Shown here: one piece after another, positions 1-64,000 of the stretch
Layout of the letters: the number at the start of each line of letters is the position of its first letter
How positions within the stretch are numbered: the first letter of the stretch is position 1
From: Isurus oxyrinchus
Taxonomy: Eukaryota
Reading direction: 5' to 3'
DNA: 64,000 nt
Assembly: GCA_026770705.1 (NCBI GenBank)
Contig: JANJGN010000022.1
Location: 21,390,001-21,454,000, forward strand
Made by a program: the position numbers and the translations under genes
Notes under the pieces: generated by a model
Told to the model about the DNA's origin: nothing
Database searches by the model: none
What the model saw: the letters and a program-made list of their open reading frames with translations, nothing else

Positions 1-195
1 GTCTTCTGGCATTTAAATGAGAAACGTTTATAGGACTGAAAATGCCTGCCATTACATAGTTAAACGATGATTATTGCTTATTGGATTTTACTATTGACCA
101 CACCCCATTTTAAATAAAACAAAGTATATATCTTTCAAATGGTTATGAAAGTTTGTGAATACTACATATCTGTTGATATGTTTGAATTTCTTCAG

Positions 196-349
196 ATTAT
201 TCTCTGGGTTGGCCTAGTCATTCTGGTGATCAGCACATTTACTACTCTGACTGCAACAAGTGAACAACCGGTGACACCTGAAAAGCCTCCACAGGACATT
301 AACCATGAAAAGCTACAAAATGAAATGGACCAGCAACAGAAAATCTCAG
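196..349 (+). CDS. SLC38A10: SLC38A10 internal exon encoding the last TM helix and the start of the long C-terminal tail
   Basis: ttcag acceptor ends at 195, AG|gtaagt donor at 350; IILWVGLVILVISTFTTL resembles recalled human VVLWVGLGVLVVSTVTTL; phase 0 in, phase 1 out. Confidence 0.95.
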
Positions 350-1592
350 GTAAGTGTGGGAGTGGAGAAGAGACCTTGGTGATTTTAAAGTGTCAAACCT
401 TGTTATATCTGAGCACTGAGAAACATGAACCATAATTTTATGGATGGGTAGCAGATACAGTCTTGTTAAGATAACAAGTTATTTAGGTAAGAAATTTAAA
501 TACATAAATACTGCATAAGACTAAGATGATGTAAAGGAAAATTAGTGGCATTGTCATTCACTGATTATTTAATTATGCAAAACTAATTTACACTCCACCA
601 TAGAAAGAGATGAGAGGGAAGTGCCAGAAAGGCTTTCAGTTGAGTATAACATTAATGTGTGTACACTTTGGTCATGAATTACAAATTTTTTTGAGCAATC
701 GATGGTTATTTTTTAAACTTGATTTTCATTCTGCATCCCCACCACCACCCTCACCAATGTTCTTGACATAATAGCCCATAACCATCCACACTAATGGTTC
801 TAAACCTTATTTATACCCTGATCTTTGGATGACAGAAAAGAAAGCCATTGGATTTCGGAATGGGGGGGCCTGGGGAGAACAGATAAGCGTCCTTATGCTT
901 TCCAGTAACAAATGCAGGTATAAAACACATAATTGAACTTAGAAAATTAAAAGAAATCTGTACTATAATAATTTCTGAGTTAGTTATAGATTTCCATTTC
1001 TTTTAAAATAGCATGCACTGAACAGTATTAATCTATTTCAGACATCTTACAAAACCATTCTCTCCCTAAACTATTCACTATCAATTTCTGCTCATGCCTG
1101 TTTAGACCTGGGATCTTCTCTAGCAATCTGTCCTTTGCAGATTTGTGTGACATGATACTCTTCTTAGTTTGCTTACAGGGTTAAACATAAGCTAATGGTA
1201 TGCTACCATACTCACAATGGATTGGTGAATATTGAATAGAAACTTTTTTTAGATTTAAGTTAATTTAGATGACACAAAAAAGACAAGGATATAACATAAA
1301 TATAAGAAAAATTCATATTGGCTCAGTTACTATTTGAAAGAATGCTTTTTTTAAATCAAAATTAAATCTCAAACTTTCAAGTTTGGCATATATCCTATGC
1401 TTTGGATTGTACTTAATGTAACCCACAAATAGTGTAGTGGAATACTTTGACCTGATGCAGACCTTGGAATATATTTTGGTGCTGCTTTGGAGACCTGCTT
1501 TTAATCCCTTAATTCTTTTGAAGCCAGGTTTCCAAGACTAGCTTAATGATATATTTGTAAATAAAATTGACAAATGCTATTGTTGCACTTCC

Positions 1593-2604
1593 TGTGGGGG
1601 GTACTGTAACCAAAATTGCTGAGTGACTCAGATAAAGAAATTTCCAACAAGAATCCATTTTTTGTAGCTTTTATTTTAACATGAATCAGAACCAATGTAA
1701 AATGAAACAACAGATAAATAATACTTCAAATAAAAAGGTAAATTTCACTTTAAAAATGCTTCTTGCGCAACACAAGCACCCCCATCACTCCCCACATAAA
1801 TATGGCACTACCAAGCTACACAGTTTCACAGAATGCTGTTCTTTTTTGAAGTAAGGTAGATCAGGAGTCCTATCTGACAACAGCTTTTACCTCCAAGTTT
1901 CACAGGTACGATTATAGTCAACAATACACGCTTCTATGAACCCTCTCCCTCGGCTCATGACAGTCCTGATCGTGTACCTTTCCAGAGTTCCTTTTCAACC
2001 AGCCAACCAATAACATCCAGTTCATGGTTTGGCCACTTCTGGGAAAACACTCAGCTCTTTAGTGCCTCTGACCTATTCACACAGCTTTCCAGATTTTATA
2101 CCTTTTTAATTAACTCGGACATGCCTCCAAGAGCTCTTGTCTCTTTTTCTGCCAAGCAGAAAAATTGACCTCTTCCTGAGAGTAATTTGCTTTTTCTACT
2201 CGCAAGACTTCAGACTCGCAAAGAGATTCCTCTTTGTCTCTGTCTGCTTTTTCTGTGTCTGCATCTGTGCCTTCACCTTCCAGCTCCACTGCTTCTAGCT
2301 CTTTTGTTCAGGCCACATGACTTCTGGCCCAACTTCCATCCTGTTGGTACTGCTTCCAGATCAAGGGTTGTCAGGTCATATAGATCAGTATTTCTTATTA
2401 TCCAAGAAAATTACAATCGATACAAATTCTTAAATGTCCTTTTCAAACATTCTTAAAAACAATTAGATTCCCTAGACATTTTAAAGAAATTGCACATTTT
2501 CCTTACTGCTACTGCTTTCTGGTCAAAGGTTGACACACTGCTTACAATTTGCATACATATATAGTTGTTTATTCATAAATACAATATTAACTTCATACCC
2601 TTCA
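1593..2604 (-). mobile_element. Probable solo LTR, about 1 kb
   Basis: TG...CA ends with imperfect inverted termini (tgtggggggta / tacccttca), LTR-like composition, minus-strand AATAAA near 1670; no clean TSD. Confidence 0.45.
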
Positions 2605-2669
2605 CTCAGCAAAATCCATTTTTTCTGCCAATTTTGACAATTCAAAAGTTTCAGGTAAACTGTTCTGTT

Positions 2670-2699
2670 GGCTAAAGGATAACCGGCTAAAGGATAACC
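2670..2699. repeat. 15-bp tandem duplication ggctaaaggataacc x2
   Basis: Exact duplication seen in the sequence. Confidence 0.9.
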
Positions 2700-2719
2700 A
2701 AACCCCCCTAATGTTTACA

Positions 2720-2884
2720 CACTATGTTCCCTCTAACTTCTGTTGCTATGCACTGTATGGTACACACATTTAAGATTGATACACGTATATCTTAAAGGGA
2801 ATGTTGCTTGTGCATGGCATGTTTGTTCCTGGTACTATGTATTCCAAATTGCTACATGACCCCACAGATTCAAGGAAACATCAG
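2720..2884. mobile_element. Decayed short MITE (hAT-like)
   Basis: Imperfect terminal inverted repeats atgttccctctaa / ttcaaggaaacat. Confidence 0.35.
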
Positions 2885-3456
2885 TTACAAAAGTAATCTA
2901 TTTAGCCCATTCTGATTGCAGGAAATCTTGTTGTTTACTTGTTAGTGCATTGATTGAATTAAGTATTTAAATCAGTGAACTACTTTGATCTAGGATCTAT
3001 AAGCCAATGCCTTTTTCTTTATTTAAAAGTGAAACTAAAGAAACTGTTTAAAAAGGCCATAGACTATACTTTTCTGGCAAGTATTTTGGCATAGGTCATT
3101 TGTAATAAGATCTGCTTTATTTGTTTGAATGTTATTATTGTAGTCCTGTTAATGCAAAACTGCGCAATGTTCAGGCTATGTCTAGTATATTAAAACCAAA
3201 ATACTGTAGATGCTGGAAATCTGAAATAAACAGCATTTTGTTTTTAAGCATATTGACATTTATTATAGGTAAAAAAAAATTTAAAGTGATGAAACATGCT
3301 CATTGCTTGTATTCACGGCATAAAACTCTGTGACAAATCTTGTCTTATTATAATCTTCTGTTACCAGTGTGATTTAGCCAGTAATTGACATTTTCTTTTA
3401 CAAATGTCACAATGCTACATGATTTCATTGCAAATTCTTGTTTCTGATGTATTCAG

Positions 3457-3476
3457 ATGGGAAAAATCCGATCTGA
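3457..3476 (+). CDS. SLC38A10: Candidate alternative terminal exon of SLC38A10 (DGKNPI-stop)
   Basis: ttcttgtttctgatgtattcag acceptor; phase-1 reading gives D G K N P I TGA; AATAAA at 3556 and 4334. Confidence 0.45.
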
Positions 3477-5113
3477 AGCCCCATGCTACGATCTATATAA
3501 ATTGTCATTGATATGTAAACATGTCGTTATGACGTTGTGTGCTGTCAGACTAGTCAATAAACAATTAGTGTACCAGCTTTAAAAATATTCCTACACTGTT
3601 TTAACAAAAAGTATTTATACATTAATGGGTACTCGAGGAACAGTTCCAAGATGCATTCCTTTGGAGATTATAACCTAGTAATCATTCCAAGATTTTTTCC
3701 AACGGAGCCTGTGTTTGTGTGATAATTTCATTGGCCCAATTTTAGTAAGATGACAAACTATTCCATTTCTTTTTGGCAGAGTCAGATGGATCACTGGTAT
3801 GGAAGTTCTGTGTATTTGATACCCTCAGCTTGGCCTAGCAAAAGGGTCAATGATACCAGCATTTATAGGTTAAAACCATTTGTTGGTTTGTTTATAAATG
3901 TATATCTCTTTTTTTTTTAAAAAAAGATTTTCTGTGTTCTGCTGTGAAGCATAGATGTAATTTTCAGTGAACAGTGGAGAGGATGCATTGAGGTGATAAA
4001 TGGCAGGGAAATTCTCTTGGAGCACATATGTTCCAAAATGTGGTGTCATTGACATGACTATAAACTGATTGGAAGCTGGTTGCACTCTTTTTTTCCCAGC
4101 CAAAATTAAGTATTCCCTATGCCCCCTTCAAAATATATTTGCTCTAATCAAGAAGGAAAGCAGGCAATCTGTTTGCTGGCTCTGACAGTGCTGCACTTGT
4201 GCTAGCTTTTAGGTTCGACATGAGTGGTAGCAATTGACTTGTACAGTTTTTCCTCTGAACGTGAAACAGTGGCTAAATCCTTATGGTACTGATAGATCTA
4301 CAAATGTGCTTTTAACCCCTATGTAGTAAACTGAATAAAACAATGAATATTATACTTTTGTTTGTATAGTTGTCTCAGCAACCGATCACATTATGTAGTT
4401 TTGCTACCAGCATATAAGTGCAATAATTATATATTCACTCAGCCTACTTTGTGATCTTGCCCTGCTTTAAGCACCCTGTTGGATTGTTTTAACCTTTTCC
4501 TCTCTGCCTGAAAAAATTTCTTGGTGCAATATTACTAATTAAAATCAAAAGACTTTAAAGGAAACAGTTACATCACTATAGGATTCCCCGAATGTAGAGC
4601 TTGAGAAACAACTCAACAGATCCCAGAATCTTAATGCCCCCAATTTGAGCTTTTCAGCAATGCCTCATTTCAGACATTACTTCATATGTTATATCTGTAG
4701 TCCCCAAATTGCAGTAACAGTTTAACCTGAAAGAAAGTGTGTAATAATCCAATCAGCTGTGAATAATTACATTTGGACTATCTCATTGTAAAGTCATAAC
4801 ATAGATTCTGATGATATTGGATATTTCAGATCTAACTTTTGTTCTCAGCTGTCCGGTATCATGTTAAGGGGTGTATTAAAATAATTTAAAATTTATGTGC
4901 AAGTGGTAACAAAAAAAAAAGCCAATGTCTAAAGTTCTCTCGAAGATCTAACGATGGTTGCCAGTCAGATGTGCTGGAACTTTACAAGTTTGCTGGAGAT
5001 CTTGCTTATTCAAAATTTGCTTAAAAGAATAGCAAGCTACAAGTTAGACTTAGGTCTTGGGCACCCCCTTCAGTGCAAGCCTGTCAGTAAGGTCTTTTTA
5101 AGCAGGTGCTATG

Positions 5114-5130
5114 TGACCCTGCTTTGACCT
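5114..5130 (-). promoter_or_regulatory. Consensus DR5 nuclear-receptor element (RARE-type)
   Basis: Minus strand reads AGGTCA aagca GGGTCA, an exact RGKTCA-N5-RGKTCA match; function untested. Confidence 0.4.
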
Positions 5131-5804
5131 TCACCATCTGTGTCCTGTTTTTCCTGATGCAAAAATACTCCAATTCTGCATTCAAAAGGAACAAACGTAA
5201 AACACGCGTCCTGGGGATTATCCTAACATTGGGGCTGTCACAATAATTTATTACCAAATTAACCAGCCCTGATGAGACAAAATATTGATTATTTTTAGCA
5301 TAATGATGGTAATGTTTAATGTGATAATTGTATGAGCTGTGGCAGTAATTGTCACTATGTTAATTGTGCCTAAATCCTTTCACGTGACATATCCTGACTT
5401 TCTCGGAGGGAACCTCATTGTTCTTCTGTGGAAGAGCAGAAGAGAATGTGGCTTGAGTTGAGGCTCATTTCAATAATGGAAATCTACAGCATTTTCTTGT
5501 ATTTAATAGCTGGAATGCGTTTTCCTTTCAATAAAGTGCTGATGGGCAAGAATGATATTTCCATTTACAGAAAGGTTCTTTGGCAGTTTCTATACTTGGG
5601 TGAAAATACGTGCATAACAAGGATCACATAGACTTGCTTCACAGCAGTTCTTGAACACTACCAAGCAGCCTTACTCCTTTGATCTGTAATAATTCTTCTG
5701 CTATCAAAAATGATCCTTTTTTTTCCCCAGAGTGTATAAATCCAGTACTTTTTTGGAGTAGCAAACAGACATTAGCCTTGGAAGAATAAACATAAACCCA
5801 GTAA

Positions 5805-5925
5805 TGATTGTCAGAGGAAATGTCATTGATCTGAAACGTTAACTCTGTTTCTGTCTCCGCAGATGTTGCCCGACTTGCTGAGTATTTCAGATTTCCAGCA
5901 TCTGCAGTATTCTGCTTTACTATAC
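5805..5925 (+). mobile_element. Penelope-derived terminal fragment (family B), decayed hammerhead region
   Basis: ctgaaacgttaactctgtttctgtctccgcagatgttgcc...gctgagtatttc, shared with 7388, 30400, 35460 and 63600. Confidence 0.75.
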
Positions 5926-5991
5926 ACACCAGTTTGAATAAGATCCTTCACATTTCTAAAGCATGCCAGGGAGTGAGTAATAATTAAACTT

Positions 5992-6989
5992 TGTTACGAC
6001 TGGTCCCCAGGCGAAGTCCCCCAATTTGTTAGCTTCCCGAATGGGACCCCTAATTTTGTTATGCTCTCGGGTGAGGAGAAATGTGCTGCCTCCCCTTCTT
6101 TATTCTACTCTCTCGGTTGGTTGCAACAAGGGATCCCTTCCTCTCCCTTGGATACCTTTTCCCAGACCAAATGTATTCATTTTTTTGAGGAGCCAATTTA
6201 ACCAGACTTTCTTGAGTCAAAGAGTAAGTTTATTAGTTACTAAAACCTGAGGGAAAAAAATCAACAGATGATGGATTTTTGGGTGATTGCTGAGATGTGC
6301 AAATCAGTCTTTTGTCTCTGCAACCGCAGGTTAAAGTTCTGTCTTTTGCATCTTTCCTATCTCCCTTTCAATGTCTCTGCTTGAAGAAGGCCATGATACT
6401 TTTTCAGGTACGACATTCCATATTCTCTCAGGACAACTCTGTCAGTATAATCCACATAGGAATTTTCCAAAACGTGGTCACTTTACATTATCAGCCATCC
6501 TTTGCTCTGTGTCCTTGCTTGTATTTCTTTAAAAACACGCCAGTCTTCCTTAAAAAGTTCAATATGCCCGTAAGTAATTCGTGGCAGTGATCAACTTTTC
6601 ATGATAACTTGAAGTTGATCCAAAAGAATGAAATTGGTGTAACCTTTGAAGAGCTGTATTCCATTGTTTTGATAGTCAAAAATAATTTTTCACCTGGCCT
6701 GCATTGCTTAATTCATGAGAACCACCATCATCAAACTTTTTAAGTTAAAACTTATTTATTCCAGTTAGGGCATAGCAGAATGTGCCCTTTGTTTAAACTC
6801 TCAATAGCTGATAACTCCCTTCACTTGTGACTTTAACAAGTATTTCCATAGTAACAGTACTGCTACTAATGCTGAGATACCTGAACTAAAATGTTTTCTG
6901 TAATGACAGCCATAAGAGAATGAGAGTTTTATTCATTGCTTTGAGAAGACATCACACTTCTTTTGATATCATGACATCACTATATGTCA
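5992..6989 (-). mobile_element. Probable solo LTR, about 1 kb
   Basis: Starts tgttacgac, candidate end ...tgtca, flanked by ACTT on both sides (5988-5991, 6990-6993); the right boundary is uncertain. Confidence 0.5.
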
Positions 6990-7387
6990 ACTTAATCCAT
7001 AATTTATGTTTCATATTTATATCTATATTCCGATCTCTTGTATAGAATTTGAATGCTTGTTTGCATCAGCAATAAATCTTGAATATGAATGACTCACTGA
7101 AGAACCGTAATGCGAGGAAATAATACTTGATGTGCAAAGTATAGAACAAGGCTTGCTCATTTTTTTTGAAAAGGATAGAGTCTAAAAATGTATTGGAACA
7201 AATAATAAATACACTTTTTTGACTTCAAGCTAAAGTATTAATCCTTCATGTATAAAAGTGTCGATTTTGTTCAGTTCGCACTTTTTTGAATCAAGACTAT
7301 AGATTTGAATGTCATGTGAGTGGATAATCCAAATTGAGTGTAGCATTGTTGTACTCTCCTTCAAATGAAACATTAAACTGAAGCTGT

Positions 7388-7489
7388 AATAAAAACAATG
7401 ATTACTAGAAATACTCAGCAGGCCTGACAGTATCTGTGGAGAGAAACAGAGTTAACATTTCAGGTCGAGATGATCTTTCAACAGAACTG
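7388..7489 (-). mobile_element. Penelope-derived terminal fragment (family B) inserted in an old SINE
   Basis: 14-bp direct repeat TAAACTGAAGCTGT at 7374-7387 and 7490-7503; minus strand ctgttgaaagatcatctcgacctgaaatgtta is a decayed hammerhead. Confidence 0.8.
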
Positions 7490-7547
7490 TAAACTGAAGC
7501 TGTGCCTGCTAGTTCTCTTCCTGGATTAAATGGAGCATAAATGAGCA

Positions 7548-9760
7548 TAGTACTAAGAGTCATACAGCACAGAAACAGGCCCTTTGGCCGATCGTGTCTG
7601 TGCCAGCTGTCAAGCACCTATCTATTCTAAGCCCATTTTCCAGCACTTGGTCCGTACCCCTGTATGTTATGGCTTTTCAAGTGCTCTTCTAAATACTTCT
7701 TAAATGTTTTGAGAGTTTCTGCTTCTCCCACCCTCTCAGACAGTGTGTTCCAGATTCCAACCACCCTCTGAGTGAAAAAAAATTCCTCAAATCCCCCTCT
7801 AAACTTCCTGCTCCTTGCCTTAAATCTATGCCCCAGGTTATTGACATCTCTGCTAAGGGGAAAAGTTTCTTCCTATCTATGCCCCTCATAATTTTGCATA
7901 CCTCTATCAGGCCCCCCTCGGCTTCTCTGCTCTAAAGAAAACAACCCTCGCTTATCCAGTCTCTCTTCATAGCTGAAATGCTCCAGCCCAAGCAACATCC
8001 TGGTGAATCTCTTCTGTGCCCATCCTTCCTATAGTGTGGTGACCAGAACTGCACATAGTACTCCAGCTGTGGCCTAACTAGTGTTTTATACAGCTCCAAC
8101 ATAACCTCCCTGCTCTTATATTCTGTGCCTCAGCTAATAAAGGCAAGTATCCCATATGTCATCTTAACCACCTTATCTACCTGTGGTGCTGCCTTCAAGG
8201 GCCTATGGACATGTGCATTAAGGTCCCTCTGATCCTCTGTACTTCCTAGGGCCCTACGATTTATTGTGTATTCCCTTGCGGGGTTAGTCTTCCCAAAATG
8301 CATCACCTCTCACTTCTCAAGATTAATTTCCATTTGCTACTGCTCTGCCCATCTTACCAGCCCATCTATATCGTCCTGTAATCTAAGGCTTTCCTCCGCA
8401 CTATTTACAACACTACCAAATTTTGTGTCATCTGCGAACTTACTGATTATACCTCCTATATTCTAGTCTAAACCGTTAATGTATCCTGCAAACAGCAAGG
8501 ACCCTAGCACCGATCCCTGCGGTGCATCACTCATCACAGGCTTCCAATTGCAAAAACGGCCTTCAACTATCACCCTCTGCCTCCTGCCACTAAGCCAATT
8601 TTGGATCCAATTTGCCAAATTGCCTGGATCCTACGGGCTCTTATCTTCTTGACCATTCTCCCATGCAGGACCTTGTCAACAGCCTTACTGAAGCCCATGA
8701 AGGCTACATCAACTGCACTACCCTCATCTACACAAATAGTCACCTCATTGAAAAATTCAGTCAAATTTGTTAGACATGATGTCCCTGTGACAAAGCCATG
8801 CTGACTATCCCTGATTAATCCCTGACTCTCCAAGTGGTGATTAATCCTGCCCCTTAGACTTTTTTCCAATAGTTACCATACTACTGATGTTAGACTCACT
8901 GGCCTGTAATTACCTGATTTATTCCTACTATCCTTCCTGAATAATGGTACCACATTCATTGTCCTCCAGTCCTCTGGCACCCCTCCTGTGGCCAGAGAGA
9001 ATTTGAAAATTAGGGTCAGAATCCCTGCAATCTACTCCCTTGCCTCACATAGCAGCCTGGGATACATCTCATCTGGACCAGGGAATTTATCTACTTTGGA
9101 GCCGCTGATACTTCCTCCCTTTTAATGCTAATTTGTTCAAGTATATCACGTCCCCCTCCCTGATTTCTACACCTACATAGTCCTTCTCCATAGTGAACAC
9201 AGATGAAAAATAATCATTCAAAATCCCACCTACGTCTTCCAGCTCCACACACAGATTGCCACTTTGGGCCCTACTATTTCCCTGGTTATCTTCTTGCCCT
9301 TAATGTATTTATAAAATGCCTTGGAATTTTCCTTTATCTTGCCTGTCAGTGTTTTCTCATGCTTCCTCTTTGCTCTCCTAATTACTTTCTATACTCCTGT
9401 AGGACTTCTGCTGTTTTTGGCCCTCCATCTGCCATAAACCTTCTTTTTCCCTTATTCAATCCTCTATATCCCTTGACATCTAGGGTTCCCTGGACTTGTT
9501 GGTCCTACCTTTCACCTTTATGGGAACATGTTAGGCCTGAATGCACACTTTCCTTTTTGAATGACCCCCACTGGTCTGTTGTAGACTTACCTACAAGTAG
9601 TTGTTTCCAGTCCACTTTGGCCAGACCCTGTCTTTCCACATTGAAATCGTCCTTCCCCCAACCCAGGACCTTTATTTCCAGTCCACCTTTGTCCTTTTCC
9701 ATAACTACCTTAAATCTTAGAGTTATGGTCACTATCCCAAGAGTTATGGTCACTATTCCA
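7548..9760 (-). mobile_element. 5'-truncated, decayed CR1-clade LINE
   Basis: Minus-strand peptide QHGFVTGTSCLTNLTEFF...VDVAFMGFSKAVDKV is typical CR1 reverse transcriptase; 3' tail near 7550; 21-bp tandem duplication at the 5' junction (9719-9760). Confidence 0.9.
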
Positions 9761-9925
9761 AGCAGAGTGCTATTGTGGTTTTCTCAAACAATTCCGTCAA
9801 AAACAGATGTTTCATTTTACTATTGTTTGTGGGACTTTGCTGCGTACAAAATGCTTGCTGCATTTGTATTGCAAAACATTGCAGTTCAAGGTAATTCATT
9901 GCATGTGAAGCATTGATAGATATTT
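9761..9925 (+). mobile_element. 3' part of an old tRNA-SINE (Deu/SacSINE-like) split by the CR1
   Basis: ttgtttgtgggactttgctgcgtacaaaatg...gtaattcattg similar to the SINE tail at 42450-42550. Confidence 0.55.
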
Positions 9926-10292
9926 TTAAGAAGTGTGATGATATAATTACATTGATGCAAACTCGGCTTGTTTGCAATAGTGCTCTTCATGTTTTGGGAT
10001 TTTTGATCATTGTTTCCTTTAAAGTAAGAATTTAGGAATGAGTTATATTTGAGGCTTGGGTTTTAAAATGAATACTGAGAAATATATAAACTCTGACTGA
10101 CTGCCCCCAGAGTCTTCATTCTTGTATACTCTGAGGATGGGATCCCTGACTTCCCCTTTCAAGGGATGTAGGCCTTTCAACCAAACCATCTGCTCCTGTT
10201 CCTAGGAGCATATTCTCAGTGCATAGCTCCTGCTGGGCTCACATGGACAGAATTATCCTCATCATAATAGGCCTGGTTGTTTGTTAGGCTAT

Positions 10293-10625
10293 TAGAACAT
10301 AACTTAAGAACACGGAGCAGAAGTGAGCCACTTGGCTTCTTGAGCCTGCTTGTCATTTAATAAGATCATGGCTGATTCTCAACCTCAACATCATATGGAC
10401 ATACAAATTAGGAGTACGTCATCGGGCCCCTCAAGCCTGTTCCACCATTCAATAGGACCATGGCTAACCTGATTGTGGCCTCAAATCCACTTTCCTGCCT
10501 ACCCTTGTTACCCTTTGACTCCCTTTGACACTCCTGCCCAATCCCCATATCCTTTTCTTTCCTTAGTGTCCAAAAATCTATTGATTTCAGCCCTGCACAT
10601 ACTCAGCGACTGAGCAGCCACAATA
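10293..10625 (-). mobile_element. Two stacked CR1 3'-end fragments
   Basis: Two agaacata/acatac...ggag...gcctg...ttcaata.gatcatggct units like the CR1 tail at 16438. Confidence 0.75.
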
Positions 10626-10999
10626 TAGGGTTGTTTCATAACCCTGACCATTTTAGATAATAAGCAGAGTTTGTTCATTAACACATCACACTCCCTGCTG
10701 TTTGTGTGGAAAATCTTTTTTTAAAAACCTGTGCGAATTCACTTTATTTTAAAACATAACCTTTTCATGCAACTCAAAGTGAAATTCCCTGGTTTAAAAA
10801 ATTGTTCAAAAATCATTACCAAAATGTTTCTGCTCTGAATAGAGCATGTGCTTACCAACTTCAATAATCAGTAGTTTACTGCTTTAGCTCACTGCCTTTT
10901 CATAATGTTTTGAATAAAAATTGATGTACATTGTTCCAGTTTCCTCCCCTTCCTATATCTCCCATCATCGCTGAATGCAACAGTTGTTGCATGTTTGGT

Positions 11000-11460
11000 T
11001 AACTGGGAACTTGGGTAGCATTTCTGTAGAATGCCCAACTGTCCATTCTTCATGGATAATTTTGATATTGCTTTTCAGCTAGCTATTTAATTGTTAGAGG
11101 GCATAGCAGCCAAGTGCAAACCTGTTCTCATTCTGTCTATTGAGCAAAATTGGTAAAAATCCTAAATGTAGGTTGGATGATGCATGCAGATCCAAAGGTG
11201 AAAAAAGAAGATGCCTCAAGGGGGAAAGTTAACTTCCCTAATGATCTTATGTGGGTTGGAAGGAGGCTTCAATAAATAGCAATCAAGAATGAAAATCTTG
11301 GTTGATTTTTCCTCTTTATCCTTTCTCTATCCGATGGATGCTGGAGGCATTGTAGTATCCCAAATGAAATGAGCTAACTCATCATTGGCTGAACATGAAA
11401 CTTGAAACCTCCTGGTTTCTTTGCCTTGGTACTATACTGAGCTGTATCATTACTCAGCAT
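11000..11460 (-). mobile_element. Decayed LF-SINE-like element
   Basis: ggttgatttttcc...gagctaactca...aacctcctgg resembles the recalled LF-SINE consensus in reverse; similar to 28745-29080. Confidence 0.4.
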
Positions 11461-12993
11461 ATGGGGAAATAATTTGCCACATTTTAAGGTATGGTGTCTC
11501 CTTTTACTTTGACCTTGCACTATTCCTGAGCAAAAGGCTTGGCTTTTTAGATTTTATCCAATTCTGCTCAAATCAGGGTACCAGTAAGTACATAACGATG
11601 TTCCTCTATAACCCTTTATCACCATCATCACCTTTACTTCAATAATTTTACGCAATGAAGTTGGTGAAAATGGTGATGATGGAGAACGTTGGGTGGTGCA
11701 GTCCTGTGTATTGGTACTGTCTGCTGCCTAGCCCACTTGAGTCATCCCATTTATTTCACTGCTTTTACATCCAGCAGATCACACTCTGGATTGTTTTCAT
11801 AGCAAAGACCATTTTCTTACGTGAACAGGTCACTAGCTTGACTCCTGACTTTCCACCAAGAGACCCGACTAAATGCGATAGGATGGATTGCCATTCCTCC
11901 CATTGAATATCAACCCAGTTTTCAGAGGCTGGAACTTGCTACAGCTATCTAGAGGAGCTCAAACCCATAGCATTCTAGCTTAAGTTGGAATGCTGCCACC
12001 GCACCAAGGCTCACTCTGACTGGCAACACTACCATAAAGAAAACTACACACAAAGCAGTTGTCAGAATGCTATCAGAGTGGGGGTGTCTTTAAAACTGGA
12101 ACTTGATTAGAAGGCAGAATACCTTTCATATTTTCTTAATGCACAGGAATCCTCGTTTTGACTTCCAAACCCACTATATGGTCATCTAACAGTAAATAAT
12201 ATGTAAATAGGATGAACGGATTGTATTTCTGATGTATGAAAAGCTGGGAATGATTATCAAACACCATAGAAACATTTAGTTCAAAATCTTGTACGTTCTC
12301 AATGTTGTAAAATTAATGGTGAATGAAAAAGAGTTACGTCTTTTGATTTAAAAAAAAAAGTGCAAGATAAATGATCTATAATGTTGTATTTCTGCCAAAC
12401 ATAACCATTTAACAATAGTTTGATGGAATGGTATTTGACAGGCACATCCCAAGCTGCTTACCTCTTTTGTATAAGACTCCTTACAAATCTAGATAACTTG
12501 CTTACAATCTCCTGAAAGTTCAATAGGTCAGTAAACACAAGAACTAGTTTTGCTTTCGGAAGATGTAGCCATTTGATTGCTTAAGAAATTGTGCATGAAT
12601 GACATTGAGCAAAACAAAAGCAGTCCCATGGCCTGCTTTACACCTTACATAAAACTGCTTACTGATGACTCATTGGATTATAGTTGCAGCTATGATTGGG
12701 GAGATGGGGATAACCGAACAAAATACAGTACAGAAGAAGGTTTTTGCCTCTGTGGATGCTAGCCCCATTTTCTTATAACCTCTCAATAACCTTTTACATT
12801 ATTTTTCGAATACTTTTCCAATTCCGTTTTAAATTAAATCAGTATTTTGTCTTAATAGGTGAATATTGTAACGCATTCCATGTTCTAATAATTGTCTTTA
12901 TGCAAAAGAAATTATTCTAACTCCCTTTTTCAGAACTGATAATGAACCTTTTGTTACTGATTTAATAGCAAGCAGAAAACGATCTTTCGCCAC

Positions 12994-13906
12994 TGTGTTA
13001 ACCCATGTGCTTTTGGGGGAAATTGTTTTATGTTGGGGCAATTGTCCCTTTTAAGAACTAGGTTTCTATAGAAGATTTCTTGTGAAAGGCAACTTGCTTC
13101 CAGTTACTGATCATGTACCAAGTTGCCTGGGGGATAAACAATAGTAACAAAAGCTATACAAGAAGTTAATTATGAGGATGGGCGAGGGAGAGATAGATTC
13201 CTGTGTGTGTGTGTGGTTCTGTTTTAAAGCAGTTGAGTTTAGAACAAGTAAGCAGGAATGTTTCAAGCTGGCAAGTTTCAAGCTGCATTCATTTGAAATT
13301 GTGTGCGCTGGCTAAAAGGGTTTAAATCCTTTGGTAACTGAAGGACTCTACAGTAAGTTGGATAACTGGGATAGCCAAACTGTGAAGAGAGAGAGAGAGA
13401 GAGAGAGACCCTAGATGCAAGACTCCAGAGTTAAAGAACATTAGAACCATGAGAGTTCTGTGGCTACGCTTAAGACATTAGTGATACCTGTGCTGAACTG
13501 GGAGTCTAAAACCATAGGACAGTTGGAAGAGATTTGAAGGTATAACCTTAGTGAAATAAGTGGAAGGTCCAAGAAATTTCAACCCTTATATGAATCTTTG
13601 AAACAGTACTTAGACCAAGTGGGCAAGTTTCCAGCTTCTGGTAAGAATCAAATGGGAAGGAAATTTGAGTAAAAAAATACAGTTTAGAGTGTAAGTAGCT
13701 GTGTTCATTGTATTTCTGTTTTTAACGTAGCTGACTAGTTAAGATAGAGTCTAGTTATCAGCATTCATGTTTTTTGACTTTGGTGTAGTAAAATTCTTTT
13801 GTTTTAAACAATGAACCGTGCGGTTTCATTCTTTTAGTAAATACTCGGGCTTTTAGACTTCCAGAAAAATTTTAAAACGTCACTGGTCTCTCCCGAGATC
13901 ATAACA
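12994..13906 (+). mobile_element. Solo LTR, 913 bp (Gypsy or ERV type)
   Basis: TG...CA ends (tgtgtta / cataaca), perfect 4-bp TSD CCAC at 12990-12993 and 13907-13910, internal (TG)n and (GA)n tracts, agtaaa signal near the 3' end. Confidence 0.85.
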
Positions 13907-16437
13907 CCACCAATTTTCTTAAGTTTTTGCTATTTTGAAAACTTCAGTTAATTTCTAAGCTTATCCCTCAATGAAAAAGACACCTTTTTTAACATCTGTT
14001 TTAATAATTATAATCTCCTTTTCCTGGTATACCCGAGACAGAGGTACAACAAAGGCTGAATTCAGGATATCAACAACATTGTTCGACTCACTGGTAAGTT
14101 AAGAACAGGTAAGCTATCTATCGAATTTCTCCGCGGGTGTATTAGACCCAAGGTTGTGCCACTGTTCATTTCCAAGTTTATTGATAATGCTAAAGTGAGA
14201 CACAGTCCTACTATAGAGCGAGCATTTATGCAGGTTGAGACTGAACTGAGTGATAGTAGGGTTACTAATTTATGCCATGTCCTACACTGTGTCTGGCCCG
14301 AGGTACGCAAATTTCTTTCATTTTTCAATTTGATCTGTGTGCCACTATTTTGCCTCAATAGATGACCACACGATAAAAAATGCATGCTTGAAACATGCCT
14401 GCAATGTAAACTCACTTAGGCGGAAGTGGTTTGGCACTGCAATTAATGACGCCGCCAAATACTTAGTCAAGATCTCTGACCATGCACTCTGAAAATAAGT
14501 AGTTTGTTCTCACACATGGCTTCAATTTTAGTGTGCCTTCGTCCCACATCAAACAGGAGTTCATGTTTGCTAAGCATAAACTCCTCTATTCCCAGCTATC
14601 CTGCCACAAACCAACGTCCAATGAAGACGATGAGTTCTTGAAAGCACACCGAGCTGATCTAGTGCACACATATTGCGGGATACCCAATGACTTAGCCGAT
14701 TTTCACATGCATCACAAATATCTGGTAGCATCGCAAGGCCTCAAGGGCAACCTAGATTTACATATCTGTAAGCCTGACAAAGGAACTGGAGTAGTCATGC
14801 TTAACAAGCATGACTATGTTGACAAAATGCAGGCCATTCTTAATAATGGGTCCAAATTTGTACTCTTTGGACCTGCTGCTAAGCATGATCGCACAGCCCT
14901 GTTTGAAGGCAAGTTACAAAAACGCTTATTGGCCTTGTGTAAGATTAACAAGTTGCCTGATTTTTTATATGTTAGGATTCAACCTCACGGTTCACTGTGT
15001 CCGCACATGTATGGGCTTCCCAAGATGCACACAAATGATGCCCCTTTATGCCTTATCTTATCCATGACAGATTCTGCATAAGATGAATTGTCTGAATGGT
15101 TGAGCAAGTTGTTACAACCAGTTCTGAGCAAATTTTCCACATGCACGGTGAAGGACGTCTTTGCAAAGACCATACAGGACTTGCATATCGATAGTAATGC
15201 CGTGTCCATATGCTAGTTCAACATTGCTAGCTTATTCACTAATGTGCTGCTCAAGGAATTTGCACCATATTACTATATCATGGTGATCTTGACATGCCGC
15301 CATTTTCTGAATCCGTATTTATTAAACTTATGAACTCAGCAACTTGCGCATAGATGATACGTTTGCTATATTTGAATCTGTAGCTGCATGTAAGAATTTC
15401 CTTACATCAATGAGCTCCATCATGCGCTCCAATTCACCATTGAAATGGAGCAGTCAAATGAGCTCCCTTTTCTTGATGTGCTAGTTCAGAGATCTGCCAG
15501 TGGGTTATCTACTACTGTCTACCACAAGCTCACCTTCACTGGTGACATACTTGCTGAAATTCCTGCAGTTCCATATGCTATAAGATTGGCCTTATCAGCA
15601 TCCTGGTAAATGGGGCCTGAGCCGTTTGCTCACAGCGTAAGCTTGTTGCGGAAATAGGGCGCATCAAAACTATCCTGCAGGTAAACGGCTATTGTGCAAA
15701 CTCATGAATGGGCCTAAGGCCTCCATGTTTGGACCTGAAGGGTGCTCAATGTACATCAGATTATCCTGGAAGGATAAGCTGTCTCAAAAATTTGAGCAAC
15801 ACATAAAGCTAGTCATTTCACCTGCTACTATGCAGTAGCAACACGAGCCCTAATTTCCACTAACAGGATGCTGCCAAAAACACGTTCTGCCTACCACACA
15901 AATGAGCCATATGGCATATGAATTTCAGTGCTGGTGTGATGCCAGGTATGTAGGCCGCACATCCCGATGACTGATGGATTGTATCAAACAGCATGTCCCT
16001 TTGGTTGTTTGCAGCAGGCAAAGTACTGATGTACTCAACCAGCCTATGCTTGCAAAACTCAAAACATGGTGTCCAACACGAGATGTGATTCCATAATTGG
16101 AGAACAGTTACTATGCAATCCCGATTGTGCTAAAAATTGCACTAATGACCAATTTGGAGTTCAGTTGGGCTCAGTGTGGCTTCTGTATGTGTACTGGAAG
16201 CTACACACAGGACCCTGTCCTTTGCAAACAGAACATATCCACGCATTGTACCTTATTCAGCAAAACCATTCCCTGGTTCATTTCCCAATGCAATTGATCA
16301 ATCAGAGTTGTCTAGCTTGGTTTGAGTTTGAACAAAAACTTCGCAGTTAACTGTTTCCTCCATGCATTCTCCATGGCAACACCTCTGCCAATCAGAGTCC
16401 ACTTGCCAACCAATTAGCACCCTCTTTTCTTGCAGTA

Positions 16438-19400
16438 AGAACATAACAAGAAATAAGAGCAGGAGTAGACCACATGGTCCTTCGAGCCTGCTTCACCATT
16501 AAATACGATCATGGCTGATCTTGGCCTTCCAACTCCATTTTCCCATCTGCTCCCTATCTCCCTTAATTCCCTGAAAGACCAAGAATCTGTCTGTCCCAGT
16601 CTTAAATGTATTCAACAATGGAACATCCACAACCCTCTGGGTTAGAGAATTCCAAAGATTCACAACCCCTTGAATGAAGAAATTTCTCATCTCAGTCCTA
16701 AATGATCGGTCCCTTATCCAGAGACTGTGCTCCCGTGTTTTAGATTTCTCGACCAATGGAAACAATTTCTCTGTGCCTATCCTATCAAGCCCCTTCAGAA
16801 TTTTGTCAGTTTCAATTAGATCGCCTCTCTTAACTCCAGAGAATATAAGCCCAATTTACTCAACATTTCATTATAGAACAAACCCCTTACCCCAGGGGCC
16901 AATTTAGTGAACCTTCGCTGTACCACCTCCAATGCAAGTGTATCCTTTCTTAAATGTGGAGATCAAAACTGCACACACTATTCCAGATGCGGCCTCACCA
17001 AAATCCTGTACAACTGTAGCAGGACTTCTTTATTCTTGTACTCCAATTCCTTGCGATAAAAGCCAACATTCCATTTGTCTTCCTAATTGCTTGTTGCACT
17101 TGCATGCTAACTTTGTGTTCCTTGTACAGCAAACCCAAGCATGTTTGAACATCAACACTTACAAGTTTCTCATCTTTTAAAAAGTATTTTGCTTTTTATT
17201 CTTACGGTCAACGTAAATAACTTCACATTCCTCTATATTCTACCCCATCTGCCACCTTGTTGTCCACTTACCTAACCTGTCTTTTTCTATTTGCAGACTC
17301 TGCCTTCCCCATAGCTCACCTTTCCACCTAGTTTGCTATCATCAGCAAATTTAAATCCATTACTCTCTTTCTTCATCTAAGTCATTAATATACACTGTAA
17401 ATAGCTGAGGCCCCAACTGATCCTTGCGGCACACCGCTATTCAGTGCCTGCCAACTTGAAAAAGCCCCATTTGTACCCACACTGTTTTCTATCCGTTAGC
17501 CAATCCTCTATCCATACTAATATATTACCCCCAACTCCATAAGCCCTTATTTAGCCTATTATTTTTTTGTGCTGCACCTTACCAAATGCCTGTTGGAAAT
17601 CCAGGTATGCTACATCTGTTGGTTCCCCTTTATCTACCCCATTAGTTACATTCTCAAAAATTCTAAGAAATTTGTCAAACAGGATTTCCCTTTAGTAAAA
17701 CCATGTTGACATTTCTAATCATACTATGCTTTTGTAAGTGCCTTAAGAGTTTCTTAATAGACTCCAGCAACTGATAAGCTAACTGGCCTGTAGTTTACTG
17801 CTTTCCCTCTCCCTCCTTTCTTGAAAAGTGGTGTAATATTTGCCAACTTCCAATCTAGTGGGATAAATCTAAATGTAAGAAATTTTAGAAAATCATAGCT
17901 AGCACACCTGCTATCTCTATAGCTACCTCTTTTAGGGTATTGGCCATCAGGTCCTGGGAATTTATCGGATTTTAGGCCCTTAAGTTTTTCCAATACTTTT
18001 TCTCTATGGATATTAATTTCCCTAATTTTCTCACACTTTTTAGCCCTTTGGTTATTGTCTCTTTCTGGTATGGAGCTTGTGTCATCTACTCTGAAAGCAG
18101 GCACAATATTTGTTCAATGCCTCCACCACTTCCATGTTTCCGATTTTTCTCCTGCATTTGCTTCTAAGCAACCAACGTTTACTTTAGCTACTCTATTCCT
18201 TTTTATATACTTATAAAAGCTCTTACAGTGTGTTTTTATATTTCTGGCTAGTTTACTTTCATTGTATTTATATCATTTTATCAACTTTTTGGTGGCTCTC
18301 TGCTGGTTTCTAAAACACCCAATCCTCAGATTTACTATTGCTTTTTGAAATATTGTAAGCCTGTTCTTTTAATCTAATACTATCCTTAACTTCCTGAGTG
18401 AGCCATGAGTGGGTCCTTCTTGCTGAGTTTTTGTTCTTCAATGGAATGTATTTTTGTTGAATGTCTTTAATTGTTTCTTTAAATGTTTCTCACTGTTCAT
18501 TTACCTCCATACCTTTTTGTCTATTTACCCAATTAATCTTAGCCAGTTCTCCCCTCATACTTGTAATTGGCTTTGTTTAAGATTTTTGTTCACGATTGGA
18601 ATATGTCAATTTCAAACTTAACATGGAATTGAATGGTATTATGGTCACTATTTCCCAGTGGATCTTTTATTAGGACATTCCTAATTTTTTATTATTCTTT
18701 CCTGGGCTGCGGCTTCACTGCCAAAGCCAACATTTGCAGCCCACCCCTGATTGCCCTTGAACTGAGTGGCTTGCTAGACCATTTCAGAAGGCAGTTAAGA
18801 GTTGACCACACTTCATTGCACCATACTGGATCTAAGGTAGCTTTATCCCTAGACGGTTCCACTACTTACTGATCCAAGAAACTGTCACGAAAACATTCCA
18901 CAAGCTCATCTTCCAGACCATTTTTGTCAATTTGATTGTCTCAGTCGATATGAAGATTAAATTCCCCCACAATTATTACATTTTCTTTGTTACAGGCTCC
19001 AACAATTTCTTGTTTAATGCCAATGGTATAACTACTAGTCAACCTATAAGCTACTCCCGCCAGTGTTTTCTGACCATTGCTTTTGCTAATTTCCACCCAT
19101 ATTGATTCTACTTCATGATCTTCAGAGGCCAGATCCTTTATCACTAATGTCCTTATGTCATGCTTTACCAAAAGGGCTACCCCACCTTTGCCATTCTGTC
19201 TGTCTTTCCGAAATATTGTGTATCCTGAAATATTTATTTCCTAACTTTGATCACATTGTAACCATGTTTCTGAAATGATGATTAGATCTGAAGCATTTAC
19301 CTCTATTTGTGCAACTAATTCAACTATCTTATTGCAGATGCTTTGTGAATTCAAATAAAGGAGCTTTAATTTCATTTTTTTTACTTCCGTTCCCTGCAAT

Positions 19401-19690
19401 GAACTTATTCACTGACATACATTTTTTGGTAAACTCTGCCCATTCCTGTCACACTCTGCTTTTCTTTACCCACATCGCTATACTATTCTGAAACCTCAAC
19501 TTTTCTCTTTGGATTTCTAAGCCTCCCTTCACCCACCAATCCCATTAGTTTAAAGCCCTGTCTGCAGCCCTAGTTATATGATTGACCAGGGCGCTGATCC
19601 CAGCCTGGTTCAAGCGGAGTCCATCCCAACAGCATAGCTCACTTTTCCCTGAATAGTGATGCCAATGCTTGTGAACTGAAGCATAAATTG
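16438..19690 (-). mobile_element. CR1 LINE (endonuclease to 3' end) inserted in the Penelope element
   Basis: Minus-strand peptides VESIWVEI...IIVGEFN (APE endonuclease), PGPDG...DWKLANITPLFKKG...NYRPVSL, RNFFIQGVVNLWNSL; agaacata tail at 16438. Confidence 0.92.
18685..18812 (-). mobile_element. L2/CR1-type 3'-end fragment nested in the CR1
   Basis: gccaacattt...ccctgattgcccttga shared with 27205-27285 and, in reverse, with 31520-31600. Confidence 0.6.
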
Positions 19691-19744
19691 AGATTTGGTG
19701 GTATTGTGAATCAATCCAGATGGGTAGACCATATAAGACTGAGA

Positions 19745-19974
19745 TGAGAAAAAATTAGAGGGTGGTAAATCTTTGCAATTCATTGTCCCCAGTGGGCTGT
19801 GGAAGCTCAATCATTGAGCAAGTTCAGGACAGAAATCAATGGATTTCTGGCGACTGATAACATAAAGGGATATGGAGATAGAGCAGGAAAGTGGCACTGA
19901 GTAGATGATCAGCCATGATCTAATTGAATAGCAGAGCAGGCTTGATGGACTGAATGGCTTACTCCTGTTTATGT
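19745..19974 (+). mobile_element. CR1 3'-end fragment, opposite orientation to the adjacent CR1
   Basis: gatcagccatgatctaattgaatagcagagcaggcttgatggactgaatggctttactcctg tail. Confidence 0.8.
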
Positions 19975-20112
19975 GAGCACAAGACAAGACAAAAAGCTTC
20001 AACAACTTGTCTCTTTCAGAAATATTCTTGGTATACTTTTTTTAAAAAAAAAATTGCTGTACCCTTTCTATTGATGTAATATCCTGCCCAAAACTGTACG
20101 CAATACTCCATA

Positions 20113-20766
20113 GAGAGAATTTTTCCTATGGCGGGCAGGCTGGGTATGGAGCTGATTGCCGCCCGCGATTGGTTGCGTGCCGCCATTTTTTGCGGGTGGG
20201 CCGATTAAGACCCGCCCAACATAACCCGCAGCCAGTAGCACTCAGTGCTACCTGTGCGGGGAGGGAGGAGGAGGGGTGGGGGGGGGCCTTGACACATGCG
20301 AGCGAAAAAGCGCAGCAATCTTCCTGAGGCATGGAGCTGCCTCAAAGAGATTGAATGAATGAGAAAACTTTTTAATAAATTAGTAAAAATTGATTTAAAC
20401 ATGTCCCCTCATGTGACACATGAGCTGGGACATGTTTGTGAAGTTAGGAAAATTTATTTATTTATTTATTTTATAAAAGCTTCAGGAAACCTCATCCTGC
20501 CCATGGATGAGGTTTCCTGAAAAACGCGAAGGCAGCTTGGGCTCTTTGCCTGCCCGCCAACCTTAAGGTTGGACGGGCAGTGTTCCTAACAAGTTTAATT
20601 ACTTTTTTAATGGTCTTAATAGGCCGTTGACAGTTCAGCAGGTGTGCAGCCGCCGCCAAACGAAATATTGAAATGACGTGCGATGATGACATGCGCGCCC
20701 GATGTCATTTCGCATTATTTTACACGTCGGGCCCACCCCTGCACACTGACTGAAAGACTCAGCCCC
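20113..20766. mobile_element. GC-rich MITE (PIF/Harbinger-like) with internal hairpins
   Basis: Decayed TIRs gagagaattttt / aaagactcagcccc, ATA on both flanks, CpG retention, internal palindromes at about 20397-20438 and 20481-20522. Confidence 0.7.
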
Positions 20767-21106
20767 ATATATAAGTTAAATATTGTTGTGTAGAAATCCA
20801 ACATCATTTCCTTGATTTTATATTTAATGCCCATTTGGTTTTAATGGCTAATACCGCTTGTACTATCACCACGTAAAGATTTAGGCATTGACACCCCTTG
20901 ATTTTTCTGTACCTCATTCTGTTAACTATTCTTACCTTTATTGTTTACTTCTATTTTACTCAAAATATACTAGTTTACATTTCTCTACAATGATTTGTAT
21001 CCAGCTTTTAATTGATGACTCTGCTAATCAATGCCCTCCTGCAACCTCCTTTATTTCTGATAGTTTGCCATACTCCTAGCTTCAGTATAATTCCTCTTGT
21101 CATTAT

Positions 21107-22253
21107 TTAGTCAGTTAGGCATCTGTCCATCTTGGACAATGATGGACTGTGCCAGGGTGTATGTCACTTCTGCATTGAACATGTCTGTTGTGGCTGTAGA
21201 GACTGATTCATGAGTGGCAGCCCCTTCCGCAGATGGCACAGATGAATAGCGTTGGCCCGAGTCAACTGATATTTTTTCCTTCTGGACTCTCTTTTTGGCC
21301 ATCTGGTCATTTCTTTTGCCTCCTGCTTTTCCACACCCTTCCTGACGGTTTGTCTCCATACACTCTGATCAGCAGTGAAGACTTCCTATGCAAGGACTCT
21401 GATCTGGTCAACTTTTAAGTCTAGCTTGCAGACATCCATGTATTGAGGCTACGCGTGACGTGTTGGTCTCATGCCGATCGCAAGCTCGCCGTAGAGCATG
21501 TCTTTTGGTTGGGGATGTGGCTGTCATTCATTCAGTTCTCATGTCCCAGCCAACAGAGTCACTGTTGTTTTGAGTTGACTGGAGGGAAGTATGCGAGGGC
21601 CCCTGCACGCTGGTGTACTTCCATGTTTGGCACTTTGTCTTGCCAGGAGATGTCCAGTATTCATCTGAGACAGTGGAGGTGGAAGCTGTTCAGCTGCTTT
21701 TCTTGGTTTGCATATGTTGTCCATGCCTCACTACTGTAAAGAAGGGTGCTGAGAAAACAAGTCTGGTACACAGGGAGCTTTGTATTTTCGGTAGTTTGGT
21801 GGTGATTCCCACTTGTCCTGATGCCAACTCTCTTTGACATATTTTTTTCCATGGTGCTATTGTATGCTTTTGGTGACTCAAATGAGGGTGCCTACCTTCA
21901 TTCCCGAGCTGACGGCAAGCTGTTCAACTTGGCAAGACTGCATGCCAAGACCAAAGTGCATAATGCCCTAGTCCGTGAGTTGCTGTTTGCTAATGACACC
22001 ACGCTGGCACCCTATACTGAAGTTCATTTGCAACAGCTTGTAGATCAGTTCTCCTGGGCCTGCAGGGAATTTGGACTTACAATTAGCATCAGGAAGACCA
22101 AGGTTATGGGCCAGGATGCAGAGACTCCGCTTTCCAATAACATTGACCTCCAGAGTGAGGTTGCCATCGACAGCTTCGTAAACCTAGAATCAACAATTTC
22201 CAGTAACCTGTCTCTTGATGCCGAAATCAGCACCTGGATTGCCAAGGCTGCAG
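21107..22253. mobile_element. RTE-clade LINE fragment with inverted 5' part
   Basis: Plus-strand PTLF.IFFS...GKLFNLARL...ELLFAND...FGLTISIRKTKV (RTE RT); minus-strand continuation TKL.VYQTC.LSTLLYSSEAWT; decayed 13-bp TSD at 21094-21106 and 22254-22266. Confidence 0.88.
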
Positions 22254-23649
22254 CTCTTATGATTGTGTCCAAATCTTTTTCAGATAGATGAGGATCAAAT
22301 GCCTGATACGTCAACACTAAATCCCACCAATCTTAAAAAAAAAGCTGTTTAATCCCACATGTTGCTTTCAGTTCCCTGCCATCTCTCACCATAAGTCTAT
22401 ATTTTCCTCATACTATGTGCTTTAATTTTCATGTCTCTTATTAAGTGCCTTCTGAAAATTCATTTGTAAATATCGACCACATTCCTTTTATCACTGTTTG
22501 AAAGAATTGAATTTGACTAGCATGAGCTGCCCTTTACAAATCTATGCTCTACTGTCCTGATTAGTTCATAACTTTCTAAATATTCACTAATTTCATTTCC
22601 TCATAGGAATCTTGGAAGTTTACCCACAACTGAAATAAGACTAATTGACTTTAATTTCTTGGCTTCTGTCTTTTTTGCACAGGGATCTATTTGTTACCAA
22701 CCAATCCTTTTGGCACAATTCCTGTTTCAAAGAAGTTATGACTCCCTTTCAGTGCTCTGAATCCATATGAGCCTGGATATTTTTAATCCTGTTCACTATT
22801 TTTAGATGTAATTTTCTTCTGAATATTTATCTCCAGCAGTTCCTCTGCCATATACTCAGGCACTTCCTATGGTTCCACAATGAACTGTTAAGATCTAATG
22901 CAGCATAATTATTAGCATCTCTACCATTCCCTCCCTTCATAACTGTGGTCCTACACCTTCTTTGATTTATCCTTCTGTATATGTTATTTTTTTAAAGCTG
23001 TCACTATTCGTTTGTCATCTTCTTTCATTCTATTCCTTAACCTTCCTAATTTTTCCTTTTACATCCACAAAGCTGTTTATATTTCTTTGTTTTTTTCTGT
23101 ATTATTCCCATTTTTCTTTTATAGTACCTTTTGAAAAACAATCTCTATACAACCCCAGCCTTTGACGTACCATCTTTATTCCTTGTTGGAATGCAATTTA
23201 GCTAGTACTTTATTCATTCTCTATTGAAACATCTTCCATTGCTAGCCTGCTGTCAATCTGGATTTAGCCCATTGCCTAATTTCAACTCTAGCATCTTTAT
23301 GTTGGAATCCTTTTTGCCCCTATGTTTTCAAATTGAACTTGATGAGATTATAGTCGCTACTTCACTCTTAAGGAAACTTGCTTGTCCTGCTCATTAACCA
23401 AAACAAGAGCTAGCACTGCATCTCTTATTGTTACAGTAGAGCAATTCATGCCTTTACTTGAAATCTTTTATGGAAGAGTATTCTGCTAAATTGTCACATG
23501 ATCTTAAATATTAGAGAGTAGTATTGTTTTTATCAATTACCAAGTTGACTCTTCAAAACCGTTGATCAGCAAGTTGAGGAAAAGGTATTTGGTTTACAAA
23601 TTCCATTGATCAGAAGAATCGGCTCTGGTGAATAATATGGAGGTGGAAG

Positions 23650-23792
23650 AATTTGTATTTGCATAATGCTTTATATTTTTTAGGACATCTCAATGTGTGT
23701 TACAACTAATTGATTTTTGAGTGTAGCGGCTGTTATTGGAGGGAAATGTGGCAGCCAAGCTACACGTAGCAAATTCCACATCAAACAAATAA
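23650..23792 (-). mobile_element. tRNA-SINE 3' fragment
   Basis: ttgtatttgcataatgcttt...ggacatctcaatgtg...gtggcagccaa similar to 42575-42730 and 60588-60700. Confidence 0.6.
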
Positions 23793-23794
23793 AT

Positions 23795-24485
23795 GGCCAG
23801 AGATAATAGCCTGAAAACCTTTGTCAACATAACAGCAAAGCTAATGGTGCTTGCCATTATTTAGTGCAAATGCCACAGCAACTTGAGGTGGGGACATTGC
23901 TAGAAGTTGCTTTTAGCTTCAAGAATATTACATTTCCCTGTCTGTCCCATCAGTTAAATATATTGAACACTGTGAAGTTCCTGTACTTTGTAAAAAAAAA
24001 AGTGAAATCGCCACAAAGTTAACAGTCATATCAAGTTTTATGCACCCTTTTACCAATGTGGTAAGTGTTAATTACTACCAGTCAACCACTGATACTGAAA
24101 ATTAACTATTACAGGCAGAGTCTCACCCCTTCAGATTTTGATTGTTGGAGATATTTTTTAAAAACAAAATTCAGTTTTTAACTTCTCTCAATTCAATATT
24201 TCTTTCTCTTTGTACCTGATTTGACATTGAATTCATCCATTCTAACTTGCACTTTCTTGTTAAGACCTTGCACTGTTAATTTCACAATCATTCAATCTGA
24301 TTAGTTAAGGAAATACAGTTGTTTTCCCTGTTCATTCAGATCGATCCCAGATGCTCTGTAGATGGCAACGTGTATTTGCACTTCCAGCAACTTGCCCTTT
24401 TAATCTCCATGATATTTTGTGAGACAAGGGCACGTCTAACTAACAGTGGTTGCAGTTCATTGACCAATTATCGAAATATTGGGCC
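23795..24485. mobile_element. Probable decayed MITE
   Basis: Imperfect terminal inverted repeats tggccagagaata / aatattgggcca. Confidence 0.4.
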
Positions 24486-27204
24486 ATTATGTTTTTGGTA
24501 TCTGTAATTATAGTGATTTACCTTTTTTTAAAAAAAGTGGGTTAATGCAATGCATTTGCCTTTTATTGGCAGTAAGTACTTTAACTTATATTTCGCTGAG
24601 TTCCATCACTCTGCCTGTGTCCATTACCGCAGATGTATTTAGAGTAACACATGGCAAAACTGAAAAAAGTGGTAAACAAATAAAGTCCCAGTTGAGTCAG
24701 CCTCAAGGGGATAAATAATAAAATGCACTTAATGGAAGTATTAATCGCAATCCGGAGATGTTCTCTGTTCATTAGTGTGCAGCTACCGGAAGGGAAAATG
24801 CTGATGGAAGTTTAGTAAAAATTAAAATGCATAGCCAAGCCACATACTTAAGGCATTATTTAAAAAAGGGCTGCAAGCGTGCTTAATATCTTACATTTAA
24901 TTATGCCCTCCAAGGTAACCTTACAGGTCAGTAGACACTATACCAAGGCTACAAATGTGTAACTGCCTTGTGGCTGTGTTCAGCATAAAATATCTGATCA
25001 AAGCATGACTATGTAATAGAACACTTTAGCAGTTGAATCTTGTTTCCCAGAACAATTTTTTTTAATGTTTGGATTTGACTGGCAGTTTGATGAAATGTAG
25101 AAGACAAGCTTAGTTTCAGTAAATAGATCAGGTTGGAACGCTTGCATTCTTTGTGTTGACATGAGGTGATTCAAAGAACTTCTGAACCAAAAACAGGTGC
25201 AAGTTGTCAACTTATTGCATTTAACATGGAGGTTCTGAATTTCTCACTAAAATCTGTTTAAATTTTCTCCAGTTTCTTCACTTCTAGATTAACTTGTCAG
25301 ACTTTGATTAGGAAGAAGAGATAGACAAATTGCATGCCCAGTGCAAATGATTTTCCAGCTAACTCTTGTGCATATAATGAAATTATGGATCTATATTGTA
25401 GCCTGTAGCTAAAAGAAATGCTGTAAAAACTAAATTAGTGTTGCATCTCAAATGATAACTCTATACTTAAACTAATTATATGTATAGAAACCAGTGAAAT
25501 AAAAAATCAATTCAAATTCTATTTCCTCAATGAATAGTTAAATGTTTTCCATTTTGCCTTTCATTAATTAAAAGAAAACTGAACCACATGACATGGTAGA
25601 ATCTAGGTAAAACTGATGGAATGAAGGGCTCTTTCCAAGAACTGTAAAGATCCAAGTTAAATGAGTTTGAGGAACTCAGTTATGGCCCACGGTATAGAAC
25701 ATAGCATATTTGATAGAAATAAATAGTCATAATTCATTTGAGCCAGATGCCTCGGGAGGGAAGTGGAAATATTCACACTTGTACAGTAGTAGGCATTTTT
25801 TAGTTTGAAATTAAAGAGCATGGTTGAGATCAGATTCTCTGGACAATTGTGTCCCATGAGAGAGATTTTTTTATACATGTTTTCTATTGTACAAACAATA
25901 CACCATGGGAACAATGTAGAAAACTATATTTGTTCCACATATGAGTAAGACTTTTTGAAAGTCTTCCTCATTAGTGGATTAATCTTGGCATGTCTCTATT
26001 CACCCTGTGCATCCTCTGCGTTTTTCTTCAACCCTGTAGAGGAAAAGTACTCAAATAGCCAAATGGCTACCAGCCAGGGTGAGTTATGGTATAATCAGAT
26101 CTGTCCTAACATGAAATTGCAGCCATTATGGATGTGGCCTTAGAATCTGGGAAACAGCTGCTTTCTGGTTAACAGCATGTGCACTATATACCAGCACAGC
26201 CTTTCCATCACCTGTGCCCCCTTAATCAATAAACATCTGTTTCCCATTCAGTTTACACAAGCTTGTTTTATTTTAACATGTGTTTTCACTTTGAACAACA
26301 AGTACCTTGTTTTTGCTTTGTGGATTGATTTTTAATTAATAAGTTGGCTCATGGGATTGGTCAGTGTTTTTGTTAGTGAAGAAGAAAAGCAAAAGCAGCC
26401 AACCTGCTCATAATAACTATTTGGCGCTGCTTAATGGCAAATGATGAGGGGAGAGAAAATTCTTCCTTCCACCCCACCTTTTCAAAATCTGTTGTTTTCG
26501 TATTAGAAAGCACAGAAGGAGACGTCATTACAATGCTTGTGTATATAGTTGAGATTAGAAACATGCATTGCATGGATAAAAGTTGGTGGTGGACAACTAC
26601 AAAGCCTGTCTGGAACTACATTTGAAACTAATCTGACATCAGAAACATTGCTCGTATACACATTACTGTAGGTGGAGTTTTGTCTACAGTCTGTCTGCAC
26701 ATGACTTACCAGCAAAGCCATATACACTTCATTGTGGTATGGCATAAATTGAGCATCTTACTTTACTCAGTTCCTGCTGTTGTGCCATCATTCCTATCAA
26801 TTTAGTCTGCTATTAACAGCTCTTTTAATCAACTCATTTAATCTGGGGAAATAATTAAATTCATAAAAGTAATTGCCAGTGTAACTGGCACCTATTTAAG
26901 CAAGGCAAATTATTTGTTTTCATTGTGAGTGACATTGCACATGAATTACCTGAAAGGAAATTAAATACCCAATCCTATTTCATTATTTCTTTATCCTCTA
27001 GATCATTTGATGACACCCCTGTCTACCAGCCCAACCTATAGCACATTTTTCCCCCTTGGTGACATTTGCAGGTTGGGGGTGGCACAGGGGGCATATCAGT
27101 TATTTTCCTAATCTTCAATGAGATGCTTTGCTACTGTGAATTGTGAAACTTTGATAGTCCAGCTGAGAACTAACAATGTGTCAAGTGAGCTTTGTTTTAT
27201 TATT

Positions 27205-27285
27205 TCTTCATGGGTTTAGAACGTCACTGGCAAGACTGGCAGTTATTGCACATCTCTAATTGCCCTTGAGAAGATGGTGATGAGA
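27205..27285 (-). mobile_element. L2/CR1-type 3' tail fragment
   Basis: ttcatggg...gtcactggcaagactggcagttattgcacatctctaattgcccttgag. Confidence 0.65.
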
Positions 27286-28744
27286 ATTGTGGAAAGGATG
27301 AGCAAATGGTTTTGCTTTAATTATTTCCTTTTAAAGGGCAAGTCACTTGGCATCAAACCTTTGATTGTTTCTGCTGTACTTTCCCCCACTAATATCAAGT
27401 TTCCTTTATTCATTTGGCAAAGTCGGAATCACAACTTTCTCCTCTTGTTGAAAGGTAAACATTACATGCCTGATTGCATGTATGCAATTTATTTTAAAAA
27501 CTAGGGCTATTTATATGAGGATAAATTGTACACTGGTCTTAAGCAGCTATGTATCTGTGCATGCATGAAGTTGTTGTCACGTAATGAGGCGGAATGTTGA
27601 ATACCAAGACACATTCTAACTGTATTCTGGTGTAGGAGAAGGAAGGCTGTCAGAATTTTATTGTGGGTGCTGTACTACCTTGTAATTACTCCCCTTTCCT
27701 TCCTGTCCTCCGCACCCTTGCAATAAAGAAAGGTAGACTAAGACCAATTCTCCTTCATAAGCACCCATGGAATTTACTCAAGAAATTTAAAGTCTCTCCA
27801 TGTTAATGCCAAGTATTGTTGTTGGCTTCTGTGGAACGAACCAGTTCCAGACATTGAGGGCTTTCCTAACTGCTGCTGTTGATTTACTGGTGGAGGATAG
27901 TAATGCTGACTCTTGGTGCAGTATTTAAATGAGCCTAGTTTAAAATATTCAGCCACAGGCAGATTTGAAGTGCATGAAGAGTGGAGTGTCTCATATGGCT
28001 GGATAATTCCAACCCCTAGAAGTAGTTAGAATTGTGCAAAATTGATTCCTTAATTCAGGTAAATCTGCTCTTAATTCATACAAGTAAACTACTCCAGTAA
28101 CTACTTTTTATTTCTCCTATTTTGGAACTTTTGTTCTTCAAACTCCCCAGGATTTTCTTAATTGGTGCCTTCAGGCCATACTAAAGAGCCTACCTCTTGA
28201 TTTTCTTTTCCAAGTCCTAATCACTCGCCAGTACTTTGGCTTCACTCTGGAGCCTTTTATATTTGTTGAAGGTATTCCATATTGGTTTCTAGAATGCTTA
28301 CTGTAAAGGCAACTGCTGTTACAATTATTGAATGGATTTCTGCCATAATTAAAGGCAGTCATATTTAGATAGGTGTTCCAATTTATTGCATTTGCCTGGT
28401 CTGGCAACTATGAGAATAAGAAGCATATCTTTGGTTTCCATGTCACTAACTGACAGGCTGATACAGTTTCTCCAGAAGATTGTCCATTAACTTAAAGTGT
28501 GGTGACTGATTCAAAGCCAGTTTTAGGAGTTTTGTAACAATAATACTGCACCTGATGAATGTAATGAAGTGGCTAGGCTCTCTGTTCAATGACTAAGATT
28601 TATTTGAAAAACTTTGTTTTGCAATTCAGTTGTTGCTAAATTGGTTGAGCATTTCCCTGTGATGAAGCCTGAATCGAGTAGAGTATGGAAATGAGATTGT
28701 CAAGATATTAATGCTTCTTTAAACTAAGTAAATGTTAAATAACT

Positions 28745-29080
28745 CAGTAATTTAATTCAGTGAGTAGCTCAGATCAGGAAAGTCCAGGATTCCATCCCCA
28801 GCCTGTTTTGAGTCAAGGTTGACAGAAAGGAACTTCAATTGATCTCAATATCCAGGGCAAAGGAAAATCATCTTATCATTTTTTGACCCAATTTAATGGC
28901 CACTATAAAAGTATTTATGTATGTGTGTATGTGTGTACATGTAGATTGTCAAGTGAGGATACCTGAGGCTGAATGTCCTGCTAATGCTTATGATCTAGAT
29001 TCATATTACATATTAATCCCAAGTCCTTTGAGCAAGGTATAGGAGGACATCTAGAGCCCCTAGAATTGTACATCATCAAG
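28745..29080 (+). mobile_element. Decayed LF-SINE-like element
   Basis: gtccaggattccatccccagcctgttttgagt...caattgatctca...ggaaaatca resembles recalled LF-SINE consensus. Confidence 0.45.
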
Positions 29081-30391
29081 ACCTTTGCTATCTGTCATTT
29101 TATTGTATGTTCATAAGTAGTCAAAAGTTCAGGAAGGGAAGAAAATTGGAATTCATCACTATTCCCTCACGTATTAGCATTGAGACTAAGCAAACGAATA
29201 CTGTTAAGAATGAATTTATCCAGAGAGGCAATTGAAATGAGCTTCTTTGCCACTGTCATTAGTAGAGTGTTTTCATTTGTATTCTTTCTAATCGCATTAC
29301 TTTGCTTTCACTTGTGGATTACGCCGAGTGTGGCTATCAATATCTCGTTGCTGAATGAATGGAGGATATATAGATTAATCGAATAAATTAGGTTGGAAGT
29401 GGAACAAAGGTAGGCACTTGGGGAAATTAGAGACGTTTTTGCTGGATTCAAATTGGAGGTAGATATGTTGTATAAGTCAGATACTTAAAATTAATAGGAG
29501 AAAAAGAAATGGCTTTTTTCTTTGCAGATACTAGATTTGAATACAGATGGTTGTGCTTATGTTATCCACACAACATAAATAATTTGTCAGATTAGTTTGT
29601 GGGGCAGTGACAGAAATTAAATACAATACACAACTACAACACAATATTATGTGAACCCACACGATTTCTTAGGAACAGATTATGTTAAAACTGGAGCAGT
29701 ATATGGGAATTGGCAGGATGTTACAACTGAAAAAGTCAGTACACAAAGTTGATTACATTGGTCGCTACATGTCATTTTCTCTCGAAATTGATGTAATTTT
29801 TGAGTGCTAGTCTTCATCTCTCCCTTGTGGTTCTGTAAGATCTCACCATTCACTACTTAACTTTTTGTTTTCAATGCAAAATCTTATCAAAGATTTGGAG
29901 GTATTGTTTGGAAGTTTAAGCTGTCAACTATCAAAGTCAGTCTTCTCTAACCATACATATTGATTTTATAAAACATTTCAGGACGCATTTAATGAAGTTG
30001 AGATAAAATTCCCAAACTACATCTGGAGTGTGGAAATTTTACGATATTAATTTTTTTTTAATGAGACATTTCTGACTTTATTGGGGGTATTAAGAATTTG
30101 ACAACAGAGTAGAACTCCTTTTCTAGCTCTCAGACACTCGGTGGGTTTGTGTTGACGTCTGATACTTTTTCTTTTCCTCCTAAATCAAAAGCGGAAATGG
30201 GAGGAACATATTGATCATGCAAGTAACCCAACTGTGGTGTAGCATTGAATCTTCAATCAAACTCTTTCATCAATCATTGCAGTGAAAGGGTTGTGTGAAG
30301 AGTGCTGTATCAGTCAGGTGAGTTTCATTAGTTGACCATTTGATGCCAAGGATGTTCCATTTCCCATGTTCCATATGCAGAGCAATGCATA

Positions 30392-31175
30392 ACCTGAAAT
30401 ACAAATGCAGGAAATACTCAGTAGTTTAGGCACCATTTGTGAAGACAGAAACAGAGTTAAGAATTCATTTTGCTGATCTTTCATCAAAATTAGAAAATGT
30501 TACAGATGTAAGAGGTTTTAAGTAAATACAGGAGCAGGGAAAGATTGGGTGAGGATAGGGGGAGGAAATAACAAGAGGGAAGGTTTGTGATGAGGTGGAA
30601 GGCAAGAGTGATTAGTTGATAAAAGGAATAATGGTGCAAGGCAAAAAGGGATGGTAACGGGAAAAGGAAAGTGCGAAAATAAAAGATGGGTTTAGAGGAG
30701 CTGTAAATTACATCAGTAGAATCATTTATCAGCACCTGTTGACTTGAGAAAATGGGAGCAGTGGTTATGATCTGGAATTGTTGAACTCTGTTGACTCTGG
30801 AAAGTTGCAAAGTACCTAATTGAAAAATTAGTTGCTGTTCCTTGAGTTTCTGTTTAGCTTCAATGGAACAGTCTATGAGGGAGAGGGCAAAGAGCTAATG
30901 GCAGTAGGGCGGAGAATTAAAATGGCAAGAAACCAGAAGCTCAGGGGTCATGCCTGCAAACAGAACAGAGGTATTCAGCAAAATGATCACCCAATCGGCA
31001 TCTGGTCTGCCAATGTAGCAGTGAACACAATATGCAAAATTGAAATAAGTATGAGTAAATCACATTGCAGGAGTATTTGGGGCCCTGAACAGTTGATAGA
31101 AAGGAGTGAAAGGGCGGGTGTTGCATCTCCTGCTTGCATAGGAAGGTGTCATGGGAAAAGGAGAGGGAGATGGGT
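30392..31175 (-). mobile_element. Penelope family B 3' fragment
   Basis: Reverse complement of the 35020-35575 type (GIY-YIG C-terminal region plus terminal repeat). Confidence 0.75.
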
Positions 31176-31519
31176 ATTATCTCTCTGTCTTTCCATTCTC
31201 TTTCCTTTTCTAAAGAATGGGTTCAAAGAGACACATTAAGGGAACAAATGCTAACACAAACCACCTTCCCGTATTCTGAGATATGCTGCTAAGTAATCCA
31301 CAATAAGAGAAAACATGTTTTTGTTCTGAAGAAAGAAACGGAAGAAAAAAATCCAAAGCAGAAAGTGACAGTAGCATTTGCATGGAGTTAGATGGGATGA
31401 GGATTAGAGAAAATATATTGATAGCAGTCAGCTAATTCTTTGGCATCTCTACTTAACTGTTTAATTCTGTGATGCCAGCAAAATACTGTTTGTCATACTG
31501 GCCTTATTATTCTGAGATT

Positions 31520-31600
31520 TCCAAGGGCAGTTAGGGATGGGCAATCAATGCTGGCCTTGCCAGCAATGGCTACATCCCATGAACGAATAGAAGAAAAGTA
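31520..31600 (+). mobile_element. L2/CR1-type 3' tail fragment
   Basis: caagggcagttagggatgggcaatcaatgctggccttgccagcaatggctacatcccatgaacgaata. Confidence 0.7.
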
Positions 31601-34600
31601 ATGAGAAAGCTTCTGTGTTTTATTTTTCATTAAGCCTTCTTATGCAATATTGTGGAGTACACTATTTCAAAGTCACAGAATTACTAGCAGTGATACTTCA
31701 TTAAAATTAAGGAGTGTTTCATGTATCCCAGTATTCATTTTTAGTGATGCAAATTGTTATTTTTATATTATTTGGTATGGAACTACTACCAGAATCCTAC
31801 AAGAGGCCTCAAGCCGCGTTTAAAAAAAATAGTAATACTTAATGTAATTAATACTTAACATTTTCTGAAATGTTTTCCTATATTTCCAAGACATACATTG
31901 AGTCTATTACAGCTTCACTAATAAGCGCAAACAAAAACAAATGCAGAATTTTTTTTGAACCTTAGTCTGGTATTCAGGTTTTTCAATGTGTTCAAGCACA
32001 TTTTTGATTTTTAGTTGAATAAAAAATTTAATGCAAGCTCTTAAACAATCGTGAAATCTGATAATTGAAGACCCTTTATCTGTGCTGTAAACTGAAGTTG
32101 ATAATAGTTCACAACAATCCAGTGCATTAAGTGATGTGAACTAGTTGTCACCAGCTCAGACTGGAACTCTCAACAGGAACAGATTACTTGTAAAGAATCA
32201 CACTAGAACTGTTGTTAGTTAATGACTGTAAAATGCTATTGGATAAGAATTCTAATTTTGGTTTGCAGGTGTAAAGCTGCACAAAATAAAATCTCTGCTG
32301 AACTTTTATCTAACTTGTGAACCCCTTATACAGAAAACACTGCAAAGCTCAGAATTGCTGACAAACAGCTTCAAAAATAAAAGCTAACACTGCTTCAAAA
32401 TCAAAAAGAAAGTAAAGCTAAAAAATGCGCCTGAGTAAAAAGACCTAAAGTCAACTAAATAAGTTAAATGGCTCTTTTTTTTTTCATTGAAATTCAGGAT
32501 TTTTATTTGTGTTTAGGGATCACATTCCACAATTTGGTTTGCTTTTCTGTGAAAATTGAAATCCAATGGCCTAATGTATGGCATGCAAAAAGAAACTTAC
32601 AATTGAAAAGCAGATTAACACGAACTTGTCATGACTTCAGCTACAGTTATGTACAATGTTCCACCAGTTATAGGGGGAAACTGTAGTATGCAAATGGCCA
32701 AAGAAGGATGCGCAGAAACACCAAGGTAAGTTACCACAACCTCTGGTGTGCTCTGATGTCCCTGGAGCTTGAGCTCTTGTGCTCCTGTGTATCTAGAGCC
32801 TTGATTGTATAACATTTGGGTGGATTTGGGCTCAGTAAAAGCAAATCCACAATAAGATTATACTTCACAAGGTTTTCCTTGCATGTTGTCAGTGATTCTG
32901 CATGTTGATGTCTTTGCATTTCCACAAGGGGTTCAGAGCATTTACTTTGCGCCAACAGAAATGGAATGAAAGGAACAGGCTAAATGAGCATTTACCAGGA
33001 ATTGATAGAATTTGGCACCATCCATCACAAGGTATAAATTGATTCTCAGGCAGCCTGCAACAGAAAGCACTCAGCCAAACTGCAGTAAATAGAAGGCATT
33101 ACAAATACCTGAAAGGCTTTTTATTATTTAGAATTAGCTACCCTGATCTTTTGTACTAGGAGTTATTGATGCAAGTCATACTTCAAAGTAAATTATGGTT
33201 AATTGATAACTGTGCAAGACAGTAAAATGTTGAAGAGTTTACAGTTACAAACAGTGAGGAAAATATTGCCATGTTGTCTATTTCTCCTCGTGAAATTTTA
33301 AATTCTTTGTGACAATGAATACTTGGAGTAATTCTGGTGCTGAACGAAAGCCTATACCTTGCAGGGTAATGCACTTCATTCACAGTAGTGTAAAATTTTT
33401 CAGCACTTTTGCATATAAACAAGGAGAATCAGATTATGACTCATGTATAACTCAGTACTTCTGCATATTGTCTATCTACTATTTTTTTATTTGTACATAT
33501 CTAGTAATTTGTTTATAGATGTATGTCTAATCTTAATGGTTAAATAATAGCCTGCAGTAAAATCCAAAGCTAATCTGGTATTTAGACCTTCAGATAAATT
33601 TGATTGTCTGTTGATAATTATTAGTTAATGAGAGGCAGGAACTCTTGGCAAAGATATGGACAAATCTCCTTACCATGTTTTCTCCTTTGAGCTGGACTTA
33701 TTTATGAAGTTTCGTGACCAGTAACTTGCTGAGAGCCAACAAAACTTTCAACTGCGAATATCTAGATTTGAATATGAATTACAATTGCCTATTATACTGT
33801 ACTTTGAAATATTAATAAGAAATTTCTAATTATGTTTTTGAATGCTGTTGAAGTAATCTTATGAATTGTATTTGTAATGCATTTAGTTTGCCCAGAGTAT
33901 CGTGTTGGGGAGAAATTTTACCTAGCGTATGAAGGAAAACCAATAAAAAAAAATCAATGGATAGATCTCTACTATAAAGGAAGTATTTTGCATAAGTGAT
34001 GAATAAATTTGTGCTGAAGTAGTACGCTAGTCTAGCGAATAGTGAATCTATTTCCGTGAATATGCAGAAAACCTATTTTAATGAATGTAGAATTAATTTA
34101 TTTTGTTGGAATATAAAATCATTTGAATTTAAACTCTTATGCTTTAACAGGCAAAAAAGTTATGCGGGGGAGATTTGCTGCCGATGTCCCAGTTCCATTC
34201 ACCCAGGAACCTTAGGGAGCCAGTTAACACACAAAATACACGGTGCAGAAGCTTTTGCCTCTGAAAAATGCACGTAAAAGAGCATGTGGAAAGTACTGTG
34301 AACCAAAACAGAGAGCACTGCTAGAATAACATAAACAGGGCCAAAACACTGAAAACTCATTCATAAAACGAGCTGTTGAAACTATGACCCTAACAAAAAT
34401 GAAACTACCAACTCGAAACTATGAATGGGCCCTGGTGTCTTTCACAAGCCCTTTGAACCCATTCCTGGCATTAATCTCTTCACGTGGAAAGGAATGTAAC
34501 ACATATACTTTTTGGTAAAATGGTTAATTTTTTTGAAGTATTAGCCTACTGAAAAAATCACCCAGTTTCATTTGAATGATTTAAGCATATCATTCACTAC

Positions 34601-35019
34601 ACTGAGGTGTTCTATGATTATTGAACCATGTTGTACTGAGATGCTTTCAGCATTCAAAATAGACTTCTTTAATGTAGCACCTGTAAAACATTTGTTGGTT
34701 CATTGCTGGTGCCGAATATTATAAAGTACAAATTAAGTCAAGAGCAAAAAGGAAAAATAAATCACAGCACTAATGAAAAGAAAACACAGTTTTAGATTCG
34801 GTGCATGGTCTTTAAAGGGATTTTTCAAAAAACTGAATATTTCTGGAGCATTCACTTTCACTTTATTTAGTACAAATCTTAATGGACAGTTAATTTTTAA
34901 TCATTTATATTCTTATCCTTTCTGAAGATATTTAAGTTCTTAATAGCCATGACAAAGTGTTCCTTTATTCAGCATGTCTTGCTGATGTTTATACTGTCTA
35001 GTATAGTGGTAGACATGAT

Positions 35020-35575
35020 GGTTTATTTTAATTCTCCATCCTGCTCCCACTCTGGCCTCTCTGCAATTGGCCTACTGCTCTGCCTAAACAAGAGGGAACA
35101 GCATCTCATCTTTCTATCAATCACCTCAGAAGCTTCCTGGCTTAATGCTGAGTTCAACAATTTCAGATTGTAATATTGGCCCCTATTGTGTTTGTTGATT
35201 TTGGTCTTTCTCTCTTGTTTTTCTCTTTTTTTGCTTTTGGATGGCAGCTGTTCACGATTTTGCCATTCACACCTCCCCTAGACATATCTTTTTTTTTTAC
35301 ATGTCCCATTACCACTCCCTTTGGCCTTGTAATATCAACGTTTTGTCATTTAATCTCTCCTGGCTTTCACCCTATCGGAGACCTTCTCTTTGTTTTTTTT
35401 CCCGCCCTCTCCCCTTCACTTGCTTAAAATCTATTACTTTTCCCAGTTCATAGGTCATCAACCTGAAATGTTAACTCTGTTTCTCTCTCCACAGATGCTA
35501 TCAGACCTGCTGAGAATTTCTAGCATTTTCTGTGTCTATTTCAGGTTTCCATCATCTGCAATATTTTGCTTTTGT
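35020..35575 (+). mobile_element. Penelope family B 3' fragment
   Basis: FNSPSCSHSGLSAIGLL...EQHLIF...LNAEFNNFR resembles the Penelope GIY-YIG C-terminus; ends in the ctgaaatgttaactctgtttctctctccacagatgct terminal repeat. Confidence 0.8.
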
Positions 35576-38507
35576 ATGAAGGTTTAGAGTTGGACTAGTA
35601 CATTATCCGACCTACGGTGACATTGAGGCTGTTCACCTACAACTTTACTACAGCTCCACAAGAGGTAGCTGTTCTACTTTTAGTCCTTATTCATACTACT
35701 GCACTGTGGTTACCCCAGTAAGAGACCTATTACCCCTTAATATTATCCAAAAGTTAGTTACTTTTCAAACTCAAACTTCTTTGTGGCTCTCTAAATATGT
35801 ATGTTTTGCCACATCTACGAAGGTTATTCTAATATTTCCTAATGCTCTGCAAGTATAAAACTGGAAGTGTATGAAGCAAAAATTCAAAAGTTAGGCCTCT
35901 GATAAATATCAAAACTTTTATTATACTTGGTAACAATTTTTTTATGTCTGTAAAATTATTAATTTGAGATCTGCACACAAGCCGGTAAACAATACTGGAA
36001 TAGCCCTCAAGTACGTCGTGCGTGCGTGTGTGTAAACCACTGCTTCTGGAATTTGCTTAGCCTGTGAGAATTGGCTGATTGTAATTCCAGGGGAACACAG
36101 GTTTTATAGCCCAACACACTCAGCTTGTAAAACCTGACACCACTCATAAAGTCTTAAGTGCTACACTATTTTGCCAGCATTATACAAAACAACCTCCAGG
36201 GTGATTGTTAGATTACCATAATTATTGTGCATTCCAACTCAGATTGTTTCATATAAGATGAATATAGCTCCTTGAAGATCATTTAAACTCTGAGAATATG
36301 TTAATTTCATATCCTCTTGCTCCCTTTAATTCTACATCCTGCTGCGGAAATGGCTAGCTTGAGAGAAATTTGTACAGTCACAGTACAGTTTATACATTTT
36401 TAAAGGATTTTTTAAAAATGGTTTAATATCCTTGATATAAATAGTGATGGCTTTGAGTGCCTAAAGCATATTCTTTAAACAAGAAATCTAATTTACAATC
36501 TAAAATTTAAATTAAGTTTATTAAAACCTGCTAGCATTTCCCAGTTACTGTTGTGCAGTGTCTATTTATCTGGTTTCTTGTAGTGGGCTACAAATTTCAG
36601 GACTAAACCTAAATATTTTTCATTGGAAGAATCGAAGACTTTGGTTTAGAAATATCAAATTTATATTAATGATCCAAAATTTTAACACGCAAATAATATA
36701 TAAGCTTGCATCAAGATCAGAGTTGCATGTTAATCCTGTGTCTTGGAATGTCCTCATTTCATGCTGCTCTTAATCCAGCAATCTGTGGATTTTAATTATA
36801 ATTGTACTATGATCAAGATTACAGAAACCTAAATATAAAAATTTTTTTTGGTAACTTTATTAGGAATGTAAATTGGTTTCAGTTCACGTTTTGCAACCAA
36901 AGAAACATATTGGCCATTTTTTTTTTGTTTAACCCAACAATATCTGTACTATCACTTCACCCATTGCCTGGAAGCTTTGCATTTATGCTACGGCAGACAT
37001 GCATGTCTCGATTAAAAATGTGGTTTACAGTTTATACTGTAGTTATGTAGAATACAGTCACTGGTATCTGCCAGATCTGAATTTCCCAGCAGAGATGGTA
37101 ATGCAAATTTTCATTTCGGGGTTGAGGGTTACCTGGAGTAAACATTTATGTTTCCCTAGTTATCGGCATAAACACAGGCTGTTATCACCCGCCCAAATTT
37201 GTTTTCCCATTGGAGATAATAGGAGGACAGGCAGGATAAGGAAAAAATTACCTTATTTGGACCAGAACACACATGTAACTGTTGAAGAGTTGGCATGTGT
37301 CACCCAGTAATTGCTGCAGCTGTCTCCTAATTGGCATCTACAGGCAGTGAGTGGTACTTGTTGAGATTACAGTTTTAGAACATAGACTACGTGACAGATG
37401 TGAAAGGCACAGGTTGTAAGCCTATGAAAACACATGCCAAAATCAAGGGACACTGTTTCCCAGTATCATTTAAATATAAAGAAAATTGCAGTGTAATATT
37501 AGCTAGTATTATGTAATAAACAATTGCCCATTGGATTGAAAAAAAATGTAAAATATGTGGTAATTAAAAATGCACTTAATTTTCTAACCATTGGAGTAAC
37601 AGTGCACTTGTATAACGTTCAACTACCATCAATATTTATTCCTATATGTGGTCTAAAAATTACTGTTTTATACTTGTATACTTTGTCCCTTATATTTTCT
37701 AAAAATGATGTACTTGGAAACTACACCCCATTATTTCAGAATGGGCAGGTTATTTTTCTGTAATTTTTCATCTCTGGTGGTGGATAGCTACTTTCTATTA
37801 CATCACACCCAACGTTCTTCATTACCGGTCCTTGTCTGGAGTCAAATCACATAGACAAAACAGTGGCCATTTTCATGAATAAGGGAAAACAACCTTGTAA
37901 ATCTATATTTAAAGGATGACCTGCAGAGATGTTCAAGGTATAGTTTTGTATTTGTATCTATGTTGGGGCCTGACATTAATTCCACGTATTTATGCACCTT
38001 TTGTATTTTTTCCTTTTCTTATTAAACCATGCAGTTGTTTTGCTTAACTACTAACCAGCTGTGCACTGCTTTTACTCCATGCTGATAAATCATAAGATGT
38101 TGTTAGAGAGGCAAATATTCAAGAAGATAACAGGTGGTTTGAGGTAAATTCCACATTTAAAATTCCTTTGTTATCCTTTTAGTGGTGCAGCCATGAGGCT
38201 ACATTCTAAGCAAAATGAAGGAGCTTCGTACACTTGCAGAATTCATTCATAATGAACCATTCTTTGATACAGTTCATGTTGGGCCCTCACAGTTGCAGTA
38301 TTTCCTTTGTCCTAAATTATAACAGAAATCAACCACCTGTTGTTACTGTTCATTTCCTTGATGCTAAGTAGCTTCGTTTGCATACCTTGCTGTTACTTGG
38401 CATCTGTGATTTCTATGGTCTTTAAGCTGTTGCTGCCTTTGTAGTTTAATTTTAAGGAAACTGCATATATTTTCATGATCCTTATCAGAGATTCACTTTG
38501 ACACCAA

Positions 38508-39130
38508 ACATATGAAAACATCACACAGAAAGAAAAGCTGTTCGGTGCAGCCTGTCCCATACAGTTGTGATTCCTTGCGTATCATGTCAAGAAACTCATC
38601 ACCCTCTAGGTGCTGTGAAGTCTCCCAGGAGAGGGAAAAAAGATGTTAAAAATCCAAAGTCAATTCAGGGGGAAAAACTGGAAAATTCCTCTAGGATCAA
38701 AACTAATCCTTAAGACCACATTCACCATGATTGTATTATTTGCTACTTTCCTTTTATTTGGTGTGATCTTCACCGCTGCCAAGAACCAGACCAGCTGTTT
38801 CTTGAAAATATACTGGGAACCAGCACTCATTACACAAGGCAGCGCCTTGTTCCATAGGTTTGCTTTTCTCTGTGAAAAGACGAACACCCAACATCTAAAC
38901 TATTTGCTCCCTTGTATAATTTATATGCATGCTCCTTGTCCTCTCCAGCCTATTTAATTGAAATAATTTATCAACTTGTACATAATCTAGTCCTTTCATT
39001 TTATCAACTGCAATCAAATCGCCTGTGTTCACACTTTAAGATATTATGGACTCAGCTGTCCAGATCGGCTAAAAGGGCTAAGGTGTCCCTCTTCTGTTCT
39101 GAACATTTTCCAAAGCCTTGGTATTGCCCA
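38508..39130 (-). mobile_element. Decayed LINE 3' fragment (CR1-like)
   Basis: acatatgaaaacatc tail-like start; aggcagcgccttgttccatagg...ctctgtgaaaag resembles the reverse of the CR1 ORF2 end. Confidence 0.45.
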
Positions 39131-42100
39131 GGTGAAGTAATAGAACCATTGAGCATTTTAGTAATTTCATAATTTTAGAGTTGTCTATGACTGCATTTGC
39201 AGGAATTCATATTTGTAACTATCACCTGTCATATCCTTGCAGTGTAACAAGCTTTTCTTGTATGTAAGATTTGAAATATTGTGGATTCTAAACAGAAGTT
39301 TATTTTCTGACTGCATTGCATCGTGTGTAGAATGTGGGTATGGGGGGAGAAATGGGTGTGTTACAGCTACTCTATTATATCCAGTTTGATTTGAATGTAA
39401 TTTATTGCCCTCTCCCATTCACCTTCACTGGCATCCCATCTATTTGTCTTGTTTTCAACTCCTGCTGTCAGGTTTAAAAACACTTATTCAGGGACACAAG
39501 TTTGTGATAAGCAAGACTTGCAGGTGATAAGGAAGAAGCTTCGAGTTAGCCTCCTTTTACATTGATTATACTATCAATAGTTTTATTTAAATCACATTCT
39601 GTTCTAGTCCTGCGAACATTTTTTCTAGTAGTATTATATAACGATCTAACATGCCACAAATCCACATTCAGGTTTGTTCTAATTTACACCATTGGTAGAA
39701 TGTCATCTGTGAGACAGTCTGATTTTTTTTTTTTGGCCCTGAGTGCACATGAATCAGATACAGGTCAATGGGTCTGAATAATGTTAAACTGAATTCTGTA
39801 GAGTCAGCTAGATTTAGTACCTATTAAGAGTAACAAATTGCCACCTGGGTTTCATTGTTTTAACAAAGTTATTACAATAGAAGCCTGTTGGCCCCTTCAC
39901 CAACATAAACGTGTACTGAACAGGTTTGAACAGACTGCACACTAGAAAGCATTCATTCATATTTCTAATTTGTATATAATTTATAAGACATATTTCTTCA
40001 GTATCACAATTGATCATTGAAAGAATTATGGACAGTTTGTAAGGGGGAATAAACATTTGCACAGAGCCCATTCTACACTGTTTGTTTTATCCACCTGTTC
40101 CTGATATTAAGCTGCTTTGCTTACCAGCCAGATGTTCTCATTATGAAGCTCTTATTCTGATTTTGTTAAGTGATATTTGCTTTGTATTATAGCATACAAC
40201 TCTGAGTAACAACAGACTTGCAACATGCAGGTTCCTTGCCATTGCACATACCATTCTAATTAGGTTGATAAGGTCTGAGCTGCAAATTCTACTGTCATCA
40301 GAAGGTACAAAGTTTGAACATCACTTGCAGATGGAACCCTATGCTATAGTGTGGTATTTGCTTACAACAGATTATCTGAACATGGGTAATGGCTGCTGGA
40401 ACTTGAATCATCACTGCCTGATTAGAAATTGAGCACTGAACCATCAGGGTACCCTTAAATAATACTTTATTAATTTTAAAAAGACACCATGTTGATAAAG
40501 GCATTAAACCCTTTAACAAATTTATAGATTAAAGAGCTCTTTTCAATATATCTTGGGCTATTCATACTGCCTATACTTAGTAAAATGTAAACAACATTCA
40601 CAAAACCTTGCTACTTCTGAATTACTGATGTATGTAAACTCTTTGGCTAAGTGCAAGATTTAGGTACAACTGATCCACGACGTAATTCAGGGGCAGACTT
40701 GGCCGATAAGTGATGAGTGGCCAACTTTGAAGCTAACCAAATCTGATGTTCTGTTTGTGTTGATGCCTGAATACCCCCAAAAAGGGCATAGGTAGGATAT
40801 GCAGTATTCTGAGAAGAATAAATGAGAACTGTCTTACTAAAATCAACTAATTGTGTACTCTGGTGTAGGAAAAATATAGGACAGCATCACTCCAGTAAAA
40901 GTCCTGTGAGTTGCCACATATATACTAGTGAATCCAGCCTAAGGAAGGGAAAAATGATTTCACTAAAAGTACCTTTGGGAATCCTTGCCACGTATGTAGA
41001 TTTGAGACGAGGAGCACCTTCCCTCTGGGGAAAAATGTTGTTGGCAGAATATGAGGAAAACAGCTTGTTAGAATTACATCTTGGAAAGCTTAGGTGCATA
41101 GGCAATGTTGGGTAGCAGTGGGTGTCTTCGACATATTGAGTTGAAAGCAATGCCATACCCTGTTTCCTTCTAGACCACGAAAACCTATCTTTAATTATAT
41201 AGGTTTTAAGAACAGCTTATCCATTCTTAGAAAGCTTTTATATCCACAAATGTGTTATGAGGCAGCACCTCAGAGGAATCCACCATAGTGAAGGATTTCT
41301 TGGTTCTAATCATCCTTTCTGTTTTGTAATGCAGAAAGAGCTCTGGTTTTGTGTAGATTCCTGCCCTTTTTCAGTGTGGGGGCCTCGTTAGAATGTGTAT
41401 GAAAGCCATATATGTCATTCTGAATGTACGTCACTTGATGAAAAGGCCAAAGGTTGACTGGTCAGGAAGTTCCTCTTTGTGTGTGGCTGAGATTCAGAAC
41501 AGTGTGTGGTTCATACTGTTTTAAGCTTTGTGCGCACTTAAGTTCCTTGAAATCTGTCCATGTTAATTCACTTGAAGCCTTGGCATTTTAATTCTTTTTC
41601 TATTAATGCTTAACCCCTTGCCTACTAAATATTCTTAAAATCTTTCAGAAAACAGCTTAAAACGGCATTAAAAAATAGGTTTCTAGAATTTTTCTCCAAT
41701 AAATCTTAGGAAGTAATATAAACAGAACAAGGTTTAAAAAAAAGTGATCACACCAGTAATGTTATATAGCTGGTTACCCTTCACATGTTTGAAAGAACTT
41801 CTGTGTTGTCAGTACAGGGAGGTTGAGGTATTTTCTCTAAATAAAAGTTACATTAGTGGAAGTTGGGTGTGATTTGTGCATTCTAGTTATTTTGATTTTC
41901 TTATTCCTCTTCCTCAAAGGAAATTCCTGCAATTTTATCATTATCATTAGGGATCAGTCTCTGAATATCTCCATCAGATGAGTTAGGCAGTGCAGAAACT
42001 GACCCCTTTTTGAATGGATTTCCCTCCTTCCTCAGTGAACACACCGGTAGTTAGAGTGACATGCTAACTGAAAGGAGCTTGAGACTGAGTAACGACTGAT

Positions 42101-42171
42101 GGGAGCATGAGCAGAAAGTTCAGTGCTTCAGCGCTGTGGGCAATGCACTGACATTCTAATTATTTCATTTT

Positions 42172-42555
42172 AGCCGTGGCCCAGTGGGCAGTACTCTCAC
42201 CTCTGAGTCAGGAGATTGTGAATTTAAGCTCCACTATAGGACTTGAGTTTATTATCTAGACTGATGCGTTATTTGTGTTATTTGCGGTGTTGGGGGTGGG
42301 GGTGCAGCATTGATTAGAGATGCTGTCTTTTGGATGACATGTTAAACCAAGGCCCCTATCTCCCTGTTAAGGTGGGCATAAATATCTTTGAACACTGCTT
42401 CAACATCCAACCTTCAATCAACATCACTACAACGGATTAGCTGGACAGTTATCTTGATTTGCTATCTGGGGGACATGATGTGTGCAATTTGGTGTTGTGT
42501 TTCTCCACAAAACAATTGTGAATATACTTGAAAAGTAATTCATTGTAATCACTCT
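42172..42555 (+). mobile_element. tRNA-derived SINE (Deu/SacSINE-like)
   Basis: A-box-like gtggcccagtggg, ctctgagtcaggagattgtgaatttaagctccac B-box region, Deu-like core gctgtcttttggatgacatgttaaaccaaggcccc. Confidence 0.75.
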
Positions 42556-42569
42556 AAAGAAAGAAAGGC

Positions 42570-43025
42570 TTCCATTATATACTGTTGTGCCTTTCACAAC
42601 CTCAGGGCATCCCAAAGTGTTTTACATCCAATGAAGTACCTTCTTTTGAAATGCAGTCACTGCTGTGATATCAGAAACACAGCATCTAGTCTGTGCACAG
42701 TAAGCTCCCACAAACAGCAATGTGATAATGGCCAGCTAAACTGTTGTTCTGATGTTTATTGAGATAAATATTGGTCAGGGCATTAGGGATAACTTCCCTA
42801 CTATTCTTCGAAACAGTGCCATGGAATCTTTTACATCTAGCATAAAGAATAGGCAGCACCTTGGCTTAACATCTCACTTCAAAGGCAGAACCTCTGACAC
42901 TGCAGAACTCTCTCAGTATTGCACTGCAGTGTCATTCTTGAAGTTTGTGCTCAATTTCTGGACTTGAACCTACAATCTTCTGACTCAGGAGATGAGAGTG
43001 ATTTTAACTGAGCCAAGCTGACTTC
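42570..43025 (-). mobile_element. tRNA-derived SINE, opposite orientation
   Basis: Minus-strand head tcagcttggctcagtt...ctgagtcagaagattgtaggttcaagtc. Confidence 0.8.
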
Positions 43026-43124
43026 AGTGCAACCCAAAGATTGGAAGGTAATATGTAATGTAAACTTCTTATTGATTTCAAATAGTTAACATAACAAACA
43101 ATCTTTTCTCCTCTGAGTTCAAAT

Positions 43125-43985
43125 TTCAAGGCTTGCAAATGACACAAAATTTGGAAATGTATTAACAGTGAGGAGGATAGTAACAGACTCAGGACACAAA
43201 CAGACTTGTGAAACAGGCAGACACATGTCAAATGAAATTTAACATGCAAGCGTGAAGTGATGCATTTTGGAAGGAAGGTTGAGGAGAGGCTGTATAAACT
43301 AAATGGCACTATTTTTAAAAGAGATGCAGGGACAGAGACCTGGGCATGTACAAACACATCTTTGATGGTGGCAAGACAAGTTGATTAAAGCTTTTTTTTA
43401 AAGAAAAACAAAGGATTTATAAAGCCAAAGAGGCATAGAGTACAAAACCAAAGAAATTATACTAACTCTTTATAAATAATTGGCTTGGCTGACCCCAGCC
43501 AGAGAATTATTACCAATTCTGAGCGCTGCGCTTTTGGCAAGTATGGGGAAGATATCAACAAGATTTACCAGGGTAGTATCAGAGATGAAGGACTTTTGTT
43601 CTCCTTGGTACGTAAAGGGTTATGGGGAGATTTAATAGAAGTGTTCAAGATTCTGAGGGGTTTTGATCAACTAAATGGGGAGAAAATGTTTCCACCAGAA
43701 GGAGGATTGGTAACCAGAGGAGACAGATTTAAGATAATTGACAAAATAATGAGGGGAAAGATGCGAATTATGCAGCAAGTTATGATCTGAAATTAATTAT
43801 TTGAAAGGGTGCTGGATGCAGATTCAATAGTAACTTCCAAAAGAGAATTGGATAAATATTTGAAATGCAACTAGTTGAAGGGCTGTACAGGGAGAACAAA
43901 AAACTGGGATTAATTGGATAATTATTTCGAAATACGGCACAGGCTTGATGTGCCAAATGGTCTCCTGTGCTGTAAGATCCTGTAC
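43125..43985 (+). mobile_element. CR1 3' fragment
   Basis: GLFSL...LWGDLIEVFKILRGFD...TRGDRFKI is typical of the CR1 ORF2 end; aatggtctcctgtgctgtaa tail. Confidence 0.85.
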
Positions 43986-46900
43986 CTAGGCCTCTTAGCC
44001 TCCATTGAGAACGAGCAAGGTGCATTTGCTTGTTCAGGGTGATTCACTGTCTGTCCTATCACCCCTTTTGGAAAGTATTTTATCTCTGCTGCATGCCTTC
44101 AATGGTTGCAATTGCGAACGGCCATATGTATTGTAGATGTAAACCTACAGTCCCTGTGGTGGAATAGTACAGTATTTTCCAATCCCCCTGCTGTTTATGT
44201 TAAAAGAAATTGAAGATGCTGTGTCTTTATGCAGGTGCTGCCACCTGGCAATTATCACCTTAGTAAGTTCTGAATCTTGATCGAATTATCAGGAGAGTTC
44301 CCCCTTCCACAGAAGTGAAACATTTTCTGAGCAAGTGAGGAAGATTAATGGGTGTAGACTAAGAAGAATTATTTGAATTAGGGACATAGATGAGAAATAA
44401 TACTTTTTTTGTCGTGGAATTAAAATTCCCTTGGAAGAACTGGGGTTTAAAAATAAATACACATTTCAGTTTTCCTGCAGGCCTGTTGGCACTTTGAACT
44501 TCACTGTTGGCATTTTTATTACACCACAACAATCTAAACTGCTGTCCTGAAGTTGGATTTATAAAATCTACTTAATTCCAAATTATTCCTCCTCACAGTT
44601 ACCAGAAAGGAAACTGTTTTAGCCCTCTGAATACAGCATTATAGTTTTCAAACTAAATAAAGGGAGTGGACTGTTTAGAGTTTCGTCAGACTAAATACAT
44701 TTTTCATATACTGTTTTATTGCTGCCTCTGAACCAAAAAGGCTGCAAAGGGATATTCAGATTTGTTGGCAGCTAATGCGAATGAACATTGTGAATATGTG
44801 AATATTTCAGGGTCTAAGCATTATCCCTTATTTTTAATTCCGTAACATTACATTAATAGAAATATTATTTTGAAATTAATTGCATTCTGAGCAGTTCTGA
44901 AACTTTAAAAAAAATCTTCTTTTCCTCAAATTAGGAGCTTTTAAATTTCCTTCCCTTTTTGCCTTCCCACACTTTGCATTATACTTTATCCAGGAGATTG
45001 TGTACAGAAACTCTTCACTGACTGACCATCTCACATTGGCTGCCTGACTGTGCACAAAAAAGGGCTACAATTACCGCTCTTGTTGCCTCACTCCTTTTAG
45101 ATAAATACCCTGCTTTTACTTTGCCTGTCTGCTCTCCCCCCCCCCCCCCCCAATCTGTGTTGCTCCTTAGATCAAGAGTTTATATACAATCAGTGATATA
45201 TAGCACTGATACTTCAATCTGCTATTCTCCTAGACGTGGGACCAGAGATTTGTTATAAGACTTTCTTTTGCCATCCATCAGTGTGTCCTTGGGCCAGTTG
45301 CTTTTAATTTCAACTCCTAAGTCCTTTGGTATATCTGTGCCAAACTAAATAGAATGACTTTGTCTGTTACTGGTTAGTGATTCTTTAGTGTTTAAAAATA
45401 AACCCCTAATATCTCCAGTTGGTGGCAACTGTCAGTATTATTTTGTTTTTTTAGTATTAGCCCTTACTTGATGTGATGTCTACCAAATTCAGTTCTACTA
45501 GGATGTGATGATGTACTTTGTAATTGTATAGATTTCTTTTTAAAATGAACATGACAGATTACTTTTTTTAATGTCCCCTTTTAATGGTTTAAATAAACTT
45601 TGAATTTATAATGCACTCAGTAAATCGATGTATGCCATAATCATGTGGGTTGCTTTTGAAAGCTGCATTAATCCAACATAAAAATTAGTGATGATAATCC
45701 GTACTAGAATTTGACATCATTTCAATAACTTTTAAGTATTTAGAAGATACTTATTCCATTGTATGGAAACATTTGATAACTGGTTAGCAACTGTTGCCAT
45801 TTTGAGATATTTCTGTTTTTCTTGGTACCTTCCTATTTACCTGTGACTGTTTGCTTTTGAAAAGTGAAAAAATGTCATGTTGTATTCAGTGCATCAAGAT
45901 CCCTTTATTAACACTGCATTCAAAGTACAAATTTAGCATTGGTGAAAAGATGTTTGAGCATCCCAAACTGCCAGAGGTGAAGTGAAATCAATTCTTCCAA
46001 GAAGTCTCATTTTACTTTGCTCTTAATCTAGTGGGAACCTGACTTTGGAGTCAGCTACATTTACGCTGTAACTAATGTAAATGCATACTAGTTGTTCCTT
46101 TTATTACACATTTCCAAATCACCAGTTTTGGAGCAAACGTTGATACTTGGTTAGTTTTCTTTTTTTGACAGGTTAAGGATTTGTCAAATTTATCGGCTTT
46201 CAGACTTGTTTTTATTTTCTGCTGTAAAATCGTAAAATAGTATAATAGAAGGAATGTAGTGAAGCAAAAGTTATGTTTTCTTAAAATGAAAGAATTCTCT
46301 TTGAATCAATTTGTATTTTTGTGATACAGAAATTCTCTGCATTTCTTCCCATGGTTAACCTCACTGATAACTACTAACTTTCTCAAGCCTTCAGCACTGA
46401 AAGTGTTTGCCCTTTCAACGAGATTGAAATACTGTTCTCTAATCCCACAGCAACACTGAATAATGTAACTTTAATACATACTCTGTATTGAACAGGGTAA
46501 AGGAGCTGACGAAAGCACAGGAGTAATTGCTGAAAGCTTTAATCATGAAGTTCTTTGTCCAGTGTAGAAAATATTGCTACTAGCAAAGAAATATTTGTTT
46601 AATTTGTTCTAAGATTGTAGTGATCTGTGGCTGTTTAAGGACTTGCATGATACTGCTTATGAAGGTAGGACTGTAGAGAGATATGGACCTACAGCTATTC
46701 AGTCAAATAGTTAGATTTGTACTTGGTGTCCTTCGCTGTAGTTTAATGTTATGTTTGTATTAATAATCCTGAAATTAAGGGCTTGTTCTGCTGGAGATAA
46801 GGGTGATCGGTTATCAGCAAAACTTCTTTAAAATAAATCAGCCCCTTTGCACATGCTTACAATTCTGGAGAAAGGTAACATGTTAGAAACAATGCAGGAT

Positions 46901-48611
46901 TTTAATTTCCAAATCTTAAATGTTGTGTAGCTCAAATCATGACAGTACACCATTAAAAAAAAATCAATGCAGCACATAATGCTACTGGACTGACAATTGA
47001 AACCAAAATCTGCTGAAGTAATTTTCTAATTGCAGCCTTGGAAAGTGAATTTTGATGGCAAAGATGTAACTGGCTAGCACACAAGGTATGCTGGAGGCTT
47101 GTGCCACAATTTCTTAAAAATGGTGTTCCTGTTATGATTAAATCTTGTCAGCAAGAGGAGATAGGCAGAAAGTCCTCCCTCCTGAGCAGCTGGTTAAAGG
47201 GTAGCATTTTCCTGACATGACGTTTTTTGCAGAGCATAACTATGGATGACATAAAATATTGCCAATGGTATACCTAGAGAATAAACAGTGAACTATTTGT
47301 TTTCTTCATTATGTTAATTTAGTCATTAAAAGGTTTATAAGTAAAGTCATAGGAGGGTTACAACAGATCGGGTTTTGCTAAGCTGATCGTAGAATATTGG
47401 ATCCAAAATCATGGCTGGATGTGTATGGACAGACTTTCAGTAAATAGACAAACCTGCCCCTGAAACCATCAGAAATGTAGTAAACTCCCCAGTGCATGGT
47501 TGTGCTATGGTCCATTAGCCTGGTTTGTACTACACGTGTGGTCTGTGATGCTTATGGGAGAATAAGCCATGAGGGAATGGCAATCCATTTGTCTTCCAAT
47601 CTGATTGGGGGAGAAGAATCTGATTGCCAACTGGTCAAAGTAAAATTGAAATTTCAGAGAACAGGTTGGCACAAATTAGAACAACAATTCTTTTTAAATG
47701 GCTCCCCTGAAGGGCTCATAAAAAGGATTCTAAAGTTACAGTTTCATATCTAAAATTTCTGTAGATTTGAACATTCTTAATTCTGTTTTAAATATTCAGT
47801 GATAGAAATTTAGATGTTGTATTTCAGATAGTATTTGCTGAGACCCCATGCTTGCAGTGGTGTACATTGCCACCTATTGATCATTTTAGGAAGTATCTTT
47901 TTTATAAGAAATAACTTTAAAGAGACTAATTAACATTTTCTAGCTAATCATCTATTCAGTAATTATTATATTGTAGTTTTTAAGAACACAGTTTCATTTT
48001 ACAGTCAAATGTGCCTTCAGCTTTTATACTGGTGATCATGGCTTTGTTGTATAAAATGTATTAATTTGAGCAGCCTCAGACCTAGTGTCTTGATGTTTTA
48101 ACACTGCTATGTCTAGACCTATCTGAGTTCAGCTCAATAAAGACTGCTAACTCAGCTCAGACAAGCTAACTGAAAGCAGGTGGAGCCCAAATAGAACTTT
48201 ACAACCGCTGAACTAGTCACTTTGCAATCAGCACAAGGCATGCACGCCTTTTAAAGTGAACATTGATTTGGGTTTGCAAAAATAGTCAACCATATTTTCT
48301 AGTAATCTAAGCATGGAATTTTAAAAGTCAAAAGTTCTCTGGAGTCACTTACAGAAGCCAATCTGAACAACTTATACTTTGTGGAATTGAATAGAATTAT
48401 GCTGATGCAGAAAGATAGAAAAATGAATGTAAAAACAATGCCAAATATCTAAGCATTTCCCCAGATGTATTCAAAACACCAGCTAAAAATAACTCCTTGC
48501 TACATAAAGATTTTGCACTAGTCAGTTCTGTATTAATAACTATTTAAGTTGCCTGTAGAGTTGTTATAAATACAATAATGTCCCAGTAACATGAATGTTA
48601 TGTGCTGTTAG

Positions 48612-48767
48612 TTCAGAACAGTGTACTTAAAGAAGCTGGTGATGATCGAGATCGTCTGAAGTTAGAGAAGGGTGCTGTAGAACAACCTCAGATAAAGGTC
48701 CCAATAGAGCCACCTGAAGAAAGTAATGACAAAGGCGCGGAAGTACAGCTGGATCGTCCCAACCAAG
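48612..48767 (+). CDS. SLC38A10: SLC38A10 exon (VQNSVLKE...QLDRPNQ)
   Basis: ttag acceptor, AG|gtactg donor, 156 nt, phase 1-1; EQPQIKVP and QLDRPNQG match recalled human EQAQIKGP and QLDRPGQG. Confidence 0.92.
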
Positions 48768-49960
48768 GTACTGCAAGTTGTGGCTGTATGAGAATTCACT
48801 TTGAATTGAAATTGAAGATTTTGCTATTTATAGACTGATAGCTTGGTTGTTTTGCTCCTGGTATCGATACAAATTCGCATTTGCTCTATTTCTGTACTGA
48901 AGAACAAGGCAGCCTCTGTTTGTCCTGTCCTTGCTCCTTTATCAGTGTTCTTCAAGCTGATCTTGAATATTTACAAAAGTGGCCCAGGGATCATTTCTTC
49001 TCCATTTTCCCCTCTCATGTTAGGAAAGTACCAAGCTTTAGCATGACGCTTATTCAGAGTTTGGGAGAGAGAGAGAGAGACATTCCTCCTCAATTTTAAA
49101 AATTAGGCATTACTTGAGAAAAGGCTCATAACCCAATGAAAGAAAATGCCTTGAATAAATCAAAATTCCTGTTGATGTTTATTACCACTGATGAATCAGA
49201 AATGAGGTGTTTTTTAAAAAGTCATTTAAATATTTTTAATGCGATAATGAATTGACAGTAGTGTAATGAGAAAAACGGATAGATGTCATTAGGTGTATTG
49301 AAACAAGCAAAACAGCAGATATTCACCAATGTGCAACCAAGCACACATGGAAGCCCCAATTTGTGAGTGAAGAGCAAGGAGTGTCCATCCAAGAAAGAAA
49401 GTAAGTAAACTGATTGAATAGCCTAGTATATTTTTTCAAAACATTATCAGCTGGTTATTTAAGTCCTTCATGCTGGCTGGCTGGTTTTTGATCCCCTGAG
49501 CAACCTCATGGGAGTATCCAGCTTGTTGGGTCGATGAACTCGATAGTCGCTACTTGGACGAGATTTATGAATATTATTGGAATAAGATCTATTAATCACC
49601 TTGCTTTCGAGTCCAATGAGCCCGTATTGACCAAGTGATTGACACATTACAGCTTCATTTTGGCTGATCAGAAACAGGAACACACAAACATAGTATAAAT
49701 ATTTTTGAAAGTCATGATTGTATACAACTATTATAAGTCATAATTTATCTGCATTGTCTGTCATTTGGAAATGGTACGGTGAGAAGAATTGTGGAATGGT
49801 GAATAACTTCCAAATAAAAGATAAATATATTTTTAAAAGTTATAATTAAGTGACAGCTGTTTTTTTAAAAAAAAACAGATTTCCAGCTGCTATTATAGTT
49901 TGCTTAAGAATACTATAGAATTTGCATCTAGTCTTTACTGTTCATCATGTTTCTTTGCAG

Positions 49961-50416
49961 GGGTTGCTCATCCAGTGGGAGAGGCTCATCGACATGAACC
50001 ACCCATCCCACATGATGAAGTCATTGTCGATGAAGGAAAGGATGGTGACGAATCAAATGAAAAGGAGCTCCCAGCAGTGAAAGCTAAGCAGCCAAATGAT
50101 GAGGGGAAAATCAATTTTAATGAAAAGATGAAAGAATTGGAAGAGGAAAAGATGGTTAATCCAGGATTAAAAGAGCAGGGAAAAGAAATGGTCGACCACA
50201 TCAATGACGCACCAGCGGTTGATTCAAAACAAAGGGACCAGCCAGGCAAGGTGGCACCGGAGATGAACATTCAAGGTGCAGTACCTCAACCAGGTGTAGA
50301 ACTGCATCAGCAAAAGTTAAATGATAACCATGGCAAAGTTCCTGGAGGAGAAGATGCAGTGATTCATAACCCAGAAGGGAACGTAGAAAACATGAAGAAC
50401 AAAGAGTTGGAAAATG
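49961..50416 (+). CDS. SLC38A10: SLC38A10 exon (GVAHPVGEAHRHEPPIPHD...)
   Basis: ttctttgcag acceptor, G|gtaagc donor, 456 nt, phase 1-1; PVGEAHRHEPP.PHD is a hallmark conserved SLC38A10 motif. Confidence 0.95.
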
Positions 50417-50559
50417 GTAAGCGGCACCTAATGAGATCTGTCTAAAACCCTGATGGGTGCTGCAGTGGATCCTGCAAATTGTACATCCTATAGCCGCATT
50501 GCAATAATGGTGGGGTGGAGGATGGATATTGAGTCCTGTGGCAGGGACGTCAATCAAGT

Positions 50560-50830
50560 GAACTTCTTTCGCTTGAGTACTACCAAACTTCTTGTGTTAC
50601 AACTGCACCCAGTCAGATGAGTGGTGAGCATTCCATCACGCTCTAACCTGAGCCTTTGAGGTGGTGAATAGGCTTGGAGAAGTCAAGAGGGTGAGCCACT
50701 CAAGAGCACGCAACCTCTGCTCTGCTGCTTTATCACAATGTCGTTATGGCTATTCTAGTTGTGCTTCTGGTCAATGGTGACAACCTCCTTGGTGTTGACA
50801 GTAGGGAACTTGACAATGATCACTACTACT
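50560..50830 (-). mobile_element. Decayed LINE (L2/CR1) internal fragment
   Basis: gatgagtggtgagcattccatcac...gagtcaagagggtgagccactc resembles a recalled shark LINE segment. Confidence 0.5.
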
Positions 50831-52055
50831 CTTACTCCTACTCCTTTTCCCTCCCCACCATGGTGCAGTGAAGTCCCTGATATATAACTCTCCTTAAACT
50901 GAAAGCTGCACTCACTCTTAACTCCCCTCCATGCAAAGGCATGGGAAATCAACTAATATATTTAAAAGAAATTGCAGCAGCCTGAATGTTGGCTTTCAAT
51001 GTTTCTATTTGGGCTGTGATAATCACATTAATCCATTCATCTAATTATTTCCTGCAAAAATTGGGCATTTCCTCTCAATGATAGCTGACATTTTCTTTGG
51101 CCAGAAATATTTAGTATCAGTTGACCTGATAGCAAAAATAGTTTTCTGCCTTAATTTGCTGACTTAAATTTCTGCTATGCAGCTAACATCAGCAAAATGG
51201 CATCCTTTAATAAGGCCCGATTAATCTCCCTGTGGTTGAGCAGAAACTGAAGTTGTGGAGGTGGGGGGAGAAATATTTAATTCAGATGAATCAGCCCAGA
51301 TACTGTGATAATCTTTTAAAAGGGTAAAACAGCAATGTCTGTTAATACTGTTCTCCACCATTTTGTGGTGCAAGGAGATTTTATGTCATCTTTATAATAT
51401 TTCTTGCATTAGTCACATATGTTGAGTCTGTCATTTGTTTTATGCCCATTATATGTCTGTCAATTTTGATACTCATTGGTTAACTGGATTGTTCTATCTA
51501 ATTGGTAGTTTTCTTTAGTAATTCACCAGACAAATTTCACAGAAACTTCTCCATCATTTTCATTCCATCATATTCCACTGAAAGGTTTTATACAATCTCA
51601 TTCTAAATTTTTTTTTAAAGTTGGGAATTACATTTCAGCAAAGTCAAGTTCTGAAAACAAGTGTCATTTCAATGCCTCATAGGAAGGGAAACATTTCTAC
51701 TTCGACTGGACGCCAGAGGAGGTGATCAGTGTCAGCACTTTCCCCACCACAGGAAAGTCTCTAATATTTATAGAGAAGAGCTACCCATTGACAGAAAAAA
51801 TAGAACTACAGACTACTGGCTAAAATATGTCATTAAATCTTACATATCAGTTTTATATTCACTGCATTTGAATTTATGAAGGACGTTGAAGCCCTCTAGT
51901 GTTAGAAAATTGTTTCTGCAATTGACTGAAAAAAAGCTTTATTATTTTAGGCAAATTTGTGCTCTTGTACTGTACCAGCCAAGATTTCTATTAACATTTG
52001 TAGATAAATTAGCCACACATGAAGGTTATTATTTTTTTCACCCTGCCCCATTAAG

Positions 52056-52193
52056 GTAACAAGAGGGATTTGCCAGCCCTGGAAAATGTTGGTGCAGCTG
52101 AAGTGCCACAACCACATGTCCGTGATGAGAGGGACAGTGAAAATGCAATTTCAGAAGAAAAACAAGATGGAAAACCAGCTGAAGGAGGAGAGG
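52056..52193 (+). CDS. SLC38A10: SLC38A10 exon absent from the ORF track (GNKRDLPALENVGAAEVPQPHVRDERDSENAISEEKQDGKPAEGGE)
   Basis: Pyrimidine-rich tract plus ttaag acceptor, G|gtgagt donor, 138 nt open in the required phase-1 frame; P.P..RD.E resembles the recalled human PPEPREQRDVE segment. Confidence 0.85.
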
Positions 52194-52290
52194 GTGAGTT
52201 GTGACAGAAAATATGCTGAGCTGTACGTGTTTTTAAGTTATTGAAATATTTTCTTGTTATGGTGTATTCGTCTCCATTGTCCTGTACATT

Positions 52291-52331
52291 CTCTCCCACT
52301 CTTGTCTCTCCCACTCTTGTCTCTCCCACTC
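52291..52331. repeat. 15-bp tandem repeat ctctcccactcttgt x2.7
   Basis: Seen directly. Confidence 0.9.
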
Positions 52332-52994
52332 CCTCTTTACCAATTTCATTTTTTGAGCATATTTATCAATGGAACATCACTGCTCTTTTGTTAAAACTGT
52401 GCTCTCATGACATCATAAATTACTTTAGTTCATAGTTACAAAACAAAATGAAGTGACTTTTGAAAAATTCTGGCCTGTAACAGTTTTACTTGCACAATGA
52501 ACAGAATGCACAGTGCTAATCAATTCAGCATGTGGCTTTCTCCTTTATGAATCGTAGCTCAACAGAGCAGAATAAGAAATGAAACTGAAAACTCCACAGC
52601 TCCATAGTTGTACTCACAGGATTTGTATATATTGAATTACTTCATCCGTTTTGAGTCATTTATCTTTATCTTTCTGCTTTAGTACCCCTCACCAATGACA
52701 TGCACCTTTTTTAAGAGATGGACAGGCAATTTGCAGGCAGATGGTGTGTCCTTCCTTCCTGTAGAACAATATCTATAGTTTACTTGCTGTGGGGAATCAC
52801 AAACATGACCCCATTTCCTACCACATCTTTGCAAATGTATTAGATCATCTCACCAGAATTAACTGAGTGGCAAACACGTACTCTACTGTGAAATGTTGAT
52901 TGTATTAATAAGCCTTGAATTAAATTTAAGTCTTTACATTAACATGCTTATATCCCCCACTTCTCCCCCTTCCCCTTCTCACCCAACTAAAGAG

Positions 52995-53092
52995 GTATAG
53001 AGCAAATGCAGCTTAGGTACAAATCAGCCATGACCAAACTGCAAGGCAGAACAGGCATGAGGGGCTGATTAGCCTATTCCTGTTCCTTTGTT
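52995..53092 (+). mobile_element. CR1 3' tail fragment
   Basis: aatcagccatgacc...ggcagaacaggcatgaggggctga..agcctattcctgttcct. Confidence 0.75.
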
Positions 53093-53229
53093 TGCAAAAA
53101 TTATAAATTCTAAGTTATAAATTAAAATGAACAATTGTGTAGGTTTAAAAGTGTAGAGCAAAAACTCAGCTATCACTTTGTTTAGCAGAAAAAATGCTGA
53201 TTTTGTGTTTACTCTTTTCTCTAATGCAG

Positions 53230-53397
53230 ATGATGAAAAACATATGGATCATATAGTTCTATTAAACGTGATTAAAGAACAGCAAGAACAGCAGAAGCGA
53301 CTTTTAGACCAACAAGAGAAACTGTTAGCCGTCATTCAGGAACAACATAAGGAGATCCACCAGCAAAGGGCTGATGATGAGGACAAAGGACAGCAGG
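53230..53397 (+). CDS. SLC38A10: SLC38A10 exon encoding the conserved Gln-rich coiled coil
   Basis: tgcag acceptor, G|gtaaga donor, 168 nt; [40 protein letters not shown] nearly identical to recalled human sequence. Confidence 0.96.
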
Positions 53398-54368
53398 GTA
53401 AGAGTCATTATGAAGAACAGAATCAAACTAAGCAATGCTTTATCATACTGGGAATCGCTACTTCAATGGAGAGATTCATCAGGACATTCCTTAATCTGGA
53501 TCACTTTTACTGATTTATTTGATATGAGGGAAAAGATTGAGACCAACTACTCAACTTTTTATTGATGTCACATCAACTTGTCATCAAAGTTGCTTAATGC
53601 TATAAAAGAAGTGGCAGATTCCTTAGCATTAGAAATCAAAAGTAAACTTTACATTATACCCTGAATTTTTACCTTTTTTGATATATAGCTAGGTACTAAA
53701 ATATATTATACTACAATATATTTTCCTTTAAATAATCCATCATTAGTGTGTGAGCTTTATAAAATAAGCATAAAAGAGCTGTTCAGATTTGCAGTATATT
53801 ATTAGCTCTCAGTTGTATATTTCCCATGTGAATTCAGTGACATTTTTCTGTAAAAAGAGAAAAGAAAGGTAATCATCAATATTTGATAAACTGCAGTAAG
53901 TACATTGAACTAAGTACTTCATTACAATCAGTCTAATTTAAGAGGCATCTTAAAATATATAGTGATTACGCTAGCAATAATATTTCTTCATTATTGGCCA
54001 GTTCTGTGCATGATGTGATATAGTATCAATGCTTTATCACAGTTCTTGTATTCCTCATTCCCATCGTTTGTCATAACCACCACATCAAGATAGTCATGGA
54101 GGGAAGTATTAACACTTTGTAACATTATGACTATTCATAAGCATCTAAGTATCATACCCATGTTACCTTAAGTTCTATTGGAGCAAGATATATTTGAAAC
54201 ACTGTCTTGCACTTTTCACCATTTTAACCTTTTTGATTACCTCACAACCTTGCAATATGCTCCAGCTTAGCCATTATGTGGGCTCCTCAAATGTACACCA
54301 GTTTGGAATCCTTCTCTTGAAGTAGTATCTGCTCTGGTGATCATGAAGCATTTTTACTTTGTGACATA

Positions 54369-54538
54369 TTTGCTGAAGAAAGACATTTTGCTGAAGCTTT
54401 TTGTTTTGCACTCATCAGGACAATCACAAGAATACCAATGTCAAACCTTTGATTGTCCTGATGAGTGCAAGATGAAAAGCTTCAACAAAATGTCTTTTTT
54501 CAGCAACGCTTAAGTTCTATGCTACCAAATGACTATTA
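54369..54538. mobile_element. Palindromic Penelope family A mini-element with two opposed hammerhead motifs
   Basis: Inverted arms spanning 54370-54506; 8-bp TSD GTGACATA at 54361-54368 and 54539-54546. Confidence 0.85.
54453..54488 (+). ncRNA. Minimal type I hammerhead ribozyme motif (partly decayed)
   Basis: ttgtc CTGATGA gtgcaagat GAAA agct TC aacaa: core intact, with two CpG-type changes in stems I and II. Confidence 0.6.
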
Positions 54539-55564
54539 GTGACATAATCTTAAGCAATAGTTAGGTAATGGATATACATATAAAGGAACAATTATCTAAA
54601 GAAATAGTTTAAAAACTTCAGACTTTTTTGCCAGGGTAGATGTTATTGAACCAATGGAATTTGCTGAAGCAATGCATTATTACTAAAAAATGAAGACATT
54701 AGGTTTGAACTCAGTTTTAGGGAAAGCAAACAGTGTGCAATAAATTTTCTAAGGTGTAAGTGGTTAGTGGAGGACAATAGTCTAAGGGATAATGAGTAAA
54801 TTTGAATATGTTTGAAAGGTTTCTTTAAAAATACCACAAAATCTTACATGAGCCATCTATACCAATCAACTGAGGCTCTCAAAGATTAATTAATTATCTG
54901 CTGCTTCCCCAGCCACCTCCTGAAATCTCTAGCCATTCCTTGCTGTTTTAAGCCACACCTGAAATTTCCAACACGCCCCCCCCCCCAATTTAAATAGTTC
55001 TACAGCTTTAATCCCTGAGCAGATGAGTGTTTAGCAGTATTAATAGATGTTATTTATATGTACATGTACAGTCTTAAAATAGTTGCATCTAATTCTGTGT
55101 CTTTAAAAAAATATGCACAGGAAGGCTCCAAGACAATGGTACTTAAGTTGTGGAGCTGTACCAAGAGACTTCTGGAGATATTTTTTCTCCTTTAGCAGAG
55201 TCCCTTGAGGGACCATATGAGCTTTAAATTTGTATTGAAGAGCATAAATGAAGTGGCTGTTAGGATGTTTGAAAGAAACAAGGGGAGAAGATTTGGAGTT
55301 TAAGAAACTGAACTAAAATTAAGTCAACTAATATTGTAAACTTGTAGAATAAGCTGCCATCAAGTGCCATAAATATTGAATCTATTAAGTGTGCCAACAT
55401 ATAGCTTGCCAGATTCCTGGTTAAAAATGGAGCTATGAATGAAATAGACATTTCTAAGAATAAAGATGGAATCATATTGAGTTGCTTTGACCTTTTTCTC
55501 ATGCCTTGGCCTTTGTGTGTTTCTGTAAAACACTTGCATTACCCTTTTTTTTCTTACTTTATAG

Positions 55565-56793
55565 ATGGTGAAAACCCCGCGAAAGAACAGGCAGGTAAAG
55601 AAAATGAAGATCAAGTAAAAAATGTTGACCCTCTGAATGGGCAGAAGGCAGAGAAGCCTAATGCTGATTTCCAGGGTGACGCTCCTAAACTTGGTCAGGA
55701 TCTACCAGCAGCTGACCATGATAAGGATGGTGTTGAACCTAAAGATACTTTGCAACAAGCTCAGGGCAATGTCCCAGAAAACCAGGATCAAAATCATGAC
55801 TCCAAACAGGATGGTGAAATTGGAGCTAATGTCGAAGCTCTCAAAGTTGCCCCTCAGTCTAGAGATAAATTTAAAGAAGTCATCCAAAAAATTGGGACTT
55901 CAAACCTTTTCTCAAAGGGCAAGGAAGTTGAAAGGGTGGTGCCACAACCTGATGCTAAAGTCCCAAAAGTTGTCCAGCATGATGAAGGAGCAAAAGCTTC
56001 CCAAGAGCATGGGGTTAAAAATCCAAATGTTCCCTTGGAGAATGAGGTCAAAGTTGAAAGGGAAGGACCCGAAGCTGGAAATAGAAATCCAAATGTCCCA
56101 AATAATGGGGCCAAAGTCCCGAAGGTTTCTGAAGATCTCGGTATTAAAGCAAAATCAAAAGACGAAGTTCATAAGATTGATTCCAAAGTTGACACCAAAC
56201 CTTTAAAAGCTGAGCAAGTAGAAGAACATGGGAGTGACGAGAAGAATGGGAAAGTGAAAGTCAGGGATAGAGGTGCATTTCAGGAAAAGCCTAACCAGCC
56301 AGGTGGACATATTGAAGATGGGAAGGAAAAGATCCATTGGCCTGTGAATGCAGGTAAAGTTCAAGGAGGAAATTTTATTGACAGAGCACAAGAGCTTGAT
56401 GAAAGAAAAATTGAGGAAGATGTAATGAAAAGTCAGAGAAAAGAGAAGGTTTTAGATGAAAACATTGACCTTCAGCATATGGACCCAAATGCACCACCAA
56501 AACACAAGGAAAAGAATCCAAGCCAGAAGGATGGTGAACCATACAAAGATTTGAAACTTGATGGAGGTGGTGACCTTCGTAGAAGGAAGAGAGACTTAAG
56601 GTCAAGTATGGAAGAAAGCTATCAAGATGACAGTGGTAAATTGATCATCAGCCTTGATCCAGTGCCAAACTTTAAGACTGATAATCTCCGAAGTGCACTG
56701 GAGAGCCAACTGAAACAGGTAGCAGGAGCATCATTCCAGATAGTTCAGAGCCGAAAGATAAAGCAAGTGACAGATACAGAAAAAGATACGTGA
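55565..56793 (+). CDS. SLC38A10: SLC38A10 last coding exon
   Basis: tttttcttactttatag acceptor, open to TGA at 56791-56793; C-terminus DLKL...DLRRRKRDL...IISLDPVP...NLRSALESQLKQVAGASFQIVQSR matches recalled human DLKL...DLRRRRRDL...IIGLNPLP...DLRGALDAQLRQAAGGALQVVHSR. Confidence 0.96.
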
Positions 56794-57995
56794 TTCAACT
56801 AATCTGTTTTCCAACCCATCACATTTCTAGAAGAAGCCTATTTTGAAGTTTGAATAACATGTCTCCTGGATGGTATCAAGTTACCTTGGTGTCCTATATG
56901 CATCTTATACAGTGTCATGTCTGCATTGCATTGTGTGAACAAAACCCACTTAAAGCAGATGAATTCAATAGGACTTCAAGAAGAATTCTGAAATAACAGG
57001 CCAAAAGAATTCAGAGAAAAGCAAATAGTTATCAGAATTTAGTTACCTGCTGAAATAATGAATATTCTACAAGGAGATTAACCAATAACTCTACCTGCGT
57101 AGCTCAGTATACTACTTGTACTGAAAAGCTGATTACCATAAGGCATTGCACATCCAGGAAATTCTAAAGGAAGTGACTGTGAATTACAGGAAACTTCAGT
57201 TCCTGTCATTCTGTGCATCTGCAACCAGAAGCAACCAAGAATGAATGAAAATGACTTTGCTATTGGAATTCTGACAGTTAGATGTACCGTTGATTGTATG
57301 AAAGTCTGTTTCAAACATTGGAAATGCCATTACTAGTGTCTTCTTTTTCCTCTCAGGGCAACAAGCTGTTTCATTGTAAACAGTAGGCTTTTTGTTGTAT
57401 GGATTTCTAAATGGTTGTTCATTAGGGCAGTTGATTGTGTATTTTAATGTAAAGATTTATGCAGTTAATGCCTAATTTGTTTACATGTGTGTACGAGAAA
57501 CTCCTAGACCTACACGTTATAATGGCTGATTTTTTCAAAATTTGATTTCAAAGATTTCAACTTTTCCAGCTAAAATAAACCAACTCAGCACCTTTCATAT
57601 TTTATGCTTTAAAATATGGTCTGTTCTCTTAACTTTCAACATTAATTCTAATTAAGCACATTGAATTTTACTGGAGTTGCACCTTTAGTAATTTTGATAC
57701 TGTGAACCCTGACTAAATTATTCGACAATGTAATTTTTTGCACATATTCCATCTTAGGAGGGGTTAAAGGTGCAATATTTAATTGTGGCCCTTTCCCTAA
57801 TATTTTTGTACAGCGTACTCATAAACAAGACTGTATAAGTCATCTGTAAGTCCACAAAATGGAGACTAGTTAAGATCAGTGTACTTTTAAATAATCTAGA
57901 ATAAGGTCCTCTACGCAATGATTTTTCCCTCATGTTCATTTGTACAATACATTTTTATGTATTTTTTTTAATAAAGAATTAACTTTTTTTTAAAG
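56794..57995 (+). other. SLC38A10: SLC38A10 3' UTR (end approximate)
   Basis: Repeat-free AT-rich sequence after the stop; AATAAA at 57574 and 57970. Confidence 0.65.
57970..57975 (+). terminator. Likely main polyadenylation signal
   Basis: AATAAA preceded by TGTA motifs and a U-rich tract, followed by U-rich sequence. Confidence 0.65.
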
Positions 57996-60584
57996 TTGCC
58001 CTTATGAATTGACCTCCCAGTTTGGCTGCCATTTTTAATTGTAATTTGAAAACTTGGGTTCTCAAATCTGACTGATCATGAGATTCCACAGCTGTTCAAT
58101 GGAAATATGTAGCAGTTTCAGGATCAGTGATAAAACGTCAAGTGTCCACACCCACCCTGCAGAAATGCATTAAGGACAGGAGAGCAGATACCATTTTTTT
58201 AGGCAAAGGCAGGGAAGTAAATTTATATAAAAATATATAATAGAATGTATCTTAAAACATAATCATAGGTCTGCTGGAGTACATCACTGTTCAAATAATC
58301 CCATGCTGCTGGTGCCATCAAGTTATTCCCATTTAGAGGCTTCCCATAGATGTAATTTATTAATATATTAAAAAACAAACTACAAACATCTAATGTTGAA
58401 AGTAACCAGTTTATATAAACTCTGCACACTTGTAAATAATAGTATTAAAGCATATAGTATGATGCGTTCTCTGTAGGGCTAAGAATAGGTAGTAGGTTTT
58501 CAATTGCAGAACCGTCTTTGTTACAATGTCAATTTTATTTATGAAAATTGATCAGGTCAGAGGACCAGGTTATTGTAAATATCCAAATTAATGTGGCCTA
58601 AACATAGTCACTATTTGTGCAAACATTTTTAGGCCATTGACATTTTCCAATGACTCAACTTTCTAGCACATCACCAAATCAAAAACATAACCAGTAGCTG
58701 AATTTTTCTTGAAAAATATTTACGTCCTATTCATATTTAAATGTTATAATAGCTGGTATCTGGTCACTACCGGTGCTCTAAGGGATCAAAGGTTAAAATT
58801 GTCCATGTACCAATTATTGTTGTTATCTCTGTCTCATTTTAAATGTACTTTAAGTTGATGCATGTGTTTTTCGGTATTTATCTTGCAGCAATGTTACAAA
58901 ACTGTAGGGCATCTGTTATTATCATCAGACAGTTTTCTTTTACATGAAATTATATTCTGCACCATCTCCACAAAGAGGATGAGTCTGCACCTAGACCCTG
59001 GCTAATGCTGCTAAAGCTACCTGATGGGAGATGAGCTGTATTTGTTGCCTTAGCCTTTGGAGTTCCTTGTGTCCTGTAAATAAGTGCCTGAGTTCCACTT
59101 GATGCCTTCTCTCGAGGTCCAGCCAAGTTTTGTGAGCCCATCATATGGGGAGTGTAAACTATACTTCTAACTGCAGGTTTCAATAAGTACTGAAATCTAA
59201 TTCCCAAATGGTTCCTGGTATCAGTGATTGAAATGTCTGATTATTTATCACTTTTTCTATCCTTTTTGCTGTTAAAATGTTTTATTGCCTTCAAAATGCT
59301 GTATTGGGTTAAAGAATAATGAACACATTGATGAGGTCAAAAGTTAAAGGTCAAAACTTAGTCAAACTTCCAGTTTGTTGCCTCACCTGAATTTGGTAAA
59401 GTTTAGATAGTGTGTTTTTCCCAATCCTCTTAAAAGATGCTTACATTTTCATCCAACCATGCTTTTTTTAGAATTGTTTATAATTTACTGTACTATATAT
59501 TAAAAATTTTCTCCGAATGCTTGCAGTTAGGTCTTGTGTGAAATCGCAGTATCTGAAGCTGTATTCCTCAGTCAAGCTGATTCATCCTAAGTTAGATTTT
59601 CCTTCAACGAGTCATCCATCAGGTTTGAAATAAGGGGTGAATGTAGTTAAGTCCAAGAACCTACAAAATGAAACTAGATGATGGTGAAGGTGGGCTAAGC
59701 CATTGGCAGTTTAAGCTGGGGAAACATTACTGATGAGCTCAATCTAAAATAACATTCCAAATGAATATTAGCTACAGATGGAAAATGAAATGGAACATAT
59801 CTTGCAGATGCACTCTGTATTCTGTCGTCCTATTATAAATGGTTGGTTTAACAATAAAGTGCAATTAATAAAAACATCTGGTATGGATTTTTCTTCTTCA
59901 TATTTCATGGAATGTTGCTATTGGGTAGTAGCAAAAAAATATTACTATCTTATCACTGGATGAACTGTGGTTCACTGAGCAATTTTCATCTAATTAATTT
60001 GTAGTGTAAGAATAACATTAATAGCCAAACATGAAATAATCATATCTTATTCATGGTGTTGATGATAACAAACTTGCAGTTGTTACTTAGGAGTTACTTA
60101 TATAAATCCTATGCTATGCATTTTCATCCACATAGACCTAGCTATTCCTTAATTAAACATCACTGAAAATTTTAATGATTTGAAAGTCGTGTTTCCTGTC
60201 CACACCCAAGAGTGAAATAAAAGCAAAACTTTATTCTACACATTAAAAATTTCAATTGCTGGGTTTTTATTTTGGGGATGGTGAGGGGTGGGGTGGGACA
60301 GATGATTTCAAAAAGCATTTTGAAAGAAAAGTAATTGATTTGTTCATTCTTTTCTTGGCTGGTTCTCAACTGATCTCGAGATTGTCTATTTTCATAAATC
60401 GTTGGTCATTTCTCATTAGCTGTTTCAAGCTAATTTTGATTTGTACATACCCTGCCTTGTCACTTATTTACTACTGTACTAATTTGCACAAATCAACAAA
60501 GTGGTAACCACAACAGTGACAGGAAGAAACTGACACCTCCAGGATATTCATGCAGTATGTATTTTTAATATCTTTAATAAGATG

Positions 60585-60865
60585 GAACTTGTATTTGTAC
60601 AAAGCCTTTCGCAAGTTCTGGGCATTCCAAAACACTTCCTCGTCAAGTAATCACAGCTGTAATGCAAGAAATGTTACGTTAAAAAATTCCACAACACTGA
60701 GGGAAGATGTTTAATGTGTCTTTCATAAATCAGCACTTTGGACAGTATAGCATTCCCTCAGTACTGCACTGGAGTGCCCGTTTATGTGGTCATATCTGTG
60801 GAGTCACAACTCCACAGCTTTCGCACTCAGGCAAGAGTGCTGTCACAGCCAAGGCTGACACCTAA
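60585..60865 (-). mobile_element. tRNA-SINE, internally deleted
   Basis: aacttgtatttgtacaaagcctttc...cattccctcagtactgcactggagtg...gccaaggctgacac. Confidence 0.75.
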
Positions 60866-61959
60866 TTCCTGTACAATCTTTAAAAATCCTATATAAGCAC
60901 ATAATTCCATCTGCAAAAATCTTGACTCATAATTTTCTTGTCAATTTATTGCTATTATAACATATCCACTTTGAGAATGGAAGCAACCAATATAAACTTG
61001 CCACCCTTTTATCTGTAGTATAGTACTGCAGAGCAATCCTTATGTTGTAAATAATTCAGCTCCAATTGACAAATTTTACCATTTAAATATAAAGGTATGA
61101 AAGCAAAAGTTAAAAGCAGAACACAAGTTGAATATTATTCCTGCTTGTGAATGCCTAATTGTCTTCTGACCTCTAATCTTGCCACACCTGGGAACTGCAT
61201 TTGGTCTTGATGCCATGTAACATCAGAGTATTGACTTTCTTTTATTATGCAGATATAAATATATATAAAATGAGTCCAAATTTTGTGTCTCTAACTAATT
61301 TCCTGCTGTTCAGATTTCCAGCCAAGAGTCATGAAACACGTAATACGTTCACCACTATGGATGGGCATGTTGCAATGATATTCAAAGAACAGAAATATGT
61401 CATCTAATATGTTTTCCATCGTTTGACACAAAGAAATGCTGGTTGCAAGGGGTGCTTGTTAGGCCTCAGTGTTTTGTGCTCTTGGTGGAAAAGGTTTTCA
61501 ATTTTAAAGGCAGGGTGTGGCAGAGCCCAGTCATATCCTGTTTCCTATCTCTGTCAGCCAAGGAATTCATTGTGCACAGAAGATCTGGGCTCATTTTGTA
61601 GAAAGCATTATATATGGATAATAAAATTATTCAATATCCTGTGTAATTTCACAAGGGGTCAAGAGCAAATGTACAGTCGCTCTCTGACCTGTGCCAGATT
61701 CAGAAATTATTCTTTTTCAAACTCAATTTTGCTAGCAGCTTGGAAGACATTGACATAGGCCTGAAAGTCTCTGACCCCCATGCCAAAAATGCTCTACAAT
61801 TTGACAAAAGCTCAAGATCTTAGCCATATGTGTGTGTTCACATTGCAGTATCACCCTGATGCAGAGTAATAGTTGTGCTGCAGTTAAAAATACAGGCAAC
61901 TCATGTAATATCTCTCACCAATCTTTGTAACAATAATGAAGACTAACAATCTGAAAGAA

Positions 61960-62380
61960 AAAGGGAGAGCAATCGTCTCATCATGGGATCAGAATGTCTA
62001 AAGTAATTTTGATAATATTATTTTTAAAGTGTAGCCAATTTTTTGAGCAGACTGGCAGTCAACTGAACATAGCAACTGGGATGGGTGAGCAGTTAATCTG
62101 TTTCTTTTGTTTAGTAGTGGTAATTGAGGAATAATGGCTAGGCCACAGGAGAGCTCCTTGCTCATCTTTGAATTGCAGCATGGAATCCTTTGATTCCATC
62201 ACCTATAGGCAGGTGAGACATTGGATTTAACGTCTCATACAAAAATAAACAGCAGCTCCAGTAATACAGTACCTGAGTGAAGTGCCAGCCTAGATTATAT
62301 ACCGAGTTCCTGGAGTTAGGAGTTGAACCATTATTCAGAATTGAGAGTACAACTTTCTGATTCAGAGTGACCGTCAGAGA
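61960..62380 (-). mobile_element. Decayed tRNA-SINE
   Basis: gcatggaatccttt...tttaacgtctcat...gtgccagcctagattat...ggagttgaacc similar to 42570-43025. Confidence 0.65.
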
Positions 62381-63558
62381 TAAGTGAATGAGTGAATATT
62401 TCTTTTAAATTTGCAACACAGACTTTTCAAATGTGTACTGTAATCTTATGAGCTTCAACAATCTGTGAATGAAATATGCATGGTATGAGATAGTTTAAGC
62501 CAAAAGCATAAAGAATTTATCTGCATTGGCAGTGTTGCGAGAGGCTCATTAAAGAGGACCTATCCACTGTTTTCGCAACCTATATTTGAAAACTCTTCAG
62601 CATTTAGTCTTTGAAACTAGCAGCTGCAGAAAGTTTATATCATACTAGCGGATATTTCATGATCGTGAGGCTACCAAAAATATCTGAATGATGCGGAGGA
62701 CAGCAAATGATATTAACTCAAAGGATGCACTTTTATAACAAGGAAGATATAGGGCAGAATTTTATAGTCCGGCCCAAGTCAATGGGCTTATGAATGGCTC
62801 GCCGCATTTTGTGGACATGCCACCACCACCATGAATTCCGCTCAATGTATATTTTATTATTCCGCTAAAAGAGGCAGCAGACTTTCTAGCTGGACTGAGG
62901 TTAACAGTGGCATTTCAAAAAGCGTGTCTTAGTATTCTTGGGGACAATTATTAATGAATTATATCAAAGCTGACCTGCACCAACACCTCTACTAAGCGGA
63001 GATGAAGCAGGATTTTTGTAGGGCTAACAAGGGGCCAGAAAATGGAAGTGCGGCAGGCTCAAAAGAAGATTATTAATAGGAAATTGCCGAGTTACAACCA
63101 AGTGCTTGTGACTGAAAAATGTGACACAGGACTGAGCATTCTTAATAGGAAAACCCTATTATGATGCCACCTTTGGGACTTAGACGTATGAAGGTTTGAA
63201 CTTGATTAACAGTGAAATCTCCATGAGGAATGCTGCCAGATGATATGATATGATGATAGCAGTGGTGAAATATCAGTCACTTAAGATTTTGTAGCTTGCA
63301 GGTTATACAGTGTTTACTGAACAGAACATATCCTTATATATTGCTGGAAAGAAAGACATGTTGCCGAAGCTTTTTGCCTTGCACTCATCAGGACAAAAGC
63401 AAGAATGCCAAATTTCTAACTATCGCAACAACTTTTACTACTGTTTTATTGTTTGAAACTTGGCATTCTTGCATTTGTCCTGATGAGTGCAAGACAAAAA
63501 GCTTAAGCAACATGCCTCTCTTTTTAGCAATAGTCAAGTCCTGTACTACCAAACAACT

Positions 63559-63713
63559 TTTCTTGGACTCGAAATCAAGTTCTGTCGAAGGGTCATGAGG
63601 ACTCGAAACGTCAACTCTTTTCTTCTCCGCCGATGCTGCCAGACCTGCTGAGTTTTTCCAGGTAATTCTGTCTTTGTTTTGGATTTCCAGCATCCACAGT
63701 TTTCTTTGTTTTT
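63559..63713 (+). mobile_element. Young Penelope family B terminal element
   Basis: 6-bp TSD ACAACT at 63553-63558 and 63714-63719; several CpGs retained. Confidence 0.8.
63578..63616 (+). ncRNA. Minimal hammerhead-like motif with variant core
   Basis: agtt CTGTCGA a gggtc atgag gactc GAAAC GTC aact: stems I and II pair, ACGT palindrome replaces stem III, core has T in place of conserved A6. Confidence 0.6.
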
Positions 63714-63789
63714 ACAACTGTTTGTATATCCTTATGTCTAATTCCAACAACTTCATTTTGGGAGCAGTAGTTTATTTAAGAATTTATAA

Positions 63790-64000
63790 TCATGAGCTGC
63801 AATTATCAACTGCAAAGACACATGGGGTATAATGTGGGCAAATGTGAAATTGTTCATTTTGGCAGGAACAATAAAAAAAGAAGCTTATTATCTAAATGAT
63901 GAGAGATTGAGGTGCTCTGAGAGTCAGAGGGATCTGGGTATCCTAGTGCATGAATCACAAAAGGTTAGTATGATGGTATAGCAGGTAATTAGGAAAGCTA
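63790..64000 (+). mobile_element. CR1 LINE fragment running off the window
   Basis: YNVGKCEIVHFGRNNKK..YYLN.ERL...QRDLGILVHESQKVS is typical CR1 ORF2. Confidence 0.85.

Follow-up and report, generated by a model that had tools for sequence, protein, structure and literature searches.

An alternative exon opening at position 3780 was found spliced to coding exon 11 of SLC38A10 in one run from a close relative of the shark analyzed here. On balance we take it to be a minor exon, likely polyadenylated inside intron 11 and predicted to encode a tail-less transporter of 445 residues; it probably arises at a low level as a side effect of the intron's great length. The joint 349->3780 is of the GT..AG type, is followed by 999 unbroken nt, and leads to an in-frame stop after 19 codons. 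An earlier note on this DNA had predicted that a tail-less SLC38A10 is made by way of an exon toward the 5' end of intron 11. One contig backs that form, with the acceptor at 3780 and not at 3457, and with the C-terminus ESDGSLVWKFCVFDTLSLA and not DGKNPI. The switch between a plain and a long-tailed transporter that the same note proposed was not borne out: the joint occurred in one of five runs and at low depth, and no short shark protein was present in the database.

The window, that is, the whole stretch of 64,000 nucleotides analyzed (lamniform shark Isurus oxyrinchus, contig JANJGN010000022.1, 21390001-21454000), carries SLC38A10 on the + strand. The 50 residues translated from 199-348 were 100% identical to basking-shark SLC38A10 (P0001), and the last exon was identical to P0015 at 401 of 409 residues. 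Ten coding exons lie upstream of 196-349, which is thus coding exon 11. The layout downstream is as follows:

196..349, + strand: exon 11, with the last membrane helix, the start of the lumenal tail and a phase-1 donor, CAG/GTAAGT (tblastn with P0001 and acceptor/donor context)

350..48611, + strand: intron 11, which at 48.3 kb greatly exceeds every other intron of the coding region

48612..48767, + strand: exon 12 of the long form, whose first bases equal the loose ends of the X1, X5, and X6 contigs at 349

49961..56793, + strand: exons 13-16 (49961-50416, 52056-52193, 53230-53397, and 55565 onward), the remainder of the 718-aa tail

The exon 11 donor agrees perfectly with the consensus (9/9). 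To rank acceptors, a matrix was derived from the 15 that the gene itself uses and applied to the 2790 AGs of the intron; a generic acceptor table was also used for scoring. By the gene-trained matrix the exon 12 acceptor (48583-48611) scored lowest among those of the gene (-3.0, leave-one-out), and 1213 AGs of intron 11 outscored it. In the protein, the last hydrophobic peak covers residues 376-394 (hydropathy), and the Pfam Aa_trans match (PF01490) spans residues 2-389 of P0001. The PDB offers just the distant SLC38A9. A structure model, usable for helix placing only, put a helix at 372-394 with low confidence (mean pLDDT 38.9); the tail was mostly of low confidence in this weak model, except for a long helix at 679-731. 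Further downstream, at 53398-53510, read-through of the exon 15 donor resembles the C-terminal end of the skate transcript-derived protein P0009 (710 aa, GKSHCKEQNKVRQCF). Shark and skate thus seem to have kept the first part of intron 15, which may serve as a composite terminal exon, with the tail ending behind the coiled helix.

Seventeen runs were listed as covering 3440-4400; 11 of the 17 were guessed to be RNA and none was recorded as RNA. Seven were examined (X1-X6 and X8), as contigs without tissue labels and not as reads and with no DNA run among them, and their selection for covering 3440-4400 biases them toward cover in that region. X4 and X8 were without exon 11 cover. The remaining five (X1, X2, X3, X5, and X6) are RNA by their spliced contigs, and exon 11 was spliced in each of them.

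The joint was present in one of these five runs, X1, where it is given as 346->3777 in the complete joint table (three rows); moving the cut by +3 yields 349->3780. It lies in a contig of 1008 nt with a depth of 10.2, unbroken to 4778. X1 comes from a close relative and not from the window's species, with three other letters in exon 11 and 12 in the joint contig; all of the latter fall at 3877 or beyond, and therefore the coding piece is identical in the window and in X1. The exon and its splice site are:

3751..3779, + strand: used 3' splice site, from the X1 joint, with a candidate branch TGAC at 3751-3754 (29 nt upstream), a pyrimidine tract and CAG

3780..3838, + strand: coding stretch of this exon, which adds the 19 residues ESDGSLVWKFCVFDTLSLA and ends in TAG at 3836-3838 (translation of 3779-3835, phase 1)

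3780..4778, + strand: extent of the alternative exon in the single X1 contig

The AG used, at 3778-3779, ranked 16th of 2790 with the gene-trained matrix and 34th of 2790 with the generic table. The predicted short SLC38A10 has 445 aa, residues 1-426 followed by 19 new ones, and is 718 tail residues shorter than P0001, against the loss of ~715 aa given by the earlier note. It keeps the complete membrane domain including the last helix, as placed by the Pfam match and the hydropathy peak.

In X1 the long form was represented by a second contig on 320-349 at a depth of ~105 (arithmetic from depth bins). In this run the short branch thus has very roughly one tenth of the long-form depth, a figure to be read in the light of the fact that contig depth cannot reliably rank parts. 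In X2 and X3 the contig continued past 349 into sequence outside 1-7000; no joint to 3457 or 3780 was among the joints listed for these two runs, and their depth bins near 349 and 3457 were fully explained by the listed contigs. The listed unique pieces of X2, which held no other letters, covered 3910-4094 and 4167-4341 at a depth of 2-3 with no joint. The depth of 10.2 vs ~105, the absence from four of the five runs and the lack of a short shark protein in the database suggest that the form is likely minor.

Other pieces of the intron had a similar depth in X1 (522-919 at 9.8). Therefore unspliced RNA was present in the run, and the joint may sit on nascent transcripts. The last 25 letters of the 522-919 contig, past 919, do not align; they adjoin a donor-like CAG/GTATAA at 917/918, and the piece is possibly another cryptic exon. 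Nearby, 372-721 shows 76-78% identity to two pieces of the previous intron, as an old repeat or a local duplication would. Short-repeat fragments that are highly repeated and highly transcribed (depth in the thousands; self-matches) flank the candidate region at 3185-3235 and 5814-6592.

The earlier note had named an AATAAA at 4334; this signal is present in good context and stands as a candidate proximal poly(A) signal inside the 3780 exon, though X1 and X5 read through it. The candidate ends are:

4334..4339, + strand: candidate proximal poly(A) signal, an AATAAA preceded by TGTA and followed by a U/GU-rich tract

5530..5790, + strand: AATAAA at 5530 and at 5785, candidate distal ends; X1 contigs 4915-5214 and 5279-5741 precede 5785

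ATTAAA is also found downstream of the used acceptor, at 4538 and 4875. Such signals are present downstream of 3780, yet they are common by chance in intron 11. X1 and X6, from two studies, both stop at 4778, and X5 crosses it; near 4778 there are variant hexamers only (AATAAT at 4762 and ATTACA at 4766) and no canonical signal, and the shared stop is a weak hint of an end at best. Contigs cannot reveal transcript ends, and the holes in X1 cover at 4779-4914 and 5215-5278 prove nothing. Neither a poly(A) tail nor a sharp end was seen; the candidate 3' ends are placed near 4360, 4780, or 5800. Within 3780-5820 we found one weak donor-like site, at 4737 (7/9 consensus), which the X1 contig passes; donors are equally scarce in 15% of intron windows of that size. 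No good donor occurs before 6071, and the X1 contig shows no onward joint within 3780-4778. The 3780 exon is likely terminal.

The same data could be read with 3780 as a cryptic internal (poison) exon, or as a splicing intermediate on nascent RNA, that is spliced onward to exon 12 from a donor farther downstream and then lost through nonsense-mediated decay, or that is retained in the nucleus, with no short protein made. The unspliced X1 intron contigs at similar depth fit this account, as do the read-through of AATAAA 4334, the stop codon reached in frame after 57 nt of the exon and the lack of a defined 3' end in the X1 contig. However, 999 nt with no joint and with no good donor ahead until 6071 is long for an internal exon, and several poly(A) signals lie downstream. 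We consider this account rather doubtful, though worth keeping in mind.

Exon 11 was used as a query for proteins. Of 34 candidates, 14 were proteins from sharks and rays, 710-1155 aa long; no shark or ray protein of 30-628 aa was found. No form of ~445 aa was found among the listed members of 13 of the 14 shark and ray clusters plus that of P0009 itself (for the skate cluster, 15 of 32 members). None of the 251 fetched proteins resembled ESDGSLVWKFCVFDTLSLA beyond six identities and none held DGKNPI, in searches that partial records with the 19-residue peptide alone would escape. Of 122 short SLC38A10 entries from other vertebrates, the 120 listed were partial or mis-joined models, intron read-throughs, exon skips, and exits after exon 10, and neither peptide was present in them. 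Among the exits after exon 10 are P0186, P0188, P0192, P0196, P0197, and P0095 (mouse isoforms, vole models, and a bovine cDNA), whose C-termini are mutually unrelated. An Rfam scan of 1-12000 gave a single match, at chance level. The 3780 exon is absent from the shark annotations listed, and it was undescribed in the literature searched (SLC38A10, and shark with intronic polyadenylation), where subscription papers and supplements may hold human or mouse sites. The only paper found for SLC38A10 together with intronic polyadenylation was a pig APA atlas, which in its accessible parts does not describe the 3780 exon.

These searches bear on a second account, in which the exon is a regulated and selected tissue isoform and certain shark tissues switch to an SLC38A10 of conventional size without the O-glycosylated tail, altering its ER/Golgi place or its activity. 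The whole Aa_trans domain (2-389) and the last helix are kept, presence in one of five runs could reflect tissue choice, alternative C-termini set ER vs Golgi place in ZnT5 (in the accessible parts of PMC3161073), and curated tail-less isoforms exist in mouse. Against it stand the low depth, the lack of a short form among shark and ray database proteins and of any likeness to the 19 residues beyond six identities in the 251 fetched proteins, and the fact that the mouse short forms exit after exon 10 without the last helix, so that they do not use the same exon. We judge such an isoform unlikely.

The acceptor of the earlier note lies 323 nt upstream of the one used in X1, with the first of its two AATAAA signals between them:

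3455..3476, + strand: acceptor and DGKNPI-stop of the earlier note, sequence present, use seen in 0 of 5 runs

3556..3561, + strand: AATAAA that precedes the acceptor used in X1; contigs of X3 (3479-3637) and X4 (3497-3650) run across it

Much of what had been described there is in the sequence. The AG at 3455-3456 does open DGKNPI-TGA (3457-3476) from the phase-1 donor, the AATAAA signals at 3556 and 4334 each have a TGTA at most 60 nt upstream, and 3457-4778 is without a repeat match, in agreement with the description of the region as transposon-free (self-BLAST of window positions 1-7000 against 144 kb of the locus). Likewise, 3380-3700 and 3700-4700 matched themselves alone in the window's 5-Gb genome, in a search that skips common words. 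Retained CpGs, by contrast, had to be rejected as an exon mark, with eight in 3457-4365 vs a mean of 7.7 across windows; four of them fall in the initial 164 nt of this segment, a number reached by 6% of windows. Intron 11 contains 42 copies of AATAAA over its 48 kb, and the motif set at 3457 was not above chance: 114 intron AGs score at least as high as 3457 in the generic table and have an AATAAA within 300 nt of their stop. The likeness of the exon start to that of the last exon, 10 of 14 nt, is uncommon (3 of the 2790 AGs reach it), but it was chosen after the fact. Duplication of the last-exon start as the origin of 3457 found no support past these 14 nt.

Acceptor 3457 ranked 101st of 2790 with the gene-trained matrix, within the range of the gene's real acceptors, and has an AG-free zone of 73 nt; because several real acceptors rank alike, sequence alone neither proves nor excludes its use. 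It could also be used in unsampled tissues, with an end at AATAAA 3556, and low-depth contig ends at 3550 (X6), 3555 (X8), and ~3543 (X1, by arithmetic) would agree with such an end. However, the joint 349->3457 was seen in none of the five RNA-contig runs that cover exon 11 (X1, X2, X3, X5, and X6; a thin sampling), contigs of X6 (3369-3550) and X8 (3384-3555) cross 3457 unspliced, and those of X3 and X4 run across 3556-3637. We regard use of 3457 as very improbable. AATAAA 3556 lies upstream of the 3780 exon and therefore cannot end it.

A single contig with a short side of 27-30 nt and a 3-nt microhomology (CAG) might suggest that the X1 joint arose as a chimera in assembly or through a DNA deletion in the animal sampled. 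This is hardly credible, for the joint falls exactly on a known donor and a top-ranked AG with a pyrimidine tract, an overlap of 30 nt is expected of a graph branch at an exon end, and the long-form branch overlaps equally. The X5 contig 3724-3915 crosses 3780 unspliced; the intron sequence is thus present in the same organism, and the joint is no DNA deletion there.

For the minor, probably by-product exon at 3780, the following course can be proposed. The strong exon 11 donor would wait 48 kb for the weak acceptor of exon 12, and a stronger acceptor 3.4 kb downstream would sometimes capture it; with the exon 12 acceptor so distant and so weak, that of 3780 would sometimes win the donor. Cleavage at 4334, near 4780, at 5530, or at 5785 would make the 3780 exon terminal, so that its stop would escape nonsense-mediated decay and some short protein would be made. 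In this putative protein the membrane domain would be complete and the lumenal tail missing.

The interest of such a form lies in the tail. SLC38A10 has over twice the length of other SLC38 members, with a tail of ~720 residues outside the cytosol (PMC5458457); the tail is O-glycosylated in mouse (PMC11402288), and the full-length protein is located in the ER and Golgi (PMC6940841), each as given in the accessible parts of these papers. In the literature searched we found no paper testing the function of the tail or the activity of a tail-less SLC38A10. If it is real, a naturally occurring SLC38A10 that ends neatly behind its last helix would offer a ready comparison for tail function. Should 3780 prove a selected and tissue-regulated exon, a natural form of 445 aa would allow the task of the transporter to be told apart from that of the unexplained lumenal tail of 700 residues; if it is merely minor intronic polyadenylation in a 48-kb intron, the outcome is an ordinary annotation fix.

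Short forms of SLC38A10 without the tail, as predicted for the shark, are on record in mammals: the curated mouse RefSeq isoforms 5 and 6 of Slc38a10 (NP_001158273, 428 aa; NP_001158274, 408 aa), vole models and the bovine cDNA A7Z080. Their exit follows exon 10 (SAQ/SSQ), so that the last helix is missing (Pfam match ending at 373-384), whereas the predicted shark form exits after exon 11 and keeps it, and their C-termini are unrelated to that of the shark. The second human SLC38A10 isoform presumably keeps part of the tail. In human, an alternate-terminator event, SLC38A10-44114-AT, and two annotated transcripts are reported (PMC8160381, PMC3699530), and alternative 3' ends are thus documented for this gene; the position of the human event is not given in the accessible parts of those two papers. 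ZnT5/SLC30A5, with its variants A and B, is likewise a transporter of the secretory pathway in which an alternative last exon changes the C-terminus (PMC3161073). It differs in belonging to another family and in using a composite and not a skipped exon, and the effect on ER vs Golgi place was tested there, as far as the accessible text of that paper goes (PMC3161073). The closest likeness is to skipped terminal exons, a known class of intronic polyadenylation. In the accessible parts of Singh et al. (2018, PMC5928244), the introns that hold them are much longer, and 84% of these exons carry AAUAAA/AUUAAA. The 3780 exon shares with them an upstream donor joined to a new intronic acceptor, signals downstream and a very long intron (PMC5928244), and it is most likely one minor member of this class.

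Follow-up and report, generated by a model that had tools for sequence, protein, structure and literature searches.

A hammerhead-bearing palindrome in an intron of Isurus oxyrinchus: two truncated Penelope-like element ends, head to head

Introduction

Is a short palindrome with a hammerhead motif in its arms and TSDs at its flanks a mobile family of its own, or a remnant of a larger retroelement? The question is raised by a unit at positions 54361-54546 of a 64,000-nt stretch of Isurus oxyrinchus DNA (assembly GCA_026770705.1, contig JANJGN010000022.1, positions 21,390,001 to 21,454,000; hereafter the window), for which a first-pass annotation offered two options, a non-autonomous retrozyme-like family or recurrent abortive inverted insertions. 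EN+ Penelope-like elements (PLEs) are known to leave insertions with an inverted pLTR and an optional tail, as described in the accessible parts of the reports on Pen2a_Av (PMC3846280), of a general scheme (PMC8557442) and of the work on D. virilis Penelope (PMC2377424), and the accessible text of the scheme calls the origin of PLE inverted repeats undefined (PMC8557442). Minimal type I hammerheads occur in metazoan PLEs, and the accessible sections of that study report dual opposite-strand motifs about 100-700 bp apart and ascribe most motifs to truncated PLEs (PMC4209133). In the Poseidon element PAc of Anolis the hammerhead and the ORF start overlap, the tail lies between two RT start sites and uncleaved RNA is the main template; inverted products are left unexplained in the portion of this study available to us (PMC11167929). 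Non-LTR retrozymes, as far as the accessible texts describe them, consist of a fixed, hammerhead-bearing monomer repeated head to tail in tandem (PMC7229834; bioRxiv 10.64898/2026.07.22.740005).

Considering the unit together with its relatives across the genome, we give a probability of roughly nine in ten to an EN+ PLE insertion in which two 3' ends, each 5'-truncated, stand head to head, and which the element's RT-endonuclease likely made by copying its RNA from both nicked target strands. The locus itself is an ordinary decayed PLE insertion, and the inverted pLTR, the one-sided tail, the TSD and the opposite-strand hammerhead pairs are already published for PLEs in the accessible parts of the papers cited above. 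The remaining value is statistical, in the comparison of priming models given below, and the copy number allows counts to be predicted for experiments with PAc in vitro.

The unit and its host intron

The palindrome claimed in the first pass is real: 170 bp lie between two copies of GTGACATA (54361-54368 and 54539-54546; see table), and the inverted arms 54370-54426 and 54450-54506 are 91% complementary over 57 nt. The palindrome is asymmetric, since about 30 nt of the right arm (54507-54537) remain unpaired with the left arm. The strand is predicted to fold into a hairpin of -90.2 kcal/mol (z -15.9), a value that none of 200 shuffles equalled. The unit is two truncated 3' ends of a common RT/GIY-YIG PLE placed head to head, both cut to less than 90 nt, with the ORF start as all that remains of the coding region.

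Table. Features of the unit, its host intron and related copies in the window
Feature	Position	Strand	Remarks
Host intron holding the insertion, GT..AG	53397..55563	+	2,167 nt; spliced in contigs of probable RNA runs
Left TSD copy	54361..54368		8 bp exact, or 11 bp with one mismatch from 54358 (TSD scoring)
Inverted 5'-truncated PLE 3' end, short end	54370..54444	-	about -52 to +23 relative to the predicted hammerhead cut
Decayed minimal hammerhead	54388..54423	-	G12>A at 54402; stem I broken at 1.1 and 1.2
Junction between truncated arms	54445..54450		3-6 nt matching neither arm
Direct 5'-truncated PLE 3' end with tail	54451..54537	+	about -33 to +53 relative to the predicted hammerhead cut
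Minimal type I hammerhead	54453..54488	+	core kept (54458-54464, 54474-54477); C11.1>T at 54473; 1.1 G>A at 54484; cut predicted after 54483
PLE tail, about 30 nt	54507..54537	+	continues into the ORF in ORF-bearing copies
Right TSD copy	54539..54546		8 bp
Second, independent inverted insertion	63339..63559 (palindrome 63339-63532)		other junction, apparently other subfamily; both cores G12>A
Decayed RT/GIY-YIG PLE body	14029..16440	+	about 70% identical to the near-full copy L085
Decayed arm fragment	19970..20028	+	likely 3' end of the 14029-16440 copy

The host intron is skipped in contigs of all three probable RNA runs and covered by a fourth run. The surrounding + strand gene has exons at 49846-50445, 53229-53396 and 55564-56793, with the junction 53396/55564 spliced, and the peptides of these exons seem to resemble SLC38A10 in its C-terminal part. 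A second organism, at about 2% divergence, has a run whose contigs lead from both flanks into the arms, and the insertion is therefore likely to be old and shared. Since arm depth in contigs is the sum over all copies, it gives no readout of expression at 54361-54546.

The parent element

The exact 32-nt arm pattern has 810 + 728 = 1,538 matches in the 4.98-Gb genome, whose repeats have a shark-like appearance, and the reversed control of the pattern has none. A protein fragment of the PLE in the window led to 20 loci, in nine of which the arm was matched as well, and in most of the wider loci examined the arm adjoins PLE body sequence and sits at its 3' end, in agreement with the link to Penelope elements drawn in the first pass. 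In the copy L085, two direct arms enclose a body of about 2.5 kb with 70% identity to window positions 14029-16437, and the upstream tail continues into the ORF; the pLTR as a partial tandem with the ORF start is present in L085 and L086. In parent copies the RT motifs are followed by those of GIY-YIG, in broken frames, and none of the genomic PLE copies was found to have an intact ORF. A Pfam search of fragments of these copies gave nothing above the cut-off; the full-length protein homologues (45-49% identity) carry RVT_1, with GIY-YIG in P0007 and, weakly, in P0005. Taken together, the parent copies and the pairs display the RT with C-terminal GIY-YIG, the pLTR, the inverted 5'-truncated copy, the optional tail at one end and the short TSD that characterize EN+ PLEs. 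With regard to the Penelope/Poseidon clade, by eye no CxxC was noticed in the linkers of L085, L086, P0004 and P0007.

The frame opened by the ATG within CTGATGA matches the N-terminus of P0004 in register by eye, so that the ATG at 54461-54463 (core A6-U7-G8) is likely the parent's ORF start codon; N7 is T in 106 of 108 arms. With the start codon inside the hammerhead core, cleavage would separate it from the ORF. The overlap of hammerhead and ORF start and the two end positions bounding the tail are shared with PAc, whose ORF, in contrast, begins at stem II in the accessible text (PMC11167929).

The hammerhead motif in the family and in this copy

Motif columns were counted in 108 arms, none of them chosen by the exact 32-nt pattern, and the counts agree with the consensus arm motif and with the minimal type I assignment that the annotation had given. 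At the family level the CUGANGA and GAAA core, the NUH site, the G10.1-C11.1 pair, a stem I of 5 bp, a stem II of 2 bp and a palindromic stem III are all present; judged by sequence, the ancestor thus had a canonical hammerhead of the minimal type I, its stem II being 2 bp long. The core, the G10.1-C11.1 pair, the 5-bp stem I and the palindromic stem III resemble those in the accessible descriptions of metazoan PLE hammerheads (PMC4209133), whereas stem II has 7-8 bp in the Schistosoma examples and, in the ribozyme predicted here, 2 bp closed by a loop of 5 nt. Core sites outside CpG are retained in 89-98% of the arms, about as often as neighbouring sites, and sites 11.1-12 read TG in 67, CA in 25 and CG in 8 of the 108 arms; deviations at the two CpG sites are thus mostly TG or CA, as expected from the CpG decay already suspected. 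Stems I and II barely vary among the copies, which are very alike, except through this decay. The core, stem I and G10.1-C11.1 are all intact in only two of the 108 unselected arms, and the whole motif is kept in four natural copies.

The unit itself does not bear an intact motif on each strand, as had been proposed. Its core is kept by the + arm only, and the stems are broken in both arms: the + arm lacks C11.1 and the 1.1 pair, the - arm lacks G12, and both arms of the second palindrome in the window have G12>A as well. In both window palindromes and on either strand, structure prediction places the core in a duplex with its complement (probability unpaired <=0.001), and the copy at 54361-54546 is predicted to be catalytically silent and immobile, in line with the annotation's "probably inactive". 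A single sense ribozyme arising from either strand, as it had also suggested, fits poorly with a core predicted to be buried in this way and with one sense motif as against two per dimer; Lunse and colleagues are said to have described dimeric PLE hammerheads in 2017. The stem III duplex is predicted at only -4.3 kcal/mol. For an intact natural copy the monomer hammerhead fold comes to +1.7 versus an MFE of -7.9 kcal/mol, a comparison that is uninformative as hammerhead cores are unscored. The bare CTGANGA..GAAA pattern has 10 matches in the window versus 6.2 expected, and 9 of 100 shuffles reach 10, which is not above chance. What speaks for a ribozyme is the family motif and its PLE context. 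The hammerhead-model search that the annotation had called for returned no hammerhead in Rfam, the only matches being miRNA hairpins far below their gathering scores.

A genome-wide truncation series

Arms were mapped on a profile built from 22 real copies, and two samples of loci were used. The loci of the one (sample A) were chosen by their likeness to the 54361-54546 palindrome, which biases its counts of 54/59 pairs and of 24 and 14 longer arms given below. The other was picked by the 32-nt pattern only (68 loci fetched, 66 with a scorable arm), and in 29 of its loci 1.5-kb flanks hide longer pairs. Tail identity is bimodal among 177 arms, and the outer ends lie at two fixed places, either a short end or an end with a tail of about 30 nt. 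Among 61 head-to-head pairs, 54 combine a short and a tailed end (54/59 classifiable), three are short-short, two are tail-tail and two are unclassified. In the pattern-picked sample an inverted partner was found in 26 loci, 22 of which pair short with tail (p = 2.7e-4); the arms are 92 to 2,298 nt apart in a continuous distribution, with the cores within 200 nt in 9 of 26 pairs. A TSD score of at least 7 was reached by 29 of 54 pairs (lengths 7-16) versus 6 of 324 mismatched flank pairs, the score of the other 25 pairs being below 7.

The two arms abut in 40 of 54 pairs, and the 40 junctions differ, even among the closest BLAST matches, save for two pairs of junctions that coincide within about 1 nt (L002/L005, and the window copy with L006); by a rough estimate this is about chance level among some 20 palindromes of similar size. 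Of the endpoints that the annotation wished to see compared, the outer ones are fixed, at two places, and the inner ones vary. In the abutting pairs the short arm is longer in 24, the tailed arm in 14, and two are equal; in 22 pattern-picked pairs these numbers are 9, 10 and 3, and the short arm exceeds the tailed arm by up to about 560 nt. Arm lengths are correlated in the latter set (rho 0.50, p 0.017, n 22). Of 32 pairs that could be scored, 31 have both arms from one subfamily (13 on average after shuffling), and palindromes occur in at least five subfamily types.

Several loci show further details. At the junctions of L055, L074 and L103, 16-34 nt of filler between the arms fit neither arm. 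Two tail-to-tail arrangements within 1 kb (L013:1288-1535 and L112:3294-3456) are probably neighbouring or nested insertions, and at L101 a long inverted PLE insertion holds, in its right arm, a LINE-like fragment of about 1.5 kb (3940-5400).

Origin of the inverted arms

The pairs resemble published EN+ PLE insertions in that a direct copy faces an inverted, 5'-truncated one head to head, in the tail of 30-40 bp at one end, in a pLTR and tail that encode the ORF start and in TSDs of 8-10 bp; they differ from those in the accessible reports in that both copies of the present unit are below 90 nt and lack the ORF body, and in that thousands of arms can be counted. How such pairs arise may be pictured as follows. 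The target would be nicked on both strands with a stagger of about 8-12 bp, and uncleaved RNA would be copied into one cDNA from the short start site and into another from the tail start site. Both cDNAs would stop early, and host end-joining would link them where they are truncated, with short overlaps or some filler left at the junction. The hammerhead in the unit is the parent's pLTR motif, and because it lies 25-55 nt from the start sites, even the shortest products contain it, which places it in both arms. We infer the priming step from genomic end points: the positions of the outer ends correspond to the pair of RT start sites on either side of the PAc tail, and one end of each kind, TSDs, a shared subfamily and either arm being the longer fit two cDNAs from two nicks. 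In the literature covered, mostly from outside the subscription journals, neither a count of short/tail pairing nor a twin-priming proposal for PLEs was found.

A rival account, which agrees on the PLE insertion and differs in this step only, follows the published model and derives the inverted arm from self-priming or fold-back of one molecule (PMC3846280, accessible text); later central deletions would then have scrambled the junction. This model covers head-to-head repeats and would account for the same subfamily in both arms and for the correlated arm lengths, which would not be expected of fully independent truncations and which keep it alive; moreover, later central deletions in fold-back palindromes could also vary the junctions, and the five short-short or tail-tail pairs run contrary to a rule of one end of each kind. 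However, a fold-back copy can neither outreach its template upstream nor gain an absent tail, so that the longer short arms in 9 of the 22 pattern-picked pairs contradict self-priming, barring later deletions. Priming at both target nicks fits the data somewhat better, and we consider self-priming possible but rather doubtful. If twin priming is true, inverted pLTRs record PLE integration and arise without self-priming. In a tentative extension, which we would not expect to hold but which the end points allow to be formulated, a dimeric RT-endonuclease might prime two cDNAs, one per nicked strand, at different start sites; in its boldest form, the palindromic stem III would pair two RNAs near the start sites, thus dimerising rather than cutting.

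A discrete non-autonomous palindromic family of retrozyme- or MITE-like nature, mobile as a unit and yielding a sense ribozyme from either strand, is very improbable to us and largely refuted. Small palindromes are indeed common, units are flanked by TSDs and two pairs of junctions nearly coincide, but sizes are continuous, junctions vary even among closest relatives and several subfamilies are involved, which favours the annotation's alternative of recurrent abortive inverted insertions. The annotation had named random loop positions among copies as the sign against a discrete family, and as loop positions vary, that reading fails by a criterion set beforehand. The identical termini and interior of a MITE are replaced here by fixed but asymmetric outer ends and differing interiors. 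With non-LTR retrozymes the units share the non-coding nature, the type I hammerhead and the relation to PLEs, yet they are arranged head to head with variable junctions, no tandem arrays were seen among them, hardly any unselected arm is fully intact and the cores are predicted to be buried. Equally far-fetched in our view is exaptation, either as a hairpin RNA (miRNA-like or an editing substrate) or as an active intronic ribozyme of the host gene: a stable hairpin in a sense intron and the presence of the arms in the second organism would suit it, but the Rfam miRNA matches are far below gathering scores, the arms show the same CpG decay as other copies and non-CpG core sites are kept about like their neighbours. 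Hammerhead palindromes flanked by TSDs in such genomes should thus be read as the shortest products in a series of PLE truncations rather than as retrozymes.

Hammerhead cleavage was also considered as the source of the inserted 5' ends and was rejected, as there is no pile-up at the cut site. In a first look 5 of 42 inserted 5' ends lay at +1 to +9; in 93 unique ORF-start loci (three that lacked an anchor were left out), the counts per 10 nt between -20 and +49 are 3, 4, 5, 5, 4, 5 and 5 ends. Together with the 61 of 93 ORF-start copies that extend upstream across the cut site, this is in line with the uncleaved RNA template described in the accessible text on PAc (PMC11167929). The 5' ends at -29 appear to reflect alignments that break off where two subfamilies diverge at a boundary.

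Other copies in the window

The second independent copy that the annotation had placed at 63338 was found as a palindrome (see table), for which the TSD scan of the flanks gave no TSD; the two window palindromes appear to differ in subfamily type, one arm of each being unscorable. The partner RT/GIY-YIG element claimed for the window is present as well; at about 70% identity to a near-full copy it is a relative and not shown to be the donor. This body ends about 40 nt short of its hammerhead, and the arm fragment at 19970-20028 was likely split from it by later repeat insertions; the interval between 16440 and 19970 is taken up by other repeats, about 3.5 kb in all, that contain LINE-like frames. 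In addition, a second dispersed repeat (families D1 and D2; 3193-3235, 5822-5925, 7381-7468, 30403-30485, 35452-35579 and 63580-63717) carries a decayed hammerhead-like motif, in which stem II is longer and stem III palindromic. It is possibly the end of another PLE family, and one of its copies adjoins the 63338 palindrome.

Follow-up and report, generated by a model that had tools for sequence, protein, structure and literature searches.

Granins and prohormones are acidic, disordered, O-glycosylated luminal chains with conserved islands and basic cleavage sites, and GOLM1/GP73 is a Golgi protein shed by furin. CASC4/GOLM2 and GPP130/GOLIM4 are Golgi membrane proteins whose luminal domains are shed into the medium by PC7/furin (PMC7441151); CASC4, GPP130, and GOLM1 are all single-pass type II proteins that are cut beside the membrane and lose the whole luminal domain. 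A long terminal extension also regulates a member of the SLC38 family, SLC38A9, through an N-terminal plug (title of PDB entry 7kgv), which is cytosolic and not cut by a convertase. In human and mouse, SLC38A10 (SNAT10) has 11 helices and a tail of ~720 residues; both the helices and the outside position of the tail were predicted for the human protein (PMC5458457), which sits in the ER and Golgi (PMC6940841). This tail is a stated puzzle, for which signalling has been suggested with no mechanism (PMC9017388). A plasma fragment of SLC38A10 has been reported (Hashimoto 2019, PMID 31524172), tail peptides have been detected in mouse serum (PMC9364151), and the protein is listed among those of brain interstitial fluid (PMC9855636).

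The window analyzed here, a stretch of 64,000 nucleotides of the shark Isurus oxyrinchus, contains the end of a gene that is an orthologue of SLC38A10: its best matches are SLC38A10 proteins, in which Aa_trans (PF01490), the sole Pfam match, is joined to a long tail. Only one match to it was found in its own genome. Like CASC4, GPP130, and GOLM1, SLC38A10 is a Golgi membrane protein with a luminal part that a convertase would release; in contrast to them it is polytopic and would lose just its last 66 residues. Since the site is placed ~680 residues past the last helix, classification as a shed protein of the CASC4/GOLM1 type was rejected. The piece in question is the luminal C-terminal end, which also distinguishes it from the SLC38A9 plug. 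As in granins, the SLC38A10 tail is acidic, disordered, and O-glycosylated, with conserved islands and a basic site, and the earlier note had regarded it as a granin-like, prohormone-style precursor. This proposal was not supported: SLC38A10 has no soluble signal-peptide precursor, it is ubiquitously expressed, it shows one conserved convertase consensus instead of many, no granin match was found in Pfam, and the predicted peptide contains neither an amidation signal nor a cysteine and is variable at both ends. A granin or prohormone polyprotein was also rejected because, of the six dibasic places in the shark tail, those conserved are RRRKR and one KR in the coiled coil, and a granin relationship because Pfam gives Aa_trans alone and a profile search finds SLC38A10 ends apart from two spurious matches.

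Six exons of SLC38A10 are present in the window, all on the plus strand, separated by five GT-AG introns and forming one continuous open frame. The first one (196-349) encodes the last (11th) transmembrane helix and the start of the luminal tail and shows a 100% tblastn match to residues 375-426 of the orthologue P0001, the earlier exons lying upstream of the window. Four tail exons follow: 48612-48767, whose end opens the first conserved island (protein match, spliced contigs, frame, and alignment); 49961-50416, which carries the PVGEAHRHEPP motif of this island (49972-50004); 52056-52193, weakly conserved (protein match, spliced contigs, and frame); and 53230-53397, which contains a conserved long helix predicted as a coiled coil (53241-53369). 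The last coding exon (55565-56793; 1,229 bases), of which 56545-56793 is the end, codes for a disordered charged spacer of ~330 residues, the convertase site, the predicted released peptide, and the stop. Its product best matches shark SLC38A10 proteins, at 98% over the last 89 residues (basking shark) and at 95.6% over the whole exon. The 3' untranslated region (56794-58300) extends past 58300, as contigs continue without a break from 55564 through and beyond this position. The four tail introns were crossed, all or some, by spliced contigs from three studies; the sequencing runs behind these contigs have no RNA label on record, and the contigs are spliced all the same. A single 6,895-base contig holds both the last transmembrane exon and the final exon, indicating that the convertase site belongs to the full-length transporter.

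A tail-less isoform had also been put forward. In one contig of a related species, position 349 is spliced to 3780 with a GT..AG joint, which would define an alternative terminal exon on the plus strand (3780-4778) inside the 48-kb intron; given the acceptor and the frame at 3780, the protein would end 19 residues later and would have no convertase site. The joint has a 27-letter overhang on its short side and a depth of 10 vs. 87, so that this candidate exon weakly suggests such an isoform. Most of the 103 shorter SLC38A10 proteins are incomplete models or models with a different ending, and they have no common end. The frame of the coiled-coil exon runs 38 codons into the intron (53398-53513), and P0015, a cartilaginous-fish protein of 710 residues, ends in a similar read-through, which suggests a form that would retain the coil and lack the convertase site; this read-through was absent in the contigs of four runs, contigs that show presence only. 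In a bat model (P0163), the end of SLC38A10 is fused to a protein called Tepsin, probably a mis-joined neighbor. Two broken frames in the long intron (14503-15606 and 43236-43787) resemble retrotransposon remnants. Short high-copy repeats, matched by many unrelated contigs at high depth, were observed at 54394-54506, 3190-3230, and 5820-5920.

The region 56545-56598 reads KDLKLDGGGDLRRRKRDL and includes RRRKR at 56578-56592 (plus strand), with a predicted cut after 56592; 66 residues follow from 56593 (56593-56790) up to the stop at 56791-56793. Coordinates and codon count were those claimed by the earlier note. The furin prototype is R-X-(K/R)-R, and Leu at P2' is favorable (PMC8310232). Judged by its residues, the shark site matches this furin-type substrate consensus and has compatible P1' and P2' positions. 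When the shark tail was shuffled 10,000 times, 14.5% of the shuffles held an R-x-K/R-R motif somewhere; therefore a single site is not rare by itself, and it is conservation that beats chance. Among the 120 proteins listed of 1,162 matches in a search with the transporter domain only, the 112 with the downstream module, scored with a profile leaving out the basic residues, all keep R-x-K/R-R at the homologous place, as expected for the conserved canonical convertase site that had been proposed. The module is missing in the other eight, which are shorter or differently ending models, including a 989-residue bichir "isoform X1." Once profile hits were added, the motif was found in 153 of 153 proteins, 48-77 residues from the C-terminus, 41 of them having been retrieved with a profile that itself contains the motif. 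Birds are overrepresented in the sample, whose related sequences are not independent. By comparison, 13 such motifs were found elsewhere in the tails in 76,365 residues from 123 long proteins. Site carriers include, among fishes, chimaera, sharks, rays, reedfish, paddlefish, bowfin, teleosts, coelacanth, and lungfish and, among tetrapods, axolotl, frogs, squamates, turtles, crocodilians, birds, marsupials, pika, and puma. The age of the cut is about 450 million years.

Substitutions at the site follow the consensus. Arg is invariant at P4 and P1, Arg and Lys are swapped at P3 and P2, P1' is occupied by D, E, A, or S in 153/153 proteins and P2' by L, V, or I in 150/153; the Asp-Leu on the N-terminal side of the basic cluster equals the basic residues in conservation. 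In an alignment of 67 vertebrate rows, weighted identity was 0.86 at the site vs. 0.29 in the preceding spacer, whose best 9-residue window reached 0.46. The same calculation gave 0.86 for the transporter domain, 0.84 for the PVGEAHRHEPP island, and 0.88 for the coiled coil. After the site, identity was 0.31 over the next 12 residues, 0.58 in a core (LIISLDPVPNF...NLRSALESQLKQ; 56641-56718, plus strand), 0.76 in IVQSRQIKQ, and 0.29 over the last eight residues. Conservation had been said to resume after a poorly conserved spacer and to run on through a helix; the first part was borne out, but the second was not, given the low identity of the 12 residues after the cut. The human sequence given in the earlier note, DLRRRRRDL, fits record P0144, which reads DLRRRRR|DL. 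A profile of the module run against 1.84 billion representatives gave 47 matches, 45 of them SLC38A10 ends and two spurious. None of the 47, many of which have no species name, was recognizably jawless or invertebrate; since vertebrates rank first in searches, the apparent restriction to jawed vertebrates reflects the limit of detection. One distant, incomplete-looking orthologue, probably non-vertebrate (P0279; 47% identity in the transporter part), has both the HRHEP island and the coiled coil, so these two look older than the peptide module.

The tail had been assumed to be luminal, and the evidence agreed with this. Hydropathy stays below 0.24 past residue 400, with no hydrophobic segment after helix 11, and the human tail is predicted outside, as described above. 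Moreover, the supplement of PMC11402288 lists O-GalNAc sites in mouse, six in all, the first at S429 and the last at S1047. Within the predicted piece, the S1047 glycopeptide falls at residue 22, indicating that in mouse this piece passes through the Golgi lumen. This glycosite, from mouse, shows that the convertase site faces the secretory lumen. On the Pfam result, the glycosite, and conservation, a cytosolic tail and a nuclear-localization reading were rejected, as was granin membership. AlphaFold models the tail as disordered except for a helix at 682-727 (pLDDT ~85-88), which is that of the coiled-coil exon, and a weak helix at 1110-1121; the transporter part was modeled with low confidence.

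Evidence for cleavage came from a human CSF peptidome, in which undigested samples were searched with no enzyme for peptides of up to 65 residues at 1% FDR (PMC12340150). Its table contains eight S38AA rows, two of which were examined here; one is a 46-residue peptide from DLGPHAEG to QAAGGA (PMC12340150). The 44 residues that follow RRRRR in P0144 are the first 44 of this peptide, which therefore starts at P1'. This confirmed, for human only, that a released peptide begins at the residue that had been predicted. Cleavage at the site thus happens in people, on the strength of one CSF table row, and we infer the same cut in the shark. Three internal single arginines are uncut in the 46-residue peptide, which speaks for an enzyme specific to multibasic sites rather than for general trypsin-like attack; alternatively, a trypsin-like protease in CSF could have produced an N-terminus after Arg. 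The peptide has a ragged C-terminus and is without the RQ motif. It is one row, absent from the quantified table, whose sole S38AA row is a different one, so it may be scarce, and the text of that paper makes no mention of SLC38A10 (PMC12340150). The second CSF peptide, of 33 residues and from another part of the tail, was quantified and was not significantly changed in ALS (PMC12340150); its origin indicates that the tail is also fragmented more widely.

Other published data bear on processing to different degrees. An antibody to the mouse N-terminus detected ~110 kDa vs. 116.3 kDa calculated (PMC5458457), which weakly fits the loss of 7.0 kDa, a difference that gel mobility cannot decide. 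A C-terminal eGFP fusion was visible in the ER and Golgi (PMC6940841), and an uncut pool therefore exists. No SLC38A10 peptide rows were found in the parts searched of the supplements of PMC8918473 (one small file), PMC4857386, and PMC6823850; in those of PMC9584923 there was a protein-group row alone, with no peptide rows. A full-text literature search with four peptide words gave no match.

The predicted peptide is acidic (~7.4 kDa and pI ~4.6, computed on P0001, which is 98% identical), and across orthologues the piece has 48-77 residues, with a median of 65. It is devoid of an amidation signal and of cysteine, and both its termini are variable. Pfam gave nothing for it at E up to 1, a PDB sequence search with the module profile and a fold search with the peptide model gave no match, and ESM Atlas gave no usable match for the chicken protein, peptide, or whole tail. 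In a fold search with the low-confidence full-length model the top row was SLC38A9 (E 0.03). A complex prediction of P0001 1-510 (transporter domain and first island) with the peptide, run without alignments, scored 0.00 and speaks neither for nor against a luminal plug. An amphipathic-looking helix had been proposed for this region. The amphipathic character was found to be moderate (moment 0.35-0.41 vs. a tail median of 0.27 and a 95th percentile of 0.52), but the helix itself is short, of low confidence (pLDDT 55-67), and predicted just for about NLRSALESQLKQ (56683-56718), where AlphaFold has its weak helix. The conserved residues of the peptide lie on one face of this short helix and in RQIKQ. 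S-M-E is found at 56605-56613, five residues past the cut (S-M-D in basking shark), and the FAM20C pattern is S-x-E. SLC38A10 has been named as a FAM20C substrate (PMC12721910).

Based on the features of the site, a furin/PC7-type convertase likely cuts RRRKR|DL in the trans-Golgi or later. The acidic piece of ~7 kDa would then leave by constitutive secretion and not, we infer, by way of granule storage. What is selected at this position is probably cleavage and release, together with a role that is non-hormonal or still open. For that role, we tentatively consider the peptide a candidate cleavable binding module. While uncut, the short helix and RQIKQ, at the end of a flexible spacer of ~330 residues, would bind a luminal partner, the module probably being clustered by the coiled coil; the trans-Golgi cut would end this attachment, and the freed peptide would be trimmed and cleared. 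Since the conserved residues are internal, the ends and length vary, and an amidation signal is missing, a binding module is favored over a classical hormone.

It could also be that the freed peptide acts as a signal after secretion, in hormone-like or paracrine fashion, with SLC38A10 doubling as its membrane-bound precursor. A mature product typically shows itself by conserved sequence after a conserved cut, the free peptide reaches human CSF, the module appears confined to jawed vertebrates, and knockout mice are lighter (PMC9169716). We consider this unlikely, because SLC38A10 expression is ubiquitous (PMC9815452), the termini and length of the peptide vary, the CSF form lacks the best conserved motif, and the peptide has no amidation signal, no cysteine, and no known receptor or activity; furthermore, knockouts take away the transporter too. 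A broader scheme seems to us rather unlikely. In it, SLC38A10 of jawed vertebrates is both transporter and precursor: a furin-type cut, perhaps joined by an S1P cut nine residues from the end, would free a secreted, conserved product of ~55-65 residues, which would act as a signal to other cells or adjust a Golgi protease and would underlie some of the growth, bone, and lipid effects at present ascribed to the loss of amino-acid transport.

A role for S1P by itself was considered from the motif R-Q/K-I-K near the end of the peptide, which could be an S1P site trimming the shark peptide to 57 residues, or an S1P bait tying the transporter to SREBP/ATF6 processing. The SKI-1/S1P pattern is R-X-aliphatic-Z (PMC8310232). 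In the shark, RKIK (56752-56763), within IVQSRKIKQ (56740-56766, plus strand; the most conserved stretch of the peptide), matches this pattern in the luminal piece, with lineage exceptions elsewhere. The pattern was found in the last 22 residues of 138 of the 153 proteins (six of them through a first match at another position) and in 8% of shuffles, and the Arg of R-Q/K-I-K is invariant in a 20-row alignment. Upstream of the convertase site, the 153 proteins have RDLK (114), KDLK (18), RELK (8), RDLR (2), or none of these (11). RDLK, present in most bony vertebrates, would be a second motif of the S1P pattern, but the shark KDLK (56545-56556, plus strand) has no P4 Arg and does not fit. Less cholesterol was found in knockout cells (PMC9017388), but the cholesterol and weight effects come from knockouts that also remove the transporter. 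Moreover, the pattern is loose, Met stands at P2 in 13 of the 15 misses (rays and some birds and fish), pigeons have Glu at P1, which is outside the pattern, and neither of the two CSF peptides examined among the eight S38AA rows ends at an S1P-type motif. Taken together, these data make an S1P site or bait quite unlikely. KR(LL) in the coiled coil (53295-53306; identity 0.98 and 0.66) resembles the RRLL of S1P with Lys at P4, is not a furin consensus, and may be structural.

Finally, it is very unlikely that DL-RRRKR-DL is kept as an uncut binding surface and that its cleavage belongs to the incidental turnover of a disordered tail: the Asp-Leu on the N-terminal side is conserved like the basic residues, further fragments of the tail are present in CSF and serum, and C-terminal GFP is visible in cells, but invariant Arg at P4 and P1, Arg-Lys swaps at P3 and P2, and convertase-compatible P1' and P2' in all lineages argue for a cut, an exposed R-X-K/R-R would be hard to keep uncut in the Golgi lumen, and the observed N-terminus is exactly P1'.

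A transporter-plus-secreted-peptide system had been called unrecognized by the earlier note, which is correct in part. The outside tail and the serum and plasma tail fragments are already in print, but the site and the peptide were not found there: no paper on either was retrieved in a search that had subscription journals, UniProt annotations, and some supplements outside its scope. Thus the gene, its topology, and the shedding of tail fragments are known, and a defined conserved cut and its product appear to be new. The conserved cut and the matching human CSF peptide turn the puzzle of the SLC38A10 tail into a direct test, in which transport and tail processing would be separable via one arginine mutant. 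C-terminal tags and antibodies would miss mature SLC38A10, and the origin of the SLC38A10 "fragments" used as plasma markers needs defining. Should the peptide prove active, a secreted signal would originate from a polytopic transporter.
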